Shown one piece after another: positions 1-64,000 of a DNA stretch of 64,000 nt. Below the pieces are notes generated by a model. That model worked only from the letters and a program-made list of their open reading frames with translations. It was not told the DNA's origin and ran no database searches. This DNA comes from an uncultured Acidobacteriota bacterium. GTDB lineage: Bacteria; Acidobacteriota; Blastocatellia; RBC074. Position 1 is the stretch's first letter; each line of letters starts with the position of its first letter. The stretch spans positions 1,152,001 through 1,216,000 of the forward strand of contig CAWCKY010000003.1 in assembly GCA_963796275.1 (NCBI GenBank), in the 5' to 3' direction. The position numbers and the translations under genes are program-made.

Positions 1-1
1 G

Positions 2-298
2 GAAGCCGTGCCTGCCTTGATCCCCATGCTCAAGGATTCGGATGCAAGGGTTCGAAGTTCCGGAGCCTTTATATTAGGGCGAATCGGGCCGGCGGCGAAG
101 GATGCCGTGCCAGTGTTAATCGAGTGGCTCAAGGATCCAGATGCGAATGTTCGCAGTTTCGGAGCAAATACATTAGGTGGGATCGGGCTGGCGGCGAAGG
201 AGGCCATGCCGGCGCTGATTGAGGCACTCAATGACCCGGAGTCACGTGTTCGCAGCTCCGTAAAAGGAGCATTAGCGAAGATCGGATCTGCGCCATAG
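2..298 (+). CDS. HEAT-repeat protein (5' partial, runs off window start)
   Basis: Repeating AVPALIxxLKDxDxxVRxxAAxxLGxIG units; reading frame open from position 2. Confidence 0.85.
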   Translation, partial: EAVPALIPMLKDSDARVRSSGAFILGRIGPAAKDAVPVLIEWLKDPDANVRSFGANTLGGIGLAAKEAMPALIEALNDPESRVRSSVKGALAKIGSAP

Positions 299-365
299 AA
301 ACCCTAACAATTCTCTCTACGCAGATAATCTCAGCGGCGCAATGACCAGCAATGCATACGGAGAG

Positions 366-408
366 GAGCGTGTGCTATCGGGAAGCCGGCTTCCCGAAGC
401 ACACGCTC
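366..408. repeat. 43-bp near-perfect palindrome (REP-like or terminator hairpin)
   Basis: GAGCGTGTGCT-A-TCGGGAAGCC|GGCTTCCCGA-AGCACACGCTC, with one bulged A. Confidence 0.75.
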
Positions 409-436
409 ATTTGATAGTCCTGCATGGATACTCCGA

Positions 437-1804
437 TTGGAAGCTGTTGAAATTGCTGGATTTAGAATTCAATCACTCACTTGTAATGTGTCCGGCAGTA
501 AAAACACCACCACACGCCGCCGTGACCGGTCACCGGGCATTCATCTCGATGGAGATGAGAAAACTTACCGCCTCATGCTGTTCGCTCTCGGGCTCAAAAA
601 ATCATCGATTACCTCCTGCGCGCTATGGCCCCACTGCGTCCGGCCGAGAAACTTCTACCGTGGCGCATATGTGCCGCAGACAGCAAAGAAAGGTGCGACG
701 GAATTTGACGATGAGATCAGTGCCAAACGGGCAGCGCTGCGCAAATTTTGGGGAGCGAGCGTTCTGGGGCGTTGGTCACGCTGATCGAGGCCGCGCACAA
801 CTCATCGCGAATTCCTGCCAACGCTTTCTAACACTATCCGGGTGAAATGGGTGACATCATCCGGAATTTGCCAGACATCATAATTTTTCTGCCAACTGAT
901 GATCTCGACAGTTGACGTCGGAGAGAGTGAACAAATTGAAGCATCAATTCAGGTGGGGATCGTTCGAGTTGCGCTCTCTCTTCCCGACGTGCTCGTCGAT
1001 TTTCGGCTGATACAGCATCACACTATCGACGATTTAAACGTCTACGAGAGAGGCTTCTACGAGCGGTTGCTGTATATGATGTTTAGTTGCACGGAGGTCC
1101 ATTTAATTGAACAATCGATTACTGATATTCAGATAGCTATACTTTCCTACATAGATGAGTTGATCGATGGTCTTACGGATTCCATTAACCAGGTCCACTC
1201 ACCAGGCATAGAGTATTTGACTTTTCCTGGGAGACCGCCGCCCAAGGTAGAAGGGCACTGGCCCCGCGTCACGATGTGCGCAGAGTTTGGTGAACGGGAG
1301 TGATCGGTGCCGATCTTGTTCTCCCAGGTAAGGGTGCAGGTGACAATGGGGGCTAGAGCGCCATCGGCTTTAGCGTGCGTCCTCAGCATCAGCACGCGTC
1401 CTCAGCAAAGAGGCGGTAGAGATGATCTCTACCGCCTCGGCGACGGAATCGCTCCCACCCGCTTAGTAATCGATGATGCACAACCAAAGAATACCAGTAA
1501 CACAAGCCCGGTTACTGATCAATTAGTTCGTAACTCGGTCCTCGCGGATGTTGAAAATCCTGAGACAATTCATTCGTCAAGGGTCTTGCGAGGGAAAAGT
1601 CATAGCCCCGTTGATTTTTGCGGGCGGCTGCGTTTCCCCGTCGCTACCGTAACAGAAATCAATATTTCTCCCGGAACCCAGTATCAGCGAGACATCATCG
1701 TGTGTCCGATATCTGACCTGGTCAGAGGCACGGAATTTTTTCAAAGAGTGCTGAAAGTGCGAATGGTAGCACAACCCCTAAAGCCATTGGAGGCTACCAA
1801 GTGA
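437..1804 (+). pseudogene. Possible decayed gene(s) of unknown function (ORF pieces 437-784, 899-1303, 1307-1804)
   Basis: Consecutive protein-like + strand ORF fragments, no recognisable motif. Confidence 0.25.
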
Positions 1805-1811
1805 AACCACT

Positions 1812-2378
1812 TCATACGTACAGTAATTCTGTTTTACCGGAAAGCTGAAGGCTGCTCTCCGGAGTATTCAGCCTCGCAGTCAATCGACTCTTGGCCAGAT
1901 TTCCCACCGTGGTTGTCGGATTGAAAAACTTTGATCGCCAGTCGACGATTTCGACCGTCAACTCGGTATACTGACCGTCTTTGAGGACATAGACGCCGAT
2001 TTCACCGGGCAGAGCACTATTTTCACCGGGTGCTCCGGGAGCGGCTGTTTTAGGTCGCGCGGCGGTCAGCATGGCAGTGATGATCTTCTCACTGACCCCA
2101 GCATTTTTTAGGGTTAGCAGCCCGTCTGCGGAAGTGTCAAAATGTGGCTCGTTTGTGCGGATGGCTTCGAGAATGGTTTCTTCACTAAAACCGGCTTTAA
2201 TCATTTTGAGTATATCGTCATTGGTGAATGCTTTGTTCTGCCCGAAGCTGAGAGCTGAGGTCCAGCTGATCAGGACTACCAGGCAACAGCAGATTCCAAT
2301 GCGTGCCAGGCGTGAATGTAGCAAATTGTAGTTCGGGCCACGGACTCGCCCCTCGCCATCCGTTACGTTTTTTTTCAT
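1812..2378 (-). CDS. Hypothetical exported protein, probably 3'-truncated
   Basis: Signal-like hydrophobic segment followed by FTNDDILKMIKAGFSEETI...FDTSADGLLTLKNAGVSEKII helical motif; purine-rich RBS-like tract upstream. Confidence 0.65.
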   Translation of the reverse strand: MKKNVTDGEGRVRGPNYNLLHSRLARIGICCCLVVLISWTSALSFGQNKAFTNDDILKMIKAGFSEETILEAIRTNEPHFDTSADGLLTLKNAGVSEKIITAMLTAARPKTAAPGAPGENSALPGEIGVYVLKDGQYTELTVEIVDWRSKFFNPTTTVGNLAKSRLTARLNTPESSLQLSGKTELLYV

Positions 2379-2613
2379 AATTTCTTCCTTGCTACATTTG
2401 CGATGCCAATTGGACCAGCGTAGGTTGTGGGCTGGTGGGGGCCGCGCCGGGCAGCTTGACCACGGCCCCTTTCGCGATCTCAGGCGCGAGTCGCGTCGCC
2501 AAAATCGGTTCGGGCCGCAAGCTCCAGGAATGGCCCATTTGCGTATAAATCGGCGTCATGGGTCAACAAACAATATTTGGCGTACTGTGGTGGAGGTGAC
2601 TTTCTACCACCTC

Positions 2614-2913
2614 TCACGGTCGGGCTTTGCACGGGCCCGTGTTTGAAATCTGCCGCGTTAGCGTCACTGATCCGTCCTCGCATATGTAGGTGCATAGCCG
2701 TTCGCAACAAACCGCCGGATTCCGTTGATCGATACACGCCTCCTGTAGCGTGCATCCTTGCGCGGCAGGTTCGCATGGCGGGGCGTTATGGGGGTTTCCC
2801 CCAAAGTTAGTTGTCGGCAATGTTACCTCGCGGCCCGTAACTCCGCCATATGGCGTGATTGATGCCGTTATGACGAGAAGTAGCAATACTATTGTTAATC
2901 TTTGCTTTTTCAT
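2614..2913 (-). CDS. Small secreted Cys-rich protein (8 Cys)
   Basis: GGAGG RBS; MKKQR + hydrophobic signal peptide; hairpin just after the stop. Confidence 0.6.
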   Translation of the reverse strand: MKKQRLTIVLLLLVITASITPYGGVTGREVTLPTTNFGGNPHNAPPCEPAAQGCTLQEACIDQRNPAVCCERLCTYICEDGSVTLTRQISNTGPCKARP

Positions 2914-2957
2914 TTCAGTCCTCCGTGACTTTATATTAACGAAGAATAAATGGCCCC

Positions 2958-3589
2958 TTAATTGACCAAGAGTCTCATTGTTTTCCTCACCTCGTAATAC
3001 ACACCAAACTCAAAAAAGCTTCGCTCCGTTGAAAGTTTTTTTCTCAACCCTGTCAATTCCCCCCGCAGCCTCCGCTTCGCGCGCACCAACAGCGACCCGA
3101 CGGCCTTGAACGAAAGGCCCAGTTCCGCCGCCGTTTCGGCGTAACTGCACTCTTCCTCATAGCACAGGGTCAAAGCCAATCGCTGATTGGGCGGCAGTTT
3201 AGCCATGGCTGCGGCCATGACAGTTCGCTGCTCTTCGTGCGCAAGCTCTCCCTCCAGATCGTCAATTGCGCGCGCATCTTTTAACAGTTCGATGAACGTA
3301 CGATTCCTGTTTCTCCTGACAGCATTGCGGCAGAGATTGGTGAGAATCGAGAAGAACCAGGTTTTAAAAGAGGCGGTCTCAGGATTGTACAGGTAAGCGC
3401 GCCGGTGGACTTGCAGGAAAGCATCTTGGACCAGGTCTTCGGCCTCAGCATGTTGCCCGATACATCGCTGCGCCACTCGCAACGCCGGCTTCTGGTAGAG
3501 ATCGAACAGAGTTTCGAAAGCCCTTGCGTCGCCATGGCTCACGCGCAGAATCAGGCCCTCATCAGTGACCGTCGTGGCGTTGGCCCCAT
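2958..3589 (-). CDS. ECF sigma-70 factor (start shifted by a G-run indel; intact ORF 2958-3542)
   Basis: TDEGLILRVSHGDARAFE N-terminus, AEDLVQDAF, FKTWFFSILTNLCRN, region 4 SYAETAAELG. Confidence 0.9.
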
Positions 3590-3742
3590 GGCAACGATGT
3601 TAACTTATGCCATATAGTGCATAATCGCCCTTATCCCCTGCATAAGGGCGAATTGCTGTTAGGACTTTTATTGGCGGGCCTTTTTCGTTAGTCTGCTTTA
3701 CTCTATCAAGTACTATGTGCACATAGGGGCTCGGGCGACTCG

Positions 3743-4213
3743 TTGCATGGGCCGGCCCACCGGGAGGAATTCCAAGAGTTCGTGATCTCCCAATACGACA
3801 AAGCCTATCGACCGATCCTGCGCCGCCTCTATGTTATGTGGGAGAAGTACGCTAAGTATCTATTGGCTGAAGAGTCGATGATCCCGCCCTACATAATGCT
3901 GGCGTCTCCTTCCCTTCCACAGCATTTCGGAGATTATTCTCCAGTGAGCGGGTTCGGCGGACATTCGCAGATTCGTCTCCGTCCGACGCTCCTGACGGGG
4001 CAGCACAAAGCGATGAAGAAAGGCGACCGATACGCGGAAGGGAGGTTGCTTTTCGTGTGTGACGTTCTTCTCCATGAGACCATCCACCAGTACCATCACG
4101 AAATCACGGGAAAGACGGAAGACTCTTACAAAGGGCACGGCCCGCACTTTAGGGACACAGGCAACCTCGTGGGAAAGAATCTTTGGCTTGGTCAGGTGCG
4201 CGTTGCCAAATGA
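3743..4213 (+). CDS. SprT-like zinc metalloprotease domain, probably truncated
   Basis: LLHETIHQ (HExxH) followed by GHGPHF. Confidence 0.6.
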   Translation: MHGPAHREEFQEFVISQYDKAYRPILRRLYVMWEKYAKYLLAEESMIPPYIMLASPSLPQHFGDYSPVSGFGGHSQIRLRPTLLTGQHKAMKKGDRYAEGRLLFVCDVLLHETIHQYHHEITGKTEDSYKGHGPHFRDTGNLVGKNLWLGQVRVAK

Positions 4214-4403
4214 TGGCGGGGGCCTTGCTGGACACGGCGGTGACCACGGACATCGGATACCTCAACCTCCTCGCAGCGCAGGAAGCCGCCAATACGCTGA
4301 TGCGTGGCTTTACGAGTGTGCGCGACATGGGGTACCCGCGTTTGGGCTCAAACGAGCCATTGACGAGGGCATAGTCGTGGGCCCGTACGCGGGATTGCAA
4401 TAA
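4210..4403 (+). pseudogene. Internal fragment of an amidohydrolase-family gene
   Basis: AANTLMRGFTSVRDMG + PAFGLKRAIDEGIVVGP across a frameshift; both ends missing. Confidence 0.7.
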
Positions 4404-4442
4404 ATTCCAATTGATCATATTCATAACAGGAGGAGAAACCAC

Positions 4443-4928
4443 ATGAGCCATCTATCTGAGACCATTGCGAATGGATTCATTGCGACCTATCGGGACTTCG
4501 CCGGGGAAGTGCGCGCTCTTTCGGCAGAACTCTCGGAGCGACAATTCTGGACGAAGCCGTTTCCATACGGAAACAGTTTTGGTCATCTGACTCTTCACCA
4601 GGCCGGTAATTTGAACTATTACCTGGGCGCGCATATCTCCGAGACGGGATATGTCCGTGACCGTGACCGCGAATTTAACGAAAGCGACCCTCCGTCGAAG
4701 GAGGAGGCCTTACGGCTGCTCGACGAGGCGGTGGAAATGGTGGTCAAGGCGCTCGAATTGCAGACGGCCGATTCCTGGACCTCTGAATATAGGGCGACGG
4801 GTGCCGAGATCGTGCATGACAGATTTACGATATTCCTGAGGTGTCTGGCCCATTTTCAACACCATCTCGGGCAGATGATCTATATCGTCAATGGGCATTC
4901 AAGTCTCCATTCTGCGGAGAACAAATAA
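4443..4928 (+). CDS. DinB/DUF1572-family protein
   Basis: AGGAGG RBS; GNSFGHLTLHQAGNL, RDRDREF, HFQHHLGQMIY motifs. Confidence 0.85.
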   Translation: MSHLSETIANGFIATYRDFAGEVRALSAELSERQFWTKPFPYGNSFGHLTLHQAGNLNYYLGAHISETGYVRDRDREFNESDPPSKEEALRLLDEAVEMVVKALELQTADSWTSEYRATGAEIVHDRFTIFLRCLAHFQHHLGQMIYIVNGHSSLHSAENK

Positions 4929-5154
4929 TCCGCAGGGCAACGCGGGTCATTTGTGCCGGGCTTCGGAAGGATTGATGGTGAACTTTCGGCAAATATATGC
5001 TTGCCGAAAGCTCACGGACATCTCTAGGCCACTTCCTCGCCTTCTCATATTAATCTCGTCAGCGCCAACCCTTGATAAATGGAGTAAGATGTCTCGTGTA
5101 TAAGAGACATGTACCAAGCGCTCGAAGTTCAATCAAGTAACCATAGAAGAATAC

Positions 5155-5550
5155 ATGTCAAATATCGAGGGGGACCTGGATATCTATTTTGTGGATGAGG
5201 GGATTGAATTGCTCTATCACAGAGAGGTAAGGACTATCGAGATTACGGCATGGAAAGATTCTCTGTTTGATGCCCAAGACTGGCTGATATTTTTGAGTCC
5301 GGATGCGCTTCGCGACGATCCGAATGCGGCCGACGATCAGGCCCGTCTTTGATTGCGACTCGATGAATCTCTCAACAAGCTACGGAATGCAGCTCGATTG
5401 CGGGACGCCTTTAGGGCGGGCATTAGAGAGGCTCATGCGCATTCTACATATAAATATACGCCGCTAAAACAATACATCGCATATATCAAGAACGGATACA
5501 GCCGAGGGATAAGGGATGCTCTGAACGGCGTGGGCAGAAGGAGAGGTTAA
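5155..5550 (+). pseudogene. Hypothetical protein interrupted by one in-frame TGA (5350-5352)
   Basis: Two 65-aa ORFs abut in the same frame. Confidence 0.4.
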
Positions 5551-6142
5551 TATGGCAAAACCACGAGACACTCACCCAACAGGGTTTGGTCTCGACTCTG
5601 GAAATCAAGAACTATTAACTCGTAATGGCTCACAGAGTCGTTTATACAATATATATGACACCCTCGCGTGCACCCATCGCGCACTTTAGTTTCCCAGCAA
5701 CTTAACCCAATATTACTGTTGAACATTTACTGCTGAGACTGATTCGTGAATGTTCGGGCGTTTGCCCAGATGTTCAAACAACATAATCCACCTTGTGCCT
5801 CGCTTGTTAATCAGTCAAGTTAGTTTGCCGCCTAAATAACTGATTCTAAGTCCAGATGCTGTATAACACGTCGAAAGCACAGTGTTGTCAAATTTTGTTG
5901 TTATGTAGGCCAAGAGTAAAACCGAGAACCCGATATGTTTACTCCATTTTCCACACTAGAAAATTGTGTGCAAATGTGTAATTGGGTTGACGTGTCAGGG
6001 GTGTTTTATAAAGTTCAATGCGCCCCTCAGGCCATGCCTGTAAAGGCAGGGGTAAGGACGGATGGTGACTGTGATCTGACTCGTTGCCCTACCGGTTGTT
6101 CATTTGTCACCATCCGGTTTCTGGGAAATCCCCCTTTTTGAT

Positions 6143-6498
6143 TCACGCAACAAAAGGGTATTCATTTACAAATTCCCCCTCAAGCGATTCCGACAAACAC
6201 AAGGTATTCAAGACAAAAAAATCCTTCAATACCAAAGGTTGGCATTCTCTTACGAGCAGATCGCCATCGTTGATCCCGGCATTGATCATCGAATCGCCAT
6301 GGCCGGAAGTCTGGTAGGCGAGATTGTCAGGAGCTTTTGCCATATCCTCAACGGTTTCTATAATCGCGGGCTTGGCCGGTAATTTGAGCAGAATGTTCTT
6401 AAGTATTGGTTTGCCGAACTTCCAAGCGTCGATCGTGGTCGGCGCGGTGGGGTGATGATGGTCACCTCAAACTTTGTGACATGACCGGCTAGGCTCAT
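6143..6498 (-). pseudogene. Small frameshifted ORF containing an S24 (LexA/UmuD-type) peptidase serine motif
   Basis: GGAGG RBS + ATG at 6498; GDSMINAGINDGDLLV; remainder of the S24 domain absent. Confidence 0.45.
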
Positions 6499-6691
6499 CT
6501 GCCTCCGATATTTCGTATGGGTGAGAACGGTAATGCCATGACTTGCTAGCCCCGGCGCGCACAAGGCTGAGGACGCTGTGTTGCTCTGGCAGAGCGTTCT
6601 GCAATAGAATCCGGCTAGTTCCTAAGCAGTCAGATCGAGCGCAGCAACTGGGCTTCTCAAGCGACTGTCCCTGTCACCGTCTCGTCCCACA

Positions 6692-6763
6692 GCGAAGATT
6701 ACTCAGAGAGCCGCTTAGAAATCCTTTGAAATTCCCTTTTTATTTTTAGAGGTTCTTAGAACG
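6692..6763 (-). promoter_or_regulatory. Phased direct-repeat operator-like array (leftward orientation)
   Basis: On the - strand: TTCTAAGAAC CTCTAA...TTCAAAG GATTTCTAAG, period 10-11 bp; 15/16 match to 8183-8198. Confidence 0.6.
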
Positions 6764-6766
6764 GCG

Positions 6767-8143
6767 ATGAGTAGTTCGACCATACATTTCTACGAGTTCG
6801 ATTCCTTCCGCATTGATCTAGTGAGACGTCGTCTGCTACGCGACAATGAAGTGGTGCCGCTGACGGAGAAGGTTTTTGCTACCTTGTCGGCGCTCGTCGA
6901 ACACAGCGGGCAGGTAGTAAGGAAGGATAGGTTGATGGAGCTGATCTGGCCCGATAGCTTTGTTGAGGAGGGCAACCTCTCCTTCAACGTCTGCGTACTG
7001 CGCAGGGCGCTCGGCGAAAGGCCTCACGAGCACCGTTACATCATGACGGTTCCAGGGGAAGGCTACCGCTTTGTGGCTAGTGTGAAGCCGATTGAGTCAG
7101 GCGATACAATTCCAGATACGGCTGTGCGCCGGGAGGAGCCGGCGCCTCCCGGCGGCGCGCTCCGCTTGAATTCTTCATTCTACATTACGCGGCCGACCGA
7201 CGAGCGATTCCGGGAGGCCATCAAGCGGCAAGACAGCATCATACTGGTTAAGGGGGCGCGGCAGGTGGGCAAATCATCGCTCTTGGCCCGCGGTTTTCAT
7301 CAGGCGCGGGAGGCGGGAGCCAAAGTGGTCTGGACCGATTTCCAAAGTCTCAACGCCGCCTACCTGGAATCGGCCGAGAAGCTCTTTCTGATGCTCGCCG
7401 AATTGGTGGCTGACCAACTCGATCTGGACGTCTCCCCCGATCAAGTTTGGAATCCCCGCATCGGTCCGAGCAGTAACCTCGAGCTCTACTTGCGGCGTGA
7501 GGCGTTGGCCAATGTTTCGGCCCCGATCGTGTGGAGCCTGGATGAGGTTGATCGACTTTTCGCCTGCGATTTCGGAAGCGAGGTCTTCGGGCTGTTTCGC
7601 TCCTGGCATAACCTGCGAGCGATCGAGCCGGCCTGGCAGCGGCTCACGCTCGTGATGGCATATGCGACCGAAGCGCGTCTGTTCATCACCGACCCTAATC
7701 AATCGCCATTCAACGTCGGGACGCACTTCCGGCTCGGAGACTTTACTTTCGAACAAGTGTCCGAACTCAACCGCCGCTATAACTCTCCTTTGCCTGATGG
7801 CGAAGCAGTCGCGCGATATTTCCATTTGGTCGGCGGGCATCCCTATCTGGTACAGCGCGGCCTATACGAGATGGCGGGCGGGCTGGAATGGACGGCTTTG
7901 GAGGCTCAGGCGGACGATGATGAGGGGTTATTCGGCAACCATTTGCGCCACCTGCTCGACTCGCTCAGATGGGACGCGGCGCTGTGTGAAGTAGTGAGCG
8001 GGCTACTTCGGGGAGAGCCGTGTGCGACCGCGGATAGTTTTTACCGCCTGCGCAGCGCAGGTGTGGTGGTGGGAAACTCTGCGCGCGAGGCGAAGCTGCG
8101 CTGCCAGTTGTATGCAAACTATCTCAGCCGGCATTTGCTGTAA
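6767..8143 (+). CDS. OmpR/CadC-type winged-helix + AAA_35 (STAND-like) ATPase transcription regulator
   Basis: N-terminal YEFDSFRID...WPDSFVEEGNL...YIMTVPGEGYRF; Walker A GARQVGKS; Walker B WSLDEVD; SPFNVG; GGHPYL. Confidence 0.9.
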   Translation: MSSSTIHFYEFDSFRIDLVRRRLLRDNEVVPLTEKVFATLSALVEHSGQVVRKDRLMELIWPDSFVEEGNLSFNVCVLRRALGERPHEHRYIMTVPGEGYRFVASVKPIESGDTIPDTAVRREEPAPPGGALRLNSSFYITRPTDERFREAIKRQDSIILVKGARQVGKSSLLARGFHQAREAGAKVVWTDFQSLNAAYLESAEKLFLMLAELVADQLDLDVSPDQVWNPRIGPSSNLELYLRREALANVSAPIVWSLDEVDRLFACDFGSEVFGLFRSWHNLRAIEPAWQRLTLVMAYATEARLFITDPNQSPFNVGTHFRLGDFTFEQVSELNRRYNSPLPDGEAVARYFHLVGGHPYLVQRGLYEMAGGLEWTALEAQADDDEGLFGNHLRHLLDSLRWDAALCEVVSGLLRGEPCATADSFYRLRSAGVVVGNSAREAKLRCQLYANYLSRHLL

Positions 8144-8170
8144 CCGCTCATCGCTATTCAGCTCATCCGC

Positions 8171-8230
8171 GCCACGAAGAGTTTCTAAGAACTTCTAAGC
8201 GCCTTTAAAGACTTCTCAATGGTCTTCAGC
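8171..8230 (+). promoter_or_regulatory. 10-bp phased direct-repeat operator-like array
   Basis: gtttcTAAGa/acttcTAAGc/gccttTAAAg/acttcTCAAt/ggtctTCAGc in exact 10-bp register upstream of 8312. Confidence 0.65.
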
Positions 8231-8311
8231 GTAGGGTCATCTCGGTCGTGATTCGATCATTGGGGTATTCGATCTCACAACCGTTACACCTTCGTAAAGG
8301 AAATAATCGTT

Positions 8312-11300
8312 ATGAGCGACTCTCAAATCAGCTTCTACGTTGTCGGCGGGACGCTGCCGTCGCGCGCCCCTTGTTATATACAGCGGCGCGCGGACCTGGA
8401 TTTGTACGAGGGTCTGAGGGAAGGAAGCTTTTGCTACGTGCTCACCTCGCGACAGATGGGCAAATCCAGCCTGATGATCCGCACTGCGGCGCGTTTGCGC
8501 GAAGAGGGTACGAACGTTGTGTTGCTAGACCTGGCGGCGGTCGGGCAGAACCTCAGCGCCGAGCAATGGTACGGCGGTCTCCTCATGCGGATGGGATCAC
8601 AGATGGGTCTGGTGGATGAGTTGCTGCGATTCTGGCAGGATCACCCATTGCTCGGCCCGATGCAACAATGGATGCAGGCGATACGCGAATTGGTATTGCC
8701 GCGCGTAACCGGGAGGATGGTGATCTTCGTGGACGAGATTGACGCGGTGCGGAGTCTGCCGTTTTCGACTGATGAGTTCTTCGCCGGGATTCGCGAATTC
8801 TACAACCGCCGCACTGAAGACTCGGAACTTCAGCGACTGACCTTCTGCCTGCTCGGAGTGGCATCGCCATCAGATCTGATCCGCGATACACGCACGACGC
8901 CGTTCAACATAGGGCAGCGGATTGAGCTGAATGATTTCACTGAGGCCGAAGCGGGGCCACTGGCCCAAGGGCTGAATCACAGTGAACGGCTCGGCGGGAA
9001 GCTGCTCAAGCGGGTTCTCTACTGGACGGGGGGGCATCCATACTTAACGCAGCGGTTCTGCCAGGCGATAGTTGAAGAGGCAAGGGAGGATACCACTGCC
9101 GAAGTTGATCGCCTGTGTCAGGAACTGTTTCTCTCACACCTTGCGCAGGGGCGAGACGACAATCTGCTGTTTGTCCGTGAACGAATGCTGCGCAGCGAGG
9201 TCGATCTGGCGGGCCTGCTCAGCCGCTACGCTCAGGTGCATGCAGGCAAGCGCATACGCGATGACCTGACCAATCCTTTGATCGGCGTCCTACGGTTGTC
9301 TGGAGTCACGCGGGCGGTTGGCGGCTACCTGGCGGTAAGGAATCGCATCTACGAGCGTGTCTTCGACCGAGAATGGTGTAACACGAATATGCCGGATGCT
9401 GAGCAGCGGCGACAATCGGCGGCCTACAGGCGGGGTATACGACGTGCCGCTGCCGTAGCCGCTTTGATCCTTATCCTTCTTTCCGGCTTATCAATTTACG
9501 CATTCAGGCAGCGCAACCGCGCCAATCAATATGCGAGGGAGCAAGGGCTAACGCTAACCAGATTACAGAGTGCTCTAGGCCAAGCGAAGCGGCAGGAAGA
9601 GGCAGCCATCGAGCACCGCAAGCTGGCGGAAGAGCAACGATGGGAAGCTGAACAGCAACGGCAGGTGGCAGAATGGCAGCGCGCCGAAGGCCAAACGCAA
9701 CGCAACCGAGCCGTGAGGGAAGAGCAATCCAATCGCAAGTTATTATATGCGGCGCATATGAATATGGCGCAACAGTCTTGGGAGATCGCTGATGTAAGAC
9801 ACGTCGAAGAGCTGTTGAATTCGTACCGCCCATATTCTGGGGGTGAGGACCTACGGGGCTTCGAGTGGTACTACTTGTGGCGTCTCTCGCATAGATTTTC
9901 ATCTACATTGCGCCACAATGGCGTTGTCCATTCAGTGGCCTTCTCGACCGACGGAAAGCAGCTGGCGACTGGGAGCAGTGATCGTACAGTCAAGCTATGG
10001 GACGCCGCTACCGGCCAGGAGACGCTCACACTCAAGGGGCATCCGAGCATTGTCACTTCTGTGGTCTTCTCCCCCGACGGAAAGTGGCTGGCGACCGCGA
10101 GTTGGGATAACACAGTCAAACTGTGGGACGCCGCTACCGGACAGGAGACGCTCACACTCAAGGGGCATTCGGACGAGGTCACTTCGGTGGCATTCTCGCC
10201 TGACGGGAAGCGGCTGGCGACCGGGAGTTGGGATAGCACAGTCAAACTGTGGGACGCCGCCACAGGCCAGGAGACGCACACCCTCAAGGGGCATTCGTAT
10301 CGGGTCACATCGGTGGCCTTCTCGCCCGACGGAAAGCGGCTGGCGACCGCGAGTTGGGATAACACAGTCAAACTGTGGGACACTGCTACCGGCCAGGAGA
10401 CGCTCACACTCAAGGGGCATTCGGGCTTGGTCACATCGGTGGCCTTCTCGCCCGATGGGAAGCGACTGGCAACCGGGAGTTGGGATAGCACAGTCAAACT
10501 GTGGGACGCCGCCACAGGCCAGGAGACGCTCACCCTCAAGGGGCATTCGGAAGAGGTCACATCGGTGACCTTCTCGCCCGACGGGAAGTGGCTGGCAACC
10601 GGGAGCGTTGATCGCACAGTCAAGCTGTGGGACGCAACAGGCCAGGAGACGCTCACACTCAAGGGGCATTCGTACCCGGTCGCTTCGGTGGCCTTCTCGC
10701 CCGACGGGAAGTGGCTGGCAACCGGGAGTAGTGATCGCACAGTCAAGCTGTGGGACGCAACAGGCCAGGAGACACTCACACTCAAGGGGCATTCGTACCC
10801 GGACGCTAATATGCTCATCTCTGGGAAGCGGCTGGCGACCAGGAGCGTAGATGGCACTGTCAAGCGGTGGGAGCTCACTGGCCAGGAGCTCACCCTCAAA
10901 GGGCATTCGGATCGATTCATTTCGGTGGCCTTCTCGCCCGACGGGAAGCGGCTGGCGACCGGAAGCTACCGCACAGTCAAGCTGTGGGACGCCGCCACCG
11001 GCCAGGAGACGCTCACCCTCAAAGGGCATTCGGAACAGGTCACATCGGTGGCCTTCTCGCCCGACGGGAAGCGGCTGGCGACCGCGAGTTGGGATCACAC
11101 AGTCAAGCTATGGGACGCCGCCACCGGCCAAGAGACGCTCACACTCAAGGGGCATCCGAGCATTGTCACTTCTGTGGCCTTCTCCCCCGACGGGAAGCGG
11201 CTGGCGACCAGAAGCTACCGCACGGTCAAGCTGTGGGACGTCGCTACCGGCCAGGAAACGCTCACCATCAAGGGGCATTCGGAACAGGTCACATCGATGG

Positions 11301-11866
11301 CCTTCTCGCCCGACGGGAAGCGGCTGGCGGTTGGGAGCAGTGATCCCACAGTCAAGCTGTGGGACACCGCCACCGGCCAGGAGACGCTTACCCTCAAGGG
11401 GCATTCGAGCTATGTCCCGTCGGTGGCCTTCTCGCCCGACGGGAAGCGGCTGGCGACCGCGAGTTGGGATCACACAGTCAAGCTGTGGGACGCCGCCACC
11501 GGCCAGGAGACGCTCACCCTCAAAGGGCATTCGGAACAGGTCACATCGGTGGCCTTCTCGCCCGACGGGAAGCGGCTGGCGACCGCGAGTTGGGATCACA
11601 CAGTCAAGCTGTGGGACGCCACCACCGGCCAGGAGATGCTTACCCTCAAAGGGCATTCGGAACGAGTCATTTCGGTAGCCTTCTCGCCCGATGGGAAGCG
11701 GCTGGCGACCGCGAGTTTTTCTGGCACAGTCAAGCTATGGGACGCCGCAACGGAACAGATCGGGATCACCGACGAAGTTTTGTCCCAACGGAATTATTCT
11801 ATTAGAAATAACTGTCATGAAACTCCTGGAAGCGTGTCAATCCGGTACAGGCTTGGGATACGGTAA
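8312..11866 (+). CDS. AAA_35 (STAND-like) ATPase - transmembrane helix - coiled coil - WD40 repeat protein
   Basis: TSRQMGKS Walker A, IFVDEID Walker B, TPFNIG, GGHPYL; TM AAAVAALILILLSGLSIYAF; 15 GH...WD repeats; true C-terminus may lie near 11795. Confidence 0.92.
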   Translation: MSDSQISFYVVGGTLPSRAPCYIQRRADLDLYEGLREGSFCYVLTSRQMGKSSLMIRTAARLREEGTNVVLLDLAAVGQNLSAEQWYGGLLMRMGSQMGLVDELLRFWQDHPLLGPMQQWMQAIRELVLPRVTGRMVIFVDEIDAVRSLPFSTDEFFAGIREFYNRRTEDSELQRLTFCLLGVASPSDLIRDTRTTPFNIGQRIELNDFTEAEAGPLAQGLNHSERLGGKLLKRVLYWTGGHPYLTQRFCQAIVEEAREDTTAEVDRLCQELFLSHLAQGRDDNLLFVRERMLRSEVDLAGLLSRYAQVHAGKRIRDDLTNPLIGVLRLSGVTRAVGGYLAVRNRIYERVFDREWCNTNMPDAEQRRQSAAYRRGIRRAAAVAALILILLSGLSIYAFRQRNRANQYAREQGLTLTRLQSALGQAKRQEEAAIEHRKLAEEQRWEAEQQRQVAEWQRAEGQTQRNRAVREEQSNRKLLYAAHMNMAQQSWEIADVRHVEELLNSYRPYSGGEDLRGFEWYYLWRLSHRFSSTLRHNGVVHSVAFSTDGKQLATGSSDRTVKLWDAATGQETLTLKGHPSIVTSVVFSPDGKWLATASWDNTVKLWDAATGQETLTLKGHSDEVTSVAFSPDGKRLATGSWDSTVKLWDAATGQETHTLKGHSYRVTSVAFSPDGKRLATASWDNTVKLWDTATGQETLTLKGHSGLVTSVAFSPDGKRLATGSWDSTVKLWDAATGQETLTLKGHSEEVTSVTFSPDGKWLATGSVDRTVKLWDATGQETLTLKGHSYPVASVAFSPDGKWLATGSSDRTVKLWDATGQETLTLKGHSYPDANMLISGKRLATRSVDGTVKRWELTGQELTLKGHSDRFISVAFSPDGKRLATGSYRTVKLWDAATGQETLTLKGHSEQVTSVAFSPDGKRLATASWDHTVKLWDAATGQETLTLKGHPSIVTSVAFSPDGKRLATRSYRTVKLWDVATGQETLTIKGHSEQVTSMAFSPDGKRLAVGSSDPTVKLWDTATGQETLTLKGHSSYVPSVAFSPDGKRLATASWDHTVKLWDAATGQETLTLKGHSEQVTSVAFSPDGKRLATASWDHTVKLWDATTGQEMLTLKGHSERVISVAFSPDGKRLATASFSGTVKLWDAATEQIGITDEVLSQRNYSIRNNCHETPGSVSIRYRLGIR
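9905..11755 (+). repeat. Tandem ~126-bp intragenic WD40 repeats (15 units, 8th degenerate)
   Basis: Near-identical DNA units such as TTCTCGCCCGACGGGAAGCGGCTGGCGACC...GGCCAGGAGACGCTCAC. Confidence 0.95.
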
Positions 11867-12985
11867 TAAGAGCTTTTCCGCAAACCACGTTCGCGAGATT
11901 GTGGAAAAGTTGAATCTATTCATTTGCGCATGTGTGAATCCTGACGGACGCCATTTCAGCCAGACGAGCGATCCGATGTGGCGCAAGAACCGCCGCCCAC
12001 ATTCGGGTGGTGGAAATTGTGTGGGCGTCGATTTCAATCGCAATTTCGATTTCCTTTGGGACCATTTGAGAAAGTTTGCCGGTGACTCTGTAGTGAGCGC
12101 TTCGGACGATCCCTGTAACAAGAATGTATATCGTGGCCCGTCACCCGCATCGGAGCCAGAGACAAGGAAGGTCGTCTGGCTGTTGGATACCTTCCCGCGA
12201 ATCCGGTGGCATGTGGATATGCATAGCGCTGTCCCGGTAATTTTGTACAGTTGGGGTAGTGACAAAACAATCAGACGACAGCCCCTGCTCAGACGTTTTT
12301 AAATAGTGCATTCGATGCGGTCCGGGGACGCGCAAACGATGCCGCGTATGGCGAGTACATTGCACAGAATGATCTCAGCATCGCCGCAACAGTGGCCAAG
12401 AACGTGAACGACGCCTTGAAAGCAGTTCGCGGCATCGACTATGGTGTTGAGCAGGCATTTGGCCTATATCCGACGTCCGGTGCAAGGGACGACTATGCAT
12501 TCGGCCGCTATTTTGCTGATCTCTCGAAAGCCAAGGTCTATGGTTTCACTATAGAGTGCGGCCAAAGCTTTCAACCAGCTTGGTCGGAGGCTGAAGAAGT
12601 TATCCGGGAAGTGTCAAGTGGTCTGATTGGCCTGTGCCTCGAAGCATCTTCCAGCGCGCCTATTCCGATTGTGGCGTCTGAAGGAACCGACATCGTGCTG
12701 GTCCGACAGACCGCAGGTTGGAACACGATCCCGATTGCGTTTTCCAATGAAGACGGCGGTTGGCGCATCACCAACGGCGGAGCGCCCGACTTCATTGCCA
12801 ACTGGGCCAGTCAGCCTGGAGTGAGATTAGTGACCGGTGACTTCAAAGACCATAAATACCGGGATACATTCATTGCGCCGCTACCCGGAGGAAGCGAAGC
12901 AAAACCGATTGCCCGAAGCTGCTGCCGATTGACAACCGGCAAAGTTTGTAGATTAACGCTACGAAAGGTATGTCACGAAAGGTAA
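11800..12985 (+). pseudogene. M14 zinc carboxypeptidase remnant with the start of an FG-GAP-like repeat; 5'-truncated and frameshifted
   Basis: CVNPDG, MWRKNRR, GVDFNRNF, YRGPSPASEPET, VDMHS, GFTIE; N-terminal HxxE ligands missing. Confidence 0.8.
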
Positions 12986-13395
12986 GTTGATGCGGCAAGA
13001 TCGATCTGCCTCGATATGATCGCCCCCGCTCGCCAATACTCTCTCCTCGGTGGCTGAGAATCACATCGGACCTGACTGATCCATCCTGAATTTTTCAAAG
13101 AGGCAAATTTCCATGTCATGGCTTGGCCCATTTCTCTCACTTGTCAGAGGATGGGGATTCCACTCCTGGTGACTTTAATGTGATTGAGGTTTGCCACCTA
13201 TCTGACAGACCATTGTATAAATAATTGTCTATACAATGGTTTATACATTGGATCTCGTATTTTGGCCGTGTAGGCGCCATCAGATGCGAACAGCGCACTC
13301 TTAGGAGATCGCCCTCATAAACATTACCGGCTGCTTGCCGATCTGCAAGCGCATGATGACGCAGGGCGTGTATTGAACGTAAGAAGAGAACAAAC

Positions 13396-14148
13396 ATGCA
13401 AGAGGAAGGTGCCTTGGTCCTTTACGGCCGCGGAGCCGGTCTCGGAAATTTTAAGTTTTTCGCCGATGATTTAGTTACTACTGAACTGACATCTATTAAG
13501 CGACAGAACATATTCATTAAGAAGGTCGGCGCCGCAAAGATTTTTTCGAGCTATTGAACAATCCGCCGTTCACTTTCAGGTTGAAGGAGTTCCACATCTA
13601 CGCTCATTCAATTGGAGGCGGTCTTTTTCTCGGTTACGGAGACCTGGGCATGCAACAAGCGCGATACACGGTTGCGGACCGGGCGAGAGATGGAACGGCA
13701 ACCTATCTCCGAGTGCTGAAGACGGAAATTGGCACTATCTTCACGGACGATCTGATAAGGTCTCCATACAAGGATTATCGCTCGACAATTCGCGCTAGCT
13801 TAAGCAATAACGCCAAAATCAAAATATGGGGATGTAATTCGGGCGTAGCTAATTGACTTATAGCGACGTAGACAGTAATGGGAGTTACGTCTATGATCCG
13901 AATGCCCCTGCGAGTTCCTATTACTGGCGGGCATTAAATGAACTCAACACACCCAAGCCAAGTATTGCTCAGGCGTTCGCTGATTACTTTCAGGTCCAAC
14001 CTACGGCGCGACCAGCGGTTCGAGTATCCAAGTCAAATATAAAGGGCGTTGGGTATCGTCAGCCAAGCTTAATCGTAAGGTAAATGAACAAGACGTGCTT
14101 CGCCTGGCGCCCGACAGAGGAGTTTATAATGAGTACATCCCACGGTAA
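13396..14148 (+). CDS. Caspase-like/DUF4347-like His-Cys protein, split by about three single-base frameshifts
   Basis: Reconstructed MQEEGALVLYG...FHIYAHSIGG...IKIWGCNSG...IAQAFADYF...YNEYIPR*; stop TAA overlaps the next ATG. Confidence 0.55.
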
Positions 14149-14893
14149 TGGCTTCCAAACTACTTTTTCTGATTTGATCGCACTCGTCTTAGTCATACTT
14201 TTGCAGAGCGCGTGTCTTGCTAGCCCACAGTCAAATACACAAAATGCCCAGGGCCAGGCGGTTACTACAAAACCGGTCGATTGCGCTTCGCCGACGCCAC
14301 CGGAAAATGTTGAAGCAATGCCGGAATGGGAAGGCAGCGATCTGCATAAAGCGATTTCTCGACAAGATGTGGCTGGACTTAAAAACCTGTTGAATCAAAA
14401 TGTGAACACAAACACAAAGGATAATTACGGAAATGCTCCGTTGTTTTATGCTTCCGGTCTGACCATCAAAGAACCGAATATGGAGATGGGCGAAGTTGCA
14501 CGTCGGGAAAGAGAACGTGAAAGAGAAAAAGAGGCGCAGTTTAAAACTACTGCGGTGGAAGAACTTTTGATGCACGGCGCAGATCCGAATCTTAGGGGGG
14601 CTCATAAAGCAACACCGTTGATTAAGGCGGCTTCGGGGGGATATGGACCCCGTCACACTGTTCAGATTTTGTCCTTGCTCATCGGATATCAGGCAGATGT
14701 TAATCTTCGTGACGAACGAGGGTATAGCGCGCTCATGACAGCGGCGCAGACCGGCAGCCCGGAAGTCGTAAATTTTCTGCTCGAGCACGATGCTGACGCC
14801 ACGCTGGCCAATTGCGATGGAAAAACGGCGATCCTGATCGCCCGGGCTTTAAATCACACGGAGGTCGTTCGTATATTACAAAGCGCGAAATAG
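14148..14893 (+). CDS. Exported ankyrin-repeat protein (likely start 14148 with a T-run indel; ORF track 14084-14893)
   Basis: Signal-like IALVLVILLQSAC; GADPNL, ATPLIKAA, GYSALMTAA, GKTA ankyrin motifs. Confidence 0.85.
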
Positions 14894-15307
14894 CGATCAT
14901 CAAGGCGAACAACAGATCACCATCGAAACCAGTGAGCCGGTCGGCGCCGGCGCTCTGCAACTCGCATCCGAGCAACAAGTCAAATCATCATTCATGGAAT
15001 CGGCGATATGCGCCTACCTCCCCATACGGCCCATACGGAAACGTACGCGTATTCGCCCAGAGTCCCGAAGCGATATTAAAATCTGGAGTATTAGTAATTC
15101 GGACGCGAGGCCGCAAAATCGAGTCTCGACAACCCAATCCCGCCGTATTAAATTCGAGAATTTGTTGACAATACTGAACTTGTTGCCAACCTTTTCCTTC
15201 ACAATTACTCTATAATTCACAAGCGTAGCAAAGCCCGACACTGCCAAAATCCTTCAGGCGTAAACATTTTTTCTTTAATTGTTAATATTTCGAGATAGAG
15301 AGCGTTT

Positions 15308-15922
15308 ATGGCTATGGAAGACGACGCAAAGGAGGAAATCGTGCCAGTAAACGCGACTCATATGAGAGCCATTCCGGATACAGAAATGAACCCAGTGCCC
15401 GGTTCAAGGTCGGAACTGGAGAGCTTATTTCGCCGGCATCACGAGCGTGTATTTCGAGCGGCATATCGAATCACGGGCAGTATCGTAGATGCTGAAGACG
15501 TATTGCAGACTGTTTTTTTGAGACTTTCGCGGCGCCAGGAAGATTTCAATTTAGAACCCAATCCGTCGAGTTATCTGCATAGAGCGGCGGTAAACGCCTC
15601 GCTCGATCTGATGCGGCAACGCGGCCGGACACAATCCATTCCCATCGAAGACATCGCGCCCGGTCTGGCTGCAAATCACAAGCTCGATCCCGAATCCCTG
15701 CGAGCGGACCGCGAACTCCGCACGGTTATTCGCCGTGCAGTCGCGAAGCTCGGAGAGAGATCGGCTGAAATGTTCGTGCTCAAATATTTCGAAGGGTATG
15801 AGAATAAGGAGATCGCCGAGATGATGGGGACATCTCCGCTCGTCGTCGGCGTCCTCCTTCATCGCTCCCGCGCCCGGGTCAAGAAATACCTTTCAGATTA
15901 TTGGGAGAGAGGCAGAGTTTAA
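15308..15922 (+). CDS. ECF sigma-70 factor
   Basis: [19 protein letters not shown]...[10 protein letters not shown]; [13 protein letters not shown] region 4. Confidence 0.92.
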
Positions 15923-15924
15923 CC

Positions 15925-18621
15925 ATGAAACTAAGGGATATGAATAAAATGATCGACGATGTAACAGCAGGCATCCGCGACGAGCAACTCGATGCTGCGA
16001 CGATCGATGGCGCGGCGCAGCGCGCTTGGACGAGAATTTCGGGCGAGCATACGGCGGCGGAGGTCGGCGCGCCGCCGGTCGAACATATTCGCGGTTGTTC
16101 GGATTTTCAGGCTTTGATTCCAGCCTACCAGCAGGGAATTTTATCGAGCGCGCGTACCATGCTTCTTGAAGATCACGTACGCGAGTGCGTGCCCTGCCGC
16201 AAGGCGTTGAAAGCGGCCCGGGTCGGCAATCAGGCTGCGCTCCGGCTCGAAAGCCAAAAAGCCAGAGTGACGACCGATACCTATCGGATGGCCGTTTTAC
16301 GCTGGGGGGTAGCGGCCGTACTGGTAATCGGCCTGGGGATGATTGCGATGCCATGGGCGCGCCGGTTCATTAGTTCGATAGGCACGCTGCAGGCTGTCGT
16401 AGAGGCATCCAACGGCAGCGTTTATAAAGTCACCGACGAGCGAACGGAAGCGGTAAGAGCCGGCGAGAAGCTCAAGCGTGGCGAACGCCTCCGTACGGCA
16501 AATGATGCGACCGCGGTGGTCAAGTTGTCCGATGGTTCGTCGGTCGAAATGCGTGAACGCACGGAATTATCGATTTCCGACAATTCAGCGCAGGCCACGA
16601 TCAATCTTGAGCGGGGCAACATCATTGTGGAGGCCGCGAAGCAGCGAGGCCGCAAGCTGTTTGTGACCACCGATGACGCGCTGGTGTCAGTTACCGGCAC
16701 GATTTTCTCGGTCAACAACGGCACGAAGGGCGCGCGCGTTTCGGTGATTGAAGGCGCAGTCCACGTCGATCAGGGCGGTAAAAATCATCTATTGAACGCG
16801 GGGCAGCAGGCGACCACTCATCCGAGTATCGAACGAATTCCGGTGCAGGACGAGATCGCGTGGAGCAGGGAGAGGGAACGTTACATCAAGTTGCTCGAAC
16901 CGGTTCGCGGCCAGATCGACCAACAGGTGAGTATGCCGGGTAATCGCTACTCGACCCGGCTGCTCGACCTGATGCCGGAGAACACCCTGCTTTATGTGGC
17001 TATTCCTAACATCAGCCGGACGCTCGCCGAAGCCAATCGCATCTTGCAGGAGAATGTGCAGCAGAATCCCGAACTGCGCGAGTGGTGGGAGAAAGATCGC
17101 TCTGACAACCGGAAGAATCTGCGTCAAGCGATCGATCTGGCGCGCGAGTTGGGCGGCTATCTAGGTGACGAAATCGTCGTGAGCATAGAAGCCGGGGCAA
17201 ACGGGGCGAATGGTGCAAACCGGGCAAACGGCGCAAACGGCGCAAGAGGGCCAAATGGCGTGGAAGAGCCGATGGTCATCGCCGAATTACGCGATGCCGG
17301 CGGGTTCCGCATCTTCCTCGAGAACCAGTTGGCGCAGCTGAGCGCGGATGGGAAGAAGATTCGGATTGTCGACGATTCGTCGCTGGCCGAGTTATCGGAT
17401 ACGAAAGGAGAGCTCCTCGTCTGGATCGCCGACGATCTGGTTGCAGTCTCGTCGAGGCCTGCCGCCTTGAGACAATTGTCGGCACGGTCGCAACAAAGTG
17501 TTAAGTTATTTACAACGACCCCGTTTTACTCACAGATCAATGGCCTTTACCGTGAAGGCGCGGGATTGGTGATCGCCGCTGACCTGGAGCGGATGGTGGC
17601 GCAGTCTTTAAGGAAAGACCTGGAAAAGAGTGCCGCCCAACAGCTCGGTGTGACCGATCTGCGATACTTCATCGTCGAGGTGAAGGAGAAAGACGGCAAA
17701 CCGTTCAACCGCGCATCCGTAAGCTTTCGGGAGAATCAGCACGGAGTAGGTTCCTGGCTGGCGCAGCCCGGGCCGATGGGCGCTCTCGAATTCATCTCGC
17801 CTGACGCGAACGTCGTGGCGGCTTTCGTAGTGAAGGAGCCGGCGGGGCTGGTCGACGACCTGTTCAATACATTGAAGGCGGTCGATGACGCCTCGTGGCA
17901 GAAGCTGCAGAAGTTCCAGGCGGACCAGGGGGTCGACCTGCGCAATGATTTCGCCGTGCCGTTGGGAGGCGAGTATGCCTTCGCAATCGATGGCCCATTG
18001 TTGCCGGTGCCTTCGTGGAAGGCCGTCTTCGAAGTCGACGACCCCGTCCATCTGCAGCAGACCCTCGAGCGGACTATCGAAAGAGCGAACATGGAGCTGA
18101 CGAAGGATGGCAAACGAGGGTTCGCCTGGTCGCAGACTGAGAGCGGCGGAAAGCGTTTCTACACGCTCAAATCGCTCGATTTCCCGGTTGTTGAAGTCAA
18201 TTACGCGTACGTTTACGGGTATCTGGTCGCGGCGCCCAGCCGCGCGCTGGTCGAGAACGCTATTAGTTATCGCGAATCGGGATACACGCTGCTGCAGTCG
18301 TCCAAGTTCAGAGCTACGCTGCCAGAGGACAAGCAGGCCAACTTCTCGGCGATGGTTTATCAGAATATTGGCTCGCTTATTTCTCCGATTGCGAGGAGCG
18401 TCGGCAAGGCCGCGACCAAACGCGCGCCCGGGAAGGCGGGTGAGGCCTTCGAGCAGCTGCTCGGCGATAAGGCCGGCCTGGCCTATGTCTACGCGCTCAA
18501 TGACAGGATGGTCATATCGGTGAATACCGAAGATGGGCCGCTCGGATTGAGCGCGTCTGATCTGCTCGGGCTGCCCGGATCATCAGGTTTGGGGCACATC
18601 ATCAGAGAAGCTACGAAATAG
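15925..18621 (+). CDS. Zinc-finger anti-sigma (HxxxCxxC) - TM - FecR domain - large C-terminal (DUF3352-like) protein
   Basis: [13 protein letters not shown] helix, LSDGSSVEM...[10 protein letters not shown]...[10 protein letters not shown]. Confidence 0.85.
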
Positions 18622-18638
18622 AGCACAAAAAGGCATCT

Positions 18639-18706
18639 AAAAGCACAAAAAGACGAAACATTGGGGAATTACCGATTCCCCGATGTCTCGGTCTTTTTGT
18701 GCTTTT
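18639..18706 (+). terminator. Long hairpin ending in a T-run after the FecR gene
   Basis: AAAAGCACAAAAAGAC...GTCTTTTTGTGCTTTT enclosing GGGGAAT/ATTCCCC. Confidence 0.6.
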
Positions 18707-18839
18707 TTGTTCCCAATAGTGCGTTCATGATCTCCGTAAATTACGCCAATCGGTTGAAACTTAGTTTCACCGGTTGGCGTAACCGTTTATGCTTTTCAAG
18801 AACTTTGTCAAAAAATAAAAAACGTCGGGAGGCGAGGAA

Positions 18840-19784
18840 ATGAGGCCGAAACTAACCACAGCATTGTTTGTAATTATTGGATTGAGTCTGACGTTTATTG
18901 CCGGATGCCACCATAGGCGCGCGGAGCGGGGCAGAGCGGATGGACCCGGGGCGGAAGAGAAGATCGCGCCCAGCGACGTGGCCAGGGACGGCAAGGAGGC
19001 AGCGATCTCCATCGTTGACAAAGGAGGTGAAGGGATCGACCTCCTGGAGAGAGAAGATATCAGCCGCGCCTACAAACTCGAGCCGGCGGCCTACGTGGAT
19101 ATCCAGGGCATCAACGGCAGCATCGACGTCGAGACGGCTGAAGTTGAGATCGCCGAAGTCCTCATCGTTCGTTCGGCCAACAAAAAAGACGAACTGCAAT
19201 ACCGCAAGATCAATATCGAGCATCAACCCAACTTGCTTCGCATCAGAGTCGAGAATGACCGAAAGAGTCTATTTTCGGCCCTGGGGACTATTCCGGAAGG
19301 CCGGCAGCGCGTCATGCTTAAAGTTCCCCGCAGCGTCGTGTTTAAAACACACGGTCTGAACGGTAATCTGACGACGGGCGAATTTGATCGCAAGGTGGAG
19401 ATCAATGGTGTAAACGGCCATGTCAAAATCGGACGTTCCACCGGCCAGGCGACCTTCCGCGGCATAAATGGAAAAATCGAAGCGACGGTTGCGAAACTCT
19501 CCGATGATGGCATCAGCCTCACCGGCGTCAACGGCGACACCGATCTGCGGTTCATCGGAGATGTCAACGCGACGATCGAAGCAAACGGGTTCCACGGCGA
19601 TGTCAAACCCGATCTGCCGAATGTCGAGGTACAGTCGGGCGAATCGAATATCGGTTTTTATAAAGCGCGGATCGGGAACGGCGGAATCCGGGTAAGAATA
19701 AATGGAGTCAATGGCAACGTCTTTCTGGGTAGAGCCGAGAAGAGCATAGCGGAATCGCCCAAACCTTCGGCCAAATCGAAATGA
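18840..19784 (+). CDS. DUF4097-like beta-strand repeat lipoprotein
   Basis: Lipobox IAGC; repeated GxNG motifs (GINGS, GLNGN, GVNGH, GINGK, GVNGD). Confidence 0.75.
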
Positions 19785-20704
19785 ATTCCATAAATCCAGT
19801 CATTGAACTAGACCAGCTGCGCGTCGCGTTTGGCAAGCGCCATATCCTGCAGGACCTTCAAGGTTCGCTCAAGGGCCGCTGCATCGGATTGCTCGGGCCG
19901 AACGGTGCGGGGAAGACGACGCTCATCCACACGCTGTTGGGATTTCACCGGCCCTCCGCCGGCTCCGCGCGCATCTTCGGACGCGACATTCGCCTGGAGG
20001 CTCAGCAGCTACGCACGCTCGTAGGTTATATGCCGGAGCGCGACGCGTTCATCTCTCACATGACCTGCGTGCATTTTGTGCGTCTGATGGGTGAGTTATC
20101 CGGGTTGCCCGGTGAGGCTGCGCTCGAACGTGCGCACGAGGCGCTCTTCTATGTCGGCCTGGGCGAATCGCGCTATCGCAAGCTCGACACCTATTCGCTC
20201 GGGATGAAACAGCTCGCCAAACTTGCGCAAGCGATAGTTCACGGCCCGCGCCTGCTCTTTCTCGATGAGCCGACGAACGGGCTCGACCCGCCGGCGCGCA
20301 AACGGATGCTCGAACTGATCCGCGAGGTCCGCGATTCAGGCCGCACACACATCGTGTTTTCATCTCATCTGCTGCGCGATGTCGAAGAATGCTGTGACGA
20401 GGTATTGATTTTGAAAGACGGGCATATTGCGGCCAATTGCAACCTGGAAGAGGAGCGGCGCGCCAATCGCAAATTTATCGAAATGGAGGCGCGCGATACG
20501 ACTCCGGCTTTCGTCGAAGCGATCGGCGCGCTGGGGTGCGAGTATGCGTTGACGGACAACCAGCGGATCAAGCTCGTCATGCAGGACGGGATGGAAATTC
20601 GCGACATTTATAAGGTCGCGGCGGCGAGCAACGTGCAGATTCGCCGGTTGAATTACAAACGCGATTCGCTCGAAGACATTTTCTTGAAGGCTATGGGACA
20701 GTGA
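19781..20704 (+). CDS. ABC transporter ATP-binding protein
   Basis: [24 protein letters not shown]. Confidence 0.95.
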
Positions 20705-20763
20705 GGCTTTGGTGATTTCTGTGTCCTGGCTTTCGTAGTGCATTTTCTTACCGGAGAATAAGA

Positions 20764-21626
20764 ATGGCCGTTTACGAACAGGGTTACAAACCGTATGAAG
20801 GAGAATTGACGCCCACCTGGTCGCGCTTTTTGGTGATCCCGCGTTATGCCTATCAGGACCTTTTCAAATACAAGTTGTTCATCGCCTTGTTCGTCCTCTG
20901 TTTCGTCTGGCCGCTGATCTCGACGGTCCTCATTTACCTGCGCCATAACGCCAATGCCCTGGCGGCCTTCGATTTGGTATTATCTGACGTAATACCGATT
21001 AACGGCACTTTCTTCTACATCTTTACCACCATACAGACTTCTCTGGCGTTTATTTTCACGGTGATCATCGGGCCGGTTCTGATTTCGCGGGATCTGGCCA
21101 ATAACGCTCTGCCGTTATATCTCAGCCGCCCCTTTTCGCGATTTGAGTACATCATAGGCAAAATGTCGGTATTGGTGCTTCTCCTCTCGGCGTTCACATG
21201 GGTTCCGGGATTGTTGTTATTTCTCTTTCAGTCGTATCTCGAGGGAGGCGGTTGGATGGCGGACAACCTGTGGATTGCTACAGCGATTTTCACCTTGAGC
21301 ATGGCCTGGCTGATGATCCTGGCATTGCTGGCGATGGCATTTTCCGCTTGGATAAAATGGCGCACCGCTGCGAGCGCGGCGTTATTCGCTATCTTCATCG
21401 TGCCCACGCCGATTGGCGTGGCGATCCACGAGATCCTCAATTCCGACAAGGGGTTTTTGCTCAATCTCGGGGTGGCCTACGGATCATTGGCCGCTCACCT
21501 GTTCCGCCTGGATTGGATGAATGAATTACTATCGCCGGTCGAAGCATGGGCGTATTCCTCGGGTTTGCAGCGCTCTCTCTTTACATGCTCGCGCGCAAGG
21601 TGCGGGCTTACGAGGTGGTGTCGTAA
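20764..21626 (+). CDS. ABC-2 type permease (frameshift near 21550; corrected stop at 21626)
   Basis: Multiple TM helices, [16 protein letters not shown]; corrected end [10 protein letters not shown] overlaps the next ATG. Confidence 0.85.
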
Positions 21627-22585
21627 TGCGATCGAACAGTGAACATCTGAGCTCCGAGATCGTTTTTGAGGATGTCTCGAAGTTCTATGGTGAGATCCTC
21701 GGCATCAATCGCGTCAATCTGACGATTATGCCGGGCATCACATCGCTCGTCGGCCCCAATGGTTCGGGGAAAACGACGTTGATGAATCTGATGACCGGAT
21801 TGATTCAGCCGACGCGCGGTCGCATCAGCATTCTCGGCGTCTCGCCGGACGAGCCGCAGTCGCTCTTTCGCATGGTCGGCTATTGCGGGCAGTTCGATTC
21901 GTTTCCGAAAGGGATGACCGGATATGAGTTCATCAAATCGTTCCTGCTCATTCACGGTTACTCGAAGAAAGAAGCGGACGAGAAGACGTGGATCGCAATC
22001 GAACGGGTCGATCTGGTCGATGCCGCGCATCGCAAAGTGGCCGGTTACAGCAAAGGAATGCGGCAGCGCATCCGCCTGGCGCAATCGATCGCGCACGATC
22101 CGACCGTTATGATTCTGGACGAACCCCTGAACGGTCTCGATCCGATGGCACGGGCGGAGACGATCCGCCTCTTCCGCCAACTCGCGAAAGGCGGGCTTCA
22201 CCTGATCATATCGAGCCATATCCTGCATGAAGTGGATATGATGTCGGACCGCGTCGTATTGATCAACAACGGCTATATTCTAGCCGAGGGCGGTGTGAGC
22301 GGCGTCCGCGAAGAGATGGATGAGCATCCGCTCCAGATCATGATTCGTTGCGATCATCCGCAGGATCTGGCCGCCCGCGTTTTCGCCTCGGACAACGTCG
22401 TCGAAGCTCAATTGCATCGGGACAATGGTGGATTGTTCATCAAGACGCGCAATGCCGAGGCGTTCTACCTGCTGCTCAATCGCCTCGTCGTGGAAAACGG
22501 AGTGGGCATCGAATCGGTCGCGCCGGTCGACGATGACCTCAATGCGGTTTATCACTATCTGATCGGATCGAACGGAAGCGGTTGA
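21626..22585 (+). CDS. ABC transporter ATP-binding protein
   Basis: [27 protein letters not shown]. Confidence 0.95.
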
Positions 22586-22682
22586 CGATTTGGCCGGGAT
22601 TTACAGGGTTTTTCAGGGTTTACCCACTATCCTGTCATTCTTGAATAATCTGGTGAGCCCAGTCTATTGGTGAGGCACAAGC

Positions 22683-23549
22683 ATGCGTACAGAGATTGAA
22701 ACAATGAAACCGGTGGCGGCCCATCCGGACTGGCCGCTCTGGCTGCGGCAGGTCCGCGCGATTTTGCGAATAGAAATCAGGAAGAACTTTTTGGGCAAAC
22801 GGGCGTTGTTGCTCTATTTGTTTGCAGCGATCCCGGTGCTGTTGATGTTCATATTAGTAGTATTCGACCCGAATGCAGAGGATGACATCAGGGGAAGATG
22901 GTCGGCGGCGGTTGAGACTTTCGCGTACATTTATGAAGCCTTGATACTGCGAACGATGGTCTTTTTCGGCTGCGCATGGATTTTTATGAACCTCTTTCGC
23001 GGCGAGGTAGTCGATAAGAGTCTGCACTACTACTTTCTCGCGCCGCTCCGGCGCGAAGTCCTGGTCGCCGGAAAATTTATGTCGGGTTTGCTGGCATCGG
23101 TCGTACTGTTCACTCTGACGAGTGCGGGATCGCTTTATTTCCTCTACTACGCGCGCGGCTATCCGGCGAATGTGGAATATCTCTTCGATGGCCCTGGAAT
23201 GGCACAGGTTCTTACCTATCTTGGAATAACCATTCTCGCGTGTCTCGGTTATGGGGCAGTATTTCTCGTCATCGGATTATTCTTTCGCAATCCGATCATA
23301 CCGGCGTTGCTCGTGTATGGTTGGGAGTGGATAAATTTCCTGCTGCCGCCCGTATTGAAGAAGATCAGCATCGTTCATTACTTGCACACGCTCTCTCCCG
23401 TGCCTATGAATGAAGGTCCGCTGGCGACTGTGGCGGAAGCTACGCCACCCTGGATCTCGGTACCGAGTTTAATCGTTTTTACGGCGCTCGTGTTGTTCCT
23501 CGCCGGTATCCGCATACGAAAGATGGAGATTGGGTATGGCGTGGAATAG
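22683..23549 (+). CDS. ABC-2 type permease
   Basis: About six TM helices; [17 protein letters not shown]. Confidence 0.88.
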
Positions 23550-24197
23550 AAATAATGGGAACCGATTGACGGACTGAGGCCAGATGGCCTTGCGAGTTTT
23601 CATAAGTCAAGGTTAAGCGCGCCGAGCGCCGGCGGTGAAAAGACCTGCGTGTCATCGCCGATCCCGGCTCCATTCATCTTGGCTCGCCATAGACCGATTG
23701 TCTTAATATCAGTTTTTCTATTCTCATTAATACCTCCCCCTGTAGATCGCACATCCCATAAATGCGAAGAGACACGATTGGCTGTATCGTGCCGCTTCGC
23801 CTCCTAAAAAGGCTGTTAAAGTGGTTGGCTGAGGCGTATATCGCGTTTTCACCCACTGAATGGCCGAGCAAAAAAAACTTGCAAGAAAATATAGAGAAAA
23901 TTATTTAGTCTGAGCCTCTGACGCCCCTGATAGGTGACTGGGAGGGCAGAAAGAAACTGGGTCCTCCGTCAAATATCCAGGTTATTACAAGGCGTAAAAC
24001 CTCTCGGCTACCGCCTCAACCGTCTTCTGGTTATCCGGTCACACTGTCGCTCTAGGTCCTCGGGTTGAACTGACCGACGGTTTTGATCTGCGATCAACTT
24101 AGACTCTGGCAAATGCCAATAGTTCCGTCTCATTTACAATTTGTATTGATCGGATGTCACTTCTTCAATAGCAAATGGCAACTGAACCAGTTATGTT

Positions 24198-24758
24198 ATG
24201 CTTGAGCAATATTCCAGAGGCTATATCAAGATGATCGAAGATATTCGGCAAGAAGGTATCTCAAGCGGCCCGCAAATTTTCTCAGAATTCCAATCGCTCG
24301 ACCCGCGAGTTATTAAACTTTGGATGGTCAGCGATCTGGTCGGATATGGTGTCATGCTGCTCATTCTCCTGCTCAGTTGCCTCGTCTGGGCATTTTGGCA
24401 GCCCTTGATTATGTTGTGGCTGGTCGCCGGCTGGCTTGTGGTGGCCGTAACTTGTTTGTGGTACAGCTTCTGGCGCCCACCCCGGGCTTATCGCGCTTGG
24501 GGTTATCGGATTGACAATCGGGTACTGGAGACGCGCAGCGGGATAGTATTTCACCGCGCACGATTGCTGCCACTCTCACGGCTGCAACACGTAGACATCG
24601 AGCGTGGTCCGTTCGAGCGAATGTATGGCCTCGCTTCGCTAGTTTTGCATACCGCCGGGACGCATTCGGCTAGTATTTTGATCCCTGGTCTAGACGCGGA
24701 CGAGGCTCTCCGGTTACGAGATCGGCTCGTGGAGGTCGGAGGGGACGATGCCGTCTGA
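24198..24758 (+). CDS. Bacterial PH-domain membrane protein (YdbS-like)
   Basis: Two TM helices + [27 protein letters not shown]. Confidence 0.88.
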
Positions 24759-26267
24759 AATTTTATCTCAACCAATTTTTGAAGGGCGATTGCATCCGCT
24801 CACGCTCCTTTTCGGCTTATTGAAAGGGCTTCGAGGAGCGATTCCTATTATCCCGCTGATCTACCTGGGCAATAGATGGACATTCGCGATGCTATTGCTG
24901 ATCTTTTTTGTGGGAACAGTAATCAGTGCGCTCGCGCGCTACTTCTCATTCAGCTATCGCATCAAGGACAACGAATTGATCACCGAGCAGGGAATACTGG
25001 CGCGCAAACATCGGAGCATACCGCTCGAGAGAGTGCAGGAGATTCGCATCGAACAGGGCGTTATGCACCGTCTCTTCAATGTCGTCAACGCCCGGATCGA
25101 AACGGGTGGAGGGGAAGGCGCAGAAGCCAGCCTCTCTGTGCTCTCGCGACCTGAAGCCGAAAAATTACGGCGGATTGTCATTGAACGGGCCGCGGCGATC
25201 AGGGCTGGAAGCGCGCAAACGCATACCGCAAATGCAGATGTCATTGCGCCTGACCGAATCATCATCTGCCGATTGGGCTTCAAAGATTTGATAATCGACG
25301 GATTGATTTCAAATCATGTCTCTCTTTTTTCGTGCTCGCTGGAATGATCTGGAATTTCGCAGATGATATTTTGCCAGAAAATATCTACCAGCAGGCGGCG
25401 GGTATCGTTTCCGAAGCAATGATGCGCCTGATTGCGAGAGGGGCTGTGACTGCTGTAGTAATCACCGTGCTCGGCGCCCTGACCATACTTGTTGTCGGAC
25501 TCGTCGCTTCAATCGCGCGCTCTTTTCTTAAGTTTTACGGGTTCACCTTTTCTCGTCGCGGTGACGATCTGCAGCGCAGTTACGGTCTCCTGACGCAAAG
25601 AGCCAGCAGTCTGCCGCGCCGCCGCATTCAGGTGTTGGAGATCGAGGAGCAGTTATTGCGCCGCCTGTTCGGCTGGGCGACCCTGCGTGCCGATACATCC
25701 GGAAGTCATCGCGAGGACGAAGACAATAATGACGGGCGTGACGTATTGATCCCGCTCGTGCGTCGCGGCGAGGTCGATCGGCTGCTACCGATCATCTTCG
25801 ATAGTTTCAAGCCGGAAGATAAAGAGTGGCGCCGTGTATCCAGACTTGCGATCCGGCGCGGGACGATCAAAGGCGGATTTTTGGGTTTAATTACCTCTGC
25901 CGCCTTGTTCTTATATTACGGAGAATTGTTTGCCTTGTGGCCACTGACGATGTTGCCGCTGGCCTATCTCATCAGCCTGGCTCGTTACCGAAACCTGGGC
26001 TATGCGATGGATGATCTCTACTTGCGTACGAGGCGAGGCTGGCTCGGACGCTCGACCCACATAGTCCCCATCAACAAGATTCAGGCGATCGAGATCCAGC
26101 AAACCCCGTTCGATCGCCATCTTAATCTGGCCACCCTGTATATCGACACGGCCGGACAGGCATATACGGGTGGAGGCCCGCACATCAGTAATCTGCCGTT
26201 TGCCGAAGCGAGATTTATCGCGGCTGAGTTGGCCCACAAGGCAGCCGCAACGAGATATAAATGGTAG
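24748..26267 (+). CDS. Bacterial PH-domain membrane protein (YdbT-like, three bPH_2 domains), frameshift near 25330
   Basis: RLHPLT start; three repeats of (R/K)xQxxxIxQ/E...RLxx...IETG/DTS/DTAG; split into 24748-25347 and 25332-26267. Confidence 0.85.
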
Positions 26268-26410
26268 AGCATTTAACATTTGTCATTTGTCATTTGTCAT
26301 TTGTCATTAATTGATGGAGCTTTTTCAACTGACAACTGACAACTGACAACTGACAACTGACAACTGACAACTGACAACTGACAACTGACAACTGATAAAT
26401 GACAAATGCT
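26268..26410. repeat. Heptamer-repeat hairpin: (CATTTGT)4 ... (CAACTGA)10
   Basis: Tandem 7-mers with complementary arms filling the gap between convergent stop codons. Confidence 0.9.
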
Positions 26411-29400
26411 CAGTTCCCCTTACCCTGGAAAATATTCAGCCATGACAGAATATTCTGCACCGCTTCGGGAAATTGCGCACCCAGCAGCGCGATGATCGGG
26501 ACTATGCCATGAATCAGCACCCTATAAACCAGATCGCCGCTCAGATTGAATGTTCCCGGGGTAGTGCCTGATAGCAAACTCAGCACTCTGTCGCGATTCA
26601 ATTGTATGAAGATGAATAGCGTCACCGCGGCGACCACCAGCATTGATACCCAACTGAAGAGCAATAACGGCTCGCGCGGCTGGAATGGATAGGATGTGGC
26701 GGCCAGCAGCATTAAGATCAACCCCACGGTCACCAGTCCCGCCATGTTCTGCAGATGCACGAGAATGTACTGCAGAAACGAAGCGACATGACCGATCATA
26801 AAAACCCTGCCCTGCCTGACCAGATCGGGATATTTCGCGGAGTCGTCGCCGATCTCGGTCCAGCGCGCTTCCATCCAGTCGGCTATCTCGTGGGAAGCAG
26901 CCGATATCGCCTGCTGCGTATCGCGGCGCGGTTTCAATGAGGCGCGCCATCGCCCCTCAGATTCGGCCTGGATCGCCTGCTGCAGCAGCTCTTCGGCTTC
27001 ATCGATTTCAAACCAGATATTTTTCTGGGTCCGGTTCGGCCATATCGAAACCCGCTCTTGTTTTTTCGTGTCATCGAGCAGACGGAAGAACTCCTTCGCG
27101 TGAGTGATCGAAGCGGACATCGCGGTATAAGTCGGCGTAGGCGACATTAAATTGACTTTTGGCATCAGTTGCAGGCTGTTGGTATCTATCGGCGTGTTGA
27201 ACAGAGGATGCCACTCCAGACGTTTGAGCAGTTGCCGGAGGGCCAGCGAGAGCCAGCAGAACCGCAGAAATGTCCAGCCGAGCAGTAGCGGTATCAGGTA
27301 GAACCCCATCTTGAAGAACCAGTCGATCCATTGCCCTTCGATGGATGGGATGTGGTGATCGATGAAGCGATGATAGTAGGGTATTCCTACGATGATGATC
27401 ATCAGGTATGCGCCGTTGACCGAAAAAATGCGTCCGATGACGAGTGCCTTTACTTTGTCTTCAATGGTTTTGAGCCCGGCGAACGATTCCCTCGCAAAGT
27501 TAAGATACGGATCGAATGAGGGAGGCTCTTTTGTCTGATCCTTCAGGAAATACATCTTCTCGGCCAGCTCCAATCGCCGTAGTGCGCTGAAGATGGCTAA
27601 AAAGAAGGCGAGGCTCAGAAATATCCACGGCAACAATATAGAAACGCCGCTCCTGAAATCGGTGGCGCGCAGAAAGAAGAAAAGCGATTCTAGGGCCGTT
27701 TTTTTAGTGTACGCGGAGATCACCATGCTTCCCAGCGCGATGCACGCCAGTAACAACATCACCATAGCTATCAGCAAGGAGAAAAACGCCATCGACCGCG
27801 ATCGCAGCCCAACGTATGGCTGGCGCACCCAATCGAGAATACTCAAGAGCAGCCATGGAAGGACCGAGAAGAGAATAAGCAGAGTGAGCGCGAAGACCGT
27901 GTATGCGGCAGCTCGGGCCCAGATGCTGTGATCCCACAAGGGATTTTTTTCGAGCCTTATCCATTCGGGCAACAACGCCGTCACTGTACAGACGAGTGAA
28001 ATGATCAGCAGGCTGACGCAGCATGAGAAAAGATAGACTCGCCGGTCGAAGTTGTAGCAATATTTCTCGTCGACGCTGAAAGTCCGTCCGACCCAGGTGC
28101 GATTGAGGAGTTTGAGTGAATTCAGCCACTGGTGAATATCACCGGTCAGCTTGAAAAAATAGAAGCGTTTGCCCAGCAATCTGAAGGGCCACTTGTGCGA
28201 CTGTTCGTTGAGCAGCTCCCGCACCATTTGCAGAAGCAAGACAACTACCGGAAACAGGCACAACAGACCGATCAACAATAAGATACCGGTTATCAGAGAT
28301 GAGTGGTCGCTATGACTTACGCGCACCAGTCGATTCTGGCCGTTTGTTGTCTCGGGTTTGGGCGGGATCGGATATGTCCCGCTCACCTGCGCCGCATCCT
28401 GTTGTAATTTATCTATCCCCTCATTCAATTTTTCGCGCGGGATTTTTTGCTCTTCATCCGGCCCGATAATCTTGACCGGCCAGATGCTGTTGCGCCCTAC
28501 GATCCCGAGCCAGTAAACCGGGTGATGGAAATGAGACTCGGAATCCGCCCCGGAATGTCGGCCTGTATCGAATGGACGCCCGTATTCAACCATTCTTTCG
28601 GGTTCATCCATCAGAGCCAGAAGCGCGTTATAGACCCCTTCAGCGCCATGAGAGGAAAATTGCAGACGGCCCTTATATCCATTGAATGGATAACTCCAGT
28701 ACTGGTTGAGATTGAAGAGCGGATAGGGTGAAATTACGAGAGAGCCCTGAAAATCCAGATTCGCTTCGGAATGCAGGTAGAGGAGGTCTCCGCTGAACAT
28801 AAAGATGACGGCGTTAGGGCAATGTTTACGCAGTTCCCGTACGAGGAATATCTGGTCCTGTACGTCGGTCGCCACCAATCCGATATAGCGTATCGGCTCG
28901 CGGTGAATCGCGGAAAGAATTTCTCTCAGGATAAGTTCGGTTGATGCCGTCTCGAGAGGAGAAAAGAGCGGGATGACATCGCGGGCATCAGATCCTTCGT
29001 TTAGTGGCAGAGATGTCTCGTGTGTCGGGCTGAGCGCACTATCGCTGACATCCGGTTTTGCACTGGTCCTCGTTTTAGATACCTCGTTGCGCAACTTCGA
29101 TATGTGGAGTGGAAAGGTGAGCGATAAGACGTTTACATCCACAGAGTCTTTGTCCTGATTCTGTTCAGAGAAGCAAGGCGATTCTACATCCAGAAGCTCG
29201 CTCTTCATCTGATTTTTTATTCTCTTGGTTTTCTCTAAATTTTCCGTGTCAGTTTGTTTCGGTTTACTTTTTTGACCATAGGATGTGTTGCCTTCGGTAA
29301 GGATCGCTATTTGAGGTTCGTCAACTCCTTCCTTGATTGCGCCAATGTCGCGCAGGTATGCGAAAAAGGCTTTTTGTACATCGGAATCGAGCGGGACAGT

Positions 29401-30270
29401 CGTGTTGAATGTCACATTCGCATTATTTCCGGTGAGGCAGAGGATGTCGTTTTTGTTAATCGCCGTGGCGCTGCCCGAAATGATCTGCACTTTTACGCGA
29501 GCAGACCGCGGTCTCTGATTGAAAAGCTCTTTGATCGAGAGGGAGAGCGATGTCGCCGAGCCGGAAAAACTGGGGCCGAGCACACGGATTTTCCAGCTCC
29601 CGTCTTCCGATGGCTGAGAGATCCCCGCTTCGTGGAGCCGCAATATCTGGTCGAGCGCATTGTTGAAAGCATCTTTGTGTATCCCGGTGGTCGGAGTTTC
29701 ACCCACCAGAAATAGTAGTAACAATCGGCGGTCGTCCGGTTTGATATTGCGGAAAAGGATGATGCCCGGTTCACGCAAATAGGCGCGCCGCATCTGGTAA
29801 GCCGTCAGCTGTTGCGAGCTCATCGATCGCCCCCAGGGCAGCCGGTTGCGGTCCAACACATATCCGGTTACTTCAACCGCGCGTTGCATCGCATCGAGAT
29901 TGCGGTCGAAGAAATAATCGAGACGCGAATCTCGGGGATCGGGAATGGTGGCGATCATATGCTCGATGTGATATCCCTTCGGATTCCTGCCGGCCAGGAG
30001 GAGACAATAGTCACCGCGTTCATTGTCAGGTTTTGCAGGTTTTATGCCGAAGAAGTCACAGAGCAATCTCGCCGCACCATCTCGCTCCGGCCCAGGCGTG
30101 CGAGATGCCGCGACCGATTGGGCGGTCGATCCCGCGGCCAGAGCCGCTGATGGTTTTTGGTTGATCGCATCCTGTAAGGCAGCCCCTTGCTTCCAGCTTA
30201 TCACCGGAAGAACGACCGCAAGTGCGACCAATAAAGAAAGCATGGCAGATTTTTGGTTCAGGCTATTCAT
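26410..30270 (-). CDS. Large uncharacterised membrane protein (N-terminal exported alpha/beta domain, multi-TM C-terminal half)
   Basis: 1286-aa uninterrupted ORF; signal/TM at the N-terminus; many hydrophobic segments after residue ~655. Confidence 0.85.
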   Translation of the reverse strand: MNSLNQKSAMLSLLVALAVVLPVISWKQGAALQDAINQKPSAALAAGSTAQSVAASRTPGPERDGAARLLCDFFGIKPAKPDNERGDYCLLLAGRNPKGYHIEHMIATIPDPRDSRLDYFFDRNLDAMQRAVEVTGYVLDRNRLPWGRSMSSQQLTAYQMRRAYLREPGIILFRNIKPDDRRLLLLFLVGETPTTGIHKDAFNNALDQILRLHEAGISQPSEDGSWKIRVLGPSFSGSATSLSLSIKELFNQRPRSARVKVQIISGSATAINKNDILCLTGNNANVTFNTTVPLDSDVQKAFFAYLRDIGAIKEGVDEPQIAILTEGNTSYGQKSKPKQTDTENLEKTKRIKNQMKSELLDVESPCFSEQNQDKDSVDVNVLSLTFPLHISKLRNEVSKTRTSAKPDVSDSALSPTHETSLPLNEGSDARDVIPLFSPLETASTELILREILSAIHREPIRYIGLVATDVQDQIFLVRELRKHCPNAVIFMFSGDLLYLHSEANLDFQGSLVISPYPLFNLNQYWSYPFNGYKGRLQFSSHGAEGVYNALLALMDEPERMVEYGRPFDTGRHSGADSESHFHHPVYWLGIVGRNSIWPVKIIGPDEEQKIPREKLNEGIDKLQQDAAQVSGTYPIPPKPETTNGQNRLVRVSHSDHSSLITGILLLIGLLCLFPVVVLLLQMVRELLNEQSHKWPFRLLGKRFYFFKLTGDIHQWLNSLKLLNRTWVGRTFSVDEKYCYNFDRRVYLFSCCVSLLIISLVCTVTALLPEWIRLEKNPLWDHSIWARAAAYTVFALTLLILFSVLPWLLLSILDWVRQPYVGLRSRSMAFFSLLIAMVMLLLACIALGSMVISAYTKKTALESLFFFLRATDFRSGVSILLPWIFLSLAFFLAIFSALRRLELAEKMYFLKDQTKEPPSFDPYLNFARESFAGLKTIEDKVKALVIGRIFSVNGAYLMIIIVGIPYYHRFIDHHIPSIEGQWIDWFFKMGFYLIPLLLGWTFLRFCWLSLALRQLLKRLEWHPLFNTPIDTNSLQLMPKVNLMSPTPTYTAMSASITHAKEFFRLLDDTKKQERVSIWPNRTQKNIWFEIDEAEELLQQAIQAESEGRWRASLKPRRDTQQAISAASHEIADWMEARWTEIGDDSAKYPDLVRQGRVFMIGHVASFLQYILVHLQNMAGLVTVGLILMLLAATSYPFQPREPLLLFSWVSMLVVAAVTLFIFIQLNRDRVLSLLSGTTPGTFNLSGDLVYRVLIHGIVPIIALLGAQFPEAVQNILSWLNIFQGKGN

Positions 30271-30547
30271 CGCTCACTGGCTGACAATCTAAAAGGAAAC
30301 CGGGTTCCGGATTCAATTGTGAAGAAATTGATCTCGGGGGAAAATTAAAGCGATGTCTATTGGTGTCATCTTAGTCGGGTAACATACAATAAAAGTTGAT
30401 TGAAAGGAAGGATACGGAAGACAGGGACTAATGGTAGGTGCGTGCAAAGAAAGATGAAGAGGCTTTGTTAGAAGATTTGCAACATTGTCCTAATGTCTAA
30501 CGCTTTCTGGCCCTTCGTTTTAGCCTCATAATTTGGATATTTAAAAC

Positions 30548-31759
30548 ATGATAACGCTATCAGATGTACAATCGGCGCAGGCTCGTATGGGCCGCGCGAT
30601 ATATCACACTCCCATAACAGTCTCCCTGACGCTCAGCAAGTTATGCGGATGCCGGACATTCTTTAAACTTGAGAACCTGCAGATGACGGGAAGTTTTAAA
30701 GAGCGCGGGGCGCTCAATAAACTCCTGCAACTCTCTCAGGCTGAACGTCGTGCGGGCGTCATCGCCGCGAGCGCGGGGAACCACGCGCAGGGTGTCGCTT
30801 ATCACGCGAGCCGGTTGGGGATTAAATCGGTCATCGTCATGCCGCTAGCAACACCGCTCATCAAGGTCGTGAACACCCGCGACCTGGGCGGCGAAGTCGT
30901 CCTTCACGGCACGAATTATGACGAATCGCTGGCGTGCGCGAGGCAGTTGGGAGAGGAAAGAGGTCTGACTTTCGTGCACGCTTTCGACGACGAAATGGTG
31001 ATAGCAGGGCAAGGCACGATCGCGCTCGAATTGCTCGATGAGCGAACGCCATTTGATGCCGTGGTTGTGCCGGTAGGCGGGGGCGGATTGATCAGCGGTA
31101 TTGCGGTCGCCCTAAAAGAGATCGATCCGCAGATGCGGGTGATAGGCGTAGAGCCCGATCATTCCCCCAGTATGAAGGCGGCCATCCAGGCGGGCAGTCC
31201 GATCGAGGTCATGACTCAACCCTCCATCGCCGATGGTCTCTCAGTCAAGCGCGCGGGCGAACGGACTTTGGAGATCGTTAAACGATACGTCGATGAAGTC
31301 GTCAGCGTTTCAGAGGACGAAATCGCAAGCGCGATCCTTAAATTGCTGGAGATCGAAAAAACGGTGGTTGAAGGCGGAGGTGCCGCCGGCCTGGCTGCCG
31401 TGCTCTTCCGAAAGATCAGCGGAATTGAGGGCAAGAACGTCGCCATCATCATCAGCGGCGGCAATATCGATCCGAATCTTCTTTCAAAGATTATCGAGCG
31501 GGGCCTGGCAAAGGATGGGCGTCTCGTGCGCATCCGCGCAATCATGCGCGACCGGCCGGGCGAACTGGCGCGCATCTGCCAACATATAGCGGCGGTCGGC
31601 GCCAACATCTTGCAGGTCGAGCATAACCGGGCATTTTCGAACCTCGAGGTCGGGGGCGTCGAGATCGATATGACACTGGAGGCTCGCGGCCACGACCACG
31701 TTGCCCAGTTGCTGAATGTGCTTCGCGATGATGGAATCGAGGCCCGTAGGTTGGATTGA
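30548..31759 (+). CDS. ilvA: Threonine ammonia-lyase with C-terminal ACT domain
   Basis: [16 protein letters not shown] (PLP lysine), [24 protein letters not shown] motif. Confidence 0.93.
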
Positions 31760-31774
31760 GAGAAAGAGAACCAG

Positions 31775-31849
31775 TCAGTATCGCGAGCGGTAGCCGATCG
31801 AAATTCTATCAATGACCGATTGATCCGACTCCACCGCTCGCGGTAATGA
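31775..31849. repeat. REP-like inverted repeat
   Basis: TCAGTATCGCGAGCGGT...ACCGCTCGCGGTAATGA with inner ATCAAT/ATTGAT stem; a half copy lies at 38218-38232. Confidence 0.7.
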
Positions 31850-31851
31850 TT

Positions 31852-32892
31852 TTAATACTTCAACTCTTCCAGTTTTACGGTCCGCTTCTTAGCTGCTGAT
31901 AGATCGGCCGCAAATACTACTCGGTGCGATTCAAAAGCGGTGTCGAAATCTGTCAGCGGCATATTTTCGCCCTGCCTCAAATTATCCACGAATGCCTGGA
32001 ATTGCGGCAGATATGGGTGATGCGCCACATCCCCCGAATCGATCAGGCTCGTCTCCAACGTGCTCCAGCGCTCCTTGCTCATGCCCTTCAACTTTGCGCT
32101 ATAAAGTTTGTTATCAAGCAGGCTGCCTTCGCTGCCGACCAGGTGAATGTGGAAGTAATAGGGCTGCAGACAGTCAACCACCGACGCCACTTTCCCGATC
32201 TTTCCGTCTTTGAATTTGAGGATCGTGATTGAAGTCGTGTCGTATTCGTAAGGCGCGAATATGGGGTTGCTCGAACGATTGCTGTAGCTGGTGACCTCTT
32301 CGACTTTTGAATCCATGAGCCAGAGCAGCAGGTCCATCGCGTGGCAGCCGGCGGTCAAAAGGCTGCTTCCGCCCATATCCTTCTTGACGTTCCAGGGGAA
32401 TTGGCCGTACCAGGGGCCGATGCCGTGGTAATAATCGACTTCGGCGTAATGCAGCGAGCCTAGTAGACCTTCATCGATCACCGAGCGAATGACGTTCGCT
32501 TGCTGGCTGAACCGCACCTCGAAACAGACACACGATTGTACGCGCGCCTTCTGGATCGCCTGGCGCATAGCTGCGGCGTCCTCGTAGTTGATCGCAATCG
32601 GCTTTTCTATAATCAGGTGTTTGCCGGCTTCCGCGGCCGCTATGGCCTGCCCCGCATGGAAAGGGTGTGGAGTGCAGATATCGATGACGTGAATCGACGG
32701 ATCCTTCAACATCGCTTCGTAATCACGATATGCCTTCAACGGTGTCCCGTATTGTTTGGCGAGTTCCGCCTCATCGAGCTGGCGGCGCGAACAGACCGCC
32801 GTGACTTTAGCCCCGTCTATCTTGTTGAACGCTGAAATATGTGCTCCGGCAACCCAGCCCAGGCCGACAATGCCGATGTTCAATTGGTCCAT
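31852..32892 (-). CDS. Gfo/Idh/MocA family oxidoreductase
   Basis: [33 protein letters not shown]. Confidence 0.92.
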
Positions 32893-32923
32893 ATGGAACC
32901 TCCTTAATAATGTATAAATGGGT

Positions 32924-33029
32924 AATGGATAATTGATAGTTGATTGTTCGTATAAATAGTGGCTTCAGTGTTTACGAACAATCAACAATCAACAATCAAC
33001 AATCAACAATCAACTATCAATTATCCATT
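32924..33029. repeat. Heptamer-repeat hairpin with (AATCAAC)5
   Basis: AATGGATAATTGATAGTTGATTGTTCGTA pairs with TACGAAC(AATCAAC)5TATCAATTATCCATT. Confidence 0.9.
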
Positions 33030-33798
33030 CCTTCATTGCGTCCTGCAAAACTTTCTCTTGCGGATAACCGTGGCCGCGGTGTTGGCGAAATCCTTCAGCA
33101 TAAGGCGCACCGCACTCCCGGCCATAATTCTGGGCCCATTCGGTCATCCGGTTGAGATACTCATCGATACCGTGATGCGCGCGCAACCATTCGCGTTGCG
33201 AGCGATGGAACTTGAGCATTTCACGCTTCTGCTCGAGCTTTGCACTGATATCCACATAAAACTGGGGCCTTACGCGCTCGCCCATCGTATCCTTTCCTTC
33301 GATCGGATCGGCATAATAGAGAGCCGGGGTGTTTAATGTCGCGTTAACGGGATCAGTCCGATGAGTTCGATAAAGGGGGATAGCGAGTGCGAATACGGCT
33401 CCGCGGACCAATCGCGACGTTTCTTCGTGATCGAGCATGTAATCGACCGGCGAGTGAGTGATGACGATATCGGGATTAAAGCTTCGCATGCGCTCGACGA
33501 CCCTGCGCATATTTTCCGTATTGACGAAAATTTCGATGTCTTTCATCCCGGCGCAGCCATACCAGGCTCCGAGGAATTCGGCAGCAGCTTCGGCCTCGGC
33601 ATGTCGGATGCTCGTGATCTCTTCTCTAGAATGCGTCATCGAGCCGCAATCGCCACTCGTCATGGTGAGAATGCCCAACTCCCAGCCGAGCGCTTTAAGG
33701 TGAAAGAGAGTCCCGCCGGCGAGTATCTCCGCATCATCGGGATGTGCCATCGCCGCCAGTGCCCTTGGGTTTCGTCCTTGGTCTGTTGTCATCCGCAT
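33010..33798 (-). CDS. PIG-L/LmbE family deacetylase
   Basis: [32 protein letters not shown]. Confidence 0.92.
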
Positions 33799-33885
33799 CC
33801 TCCCTTCATCCCGAAGAAGTGACCTCCAAATCAGGCTGTTTGATATAATTTTAAACAGGATTGAGATAATCTCTTGCTATAGTTA

Positions 33886-35385
33886 GTGATGTCAATATTT
33901 TTATCACCTTATAAAATGAGCAAGCTTTCTACAATTCGGCAAATAAACAAGTCGGCTTCTCGTCTCCGGTTGCTCTCAGAACGAGCCTTGTCCCGCACCG
34001 CGGGAGCGCCGCTCGTGACGGGGAATAGCGTGCGCATCCTCAAGGACGCGAGCGAAAATTACCCTGCCTGGTTAGATGCCATCAAATCGGCGAGACGCAA
34101 AATCTATTTCGAGAGCTATATCATTCACGAGGACGAGCAGGGATTGATGCTCGCTGATGCGCTCGCAGCCAAGGTTCGCGAGGGCGTGAGCGTTCGTCTG
34201 GTCTACGATTGGATGGGGGGGATCTGGGCTTCGTCACGCAAATTCTGGAAGCGCATGCGCGATGCGGGGATAGATGTGCGCTGCTTCAATCCACCGCGCC
34301 TTGATAGCCCTTTCGGTTGGCTCAGCCGCGATCATCGTAAAATGATCGCAGTCGATGGAGAAGTGGGATTCATCACAGGTTTGTGCGTCGGGCAGATGTG
34401 GGTCGGTTTTCCTGAAGAAGGCATCGAACCATGGCGCGATACGGGAGTTGAGGTGCGTGGTCCGGCGGTCGCCGATATCGAACAATCGTTCGCGCAGGTC
34501 TGGGCGATTACGGGTGATCCTCTTCCCGAAAATGAATTGACCGAGGGGAAATCCATACCCGTTGCCGGTGACGTTTCGGTGCGTGTGGTTGCCAGCGTCC
34601 CGAACACGGCCGGTCTTTACCGTCTGGATCAGATGATTGCCGCGGGCGCGAATAAGACTCTATGGTTGACTGATGCCTACTTCGCAGGCACGGCCCCATA
34701 TGTTCAGGCGTTGAGAGCCGCGGCGATGGATGGTGTCGACGTGCGGCTGCTCGTGCCGGAGGCCAACGATATTCCGGTAATGCGTGCCCTTTCCCGATCC
34801 GGTTATCGCTCGTTGCTGGAGGCCGGCATTCGAGTATTCGAGTGGAACGGGCCGATGCTACATGCGAAAACAGCGGTTTCGGACGGACGCTGGGCTCGCG
34901 TCGGATCGACCAACCTCAACCTGGCGAGCTGGATAGGAAATTGGGAGCTCGATCTGGTGGTCGAGGACGATAAATTCGGACAGGCGATGGAGCAGATGTA
35001 CATCAAGGATCTGGAAAACTCTACTGAGATAATTCTTACCGCAAAGCGGAAATCGCTGCCCAAACGGAAACGAGGCCGCCGCCATCTGGCGGGAAGACTC
35101 GGTTCCGGAACCTCCGGACGTACGGCAGCCGGCGCGGTCAGATTGGGAAATATAGTGAGCGCCGCCATAACCAATAAACGCATGCTAGGCCCCGCCGAAG
35201 CCAGGATTATGATCAGTTCGGGATTATTGCTCCTGGCATCGGCGGTTCTGGCAATTTTTTGGCCGCGTGTGATCACTGTGCCCATCGCCGTGATCGCGGT
35301 ATGGGTGGCAGCCTCATTGTTTCTCAGGGGCTATGTGCTCAACCGTGAAGGCAGAAAAGAGGATGAAAAGCTGAAGAATGGGTAA
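33886..35385 (+). CDS. cls: Cardiolipin synthase (phospholipase D family); start may be 33916
   Basis: Two HKD motifs ([16 protein letters not shown]), WRDT, GSTNL. Confidence 0.9.
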
Positions 35386-36130
35386 AACGAGAAGTTTTCG
35401 TGTAGTCACCTACAACATTCACAAGTGTAGGGGGATGGATCGACGGGTCAGACCCGAACGAATTGTCGAGGTCTTGCGGGGAATTGATGCAGACATCATC
35501 GCTCTGCAAGAGGTGCTGTGGATACACGGCGCCGAAAATAGGGATGATCAGGCGCATTTCATCGCGCGCGAGCTGGGATTGGATTTTCGTCTCGGGGAGA
35601 ATCGCAAGCTGCACGGTGGAGCCTATGGTAATGTCGTGCTCAGCCGATTCCCGATGAGCGCAGCGCGTAACCATGATATCAGCGTCAGCGGGCGCGAGCA
35701 GCGCGGATGCCTGCGCGTCGACATCGATCTGCAAGGCAAACATTCATTGCACGTTTACAACGTGCACCTCGGCACATCGTTCAGAGAGCGACACCATCAG
35801 GCGCGCATATTGTTGAACCAGAAGATACTGAAGAATGGCGATCACGCGGGACCGCGTCTGCTGCTCGGGGATTTCAACGACTGGACGCGCGGCCCTGTAT
35901 CTCGTCTCCTGGCTGAGCATTTCCGGAGCGCAGACCCCCGCATCCATATCGGGCGATTCGCCACCTATCCCGGTTTCCTGCCTATCGTTCACCTCGATCA
36001 CATCTATTTCGATGAGTCGCTGAAATTGGTGAAGGCGCTGTTGCCCCGCAGCCGTACCGCCCTCATCGCTTCGGATCATCTTCCGGTGGTGGCTGATTTC
36101 AGGCTGTTGGGCGCCGCAGAAAGACGCTGA
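35378..36130 (+). CDS. Endonuclease/exonuclease/phosphatase family protein
   Basis: TYNIH, IALQEV, GDFND, LDHIY, SDHLP. Confidence 0.93.
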
Positions 36131-36324
36131 GCATTTAATATTTAACATTGTTCATTTTACATTTGACATTGAAGAGGCGCCGTCTCAATCAATGACAATG
36201 AACAGTGCTCTGGCCAACTACGGGCACCCCACCTCAATTACGTTTGATATTTGTCATTGATTGAACCGCGTTTCTTCAATGTCAAATGTAAAATGACAAA
36301 TGAACAATGAACAATGAAAAATGC
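36131..36324. repeat. Nested heptamer-repeat hairpin between convergent genes
   Basis: CATTNNN-type arm versus NNNAATG-type arm; inner TCAATCAATGACAA/TTGTCATTGATTGA stem. Confidence 0.85.
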
Positions 36325-36326
36325 AA

Positions 36327-38194
36327 TTATTCTACTGTTACTGACTTCGCCAGATTTCTCGGCTGGTCGACGTCGCAACCTCTCCTCACCGCAATATGAT
36401 ACGCGAGCAATTGCAACGGCACGACCGAGAGTACGGGTGAGAGCAACTCGCTCGATGGGGGGACTTCGATGGTGTAGCTCGCCATACTTCGTGTGTCCTC
36501 GTCTCCTTCCGTCACGATTGCAACGACAATGCCGTCGCGGGCGCGCACCTCCTGAATATTGGAGAGCGTCTTCTCGTAGCGCAATTTTGATTTTTCGTCG
36601 CTGGTATCGAGCGTGTTGATGACGACGACGGGCAGACGCGAATCGATCAAGGCGTTCGGCCCGTGCTTCATTTCACCCGCAGCGTAGCCTTCGGCATGGA
36701 TATAGGAAATCTCTTTCAGTTTCAGTGCGCCTTCGAGCGCTATCGGGAAGTTGATGCCGCGGCCGAGATAGAGGAAGTCGGTCGAAAGTACGAAGGCCCT
36801 CGAAAGCTCCTCGTAATCGATCTCGCTGTTGTTGAGCAGCTTCTCGATCTTCACCGGCAGCTCCGACAGATGTTGCGTATGCCATTTCAGCTTCTCTTCG
36901 CTGAGCGTGCCGCGTTGCTGCGCCAGATAGAGCGCGAAGATGTATGCCGCCACCATCTGCGATGTGAAGGCCTTCGTCGAAGCGACGCCGATCTCAGGCC
37001 CGGCGTGCGTGTAGACGGTGCAATCGGCCTCGCGCGTGATCATCGACCCCTGAACATTGCAGATGGCCAGCGATTTGCACCCTTTCTCCTTCGCTTCGCG
37101 CAGTGCCGCGATCGTGTCGGCCGTTTCGCCCGATTGCGAGATCACCATCATCAGGGAATTGGGAGTCAGGATCGGATTGCGGTAACGAAACTCGGAAGCA
37201 TAATCGACTTCAACCGGGACGCGCGCAAGCTCTTCGATCAGGTATTTGGCGACCAGTGCTGCGTGCCAGGCTGTTCCGCAGGACGCGAGCTTGATGTCGG
37301 TGAACGAGCGGAAATCGCCTTCTCCGATCTCCATTGTGTCGAGGTATATCTGCCCCGTGTCGAGCGAGACCCGCCCCTGAGTGGTATCGCGCACGGCGCG
37401 CGGCTGCTCGTAAATCTCCTTGAGCATGAAATGCTTGTAGCCGCCCTTTTCAGCCTGATCGGATCCCAGTTGATGCGCTGTATCTGCGGCTTGATCTCAT
37501 CGCCGTCCATATTTAAAACGCGCACCCCGCCGCGCGTTATGATGGCCATCTCGTTATCGCCGAGAAAGAAGATGTCGCGCGTGTGCGGCAGAATCGCCGG
37601 AATGTCCGACGCGACGAAATATTCGCCTTCTCCCATTCCGATGACGACCGGCGGCCCCAGCCGCGCCGCGATCAGTTGGTCCGGCTCATCGGCCGACATT
37701 GCGACGAGAGCGTAGATGCCGCGGATATTTTTGAGCATCTCGCGGAATGCTCCCTCGAAGCCGAGACCTGGATTGTCGTTGAGCTTCTGCTCGATCAGAT
37801 GTGCGACTACTTCGGTGTCGGTCTCGGACTGAAAGCGGTGATCCTGTTTCTGCAGCTCGCGTTTGAGATCGAGGTAGTTTTCGATGATGCCGTTGTGAAC
37901 GACGCAGATGCGCCCTGAACTCGAGCGGTGCGGGTGCGCGTTCTCTTCCGATGGCCTTCCATGCGTCGCCCATCTCGTATGACCCAGGGCGTAGACACCT
38001 TCAATCGGGTTTTTACGCAGAACCTCCTCGAGGTTGCGCAGTTTCCCGCTGGCGCGCCGGACTTCCATCTCGCCTTTCGAGTCGACGACGGCAATCCCCG
38101 CCGAATCGTATCCTCTATATTCCAATCGTCGAAGTCCTTCGATGACGATGGGAACGACCTGTTGATTGCCGACGTAACCGACGATTCCGCACAT
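36327..38194 (-). CDS. glmS: Glutamine--fructose-6-phosphate aminotransferase (single-base frameshift near 37455)
   Basis: [45 protein letters not shown]. Confidence 0.96.
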
Positions 38195-38237
38195 ACGGTA
38201 TTACCTCCTCATTAATCCCGCTCGGGTACTGATGTTT

Positions 38238-39620
38238 TTATTCCTTGAAATTCTTGATTACTTTGGCTGGCACTCCCACGACAAGCGAATCGGGCGGCAC
38301 ATCCTTGGTGATCACCGATCCCGCGCCGGAGACCGATCCACGGCCGACTCGCACCGGTGCGACGAGCATCGTGTCAGAGCCGATCTTCACATCGTCTTCG
38401 ATGATGGTCTGATGCTTCTGTTTGCCGTCGTAGTTGCAGGTCACAGTGGCTGCGCCGATATTGACGCGCTCGCCGATCGTCGCATCGCCGAGATAAGTCA
38501 GATGCATCGATTTTGTTTTTCGTCCGAGCTGAGATTTTTTGACCTCCACAAAATTGCCGATGACAGCCTCTTCCGCTAGTTCTGTGTGCATCCGCAGATG
38601 CGCGAAAGGGCCGACCGAATTGCGCGCCTTCAATTTGCTGTCGACTATTACGCAAGAGTTGAGGACTCTGCATTCATCTCCGATCTCGGCGTTGCTCAGA
38701 TGCGACCACGAATTTATCTCACAGGCGCGTCCGATGCGCGAATTGCCTTCGATTATCACCTGCGGATGAATAATCGTGTCGCGGCCGATCTCGACCGTAT
38801 CGTCGATGTAGGTTGAGTCGGGATCGATGATAGTCACTCCTTCGGCCATCAATCGGTCGATCGTCTCGTGCCGCACGCGTTTCCACATCCCGGCGAGCTC
38901 CGCGCGCGTGTTGATGCCGTCGAGTTCGCGCGCATCTTCGTGCAGGACAGTCCCCACTGAGCGACCTGCAGCGAGCATATGCTCCGGAACATCGGTCACA
39001 TAATATTCATTCTGCGCATTCTTCGGCTCGAGCTTATCCAGGGCGGCAAGCAGGGCCGGAATGTCAAAGCAGTAAAGGCCGGGATTGAGTTCAGTGATCA
39101 ACCGCTGTTCCGGTGTGCAATCGCGCTCCTCGATGATCTTCAGGAAATTGCCGGCCGAGTCGCGAACGATGCGGCCATATGCGGGAGGGTTTGACAGATG
39201 AATCGTGATGAATGTCGCAGCATTCTTGGCGCGTTGGTGCTCGGCGATCAGTTTGCGAAGCGTATCTGCCTCGACGAGAGGGACATCGCCATTGATCACG
39301 ACCAGCAGCCCTTTTGTCTTCTTCAATGCTTCCTGTGCGCATTTGACGGCGTGGCCGGTGCCTCGCTGTTCGCTCTGCCGCACGAACCGGAGTTTTTCGC
39401 CTGTTAGCTCATCGACTGCCGTGCGAGCGGCCTCTTCGACCTTTTCGGCCTGATAGCCTGTGATGACGAAGATATTCTCGGGGTTGAGCTGAGCCAATGA
39501 ACGCAACTGGCGCGCGATGATCGTTTGACCGCCGAGTTTGTGCAAAACTTTGGCTTGATCGCTTTTCATTCGTGTGCCGAGACCGGCGGCCAGCGTAAGA
39601 ATATTGATATGTGTGTTCAC
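38238..39620 (-). CDS. glmU: Bifunctional UDP-GlcNAc pyrophosphorylase/glucosamine-1-P acetyltransferase
   Basis: [32 protein letters not shown], hexapeptide repeats. Confidence 0.96.
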
Positions 39621-39991
39621 GATTATGTCCTCTAAATGGCCACTTTAAGATTGACTGGGGAGGTAAATGCGAACCGCATTATAAGGCAGTTAGATCAGAA
39701 CAGTACAGGATAGTGGCAGGATTTGGGTAGAGGCTTATGAGTGAAACGCGAGGTGGAAAACTGCGCCGCGAGGACTGATCTTAGCCCAGCCTTGCAAGGC
39801 CTTCTCATTACCCATCTTGGTCAATTCGCGATCATTGATCTTGGTATGGCCTCCGGCGCAAAATCGAAAAGTTTGGATAATGCAAGGCCGGGCTAGACTC
39901 ACGAGGTCGCTACACAATCGGGAAAACGGTTGTTGCATTATTTTTTCAAAGTCCATAATTGGGCTGAGCGGATATGTCTCATCCTGATAAA

Positions 39992-40080
39992 GACTGGAGG
40001 TTGGTGGCTGGACGATACCCTTTCGGAGACGATGCTACGCCAGTCTCCAGCTCCCCGATTTACAGCCACCAACCCCAGCC
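39992..40080. repeat. Degenerate heptamer-repeat hairpin after the xylanase stop
   Basis: GACTGGAGGTTGGTGGCTGG ... CCAGTCTCCAG ... CAGCCACCAACCCCAGCC. Confidence 0.6.
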
Positions 40081-42942
40081 TTACCGCGGCACAGTAACCA
40101 CAACCGATCTACTGGTTCTCAATCCCGCCGAGTCAGTCACCGTCAACTTGATCGTGTATTTCCGATCCTCGCGGCTATGGGACGAACGCTCCGCCCGTAA
40201 CCTGATATGATGCGCATCGATCACCTCCCAGTCCGGCGCGGTGTTGCCGTCGCCGTGACCATTCACGGGCTGGTTGCTGGTGATCGTAATAACCGGTGCG
40301 AGGCCTTCATCACAATCGTCGTAGATGTTGTAACTGAGCTTGACGTCTACCATCCTGTGATTCGGCGGGCGCAGCACGGGCTTGTCCACCCTGAGCCCAA
40401 AGATAATCGGCGGCAGGTTGATCACCCTGATTGTGGCAGATGCCGTGTTGTTCGGCGCCGTATTGGGATCGTTGGTGGTCGAGGTCGATGTTGCTGAATT
40501 GGCGATCCGTGTGCCGCTGGCCGTCGCACAGGAAACAATTAGTTTCAATCGGAACTGAGCCGAAGCCCCTGCATCTAGAGAACTGGCAGTGCAATTCACC
40601 TGCCCGCCGCTTCCCACCGAAGGTGTGGTGCAGGACCAACCTGCTGGAACCGCCAGTGACCTGAATACCATCCCGGCTGGAATTACGCTGGTCATCGATA
40701 CGTCGGCGGCCGGCAGATCGTCATCGTCCGGAAGGAAATCTTCCATATCGTGATCCTGGTTATTCCTGACTGTGATGGTGTATGAGACCGAATGCCCGCT
40801 CAGTACAATCCTGGAATCGGCGCTGATGCTCGTTGAGATGTCGGCTCCCGGCAATTGCAGCGGATCTATCACTCCCCAATAGGCAAACTTCTTCTTCAAA
40901 GACTGATCGAACAGCAGCGGCCCGTCGACCCTCCCGGAAGTTGTCAGCCAGGTGTGGTCATCTGCCTGCCCCCAAAAAGTGATGGAGTCGATCTTACCTT
41001 GCAGTTGCCGGAAGGCATCGAAGAATATCCCATACCGATAGCCCTGTCTGATGAACAGATCCTGGGGAATGATCGAGTAATCATCGTAGATTGTCGTACT
41101 GGAGCCGCTGTAGATACTGACGTCGAGTTCTGTAACCTCGTTTCGCAGCCCAATCCCGTCGAACATGTTGACTGTATCGATGATCGCCTGGCTTGACGGA
41201 AAATCTATGTTGTTGTGCATCTGATGGCCTATGCCGTGGATCGGCACGCCCCGGCTCTTCAGGTCGTTTATGAGGTCGAAGAGGAACTGCCGCTTGGTTA
41301 CATTGGTCGTGTCGAAATCATTGATATAGAGCATGGCATCGGGATCTACCTCGTGCGCAATCTGGAATGCCCTCTCGATAAACGCCGGCCCGATGATATT
41401 GAACCATTGGCTTCGCCTGAACCCGTCCGGCTGGCTCGGATCGATCACTTCGTTCACCACGTCCCAGGCGTAAATGTCGTCTCTGTAGCGCGAGACGACC
41501 TCGCGGATATGAGTCTCCATTCGCTGCAATAGAAGGGCTCTGTTCTCGGGCGACGGCGTCATCGGAATGCCGCTCGCATCGTTGAAGACCCAGGCCGGGG
41601 TCTGTTGGTGCCAGACGAGCGTGTGTCCGCGGACATGCATATTGTTGGCTCGGCCGAAACTGACCTGAGCATCGGCGTTGGCGAAGTTGAAATTTCCTTC
41701 AGCCGGCTGCAGCGTACCCCACTTCATATCATTTTCCGACGTGATGCTGTTGAAGTGCTTCGTCAATAGCACTGTGTGCTCTCCGGTCAGGTCGCCCTGA
41801 TAAACCGCTGCGCCAACGCGGAAGTACTCGGCGAGACTTTGATAAACGGATGGGATGTCGGGCTCGGCTACTGGTGGCGGGACGAATTCGATCCGGAAGT
41901 CGTCAATGTAAAACGAGGACATCGCGCTGCCGGATTCCACGTATAGGATAAGGGTCTGATTGACGAGTGATAGGTCGAACATGGCCCTCAAATTCACCCA
42001 TTGATCGGCCGTCACATTAGTATTGCCGATGACGGTATGAAAGCTAGTCACCGTCCCAAGCCTGCGCTCCAGACTAACCCTCAATGCCGAAGCGGGCTCA
42101 CCCGGCGCCAGTTTGGCCCACAGTGAGATGCGGTAACGCGACCCGTTAAACATGACGTTGGTGACGTCGATGGCCGGGCCTTGAAAGGCCGCCGCACGGT
42201 TGGTGGTCAGGAGACTGTTGCTGCCGCCGTGCTGGTCAGCCGAAGTGACGGTAACAACTTCCACGCCGATCCGCGATGCCCATCCTTCGGTCGTATTTGT
42301 CTCGAAGTCGGTCGTGATCCCCGTTGTATTCGATGGCGGTCCGGGCGGCGGGGCCAGGAAAGTGATGCTGAAATTATCTACATAGTATGAAGCGGTGGCG
42401 CTGGCGGCTTCGATGTAGAACAAGATTCCGCTCATTTCGGTACTGAATGAATAGAGTCCTGTCAGATTGACCCATGAGGCATCGGTCACGTTGGCATTTT
42501 GAGCGACCGTGACGAACTGGTTGCCTCCCCCGCCGGCGGGAGTCTGCTGCACAGTTGCCGTCATCGCAGTCGCGGCTTCTCCAGCTGCGAGACGCACCGA
42601 CGCGGTTACCTGGTAGGTCGCGCCTCTGGTGAGCAGTCCGAGGATGTTCAGACTGGGGCCGTGAAACACTTGGGACCGGCCGATCGTCTTCAGACTGTTG
42701 GTGCCCGTAGCGGCAGCCTCCGTTGAGTTGGTCAGGACGACACCTCCACCCCTGGGAATCCACCCTTGCAGCGTGCCGTCCTCAAAATCGTGCTGAACAA
42801 CCGTCCCGGTCTGGGCGGTCGCCGAACGCGAATTCAAACCCGGTGAGTAAAAAATCAGACCGAAAATAAGTATGCTCGCCAAAATCGTACGCGTTATATG
42901 CCTCGCTTTTATCGATGGAAATATTGTGGGGTGATGAAACAT
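40081..42942 (-). CDS. GH10 endo-1,4-beta-xylanase with two CBM4/9-like (CBM22) modules, a DUF11-like domain and a C-terminal Ig-like domain
   Basis: Signal peptide; ENDMKW, RGHTLVWH, WDVVNE, GIGHQMH, VTELD. Confidence 0.95.
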   Translation of the reverse strand: MFHHPTIFPSIKARHITRTILASILIFGLIFYSPGLNSRSATAQTGTVVQHDFEDGTLQGWIPRGGGVVLTNSTEAAATGTNSLKTIGRSQVFHGPSLNILGLLTRGATYQVTASVRLAAGEAATAMTATVQQTPAGGGGNQFVTVAQNANVTDASWVNLTGLYSFSTEMSGILFYIEAASATASYYVDNFSITFLAPPPGPPSNTTGITTDFETNTTEGWASRIGVEVVTVTSADQHGGSNSLLTTNRAAAFQGPAIDVTNVMFNGSRYRISLWAKLAPGEPASALRVSLERRLGTVTSFHTVIGNTNVTADQWVNLRAMFDLSLVNQTLILYVESGSAMSSFYIDDFRIEFVPPPVAEPDIPSVYQSLAEYFRVGAAVYQGDLTGEHTVLLTKHFNSITSENDMKWGTLQPAEGNFNFANADAQVSFGRANNMHVRGHTLVWHQQTPAWVFNDASGIPMTPSPENRALLLQRMETHIREVVSRYRDDIYAWDVVNEVIDPSQPDGFRRSQWFNIIGPAFIERAFQIAHEVDPDAMLYINDFDTTNVTKRQFLFDLINDLKSRGVPIHGIGHQMHNNIDFPSSQAIIDTVNMFDGIGLRNEVTELDVSIYSGSSTTIYDDYSIIPQDLFIRQGYRYGIFFDAFRQLQGKIDSITFWGQADDHTWLTTSGRVDGPLLFDQSLKKKFAYWGVIDPLQLPGADISTSISADSRIVLSGHSVSYTITVRNNQDHDMEDFLPDDDDLPAADVSMTSVIPAGMVFRSLAVPAGWSCTTPSVGSGGQVNCTASSLDAGASAQFRLKLIVSCATASGTRIANSATSTSTTNDPNTAPNNTASATIRVINLPPIIFGLRVDKPVLRPPNHRMVDVKLSYNIYDDCDEGLAPVITITSNQPVNGHGDGNTAPDWEVIDAHHIRLRAERSSHSREDRKYTIKLTVTDSAGLRTSRSVVVTVPR

Positions 42943-42971
42943 TGGTAACCTCCTGAGGAAATAGGCTCAAG

Positions 42972-43062
42972 TCTTCAGTTTTTAGTTTTTAGTTTTTAGT
43001 TTCCAGTTTTCGATTCGCATACATCGTCGCCACAGCTAAGCGAAACTGAAAACTGAAAACAT
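42972..43062. repeat. Heptamer-repeat hairpin (T/CAGTTTT)n ... (AAAACTG)n
   Basis: Tandem 7-mers in inverted arms between the GH3 and GH10 genes. Confidence 0.7.
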
Positions 43063-45463
43063 TCACCTGCTGATCACTTCGAGCTGGACTGTTTGAAGCT
43101 TCACAGAACTTGCCCCGACCATAATATCGAATACGCCGGGCTCGACGACGCGCTGCATATTCAAATTGAGAAACGAAAGTTTGTCGGGTGTAATGGCGAA
43201 ACTGACCGTCTTGCTTTCACCAGGCGCGAGCGAGATGCGTTCGAATCCCTTGAGTTCCTTGACCGGCCTCGTCACCGAACTGACTCTGTCCCTTATGTAT
43301 AACTGGACGATCTCGTCTCCTTTAACCTTTCCCGTATTGGTTACTGTGATGCTGGCTGTTGTCTGCTCGCCAGGTTCGATCTTTTCCGGTGCGACTTTCA
43401 GGTTTGAGTATGCGAAGGTCGTGTAGCTGAGACCGTATCCAAAAGGAAATAGGGGTTCCTTGTTTGCGAAGAGATATCCACGCCTGGCTGTAGGTTTATG
43501 GTTGTAATAGATCGGCAATTGTCCAACCGACCGCGGGAAACTGACGGGCAGTTTCCCCGAAGGATTGTAATCGCCGAATAACACATCGGCGACTGCCACC
43601 CCGGTCTCCTGTCCGAGATAGAAGCCCTCGAGAATTGCCGGAACTTTCTCCGCGATATAGTTGATCGACAGCGGCCCGCTGTTGATGAGGAGAACAATCG
43701 TCGGCGTACCGGTTTCCAGGATAGCCTTGACCAGATCGTTTTGCTTGCCGACCAGCTCCAGGTTGTCGCGGTCGCCCAGGTGGTTCGTTGCCCATCCTTC
43801 TTTGTTGGTGTCTTCGTTACCGCCCAAAACCAAAAGGGCGATGTCCGCCGCCCTGGCTATTTCGACCGCGGCGGCGATCAGTTTGGCATCTTCCGCCGGA
43901 TCGCTCAGGCGAGAGCTGTCAGCCCACCAGTCACCTCCTTCTTGTGTGATCCGGCAGCCGGTGGCGTGAGTTACTTTGATCCCGCCTCCAACTTTTTCAG
44001 TGATCCCTTGAAGAACGCTGATGGCGCGTCCGGGGTCGTCGCTGTATCCGCCCAGGTGCGCCCGGTCGGCATTCGGACCGATGACGGCGATCGATTTCAA
44101 TCGATTCCGGTCGAGCGGCAGGAGATTGTTTTCATTCTTCAGGAGGGTGATGGAGCGGCGCGCCGCTTCCGCAGCCAGATTGCGATGAGCCCGTGAATTT
44201 ACGAGCCCGGCTGCACGCTCGGAATCGACATATGGATTCTCGAATAAGCCGAGAAGGAACTTGGCCTTGAGGTTCCTCGCTACCGCTTTGTCGAGCACGG
44301 CTTCTGATAGCCTGCCGTCTTTGATGAGCTGCGGGATTGTCTTGTAGCTATCGGGTATCTGGCAGTTCGATGTCCACCCCAGCCTCGAGCGCAAGCCTCG
44401 CCGCCTCAGTTTTGTCGGATGCCACGTGGTGCAGGTTCTGCAACTGCGGGATGCCGTAGTAATCGGACACGACGTGGCCCGTAAATCCCCATTCTTGCCG
44501 CAAAATTTTTTCCAGCAGAAATTTGCTGGCGTGCGACGCGACGCCGTCGATCTCGTTGTACGAAGCCATGACGCTCATCACGCGGGCCTCGGTCACAGCC
44601 GCATGAAAGCTCGGAAGAAATATCTCGCGCAGTATTCGCTCGGAGAAATTCGCCGGGCCGATGTTGGTGCCGCCTTCCGGCTGCCCGTGCGCGGCATAGT
44701 GCTTGGCCGTGGCAATGACGTGCTCGCGATCTATGCCCTTGCCCTCGGCTGCTCCTTTCCCCTGGAGTGCCCTGATAACAGCTACACCCATCCGAGAGAC
44801 CAGGTAAGGGTCTTCGCCGAATGTCTCCTCGATCCTCCCCCAGCGTGGATCGCGGCCTAGATCGAGGTTCGGCCCGAGCACTTGATGGCCGCCGCGGGCG
44901 CTCGCCTCGAGCGCGGCGACGGTGAAAACCTTGGTGGTCAGTTCGAGGTCCCAGCTAGCGGCGAGCGCGATCGGTTGAGGGAAATGAGTGCTTTTGAACG
45001 CCATGTGACCGTGTAGCGCCTCGTCATGAAAGATCGCCGGAATTCCCAGACGCGTATTTTCGACGAGGAATTTTTGAATGGAATTGGCGAACTCAGCCGA
45101 TGCGCGCGGATCCTTACGCTCTCTCTGCCGGGAGATCTGACCGATCCCATGCTCCATGACGACCCGCGCCTTTTCGAGCGAGAGGTCACCCCGATCTTTC
45201 GAAAAGTCGGTCTGCGGTCCCACCTGCGGCCGATCCGCCCAGAGGCAGACCAGTTGTGCGACTTTCTCTTCCAGGGTCATACGGCCGAGCAGATCTGATA
45301 CTCGGCGCTCGATCGGTAATCCAGGATCTTTATAATCAGGCGCCTGCGTTTTCGTATTTATTTCTCCTCCGATCAGAAGAAGAAATATGATGGCTATGGC
45401 TGCCAAAATTCGCGTGAGTATGCGGTTTATTCTCCGGTGAATTGGTGCAGTTGATGTAGTCAA
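43063..45463 (-). CDS. GH3 beta-xylosidase/beta-glucosidase (frameshift near 44355)
   Basis: MTLEEKVAQL, RDPRWGRIEETFGEDP, AKHY, VVSDY, PFGYGLSYT, FnIII KELKGF. Confidence 0.93.
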
Positions 45464-45507
45464 GGGCGAACTCCTAAGGAAAAGTTTTCAGTTGCAGGTC
45501 AATGCCT

Positions 45508-46755
45508 TCAAAAGCGGATGTTAGTAGGCCGCCGTGTATCTCCCGGATCGGCCCAACGATCGTTCGGGATGGTCGGTGTCCATCCCGGTCTCATCGGATC
45601 CTGATCGTAAGGATACGAACCTAATCGCCGGTAGAGCTCCCGATACTCCGCTAATTTATCCCGATCGAGCTGAACGCCGAGGCCGGCGCCTGTCGGTACC
45701 GCAATGGCTCCGCCCTCGTACCTGAACTTCCCTCCCAAAATGATGTCGTCGGTGAGGTGATGGTAATGTGCGTCGGCTGCGAAGGTGAGATTCGGAATGA
45801 CAGCGCCGAGGTGCAGCATCGTGGCAAGCTGTATGCCGAGCTCGCCCGACGAATGTACGGCGACACCGAGCTGGAATGTTTCGCAGACTCCCGCCGCTTT
45901 GATGCACGGCCGGATGCCGCCCCAGAATGTCGTATCGAGCAGAATCACGTCCACTGCTGTGTCGTATACGTTAGCCGCGAGTTGCTCGAAATTGACCACC
46001 ACTGTATTGGTCGCCAAAGGCATGCTCACCTTCTCGCGCACCCGGCGCATCCCGGACATTCCGTAAACCGGATCTTCCAGATAATCGTTGCGGATGTCTT
46101 CGATCTGTTGTCCGAACCAGATCGCTGTTTCAGCGGACCAGACTCCGTTCGGATCGAACCGGAAACGGTCGCCGTCCAGCGCGTATCCCAGCTGGTGGTA
46201 ACAGTCCAGTTCGTAATCCGGCGGGAACACTCCGCCTTTCAACTTGTGCGTGGTGAAGCCGTAGCGCTCTCGCAATTGGATGGCATGTTCAATAAGTTGT
46301 TCGGTGGTTCTGACCTCGCCCGTGCCATCATTCGGGTTCGGGTAGCGGAAGAAGAGATATGAGGCGAATGGAACCCGTTCGCGCAGACGACCGCCGAGTA
46401 TCTCGGAGATCGGCACGCCCCATTTCTGCCCCAGGATGTCGAGGCAGGCGAATTCGAGCGCAGCCAGGATCTGAGTACGATTGTTATATAGGGATGCGGT
46501 CGGATTTGCTATGAGGAACCGCATCTCTTCCAGATGCGCCGGATCGTGGCCTATGAGGTAGGATTTCAAAGCTCGAAAAACGGCCTCAGCCGATTCCCCA
46601 CCGCCGCCCATCTCACCGAGGCCGATCAAACCGTCATCCGTCTCGACCTCTATAACTGTGCGGACGAAGCGGCCCCAGTGGCAGCCGTTCGCGTGTCTGA
46701 GCGGCGCCTCAAGAGGGACGGTGACGGTTGTTGCTCTGATGTCAGTGATCTTCAT
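45508..46755 (-). CDS. Enolase superfamily, glucarate-dehydratase-related protein
   Basis: [34 protein letters not shown]. Confidence 0.85.
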
Positions 46756-46757
46756 AA

Positions 46758-46870
46758 CATTTTACAGTTGTCATTTTACATTTATCATTTGTCATTTTTT
46801 TTCATTTGCCACTGCTTGAGCTCCTCCTTCAATGACAAATGTAAAATGACAAATGTAAAATGATAAATGC
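46758..46870. repeat. Heptamer-repeat hairpin (CATTTNN)n ... (NNAAATG)n
   Basis: CATTTTA/CAGTTGT/CATTTAT/CATTTGT versus ACAAATG/TAAAATG/ATAAATG. Confidence 0.85.
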
Positions 46871-46878
46871 GAAGGGTA

Positions 46879-49068
46879 TTACCAGGTAAGGCTTTTAGCC
46901 TTATACTCCTCAAGAGTTTTCTCAGGCTTCTCCACGCCTTTCGGCAGAGGCAACTTCGAAATGCCCTGAAAATAAGTCAACACAGCATCTCGCCACCACG
47001 CCGCGTCGCGCTCCTGAATCGCCAGCTTTTTCGCCACCTCGTCGTGACGATCTTTATCGATTACGTTGGCCAGACCATCCCACTCTTTGCGTGCGGCACG
47101 CACCCATTCGACTCCCCGTTGGTAATGGAGCGCCATCTCGTCCCACATCGTCCGGCCCGAACGCATGCGGTAATCCCACGGCACGTGATGAAACCATAAA
47201 AGGAATTTTTCCGGGCACTTTGCCGGATCGGCGAAGATGTCGCGGACCGGGGGATGATACTGGTTGACTGTGTTGCTGCCCGTCTCCGTCCGGTCGAACC
47301 CCAATCCCCGTTCGTCACCGCGGTGATAATAGATTGAAGTCCAATCGGTCCGCTTACCCTTATCCCACCACGGCGCTGGACCGTAGTGGTGATCGGGCCA
47401 CATTATGTGATGAAGACCGATGGGAGTCATATAATCCACCAGCGCCTCGTGCGACTCGAGCATAATGCGGGCCATCGTCTCGATCGCTCCCGGTTCAAGC
47501 GTAAATGTCATCTTTATCCAATCGACGGCTATCTCCCGCGCGCTGAGATCCGGATCCCAGGCCAGGCGGCCGAATGCGTACCAGTTGGCTTGAGCGAACT
47601 GATGCCCGCACCAGTTGCGGTCCTTGCCGGTATTGGCAACGCCGGCTATGCCGGTCAAACGCTGCCCGTAAAGACTGCCATCGACCACTTTGGTCACGGT
47701 CGAGCCGGCGCCCTTGGCGTGAGTATCTGAGTCTAAAAACTCACGCCACATCGGTGCCAGATACGCGAGATGGTTTGAGAAGCCGAGATATTCCTGGGTA
47801 ACCTGCAGCTCTGGTTGAAGCTGTGTCTTTGGCATTGTCCCGAATAACGGGTGGAAAGGCTCGCGCGGTTGAAAATCGATCGGACCATTCTTGACCTGCA
47901 GCAGCACATTCGGCGCAAACTGGCCATCGAAAGGGTGCAAATTTTCATATGCCGCCCCGAACCGGTCATATCCCGGTTTCATGTCGTAAACGAAGGCGCG
48001 CCACATCACGATCCCGTTGTGAGGCGCCAGAGCGGAGGCCAGCATATTTGCGCCATCAACGTGATTTCGATTGTAAGTCCGCGGCCCCGGCTGGCCTTCG
48101 CTGTTGGCTTTCACCACGAAACCCCCGAAATCCGGAATTATGCGGTAAATTTCATCGGCTTTTTTCTTCCACCACTTCGCCACTTCGGGATCGAAAGGAT
48201 CGGCCGTCTTCAGGCCGCCCAGTTCGATAGGGGCAGAGAAGCGGGCCGAGAGATAGACGCGCACGCCGTATGGTCGAAAGACGGCGGCGATGGCGGCGGC
48301 CTTGCGCAGATATTCATCGCTCAGGCTTCGTGAATTGGCGTTGACATTGTTGAGAACCGAGGCGTTGATTCCCAGCGATGCGTTGGCTCGCGCATAATCC
48401 CTTAGACGCGTATCTATGGTTTCGGGGAGGGCATTCCAATCCCAGAGCGAACGGCCCGCATAGCCGCGCTCGATTGTGCCGTCGAGATTGTCCCAGTGAT
48501 TGAGCGCGCGCAACTGCAGACGCGGTTTTTGACTTACATCTATTTTGTCGATGGGCCGTAGAGTCTGCAGCAGGCGCAGGAAATGGAATGCGCCATAAAG
48601 TGCGCCGACCTCGCCGTTCGATGCGATTACCGTAATGGACCGGCCGCCGTGCTTAATCGAACGGATACGGTACCCGTCCGGCCCGAGATCGTCGAGTTGC
48701 CATTTGAGCCCGGCGATCAAGGGTGAGCTCTTCGGCGTCCCCACGAGGACGGCCCCATCCTGGTTCGCCTCGCCCCGATCTGATTTGATGGGAACCGAAT
48801 GGCCGAGCAACTCCGAGCAGCCGCGGGCGAGCTCTTCGCGGATAGCTTCTATAGTTGCGGAGTCGCCCGGAACGATGATGGATGTGACGCGCGGGCTATA
48901 TGCTTCGATCGTTTGCCGGGGGAGCTGAGCGTAACGCAGCCATAGGCGATAACCGTCATCGGCCTTAGTACTCGCTATAGCCAACAATTGAATGCCGATT
49001 GTGAGACAACATATTAACAATCTATAGCTTCGATTATGTCCCGGATTCATCTTCCTCTTTCTCTCCAC
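46879..49068 (-). CDS. aguA: GH67 alpha-glucuronidase
   Basis: [62 protein letters not shown]. Confidence 0.95.
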
Positions 49069-49291
49069 GATCTAATACTTCATTTATCGCATTCTCCAAT
49101 GCTATCACCGTGTCCCTGATGGAAAGGAACGGCGTGCTCGGAGACATTTAGAGTATTGCGGCCTTTCTGGCAAATCTTGACCTTGGCTGGGATATTGATC
49201 GTGATAACTTCATCGCAACTCGCCAACTTCCCGTCGCCCAAAAACTCCTTCGGTAATGGGCTTTAATTCAAAACCCTTACCCTGTGTGGGG

Positions 49292-52200
49292 TTAGAAAGA
49301 GAAGCGCCCGGCAAATCGCCAGAGACGCGAGCCCTGGCCGATTGTAGACGTGATATAACCGAACGTATTCGGGTTAGAGATATCGTTTCCAGGGTTTCCG
49401 AAGTTGGGATGATTGAACGCATTCAATGCCTCAGCCCGGACCTGAAAATTGATGCTCTCAGTAAATGAAAACGTCCGGAAGAGACCAAGGTCCACGTTGA
49501 AGAATCCTGGGCCGCGGATGTTGTTTCTGCCCGCATTCCCGAACCGCGCTTCGCTGACCGCTCTGAATGCGTCTCTGTCGAAGTACGGATTGCCTAAACC
49601 GGTGCCGCCTGAAATCGCAACTTCAGATTTGATCTGATCGGGAATCTGTCCGCTTCCGGCAGCTTGCAATTCTTGTGCGGTATTTTGAATGATGCCTATC
49701 GGCCCTCCGCTCGTGGCGCTCAGGACACCGTTCATCTGAAAGCCTCCGAGTAATCTGCTGGAAATGCCGCTCTCCGCCCATCGCCGCCCTTTGCCCAATG
49801 GGAGATACCCAGACCCAGTAAGACTGGAAATTGTGAGTCCGGTCGTAGCCCGCCGGACCTCTGTTACGTTGTCCCTCCTGGTAGAATTGGATACGCGGAT
49901 TGGCGTCATTATCGGCGAAATTGATAGCCTTGGAGTACGTGTAGGAAACACCGATGAGCGAGCCGGCCCATCGACGCTTGATCGATGTCTGCAGGGAGTC
50001 GTAGGTGCTGGTCTGATACGGCGATATCATATTGATATCGCTCGTCAAGCCCAGGGAGGCCAGCGCGCGCCCGGCATTGCCCGTGCCAGGGGCGCCGGCA
50101 TTGATGTTGATGAATCCCATCTGCCCGACCGCCCGCGAACCGACATAACCGATCTGTCCGACGAAATTCATGGGTAGCTCACGCTCAACCATGAGATTCC
50201 AGGACTGGATGTATTTGCGCTTCCACTCCTTCGGGTAGGTGGTCGTGCCGCTATTCGATGGCAGCCTGATGATGCCTTGAGTCGGGTCAGGCGGGGCGTT
50301 GGGATTCACGAGTCCATCCCGCAGGGTGGTCACCGGGATGAATGCGTTATCCGTACCATTGAATCTGAAGGCGGGCATTGCGAAATTATTGACTGCCGGG
50401 TATGAATTCCGGAAGTCGATAAATGGCCTTGGATCGGCGGATTGACCGTATCCGGCGCGAACTACCATCTTTCCTTCATTTCCGAGGCGATAGGCGAATC
50501 CGAGACGCGGCAGGAACTGGCCCGGCCCTGAGCTGGTGCCTGTGTCCAGCGGCACCCCGCCGAGGCCTCCGATATAGACGTTTCCATCCGATGGATCGAA
50601 GCGGTTAACCCCAGTATTGTCTTTGGTCGGGAACGGGTAGCGCTCCCACCGCAAACCGTAGCTGAGCGTCAGATTGCGCGTCACCTGCCAGCGGTCTCGA
50701 ACATAGAGCGCGTAAGATTGCATGCGAAGCGAATTGGGGTTTGTCAGCTGATCTACCTTGCCGGCGCCGCTCGGCAATCCGAGCAGGAAGTCCGCCCAGC
50801 TATTGAATCGGCTGGCATCGACAGCGCCATTGATCACCTGACCGGCCGCATTTCTTACCGGTTGCAACGCCGTCGCGCTGCCGTTGAATTGGAAGGTGCC
50901 GCGCACCGTCTGGAATACTCCGCCCTGCGGCTGGAAATGGTTGAGCTGTTGGTTCTGATAGTCCCATCCGAAACGCAGCGAGTGCGCGCCTTTCTGCCAT
51001 GAGAAATTTATGGTCGTCACATACTGATTGTCGCGGAAGAGGAACGGATTGCCGGTGTTGGCGTTACCCAGGTTAGCCCAGTTGGTGATCTGAAATGATG
51101 GTATTCCGCCCTGTAGCCGATCCGGACCGTTGGTCCCGGGGATTCCCAAAACATCCAATCCAAAATTGGATTCGATGTCGACATTCTCGGCGCCGAGCCG
51201 CTGGCGCGTATAACCGACGTTGACATCCATAAGAAGATTCGACCTGAATGTGTAAGTCACACCCCCGCCTATCACCTGGACAAGCCCGTCGGCATTGCCC
51301 AACTGGCCACCGTTTAACGCATCCCCGCCGGCTTCTCCGAGTATGGACGGCTCAAAAATGTTGGTCGGCGAAATGCTGTAACGCCCGAAGGCGGTGAACT
51401 TGCCACCCGCGTTGTAGTTGATCTTGTTGTCGATGTTAGTTCGGTTGAACTGGGCCGTACCGATTGGGGTGAAGTTGTTGACGAAGCCAGGCCCGTCAGG
51501 CAGCGGCATGCGACTGATGAGTTCCAACGCCGCCATGTCGATGCGGCCTGCCGGGATCACGTTATTCGGAAACGGGGCGCGCATCGCCGGATTATCGTTG
51601 GTCGTCGGATCGTAGATGATCGAACCGCCCTCCGCCGGAGTTGGAAATCGGACATTCCCCTGAGCGTCGGGCCGGAGGCTCGCCGGCGCGATACTGAATG
51701 TCTGGACCCGGGCAAAATTTCGCTGTGTGGTGCGTTCCAGATCGGAAAAGAAAAACAATTTGTTCTTCACGATCGGACCGCCCATCGCATAACCCCATTG
51801 GACCAGAATATTCTTAGGGACTTGCGGCGTGGTCTGGAAATAATTGCGCGCCTGGGTTGCGCTGTTGGTATCGTACACCCAACCGGCGCCATGAAACTCG
51901 TTGGTTCCTGACTTGGTAATCACATTGACCGCGGCTCCACCAGCGAGTCCTTGCTCGGCGTCGAAGGAGTTAGTGACGATGTTAACCTCTTGGATGCTCT
52001 CTGCCGTCGGCACATAGGCCGTGTTGGTCGGCAGCCAGGGGTAAACTACGCTGGAACCATCGATCCTGGTATTGTTCTGCAGCCGCGATACTCCATTGAC
52101 ATTGAATGAGATTGATCTTTGCGGGCTGCCTGCGGCGGAGTTCTGCTCGCCCATACTTACAGAGCCCGGAACAAGCCCCATCAGGCTCTGGTAATTGCGA

Positions 52201-52697
52201 CCGACGCTGCCCGTCAGCGGCAGATCGTTGACTTGCCTGGTCGGTTGCGTCACGTTTATATCGGCCCGTTCTGTCTGAAGCGCTTCGCTGGTCGTGCTGA
52301 CCTGCACGATCGCACTCACATCCCCGACCTGTAGCTGGGCGTCAAGACGACGTACAGCGTTAACGTCAATCCTGATATTCTCCTGAGCCAGCGCTTTGAA
52401 TGACGAGGCCGTAATGTTCACCTGGTAAACGCCTGCCTGTAAATTATTTAATAGGTATGTGCCTCTATCATCAGTGATGGCGCTGATTGAGACGCCCGTG
52501 CCGACATTCAATACCTCGACCTTGGCGCCCACAACTACCGCGCCCGACTGGTCGCTGACATTCCCCGTCAACGAACCGTATAGAACCTGAGCTATCGTAG
52601 CGATACTTAGGGCGATCATCAGAAGCACAGGAAATAGCGCTTTCATCGCGCTACGATACTTGCGAGTGTTCTGAGTCACTCTGTTTAAAGGTAACAT
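49292..52697 (-). CDS. TonB-dependent receptor with N-terminal carboxypeptidase-regulatory-like domain (frameshift near 49805)
   Basis: GSLTGNVSDQSGAVV, TKSGTNEFHG, LTLSYGLRWE, GPGFFNVD, C-terminal RFSF. Confidence 0.92.
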
Positions 52698-52901
52698 CGT
52701 TTATCTCCTTACTTCGAACGGTTCGGGCGCCTGACAGCGCTCATACGTGATGACAGAGCGGATAGACCGTTTTTCCGGCCGGACCGCATTTATCCCTCCA
52801 TCTCAACATCAAAGCCCTGGTTACCCTTACAAAGCTCTATTCGTTTATTAAATGATTGTCACCGTTGTTGTTAAAGAATTATTGTGAACGGTGTTGGATT
52901 A

Positions 52902-52922
52902 TTTATTCGAGACAACAACAAA
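52902..52922. promoter_or_regulatory. Candidate ROK operator upstream of the TonB receptor
   Basis: TTTATTCG-N5-ACAACAAA; similar to ATTGTTCG-N5-CGAACTAT at 54377-54397. Confidence 0.45.
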
Positions 52923-52930
52923 GAAATCAG

Positions 52931-53033
52931 AGCGCGGTGAGGACGAGGAACATAAGCGGCACGAGTTTTCCTGTGCGAGCCCCTTTTTCGGAATATCTCT
53001 GTCGCTTATGCTCCCCGTCCCTCACCGCACGCT
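52931..53033. repeat. Long imperfect inverted repeat
   Basis: GCGGTGAGGACGAGGAACATAAGCGGCA ... TGTCGCTTATGCTCCCCGTCCCTCACCGC. Confidence 0.7.
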
Positions 53034-53129
53034 TAATTTCTTACTACAGTTTCCAAGTGAACAATAAGTGAACAAGAAGATATCACATTTATATCTAATG
53101 ATTCGGTGAATCCTTCTTATATCCGTAAC

Positions 53130-54344
53130 TCAAGCCACGGAGGGCGCCCCGAAATATTTTTGAAGAACGAGCGCGATTGTTCCGCGAAGCCTCGGCTGGG
53201 TCGCCGGGTCTGTCGGGAGTACTCTGGTCGGGGCATGTGTGAAAGAACGGTTTTTGACGAAGCTGCCGATAACCGGTCCCACTCTATCCCAGAAACGTGT
53301 TATCTCGCCGACCACGACTATGACATCGGGCGCCAGTCCAGTAACCAACATGGCGATACCCATCCCGAGGTAATGAGCTACCTTATCAATGGCCTCCAAC
53401 GCCTTCGGGTCATTCTGTTCGGCCAGCCGCAATACGTCATCGAAAGTAGGCGTCTGCTCTATCGTTCGCGTCGTTCCGGCCCTGCTGTAACGGGCAGCGG
53501 ATGATTGTGTGTAATAGCGCACCGCCGCAGAGTTTGAAGCATAAACTTCCAGACATCCTCGATTACCGCAGCGGCATTCGAGTCCATCCTCCACGATGGT
53601 CGTGTGCCCGAACTCGCCCGCCATCCCGTTAGAACCGCGGACGAGCTGGTGATTGAAAATCAGCCCGCTCCCGATGCCTTCCGAAACGGTGAGCGCAATC
53701 AGGTTATGCACATCCTCTGCCCGCCTTCCGAACCAGACCTCCGCGAGCGCGCACGCGTTGGCGGCATTCTCCAACTCCACCGGCAAACCGGTGGCTATCT
53801 CGAGCGGAGTCTTTAAATCAACGTCCCCCCACCCGAGATTGGGCGCGAAGATCAGCCGCTGGGAGGCGAGATCGACTCTCCCCGGCAAGCTGACGCCTAT
53901 GCCTTCATAGGTGATCTCCGGTCGCATCGCGACCATGCTGCGGATCCGCGAGCACAGATGAGTGATGAATTGCTCCGCGTCCTGAGTCGTCGGCATCGAT
54001 TCCTGCGACACGAAATGCGCATCCAGATTGGCCAGGGCGATCGTTGTATGGGCAGGCCGAATGTTGATACCTATGATGCCAACTCGCTCTTTATTCAGGT
54101 GCAGAAAACGCGGCCGGCGCCCCCGTGGCGCGTGACCATTCGCGCCTTCTATAACCCATTGCTCTTCAATCAATTGCTCCGTGATGACCGACACGGTGCT
54201 CCGCTGTAGACCTGAGTGGCGGGCCAGGTCCGCCCGCGATATCGGTTGATGCGTGCGAATCAGATTGAGAACGATGCGACGGTTGATGTCCCGCGCCGTC
54301 TCGCTCGTCGCTACCTGGAAATTTGTCAGATCTATCTTTCGCAT
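53130..54344 (-). CDS. ROK family transcriptional repressor (XylR-like)
   Basis: HTH ISRADLARHSGLQRSTVS, ENAANACALAE, GEFGH, CRCGNRGCLE. Confidence 0.94.
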   Translation of the reverse strand: MRKIDLTNFQVATSETARDINRRIVLNLIRTHQPISRADLARHSGLQRSTVSVITEQLIEEQWVIEGANGHAPRGRRPRFLHLNKERVGIIGINIRPAHTTIALANLDAHFVSQESMPTTQDAEQFITHLCSRIRSMVAMRPEITYEGIGVSLPGRVDLASQRLIFAPNLGWGDVDLKTPLEIATGLPVELENAANACALAEVWFGRRAEDVHNLIALTVSEGIGSGLIFNHQLVRGSNGMAGEFGHTTIVEDGLECRCGNRGCLEVYASNSAAVRYYTQSSAARYSRAGTTRTIEQTPTFDDVLRLAEQNDPKALEAIDKVAHYLGMGIAMLVTGLAPDVIVVVGEITRFWDRVGPVIGSFVKNRSFTHAPTRVLPTDPATQPRLRGTIALVLQKYFGAPSVA

Positions 54345-54376
54345 CTCGGTAACCGGTCCGCTTGGCTATTGGAACT

Positions 54377-54397
54377 ATTGTTCGGCTTGCGAACTAT
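54377..54397. promoter_or_regulatory. Candidate autoregulatory ROK operator
   Basis: Imperfect palindrome ATTGTTCG GCTTG CGAACTAT about 30 bp upstream of the ROK start. Confidence 0.5.
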
Positions 54398-54465
54398 ATC
54401 AATAATTACTTATCAATTCAATTGGAAGATGAAAAGAAATCGAAGGAATGAAAGAGGAAAATGGG

Positions 54466-55464
54466 TTACCGGCTGCTGTAATAACCTTTCGCGTGGGAAT
54501 AGACCTCCAGGATAGTGCGGCTCAGTTTCTCCGGATCGTGGCGGACGAAACGTGATTCGGATGAGAGAGGGGAAGAGAGAAACTGAACTCCTTTCAGATC
54601 GGGTGGGACGAAGTCGGGTGGCTCCAGGGCGACCGCATTTTCGGATGCGTAGCGTTCACGCATATCGCTCGAGATCGGGGTAGAGTTGAAGAGGGCATAA
54701 TCGAGTCGAAGCTTCGGAGCATATGAGAGCAGATGCCGGACGTGATCGACGGCAGAAAACCCATCGGTCTCATCGGTTTCGGTCATGGCATTACAAATAT
54801 ATACCTTTTTGGCCCGCGACTCTGCGAGCGCGAGCGATATCTCTTTAACCAGCAGGGAGGCGATGACGCTTGTGAAAAGGGAGCCCGGTCCGAGCGTTAT
54901 GAAGTCGGCCCGGAGGATGGCATCGATCGCGGCGGGAAGCGCCCGAGCGAATGGCGGGGTGAGCGTCAATTCCTGGATTGGCGCGTTCTGCGATTTGATT
55001 GCAACCTGTCCCCGCACATCCCTGCCGTTGATGCGAGCTACCAGATCGACGCGGTCCAGGGTAGAGGGGAGCACGCGCGCATTTATGCCGAGCATCTCAC
55101 GCGCCTGATCTACCGCCTTCAGGAAATCTCCGCTCATCTGATTGAGCGCGAGGATGATGAGATTGCCGAGCGAGTGCCCGCCGAGCGCTCCGTCGCCGGG
55201 AAATCGGTGGCGAAAGAGCGGCGTCATTACCTGTTCTTCATCCGCTAGCGCGACCAGACAGTTGCGAATATCCCCCGGAGGTAAGACTGAGAACTCCCCG
55301 CGCAACCGACCCGAACTTTTACCGTCATCTGTGACAGTGACGATGGCGGTCAGCGAAATTCTCGGATCTGGTTGATTTATATATAACTTCAAACCCTTGA
55401 GCAGTGTGGAAAGACCTGTGCCGCCACCGATGGCGACGATCTTAATCGGGGTGGTTACTGGCAT
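54466..55464 (-). CDS. yvcK: YvcK/GlmR (CofD-like) UDP-GlcNAc-binding protein
   Basis: IGGGTGLS, VTDDGKSSG, PPGDIRN, GHSLGN, GPGSLFTS, RHDP. Confidence 0.92.
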   Translation of the reverse strand: MPVTTPIKIVAIGGGTGLSTLLKGLKLYINQPDPRISLTAIVTVTDDGKSSGRLRGEFSVLPPGDIRNCLVALADEEQVMTPLFRHRFPGDGALGGHSLGNLIILALNQMSGDFLKAVDQAREMLGINARVLPSTLDRVDLVARINGRDVRGQVAIKSQNAPIQELTLTPPFARALPAAIDAILRADFITLGPGSLFTSVIASLLVKEISLALAESRAKKVYICNAMTETDETDGFSAVDHVRHLLSYAPKLRLDYALFNSTPISSDMRERYASENAVALEPPDFVPPDLKGVQFLSSPLSSESRFVRHDPEKLSRTILEVYSHAKGYYSSR

Positions 55465-55901
55465 ATAAACTACTCTCTTCGCTCACGTATCGATAGATTC
55501 TGCTCGAGGCCAATTACGGTCCGGCTCAGTCTGCCTCACATTTTGAGGAACCGTCAAGTTCCTATCCATATTTTAATGGATAGCCAAATTTTATCAATTA
55601 TTAGGTGAAAATAATGCTACTGTGGAAAATTTTTGTGCACAGAAAATGCAGGGAATGTGTATATTCACGTTCAAAGCGTATCAGAGCGTTCGAGGGGAGA
55701 GTCTACTTTCCAAGTAGCACCTAATATTAGGATTTTGGGTGAGTAGATTAAAAACATAAAAAAGCATACAATACAGCAGACAAAAATTGCTTTAAATAAA
55801 ACGCTTTAAGTTAAGACAAAAAACAAAACAAACAAAAAATCAGGATGAAAAATCAAGTATAAAATCAAGCATAAGGATAGAGGAAAGGGGGAAAGACGGA
55901 G

Positions 55902-56165
55902 ATGATGAAGATTTCGAGCGACACATTGAAGTTAGTCCACAGGCTGCCTAAGAAGAAGAGGGAGAAGGTCGATGCAATTGTGCGGCGTCATGTAGCTGCG
56001 TGTCAAAAGAACGGCTTTCTTCCCGAAAATATGGAGCGAGTCTATATAGAGGCAGTCGAGATGGTTGATCTGGAGGAGCGCTTTCCGGAGCCCACGGCGG
56101 AAGAGATTCGAGATTGGGAACCGGTTCGTCGCTATGATCAATATGTAAGTCCCAAGGCCGCGTAA
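55902..56165 (+). CDS. Small hypothetical protein (87 aa)
   Basis: GGAG RBS, protein-like composition, hairpin at 56194-56224 after the stop. Confidence 0.75.
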   Translation: MMKISSDTLKLVHRLPKKKREKVDAIVRRHVAACQKNGFLPENMERVYIEAVEMVDLEERFPEPTAEEIRDWEPVRRYDQYVSPKAA

Positions 56166-56373
56166 TCTAGAGGTATCGGCTTTAACCATCAACCCGGGGA
56201 TGTGTTCCTCAAACGCATCTCCGGTTAATCTCGCAAATAAACGACCCCACTTCGTTCCTGTTTTCGCTGGGATAATTAATAATCGAGCATACGACATTCA
56301 AAAGATGATGCGAGTAGCCCGGTATAATCCGCGCTCTCGGATTTCGTTCGTTTACCTAAAAGGAGTTCAAGAG

Positions 56374-59191
56374 GTGAAAAGACAGCTATTAATATTAGCC
56401 GGGCTCGCCCTGTTTTTTTGCGGTATCATCGGTTTGAAAAATCGTCTGGCCAGCACCAGCGCGCAGTCTCCAACCACCGAAGTACTGGTGGCGCAGTTGC
56501 AGGTACCTAACAATTCAAACCTAATCCGCATCCGCAGCGTGAGTGACGACGGCAAGCGCGTGGTATTCGAAACACCATTCAACTACAACGGCGGCAACGG
56601 TGACGGCAACAACGAGATTTGGTTTAAGGATATAGATTCACAAGACATAATTCAGATCACAAATACGACTGATTTCACAGATGCGAGCGGTATCAATATT
56701 AATGTCGAGAACCGTACTCCGGTGATCAGCGGCAACGGAAACAGAATTGCATTCGCATCAAACGCACCCTCTCTCGACACGACGAGCACAAACAACACGG
56801 GCAATTTTGAAATATATATTTATGATTTTGCCACCGCTAGCACGCCAGCGACATTCACGCGTATCACTAACACGGGTGTAGAAACTGGATCTGAGAACTT
56901 GAGAGGGATAATTACCAATTTTAATGCGAGCATCAGTGATGATGGCAACGTGATAGCATTTGAAACGACTCGTCAGACTTTTAACGGGATTAATGGTTTT
57001 TCGGAGCTCGTTGCTAATAACCCTGATCGCAACGTCGAGCTTATGGTCGCAGACATGAGGTCGACGCCGAGGCGGTATGTGCAGGTGACTGCTTCGAATT
57101 TGGCCGACCGGCCTCCGACTTTCTTTGTCGAAGGTTTCAATCGGAACCCCCGGCTCAGCGGCAACGGTGAGGCATTGGTATTCATCTCGGATTATAACTA
57201 CGATAGCAATAAGAATAGCGACTGGAACGAGGAGTTCTATTACTACAGGCTAGCTGACAACAGCATGTTACAGCTTACCCAGACGACCAGTCCGAATAAT
57301 ACCTATAAAGCAGTGGTTCCAATCTTCGATCCGCTTACTAATACTTTTTCTATCAATGTAGCTGCTGCGACCAATATACTCGAGCCCTCTTCCAGACCAA
57401 TCAACCGCGATGGGACGCGGGTGGTCATCGAATCGTCCGGGAACCTGACTGGGGGTAATCCTTTCAAAGCGCGTCAGATTCTGGGTCTGCACCATCAATC
57501 CCATTGCCCGGACTGTAGATATCACCCAGATTACCAACCAAACAGTTTCTGCAATACCGACACAGGATGAGCTGCGTCGAATAGACCATACCTTCCGGCC
57601 GAGTATAAATTCAACGGGAACATCCATCAGTTTCAACTCGACGCAAAATTTAGTTCCGACCAGTCCGAGCGACATCAATACCGACAACGGCGATAGCAGT
57701 TCGGAGGTGTTCTCATACGATACTCTCACCGGGATTTATCGCCAGCTCACCTTCACCGCGCCATCACTCTCATTCCTGGATCAACGTCTCAACAAGACAT
57801 CATCGTTTATATCTGACGTATCTGCCATTGGTGATACAACGGTATCTTTCAATTATGTCACGCAATCGATTCTGCCCAACTCGACCAACGTGATTGACCT
57901 TTATCAGGCGATCGTTCGGCCGATCACCAACGCCAACATTCCAGGAACCGCGATCGGCAATGCCGCGAATTTCGACACGAACCAGATCGCTCGTGGATCT
58001 CGCGCCGTCACACTCGGCACGCAGATCGCCAATGCGACTCCCGCCGACGGACAACTACCCTACATACTGAACGGTGTGTCAGTACGAGTAGGCCAGGTGG
58101 CCGCGCGAATCTCGTCGATATCGGGGGGACGAGTCACGATAGTTCTGCCGAATGGGCTGACGAATGGCGTTCTTGGTTTCTCTATCAACGATAACGGAGT
58201 GCAATACACTGGTAATGTAATAATCGTCGATGCTTCTCCGGGCATATTTCTCGACATAAACGCCGCCACCGATTGTTATGAGGCGGCTATCGGCAACTAC
58301 TATGAGGCTCCCTGCGCGACCAACAACACACTTCTGGTCATCTACGGTACCGGATGGCGTAATGCGCCAAGCAGTACACAGGTCAGAATAGGCAGTATGA
58401 CTTTGACGCCCTCTTTCAGCGGGGCGGGTGGGGCGTTATACGATCAGATAAACCTTGTTATACCGGCTGAAGTCGCCGGAATGACCTTGGACGTTTCTGT
58501 ACTGATTGCGGGAACCACTATTGAAAGCAACAAACTGAGCGTTCCCTTCCAGGGGGCCCCTACGGCCCTCGCGATTGATAGCATAGTTTGTTATGAGCCG
58601 GCGACCGGTGGTTATTATAACCTCCCGTGTGCGACGAATAACAGCGCAATAATGGTGATATATGGCAGGGGATGGCGCAATGCGGCGAGCACCCAGGTCA
58701 GATTCGGCGGTACAATAGTGAACTCGATCTGGAGCGGCGCAGCAACGGCCACTCTTGATCAGGTCAATGTAAGTATTCCTCCTGCGGTTACCGGTATGAC
58801 GGTAGATGTGTCAGTATTGATTACAGGTACCAGTGTTGAGAGCAATAGAGTGAGCGTCCCGTTCCAGGGGGCTCCTTCAGCTCTCACTATATTGGATAAT
58901 GGCATTGTTTGTTATGAACAGGGATCTGGTCGTTACTACAACGCACCCTGCGCCGCGAATAACAGCGCCATTCTGATTATCTATGGTACGGGATGGCGTA
59001 ATGCAGCGAGCCTCCAGGTCAAGTATGGCGATATAGTAGTGAACCCTCTCTGGAGCGGTAGGGGGTCCCCAACTATAGATCAGGTGAACGTACCGATACC
59101 GACTCAGGTCGCCGGGACGATTGCCAATGTCTCCTTGATAATTCCCAATACTGCCATTGAGAGCAATAGGGTTGGCGTCCCGTTCCAATAG
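56374..59191 (+). CDS. Secreted TolB/PD40-like beta-propeller + TIGR03437-type domain with three tandem C-terminal modules (frameshift near 57479)
   Basis: GTG start after AGGAG; SDDGKRVVF, SGNGNRIAF, SDDGNVIAF blades; NAANF...LNGVSV...SPGIF; 3x CYE...PC...IYGxGWRNA...DQxN...ESN. Confidence 0.85.
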
Positions 59192-59266
59192 TATCGATGG
59201 GATGCAAACAGGGCTGATTGGATCAGTCGTTGCGCTCAGGAAGAGATTGCAGTTCTAGAATGCGAT

Positions 59267-59324
59267 AATGCGAAGGCGCAAAGCAAAATATGACTTTCAT
59301 ATATGTGCTTTGCGCCTTCACATT
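59267..59324. terminator. Hairpin between convergent genes
   Basis: GAAGGCGCAAAGCA ... TGCTTTGCGCCTTC with inner ATATGA/TCATAT. Confidence 0.6.
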
Positions 59325-59492
59325 TTAGCGATAATAGAAATGTGCTGTGCCGAAATAATGCAGGTTGCCCATCAAATCGATCGCTCAATGATGCCCTGAC
59401 AAGATGCGCAAACAAGATGCTGACAAACTCAGAAATGCCTCTTATCAGATTATCAGAAGATACTCGCCGGTCTTCTTATCCGCTAGCTTCTT

Positions 59493-61601
59493 CTATTTCG
59501 TTGCCGTCATTCCGCCCGGCTTGAGCCACTGATCGAACCAGTCGAGCACCGTCTTGAACCACAACTCGCTATTCTGAGGTTTCAGAATCCAATGGCCTTC
59601 GTCCGGGTAGTATAAAAGCTTCGATGGCACGTCGCGCCGTTGTAATACGGTGAAGAGTTGAAGTCCCTCGCCTATCGGAACTCGGTAATCGAGCTCTCCG
59701 TGAATGACCAGGGTCGGCGTCTTGAAGTTTTTGGCAAAACGATGCGGCGACCATTTCGCATAGAGCTCCGGATTATCCCATGGGGTTCCCTTGAACTCCC
59801 ATTCGGTGAACCATAACTCTTCGGTTGCTCCATGCATACTGGTCAGATTGAATACGCCGGCGTGTGACACCAGCGCTTTGAAGCGGTCCGTGTGGCCCAT
59901 CATCCAGTTGACCATATATCCGCCATAGGAGCCGCCTGCTGCCCCCAGTCGAGCCGGATCGATATAACCCTGCTTGATCACGTAATCGACCCCTTTCATC
60001 AAATCCTCGTAGACGGCGCCTCCCCAATCGCCGCTGATCTGTTCCGTGAATGCCTGGCCATATCCCGTCGACCCGTGCGGATTGATGAGCACTGCTACGT
60101 AGCCGCGGGCTGCCCACATCTGCGCGTTCCATCGGTAGCCCCAATTATCGAGCCATGCGCCCTGGGGGCCGCCATGAATCAGGAGAGCCATGGGATATTT
60201 TTTCGATTTGTCGAACTGCGGAGGTTTGACGATGAAGCCGTGAACCTTGGCTTTCAACGCTCCTGCATACTCGAAGTCTTCTGCCCCATTGAGGTCGAGT
60301 CGTGCCATCAATTCGCTATTGGTTCGGGTGAGCTGAGTCACGGAGCTGCCGTCGGCATTAGCTTTAAAAACCTCGGTCGGCGTGGCCAGGCTCGATCGCG
60401 TGAACGCGAGCGTTTTGCCATCGCCTGATATCGTAATGCCGTTGCTGGCCGTTTTTTCGATAATCGGCTTGATGACTTGGTTCCCACTCTTGCTCCCGCC
60501 GTTCTCGCTAATTGATGCGATGCCGATCAATTCCCGCCCGCGATCTTCGGCGACGATATATATTTTCTGGCTATCGGGCGCCCAGAGAAATTCGCCGACC
60601 CAGCGATCGAATCCCGCCGTAATATCTTGTGATGCGCCGGTCTTGCGATCGTAGAGCATGAGACGGACGCGATCCGCTTCATAACCGTTGCGTAACTGAG
60701 AGCGATATGCAATCCATCGCCCGTCGGGTGAATAGCGAGGCGTTGTATCGGAACCGGTATTATTGCCGGTGATTCGTTTGGCTTCGCCTCCGCTGGCCGG
60801 GACGATGAAGAGATCGTTGTTGGTGCTGACGGCTTCGCCCTTTTCGATGTTGCGCGCGAAGACAATCTCCTGCGAGTCGGGCGAAAAATCGTAGGCCGTC
60901 GGGTCGCCCAGTGAGAAAGGCGGCACATCATAATCGCCCGGCGTCAGGTCGCGCGGATCGCCGCCGTCGACGGGAACGACGAAGAGATGCGAGCGTTTGC
61001 CTCGTTTGAAGGAATTCCAGTGGCGAAAGAGTAATCGATCGGCGATCACCGCTTTCACCTTATTATTTTCGGATGCCTCGGCTTTATCGGCTATGCATTT
61101 CATGTCCCGGCATTCAGGATAGACCTCAGTCGTGAACGCAAACACCTTCCCATCCGGTGACCAGATGAAATCGGCCACCCCCTCGGGCACGTTTGTGGCT
61201 TTTCGCGCGTTGTCACCACCGGCGGCATTGGTAAGAAGTGATTGTGTCTCGGCAATGTAAATCTGGGGCGCGCCATCGCGCGACGAGATGTATGCCAGAT
61301 ACTTGCCATTGCGTGACCAGCGAGGGGTGTCATTATTACCGGTTGAAGTTATACAGCGCGGTTGCGCATCACCCGCCCCCGCAATAATGCATACGCTGCG
61401 TTTCCCTCTGTTCGCATTTTTATCGATGTCGCTGACTATATATGCGACGTATTTGCCGTCAGGCGAAATCTGGGCATCGGCCAAACGCTTGATCGAGATC
61501 AGATCATCGAACGACATGGGGCGCTTCGTTTGCGCAAGCGCGATCGGGACCAGCGTTGTTGTGAGAAGGATGAGCGTGGCAATTTTTAGCGCCGACTTCA
61601 T
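59493..61601 (-). CDS. S9 family peptidase (dipeptidyl/acylaminoacyl peptidase)
   Basis: Signal peptide, SPDG propeller repeats, IHGGP, GGSYGG, HGELDYRV, PDEGH. Confidence 0.95.
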   Translation of the reverse strand: MKSALKIATLILLTTTLVPIALAQTKRPMSFDDLISIKRLADAQISPDGKYVAYIVSDIDKNANRGKRSVCIIAGAGDAQPRCITSTGNNDTPRWSRNGKYLAYISSRDGAPQIYIAETQSLLTNAAGGDNARKATNVPEGVADFIWSPDGKVFAFTTEVYPECRDMKCIADKAEASENNKVKAVIADRLLFRHWNSFKRGKRSHLFVVPVDGGDPRDLTPGDYDVPPFSLGDPTAYDFSPDSQEIVFARNIEKGEAVSTNNDLFIVPASGGEAKRITGNNTGSDTTPRYSPDGRWIAYRSQLRNGYEADRVRLMLYDRKTGASQDITAGFDRWVGEFLWAPDSQKIYIVAEDRGRELIGIASISENGGSKSGNQVIKPIIEKTASNGITISGDGKTLAFTRSSLATPTEVFKANADGSSVTQLTRTNSELMARLDLNGAEDFEYAGALKAKVHGFIVKPPQFDKSKKYPMALLIHGGPQGAWLDNWGYRWNAQMWAARGYVAVLINPHGSTGYGQAFTEQISGDWGGAVYEDLMKGVDYVIKQGYIDPARLGAAGGSYGGYMVNWMMGHTDRFKALVSHAGVFNLTSMHGATEELWFTEWEFKGTPWDNPELYAKWSPHRFAKNFKTPTLVIHGELDYRVPIGEGLQLFTVLQRRDVPSKLLYYPDEGHWILKPQNSELWFKTVLDWFDQWLKPGGMTATK

Positions 61602-61634
61602 ATGTACCTCCGTGGCAAAGTCATAATCCGGTGT

Positions 61635-63076
61635 TTAAGGAGTTGGTTCAGAACGTGTTATTATTCGGGGGCTGCCATTACTTTCGACCGTATATTCCAT
61701 TTGAATAGCAGAATTACTGTTACATTCCTGACAAGGTTCATCGTTACGGGTGATAATTCCATTTAATGTCGGGTCGGAATATAAAAACCTGAGCGCATAT
61801 GGGAATCCATAATCCAAGCCATGTGGGAACTTATTGTTATTATCGTCTCTGGCATATCGCAAAATGAAAGTCGTTGACGGTTTTACTCTGACATGTTGTT
61901 CCATGATTTGATTCAAGACGAGCATGTTCGTTTTTTCCATCATCATCCATTCGTAACTGTCCTTCGCCATCGAAATGAAATATCCGGTAACTATTAGAAC
62001 GATCGGGACAAATGCCGCGGGTGCGAAAAACGAAGGCTTTTTCGAGGCTGTTTCTTGAAGCGAACGTGCGGTCGCTCCGAGAAGCAGGGCAGCAGAGATT
62101 CCCGGCAGATAGGTGTAGATTCCTGTACTGTAATTTACCAGGATAATCGGCGCAAGAGTAACAGCAAAAAGAACGCTCGCGAGGATAAGATCGTACCTGG
62201 TTATTAGATCTAGGCGCGGACGGTATCCCAGCATAAAACGCGAGATGGCCATGGCAAGCGCGAGTACAGCTAACAGGCCGAATGTCCGCCATACGTATCG
62301 ATATATGTGCTTGAGCAATTGCCCTAAATCCAGGCAATAACCATAACCCGTGCAGCTAAATGTTACTCCGACCGCTCCAGAATTAGCTCTGAGGATGAAA
62401 TAGGCGCAGAGCACGACCGTGATCGCCACGAACAATCCCAGAATCGCGCGGGTCTCCCGGGGGCTCGATTTCTCCGCTTGTTTTTGATGAAGCAATACGA
62501 GAGCGATTGCGATGATCACCATCACACCGCTCTCTTTGGAGAAGATAGCGAGCGCGGCGAACGCAATCGTCAGGACAGCAGCCGGTAACTTATGGATCTC
62601 GGTTTTTACGAACCATGAGGCGGCCAGCATCGACAATAAGTAAAATAGGGTTACCAGCAGATGCGCTCGTGTGCCGGAGAACATAACCGCGCTAACATTG
62701 GCAGGATAGAGAAGCGAATATCCGATTGCCGCCCAACGGGCCGCTATGTGCGAATTCCATAGTCTTCTTGCAAGGTAATATATCGCTACGATGTTGGCCA
62801 GATGAAGAATTAGATTGGTCACCGCAAATGCAAATGGATCGTATCCCCACAGGTTCCAGTCAAACCTGTACGGAGCCATGCTACCGGAGCATAGAAAGCT
62901 CCACCCTGAATACTCGTCAATCCGGATAGCAAGGAATAATGGGCAACGGAATAAAGATGATCGAAATCATCCTGCATAAAGCCGCGGCCGGTTATCGGTA
63001 AAAAAAGAGCGGCGCTAAATGCGGCAACAAGAAACGGGTGAAATCTCACAGAAAACAATTTCCTGTACCTCGTCAT
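61635..63076 (-). CDS. GT-C/PMT-like polytopic membrane protein (frameshift near 62880)
   Basis: FMQDDF luminal motif, FYAP, NLILHLAN, FSKESG, many TM helices. Confidence 0.75.
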
Positions 63077-64000
63077 CTATTTCACACCTAATAACCTGAG
63101 CGCCGCGCTCCTGAACACTCGCCGCCTGCCGTTCGAATTCTCGGGGAGGAAGAGCCAAGTCAGTATCCCGATCGACTTCGGTAAATTCTTACCATGAATC
63201 TCGCCCGGTTTCGGCGGGAAGAACCTGGCGATGGCTTCGCGCGGTTTTTCGCGCAATTGATCGACCATCGCTATCTGATGCACGCAGGAGACCGTGCAGT
63301 AGGGGGCACACGATTTTACGGTCCCGTTCTCTCGCGCGAGGTCTGTTCGTGAGTAATCTGAGAGCGGGATACCCGGATGCCCGCGTTGTTGTGAGCAATA
63401 ATGGACCAGCCCGTCTTCGCAAATATACAAATAACGGCTGCCGGCGCGACAATGCCATTCGTTGGGAAGACCGCGGACGAGGTTTTGCTGAAACTGATTG
63501 AAGTAAGAGAAATTGAAGAAGGACTTTTTACCGAGCGCGAGAATCTCGTCGTAGATTTCGCGCTGTCGTCCGCTGAGCGGTTGGAGTTGCCCGTTAAAAT
63601 CATGGATTACCCCGACGGTGCTCGTAAAACCCGACTCCAATGCGCGCTTCGTCACTATCAACGCATCTTCAGGTCTTTTGATGGAACTGCCGAGCACTGA
63701 ATTGACGGTCAGATTGAATTCGGCGTGGGCTGCGAGCGAGACCAATTTCTGATCCAACACCTTCAGACTCTTTTTGGAAACGTCGTCGGGAATTACGTTA
63801 TCGATGCTTATCTGAAGATAATCCAGCCCCGCGTCATTCAGCTTTTCGATACGCTCGGTGGTCAGCAGATATCCGTTAGTGATAAGCGTTGCCAGGATGC
63901 CGTGGCTGCGGATGCGTCGGATGATTTCATCGAGGCCGGGGTGAAGCAGGGGTTCGCCGCCGCTGAGCGTGATTGCCGTTGTGCCGAGCGCCGCGAGTTT
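63077..64000 (-). CDS. Radical SAM protein (5' partial)
   Basis: Frame open to the window end: [21 protein letters not shown]; C-terminal CRAG...YC...CAPYCTVSC Cys cluster. Confidence 0.9.

Follow-up and report, generated by a model that had tools for sequence, protein, structure and literature searches.

The paired AAA_35 genes described here form a conserved unit. They lie side by side on the plus strand of the window, the whole 64,000-nucleotide stretch of acidobacterial DNA that was analysed. Gene A (6767..8143, 458 aa) joins a winged helix to a full AAA_35 module, and gene B (8312..11866, 1184 aa) encodes a putative effector-less membrane receptor with an AAA_35-type module of its own. 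Our computations give the domain make-up of the two proteins, their pairing, a single membrane helix, the Walker motifs, exchangeable heads and ectodomains, and locus-specific boxes. From these we infer that a ligand is bound outside the cytoplasm, that the two proteins co-assemble in a nucleotide-dependent way, that A binds the boxes, and which sign the regulation has. Somewhat probably, then, the pair is a STAND-like relay that is split between two proteins, spans the membrane and has autoregulated transcription as its output.

The N-terminal head of gene A (aa 28-102; 6848..7072, plus strand) is an OmpR/ToxR-type winged-helix DNA-binding domain. An initial sequence-only reading had called it an OmpR/CadC-type winged helix, in agreement with its Trans_reg_C match (E 2e-17) and with a structure comparison in which it overlays the ToxR DNA-binding domain with Z 17.4 and an rmsd of 1.4 over 103-104 residues. 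The AAA_35 NTPase module follows at aa 128-454 (7148..8128, plus strand), matching positions 2-330 of the Pfam profile PF14516 with 254 bits against a cut-off of 27. It comprises nucleotide-binding, helical and winged-helix subdomains (AlphaFold2 pLDDT 89 for gene A) and carries the motifs GARQVGKS (Walker A), LDEVD (Walker B), PFNVG and GGHPYL; the Walker residues GKS and DE(V)D are invariant in 38 aligned sequences (alignment A1). Its closest solved folds (aa 133-458) are PAB2304 (2qen, Z 21.9, 310 residues aligned) and SSO1545 (2fna, Z 20.7, 303 residues), stand-alone proteins of ~14% identity whose entry titles name no function. CED-4 (Z 17.7), ORC2 (17.1), plant resistosomes (~17) and Apaf-1 (15.3) come next, and the structure search also shows kinship with Avs3 and Avs4. 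The protein ends with the winged-helix subdomain, has neither sensor repeats nor a membrane segment, and is here called a sensor-less executor; a membrane-like segment is likewise absent from 66 of 67 A-type proteins. No receiver domain is among the five Pfam families that match gene A at E 0.01, and neither BTAD nor NB-ARC has a Pfam match in it, so that it does not qualify as a SARP or an AfsR homologue. NCBIfam matches cover the DNA-binding part only, far under their cut-offs.

Gene B begins with the related AAA_35-type module (aa 13 to ~360; 8348..9391, plus strand), which is predicted to be cytoplasmic. Pfam detects it at aa 13-256 with 102.8 bits, covering positions 4-246 of the 331 in the profile, and AlphaFold2 (pLDDT 84.3) places the same three subdomains in the same order as in gene A. 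Its motifs are SRQMGKSS (Walker A), DEID (Walker B), PFNIG and GGHPYL, with both Walker motifs invariant in 11 relatives (alignment A2). The two ATPase domains share 31% identity over 240 aa (E 6e-26). The sequence-only reading had seen related AAA_35 NTPases in both genes and had quoted RQxGKS, DE(V/I)D, PFNxG and GGHPYL; both domains score above the cut-off, every quoted motif is present, and all are invariant or nearly so in relatives.

A single transmembrane helix follows at aa 380-398 (9449..9505, plus strand), supported by hydrophobicity, conservation and AlphaFold2. It is preceded by a conserved MPDAExRRQ..RRG motif. Where the sequence-only reading had listed a candidate coiled coil next to the membrane helix, AlphaFold2 models aa 363-419 as one continuous helix through the membrane segment. 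Beyond it, aa 399-532 (9506..9907, plus strand) are assigned from the sequence, with the model covering aa 399-419, as a charged helical stalk and a conserved pre-propeller segment. The segment between ATPase and propeller is 33-62% identical in relatives. The position of the helix is kept in 65 of 68 complete B ORFs, each having exactly one, and the K/R count before it equals or exceeds the count after it in 11 of 11 aligned B proteins. The outer domain consists of 15 WD40 repeats (aa 533-1154; 9908..11773, plus strand), predicted to lie outside the cytoplasm, which make gene B a WD40 beta-propeller protein. PF00400 matches in 14 stretches with 621.7 bits, the repeat register gives 15, and Tandem Repeats Finder reports 14.6 copies of period 126 at 83% matches over 9931-11748. 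The earlier claim of one membrane helix and 15 highly similar repeats thus stands as to helix and number, and in part as to regularity: ten repeats are 42 aa long, four lack one codon, and repeat 8 (38 aa, aa 825-862; 10784..10897, plus strand) is degenerate, with several in-frame deletions. Variation among the repeats is concentrated at positions 5, 6, 8, 22, 24 and 26. As a possible sign of horizontal transfer, GC content was compared: it is 0.59 over gene B and 0.50-0.57 in the rest of the window, a difference that the GC-rich repeats account for. A C-terminal tail of ~30 aa (11774..11866, plus strand), unrelated in sequence to the repeats, compares with mostly no more than ~10 aa left after the last detected repeat in complete WD40-type relatives; it overlaps the beginning of a carboxypeptidase M14 fragment ORF.

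The outer domain of gene B is exchangeable, being WD40, TPR or PEGA. WD40 ectodomains occur in 55 of the 68 complete B ORFs; ten others tested comprise two TPR, four PEGA plus CarboxypepD_reg, two CarboxypepD_reg and two with no match. PEGA and CarboxypepD_reg, which are typically extracytoplasmic, thus replace WD40 in paralogous B proteins. Together with the conserved single helix and the K/R bias, this substitution suggests that the repeats lie on the far side of the membrane, as the sequence-only reading had proposed.

The pairing itself is found well beyond this locus. The organism's own genome has only four AAA_35 hits, which form two such pairs; the receptor gene of the second has an in-frame stop, which may mean that the modules of this genome are in decay. 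When 201 genomes of the phylum were surveyed, 13 strong A-type hits emerged, of which 12 have a B gene within 2 kb (11 directly downstream, one 1.8 kb upstream); the remaining one, on a 4-kb contig, has no B. Starting from B, we took the best 80 loci in species-representative genomes, among which receptor-type relatives number at least 594, enough to show the module to be common; nine of the 80 loci are cut by contig ends. Gene A lies directly upstream on the same strand at 66 of the 71 evaluable loci and is divergent at one, and at the other four, at least 2.5 kb of upstream sequence contains no A gene. The gap between A and B has a median of 10 nt, and 11 pairs overlap by 4 nt. The genes had been expected to co-occur, and they do, the order A then B persisting through six or more types of head and three types of ectodomain. 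Variants include A-B-B tandems, in which a single executor is joined by two receptors, and one A-type gene followed by a GAF histidine kinase in place of B. No third conserved gene was found across the window and the 13 loci. Downstream, at a distance of 3.4 kb, is an ECF sigma/FecR-type pair. No RNA run matching the stretch is listed; the matches listed are soil-metagenome DNA contigs only, which share at most 0.45 of its sampled words.

The head of the A partner is also exchangeable, which we count as new here. The 63 partners examined carry Pkinase (22), Pkinase plus TIR (17), Trans_reg_C (15), BTAD (4), tandem TIR (2), a TIR cut at its 5' end (2) or cyclase plus TIR (1), and the phylum set adds TIR (4), Pkinase (5), winged helix (2) and trypsin (1). 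The pair had been put forward as kinase-free, which is true of this locus and untrue of the family, with a Ser/Thr kinase in 39 of 63 partners. Of 38 kinases inspected, 36 retain intact HRD, DFG and VAIK-lysine motifs. The kinases described for ECF43-type sigma factors are reported to be transmembrane sensors themselves; in the sister modules, by contrast, the kinase is soluble and sensing at the membrane falls to the separate B protein. Of 18 kinase-only partners, 16 have a PF07638 ECF sigma gene directly upstream, and in all 16 of these sigma factors the DAED motif is missing, with T/S in its place. This combination is given, in the part of PMC8999054 consulted, as the mark of phosphorylation-activated ECF43-type sigma factors. 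The sister modules, with a DAED-less ECF sigma gene directly upstream of the kinase-AAA_35 partner, resemble the PknT-EcfP and PknS-EcfK systems presented in that part of the paper. Judged by their motifs, the kinase partners look active and appear wired to phospho-type ECF sigma factors, a regulatory layout. The window's own pair has neither a kinase nor a linked ECF43-type sigma.

Gene A is flanked by two box arrays, neither assigned to a strand. Upstream, at 6709..6761, ~5 phased boxes (CTTAGAA/CTTTGAA/TTTAGAG/CTTAGAA, ~10-11 nt apart), with minus-strand TTCTAAG at 6714 and 6755, form a proposed operator for A's winged helix. The second array (8179..8229), in the 168-nt spacer between A and B, has TTCTAAG at 8183 and 8193 and TTCTCAA at 8213, spaced by 10 and 20 nt. 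The heptamer TTCTAAG is no more frequent in the window than chance predicts (5 vs 4.5 expected), with four of the five copies flanking gene A. The arrays are inverted repeats of each other, 6709-6734 with 8179-8204 and 6746-6761 with 8183-8198, and they are the best dimer matches genome-wide: the sole exact match to TTCTAAG-N3-TTCTAAG is in the spacer array, and the sole match with one mismatch is in the array upstream of gene A. The phased boxes of the sequence-only reading are therefore real. No further dimer site exists at zero or one mismatch in the 9.46-Mb genome, and at up to two mismatches there are 20 matches vs 82 for a reversed control, which point to no further targets; therefore only autoregulation is indicated. 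Among relatives, 16 A genes of the winged-helix type have on average 3.4 boxes in their upstream 90 nt, vs 0.43 for 42 genes of other types, a count for which the box regex was drawn by eye from the same winged-helix set, and in which the winged-helix-type regions are richer in A+T and the loci related to each other. The boxes thus go with the winged-helix type and not with the others. A sigma-70-like site lies at 6337-6364 and two weak terminator-like sites lie within gene A, neither count exceeding that in shuffles. RNA genes were not found: Rfam gave no match at E 0.1 for 4000-14000, and 1-20000 contains no tRNA.

Contact between the two ATPase domains is suggested by a model of the A-B complex, whose runs gave ipSAE 0.65, 0.64 and 0.63 vs 0.00 for the best of three controls, a level that 58 of 80 solved complexes attain, as do 2 of 110 mismatched pairs. 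Between runs, agreement is at least 73% of contacts, with partner pLDDT of at least 82. The modelled interface joins aa 229-244 and 269-287 of A to the Walker A helix and the Walker B side of B. The interaction that had been proposed is thus favoured by the model (0.64 vs 0.00), which may show nothing more than the head-to-tail packing common to AAA+/STAND paralogues in general. In the B tree, proteins group by partner head type (16 changes vs 37.1 for shuffled labels), and patristic distances of A and B correlate with r = 0.73 over 66 pairs, a raw value that includes species history and linkage. Every refutation test of the first interpretation feasible in silico, whether of co-occurrence, topology, domain contact or boxes, came out in its favour, as computational evidence.

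On this basis, we propose that B is the receptor and that its double WD40 propeller faces the periplasm, where the variable top of the blades would bind a ligand that is probably a protein. The continuous helix formed by the stalk, membrane segment and juxtamembrane stretch would couple the propeller to the cytoplasmic AAA_35 module of B. Labour would be split, with B having no output domain and A having a winged-helix output and no sensor. The activated module of B would engage the paralogous module of A through a head-to-tail NTPase contact, and this contact may nucleate A oligomers. The clustered winged helices might then bind the ~5-box arrays before A and before B, so that the pair would be autoregulated. 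Additional targets of A may exist.

How the pair relates to STAND proteins depends on the feature considered. The P-loop GK[ST] and the two-acid Walker B of the class are present in both A and B, and so is a three-part module like that of Apaf-1, CED-4 and NLRs, although ORC/Cdc6 scores alike and the archaeal ATPases higher. C-terminal sensor repeats in the same polypeptide are lacking, the repeats of B being set behind a membrane helix. Because A has no repeats and those of B lie beyond the membrane, we use the label 'STAND-like, split' and not that of a typical member. Nor is A a response regulator of the OmpR/PhoB type, which has an N-terminal receiver; the winged helix is itself N-terminal in A.

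AfsR and the large SARP regulators of actinomycetes combine an OmpR-type winged helix, BTAD, an NB-ARC STAND NTPase and TPR. Like AfsR, gene A encodes an OmpR-type winged helix at the N-terminus, fused to a STAND-like NTPase, and its phased boxes resemble the phased direct repeats that AfsR targets; in 4 of 63 related partners a BTAD even precedes AAA_35. However, AfsR is one cytoplasmic polypeptide with its own sensor repeats and an NB-ARC, whereas here the NTPase is AAA_35 and the sensor is a separate membrane ATPase protein. MalT of E. coli is an NTP-dependent STAND activator whose oligomer binds arrays of repeated boxes, and its structure 8bob is among the Foldseek matches; unlike the A/B pair, it is one cytoplasmic protein, whose HTH is C-terminal and of the LuxR type and whose inducer binds inside the cell. 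ToxR and CadC resemble the proposed relay in that a signal from outside reaches an OmpR-type winged helix with no phosphotransfer involved, and they give the best structural match to the head, but their winged helix is membrane-tethered and lacks an NTPase, while the head of gene A is soluble and would be coupled through two ATPase modules. The fungal NACHT-WD40 proteins HET-E and NWD2 are cytosolic single proteins with highly similar WD40 repeats; gene B shares with them near-identical 42-aa repeats that vary at few positions. In NAIP-NLRC4 and in plant sensor/helper NLRs (the NRC network), sensing and output NOD proteins are thought to co-assemble. The A/B pair shows the same division of labour, with fold Z ~17 to plant NLRs (including NRC4) and CED-4. 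It differs in being bacterial, in a receptor that spans the membrane with its repeats outside, in a repeat-less executor and in a DNA-binding output, and it has no family membership with NLR pairs at sequence level.

Three other explanations were weighed against the relay. B might hold A inactive at the membrane through the ATPase modules, much as ECF sigma factors are held by anti-sigma factors, until an outside signal frees A for its boxes. Pairing, topology and the predicted contact fit this equally well, and sequestration of regulators at the membrane is common in these genomes, the nearby ECF sigma/FecR-type pair being a case in point. We nevertheless consider it unlikely, since the exchangeable heads include Ser/Thr kinases, TIR and a trypsin-like protease, and such domains are typically switched on by induced proximity, not by release. 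In addition, A-B-B tandems suit recruitment better than stoichiometric sequestration. That A and B act separately, A as a one-component regulator and B as a membrane scaffold after a tandem ATPase duplication, is highly improbable. The two ATPase domains are indeed paralogues, and four B-type loci without A, one A with a GAF histidine kinase and one divergent A would suit it. Against it stand the A-then-B order at 66 of 71 loci with frequent 4-nt overlaps across head and ectodomain types, the absence of any sensor from A and of any output from B, a B tree that tracks partner head type, and a complex model that passes its controls.

The sequence-only reading had also offered surveillance, and the pair might be an immune or conflict system in which a hypervariable periplasmic WD40 domain detects non-self, such as phage or competitor proteins. 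The output of this NLR-like sensor/executor pair would be a transcriptional defence programme here, and NAD+ depletion or proteolysis in sister variants. Heads that swap among TIR, trypsin-like protease, kinase and winged helix follow a pattern described for NTP-dependent conflict systems in the sections consulted of Kaur et al. 2020 (PMC7159879). WD40 repeats varying mainly at six positions, the fold kinship with Avs3, Avs4 and plant resistosomes, and a patchy distribution with multiple copies within genomes are also consistent with immunity. Gene neighbourhoods lend this part of the earlier reading little support: in the search for a defence-island association, 108 of 117 flanking ORFs (sampled from 190) had no match at E 1e-10, and the nine matches were mostly to generic kinase, WD40, TPR, methyltransferase or AAA domains. 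PADLOC-DB 2.0 has no credible match for A or B, as gene A hits PDC-S01 models only (E 1.6e-4 to 1.2e-3, ~50-55 aa around the P-loop) and the sole match of gene B is a WD40-containing HEAT-ARM model. The commonest partners, moreover, are active-looking kinases with phospho-type ECF sigma factors, and this locus has a DNA-binding output with self-directed predicted operators. An immune role is therefore quite doubtful.

More broadly, and as a tentative proposal that we would not quite expect to hold, the AAA_35 pair may be the signature of a widespread, modular, nucleotide-driven and undescribed kind of transmembrane signalling, a 'split transmembrane NLR'. In it, a receptor NOD protein that lacks an effector and has exchangeable WD40, TPR or PEGA ectodomains would, through NOD-NOD co-assembly, activate a sensor-less executor NOD protein, whose output could be a winged helix, a SARP, a kinase acting on a phospho-activated ECF sigma, TIR, a protease or a cyclase. 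Such a system would be the bacterial equivalent of sensor/helper NLR pairs, with variable WD40 blades reading extracytoplasmic, probably protein, ligands. We found no paper describing the AAA_35 (PF14516) pair, a family that supplementary tables may list under a different name. The portions consulted of PMC7159879 (Kaur 2020), of PMC8195603 (Kaur 2021), of PMC13581612 (a 2026 Nature STAND survey), of PMC10907252 (Doré 2024) and of PMC11032199 (a Planctomycetota kinase paper) do not describe it. Annotation of the module proteins stops at 'AAA-like domain-containing protein', even though at least 3940 winged-helix-AAA_35-like proteins occur among 8000 candidates scored from a large protein collection.

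The Acidobacteria of soils are abundant, difficult to cultivate and little understood, and their environmental sensing is largely obscure. In this locus, receptor, regulator and two predicted operator arrays are self-contained within 5.2 kb. If the relay is true, switches of the STAND/NLR type, which are known as sensors in the cytosol, can be divided between two proteins and connected across a membrane, and NLR-like co-assembly would be linked to OmpR-type DNA binding and to phospho-activated ECF sigma outputs. Interchangeable ectodomains and outputs would then explain a large block of 'hypothetical' signalling genes. The 'split transmembrane NLR', if true, would add another class of signal transduction to the two-component, ECF/anti-sigma and Hanks-kinase systems.

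Both genes of the pair are present as open reading frames (ORFs) on the forward strand where the sequence-only reading had placed them. Gene A (6767-8143, +, 458 aa) encodes an N-terminal OmpR/ToxR-type winged helix (Trans_reg_C, aa 28-102, E 2e-17) followed by a full AAA_35 (Pfam PF14516) domain (aa 128-454, 254 bits against a cut-off of 27). A Pfam search of the protein returned no receiver, BTAD or NB-ARC domain, and its NCBIfam matches concern the DNA-binding part only, with scores far under the cut-offs. Gene B (8312-11866, +, 1184 aa) starts with an AAA_35-type domain (aa 13-256, 102.8 bits, covering only profile positions 4-246) and continues with one hydrophobic helix (aa 380-398), a charged stalk and 15 WD40 repeats (aa 533-1154). 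The ATPase motifs quoted in that reading are common to both proteins, and are invariant or nearly so in alignments of 38 A-type and 11 B-type relatives. With 31% identity over 240 aa (E 6e-26), the two ATPase domains are paralogues. Ten of the repeats are regular 42-aa units with a mean pairwise DNA identity of 0.83, and the non-synonymous differences among them concentrate at repeat positions 5, 6, 8, 22, 24 and 26, which we take to be the top face of the blade.

A and B form a conserved unit. In the 9.46-Mb genome there are exactly four AAA_35 matches, which make up two A-then-B pairs. When PF14516 was run against 201 genomes of the phylum, this one included, 11 of 13 strong A-type matches had a B-type gene directly downstream; another had it 1.8 kb upstream on the same strand, and after the last, which lies on a 4-kb contig, a GAF histidine kinase takes the place of B. 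Scanning species-representative genomes with an alignment of the B N-terminus gave at least 594 relatives, of which the best 80 were analysed. These belong mostly to Acidobacteriota (Blastocatellia, Pyrinomonadaceae, Terriglobia, Bryobacteraceae), with a few labelled Chthonomonadaceae, Planctomycetota or Verrucomicrobia and a doubtful Heliobacteriaceae label. An A-type gene lies directly upstream on the same strand at 66 of these 80 best loci (L098 was assigned by hand because its B ORF start is over-extended), with a median gap of 10 nt and a 4-nt overlap in eleven pairs, so the pairing seen from sequence is upheld in both surveys. In the remainder, one A is divergent, four loci have no A within at least 2.5 kb and nine are cut by a contig end. 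Five of the 80 are A-B-B tandems, and no conserved third gene was found in the window and 13 loci compared. One executor gene precedes two receptor genes in L063, L068, L085 and L099; L048 shows B-B and no A, L101 has additional weaker B-like ORFs, and L104 carries a further executor (cyclase+TIR-AAA_35) downstream of its receptor, in convergent orientation.

A-type proteins carry an output head and no sensor, and 66 of 67 have no membrane segment; B-type proteins lack such a head, and exactly one membrane-like helix is present in 65 of 68 complete ORFs. The heads of 63 partners from the best 80 loci are Ser/Thr kinase (22), kinase+TIR (17), winged helix (15), BTAD, SARP-like (4), tandem TIR (2), TIR with a cut 5' end (2) and cyclase+TIR (1); the phylum set adds TIR (4), kinase (5), winged helix (2) and a trypsin-like protease (1). 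The head of A is exchangeable on a closely related ATPase scaffold: the ATPase module of gene A shares 67% identity with its counterpart in a kinase+TIR partner, and on a 68-row tree the head type changes 13 times, against 37.1 with shuffled labels. The region past the membrane helix of B is exchangeable as well. It is WD40 in 55 of 68 complete B ORFs, and the ten other ectodomains tested comprise TPR (2), PEGA+CarboxypepD_reg (4), CarboxypepD_reg (2) and no match (2). PEGA and CarboxypepD_reg are typical extracytoplasmic domains. Since they occupy the same position in paralogues, since the helix position is conserved and preceded by an arginine-rich MPDAExRRQ..RRG motif, and since the ATPase must be cytoplasmic, the WD40 propellers are predicted to lie outside the cytoplasm, which supports the proposed placement beyond a single transmembrane helix. 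In the AlphaFold2 model of B (pLDDT 84.3), a winged-helix subdomain directly precedes a continuous helix (aa 363-419) spanning the membrane segment. TonB-dependent-receptor-like outer-membrane barrels lie directly upstream of two kinase+TIR modules (L107 891-4439, L111 869-4423); the ectodomain of L111, the one tested, is PEGA-type. A WD40 protein with a caspase-like match (L045 1869-4325) and a CHAT-domain protein (L106 4328-5128) occupy the same place at other modules.

According to our modeling, the two ATPases would contact each other head-to-tail, as in an NTPase ring. A aa 122-458 and B aa 1-372, with alignments for both, gave ipSAE values of 0.65, 0.64 and 0.63 in one job, while the highest of three controls scored 0.00; in the calibration of the tool, 58 of 80 solved complexes reach this mark, as do 2 of 110 mismatched pairs. 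Contact agreement between runs is 73% or more, and partner pLDDT is at least 82. The modelled interface joins A aa 229-244 and 269-287, the latter a helix with invariant R278 and R284 in the 38-relative alignment, to the Walker A helix (aa 52-63), aa 69-101 and Walker B (aa 141-142) of B. The association envisaged by the sequence-only reading is therefore predicted, and the model backs binding without proving it, as paralogous AAA+ domains may score through likeness to solved rings. In addition, the B tree tracks the head type of the partner, with 16 changes compared with 37.1 under shuffling, and A and B distances, uncorrected for shared history, correlate (r = 0.73, 66 pairs), consistent with the two evolving as a unit.

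The model of A (pLDDT 89) places its NTPase module at the border between ORC/Cdc6 and STAND proteins, matching archaeal ATPases 2qen (Z 21.9) and 2fna (Z 20.7), CED-4 (Z 17.7), ORC2 (Z 17.1), plant resistosomes (Z about 17) and Apaf-1 (Z 15.3), in alignments that extend through aa 458. Avs3 and Avs4 are among its Foldseek matches, and its DNA-binding head superposes on ToxR (Z 17.4, rmsd 1.4). STAND proteins have a GxP motif, which GGHPYL of A and B resembles; given this and the fold matches, the label 'STAND-like' is fair. It fails only in that typical STAND proteins fuse sensor repeats to the executor, whereas here they are not fused.

Boxes of the TTCTAAG/CTTAGAA type, spaced by about 10 nt, form two arrays, one preceding gene A (6709-6761) and one within the 168-nt A-B spacer (8179-8229); the arrays are inverted repeats of each other. 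In the simplest reading, A would bind both cooperatively and the pair would be autoregulated. The dimer TTCTAAG-N3-TTCTAAG has its sole exact and sole one-mismatch genome matches at these two sites, and one two-mismatch match is a neighbouring site; the whole-genome scan with up to two mismatches (20 matches, against 82 for the reversed control) gave no further targets. Similar phased A/T-rich boxes precede most other winged-helix-type A genes, with a mean of 3.4 in 90 nt upstream at 16 such loci against 0.43 at 42 others (without L106, L028 and 5'-cut genes), which is only suggestive, as the pattern was picked by eye on the very set counted, the regions are A+T-richer and the loci are related. 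The 292-nt spacer of the winged-helix-type locus L106 (6691-6982) has long internal direct and inverted repeats in ~60-nt GC-rich units, which sets it apart from the short spacers of other loci. The roughly 1.8 kb ahead of gene A (4930-6766) have a lower GC (0.45 at 5001-6000) and several short inverted repeats; no ORF there exceeds 92 aa, and Rfam and tRNA searches gave no match.

HRD, DFG and the VAIK lysine are intact in 36 of 38 partner kinases, and a PF07638 ECF sigma gene lies directly upstream of the kinase-only partner in 16 of 18 tested. All 16 of these sigma factors have T/S in place of DAED in region 2.2, unlike the window's two ordinary ECF sigma factors, which keep it. As described in the review PMC8999054, this replacement marks ECF43-type factors, activated by Ser/Thr-kinase phosphorylation. 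The commonest sister modules therefore end in transcription, and the winged-helix type does so directly. The three-gene order of DAED-less ECF sigma, soluble Ser/Thr kinase-AAA_35 and AAA_35-TM-WD40 occurs at L037, L044, L049, L053, L057, L064, L066, L078, L082, L083, L085, L087, L089, L099, L103 and L112; it suggests that the membrane sensor of such phospho-activated sigma systems is a separate protein. Side ORFs of the window (2958-3542, -; 14084-14893, 15308-15922 and 15901-18621, +) include two DAED-bearing ECF sigma genes, one followed by a 906-aa FecR/zf-HC2 anti-sigma-like gene; ankyrin-repeat, SprT-like and DinB-family genes are also near. None of these is conserved beside the pair in other genomes.

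This kinase/ECF layout, together with the defence searches, makes us lean towards a signalling relay. An immune role, to which TIR and protease heads and variable WD40 blades would point, seems improbable, as A and B had no credible PADLOC match and 108 of 117 flanking ORFs (sampled from 190) had no match at 1e-10 in the defence check, the other nine matching mostly generic domains. A variant of the relay working by sequestration is unlikely, if somewhat less so, and it would be very surprising if A and B were not coupled at all.

The relay may not be intact in this genome. Five of the 15 gene B repeats are irregular, four being one codon short and one degenerate with 38 aa, all changes in frame, and the C-terminal ~30 aa bear no relation to the repeats, their coding sequence overlapping a carboxypeptidase fragment. 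This ORF (11691-12302, +) begins within the 3' end of gene B in a different frame and matches the zinc carboxypeptidase M14 domain only in its middle (positions 80-196 of the 286 in the profile); as it resembles a gene fragment, the 3' end of gene B may be rearranged. The next ORF (12392-12985, 197 aa) has no Pfam match. The genome's second winged-helix-AAA_35/AAA_35-TM-WD40 pair, L005 (G000:C3:328794-333311; L005 6795-11312), lies about 0.83 Mb off. Its WD40 repeats are divergent, unlike the near-identical ones of gene B, and phased (C/G)ATAAA boxes, differing from the window's, precede its A gene. Its receptor gene has an in-frame stop within a repeat (KGHG*WVSA), after which the frame runs on for 243 aa. 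Together with the irregular repeats and odd tail of gene B, this stop means that the copies may not be fully functional.

Close A homologues are named in databases only 'AAA-like domain-containing protein', 'helix-turn-helix transcriptional regulator' or 'DNA-binding winged helix-turn-helix protein', and neither the pair nor PF14516 is the subject of any paper that we found, in a literature whose supplements may list them under another name. Systems already known are the STAND switches, the SARP/AfsR regulators and the sensor/helper NLR pairs. Our analysis adds adjacency counts, a complex model with controls, exchangeable heads and ectodomains, the ECF link and locus-specific candidate operators. 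Against the background of those known systems, the pair is a new form of them, being split, spanning the membrane and carrying its repeats, by prediction, on the outside.
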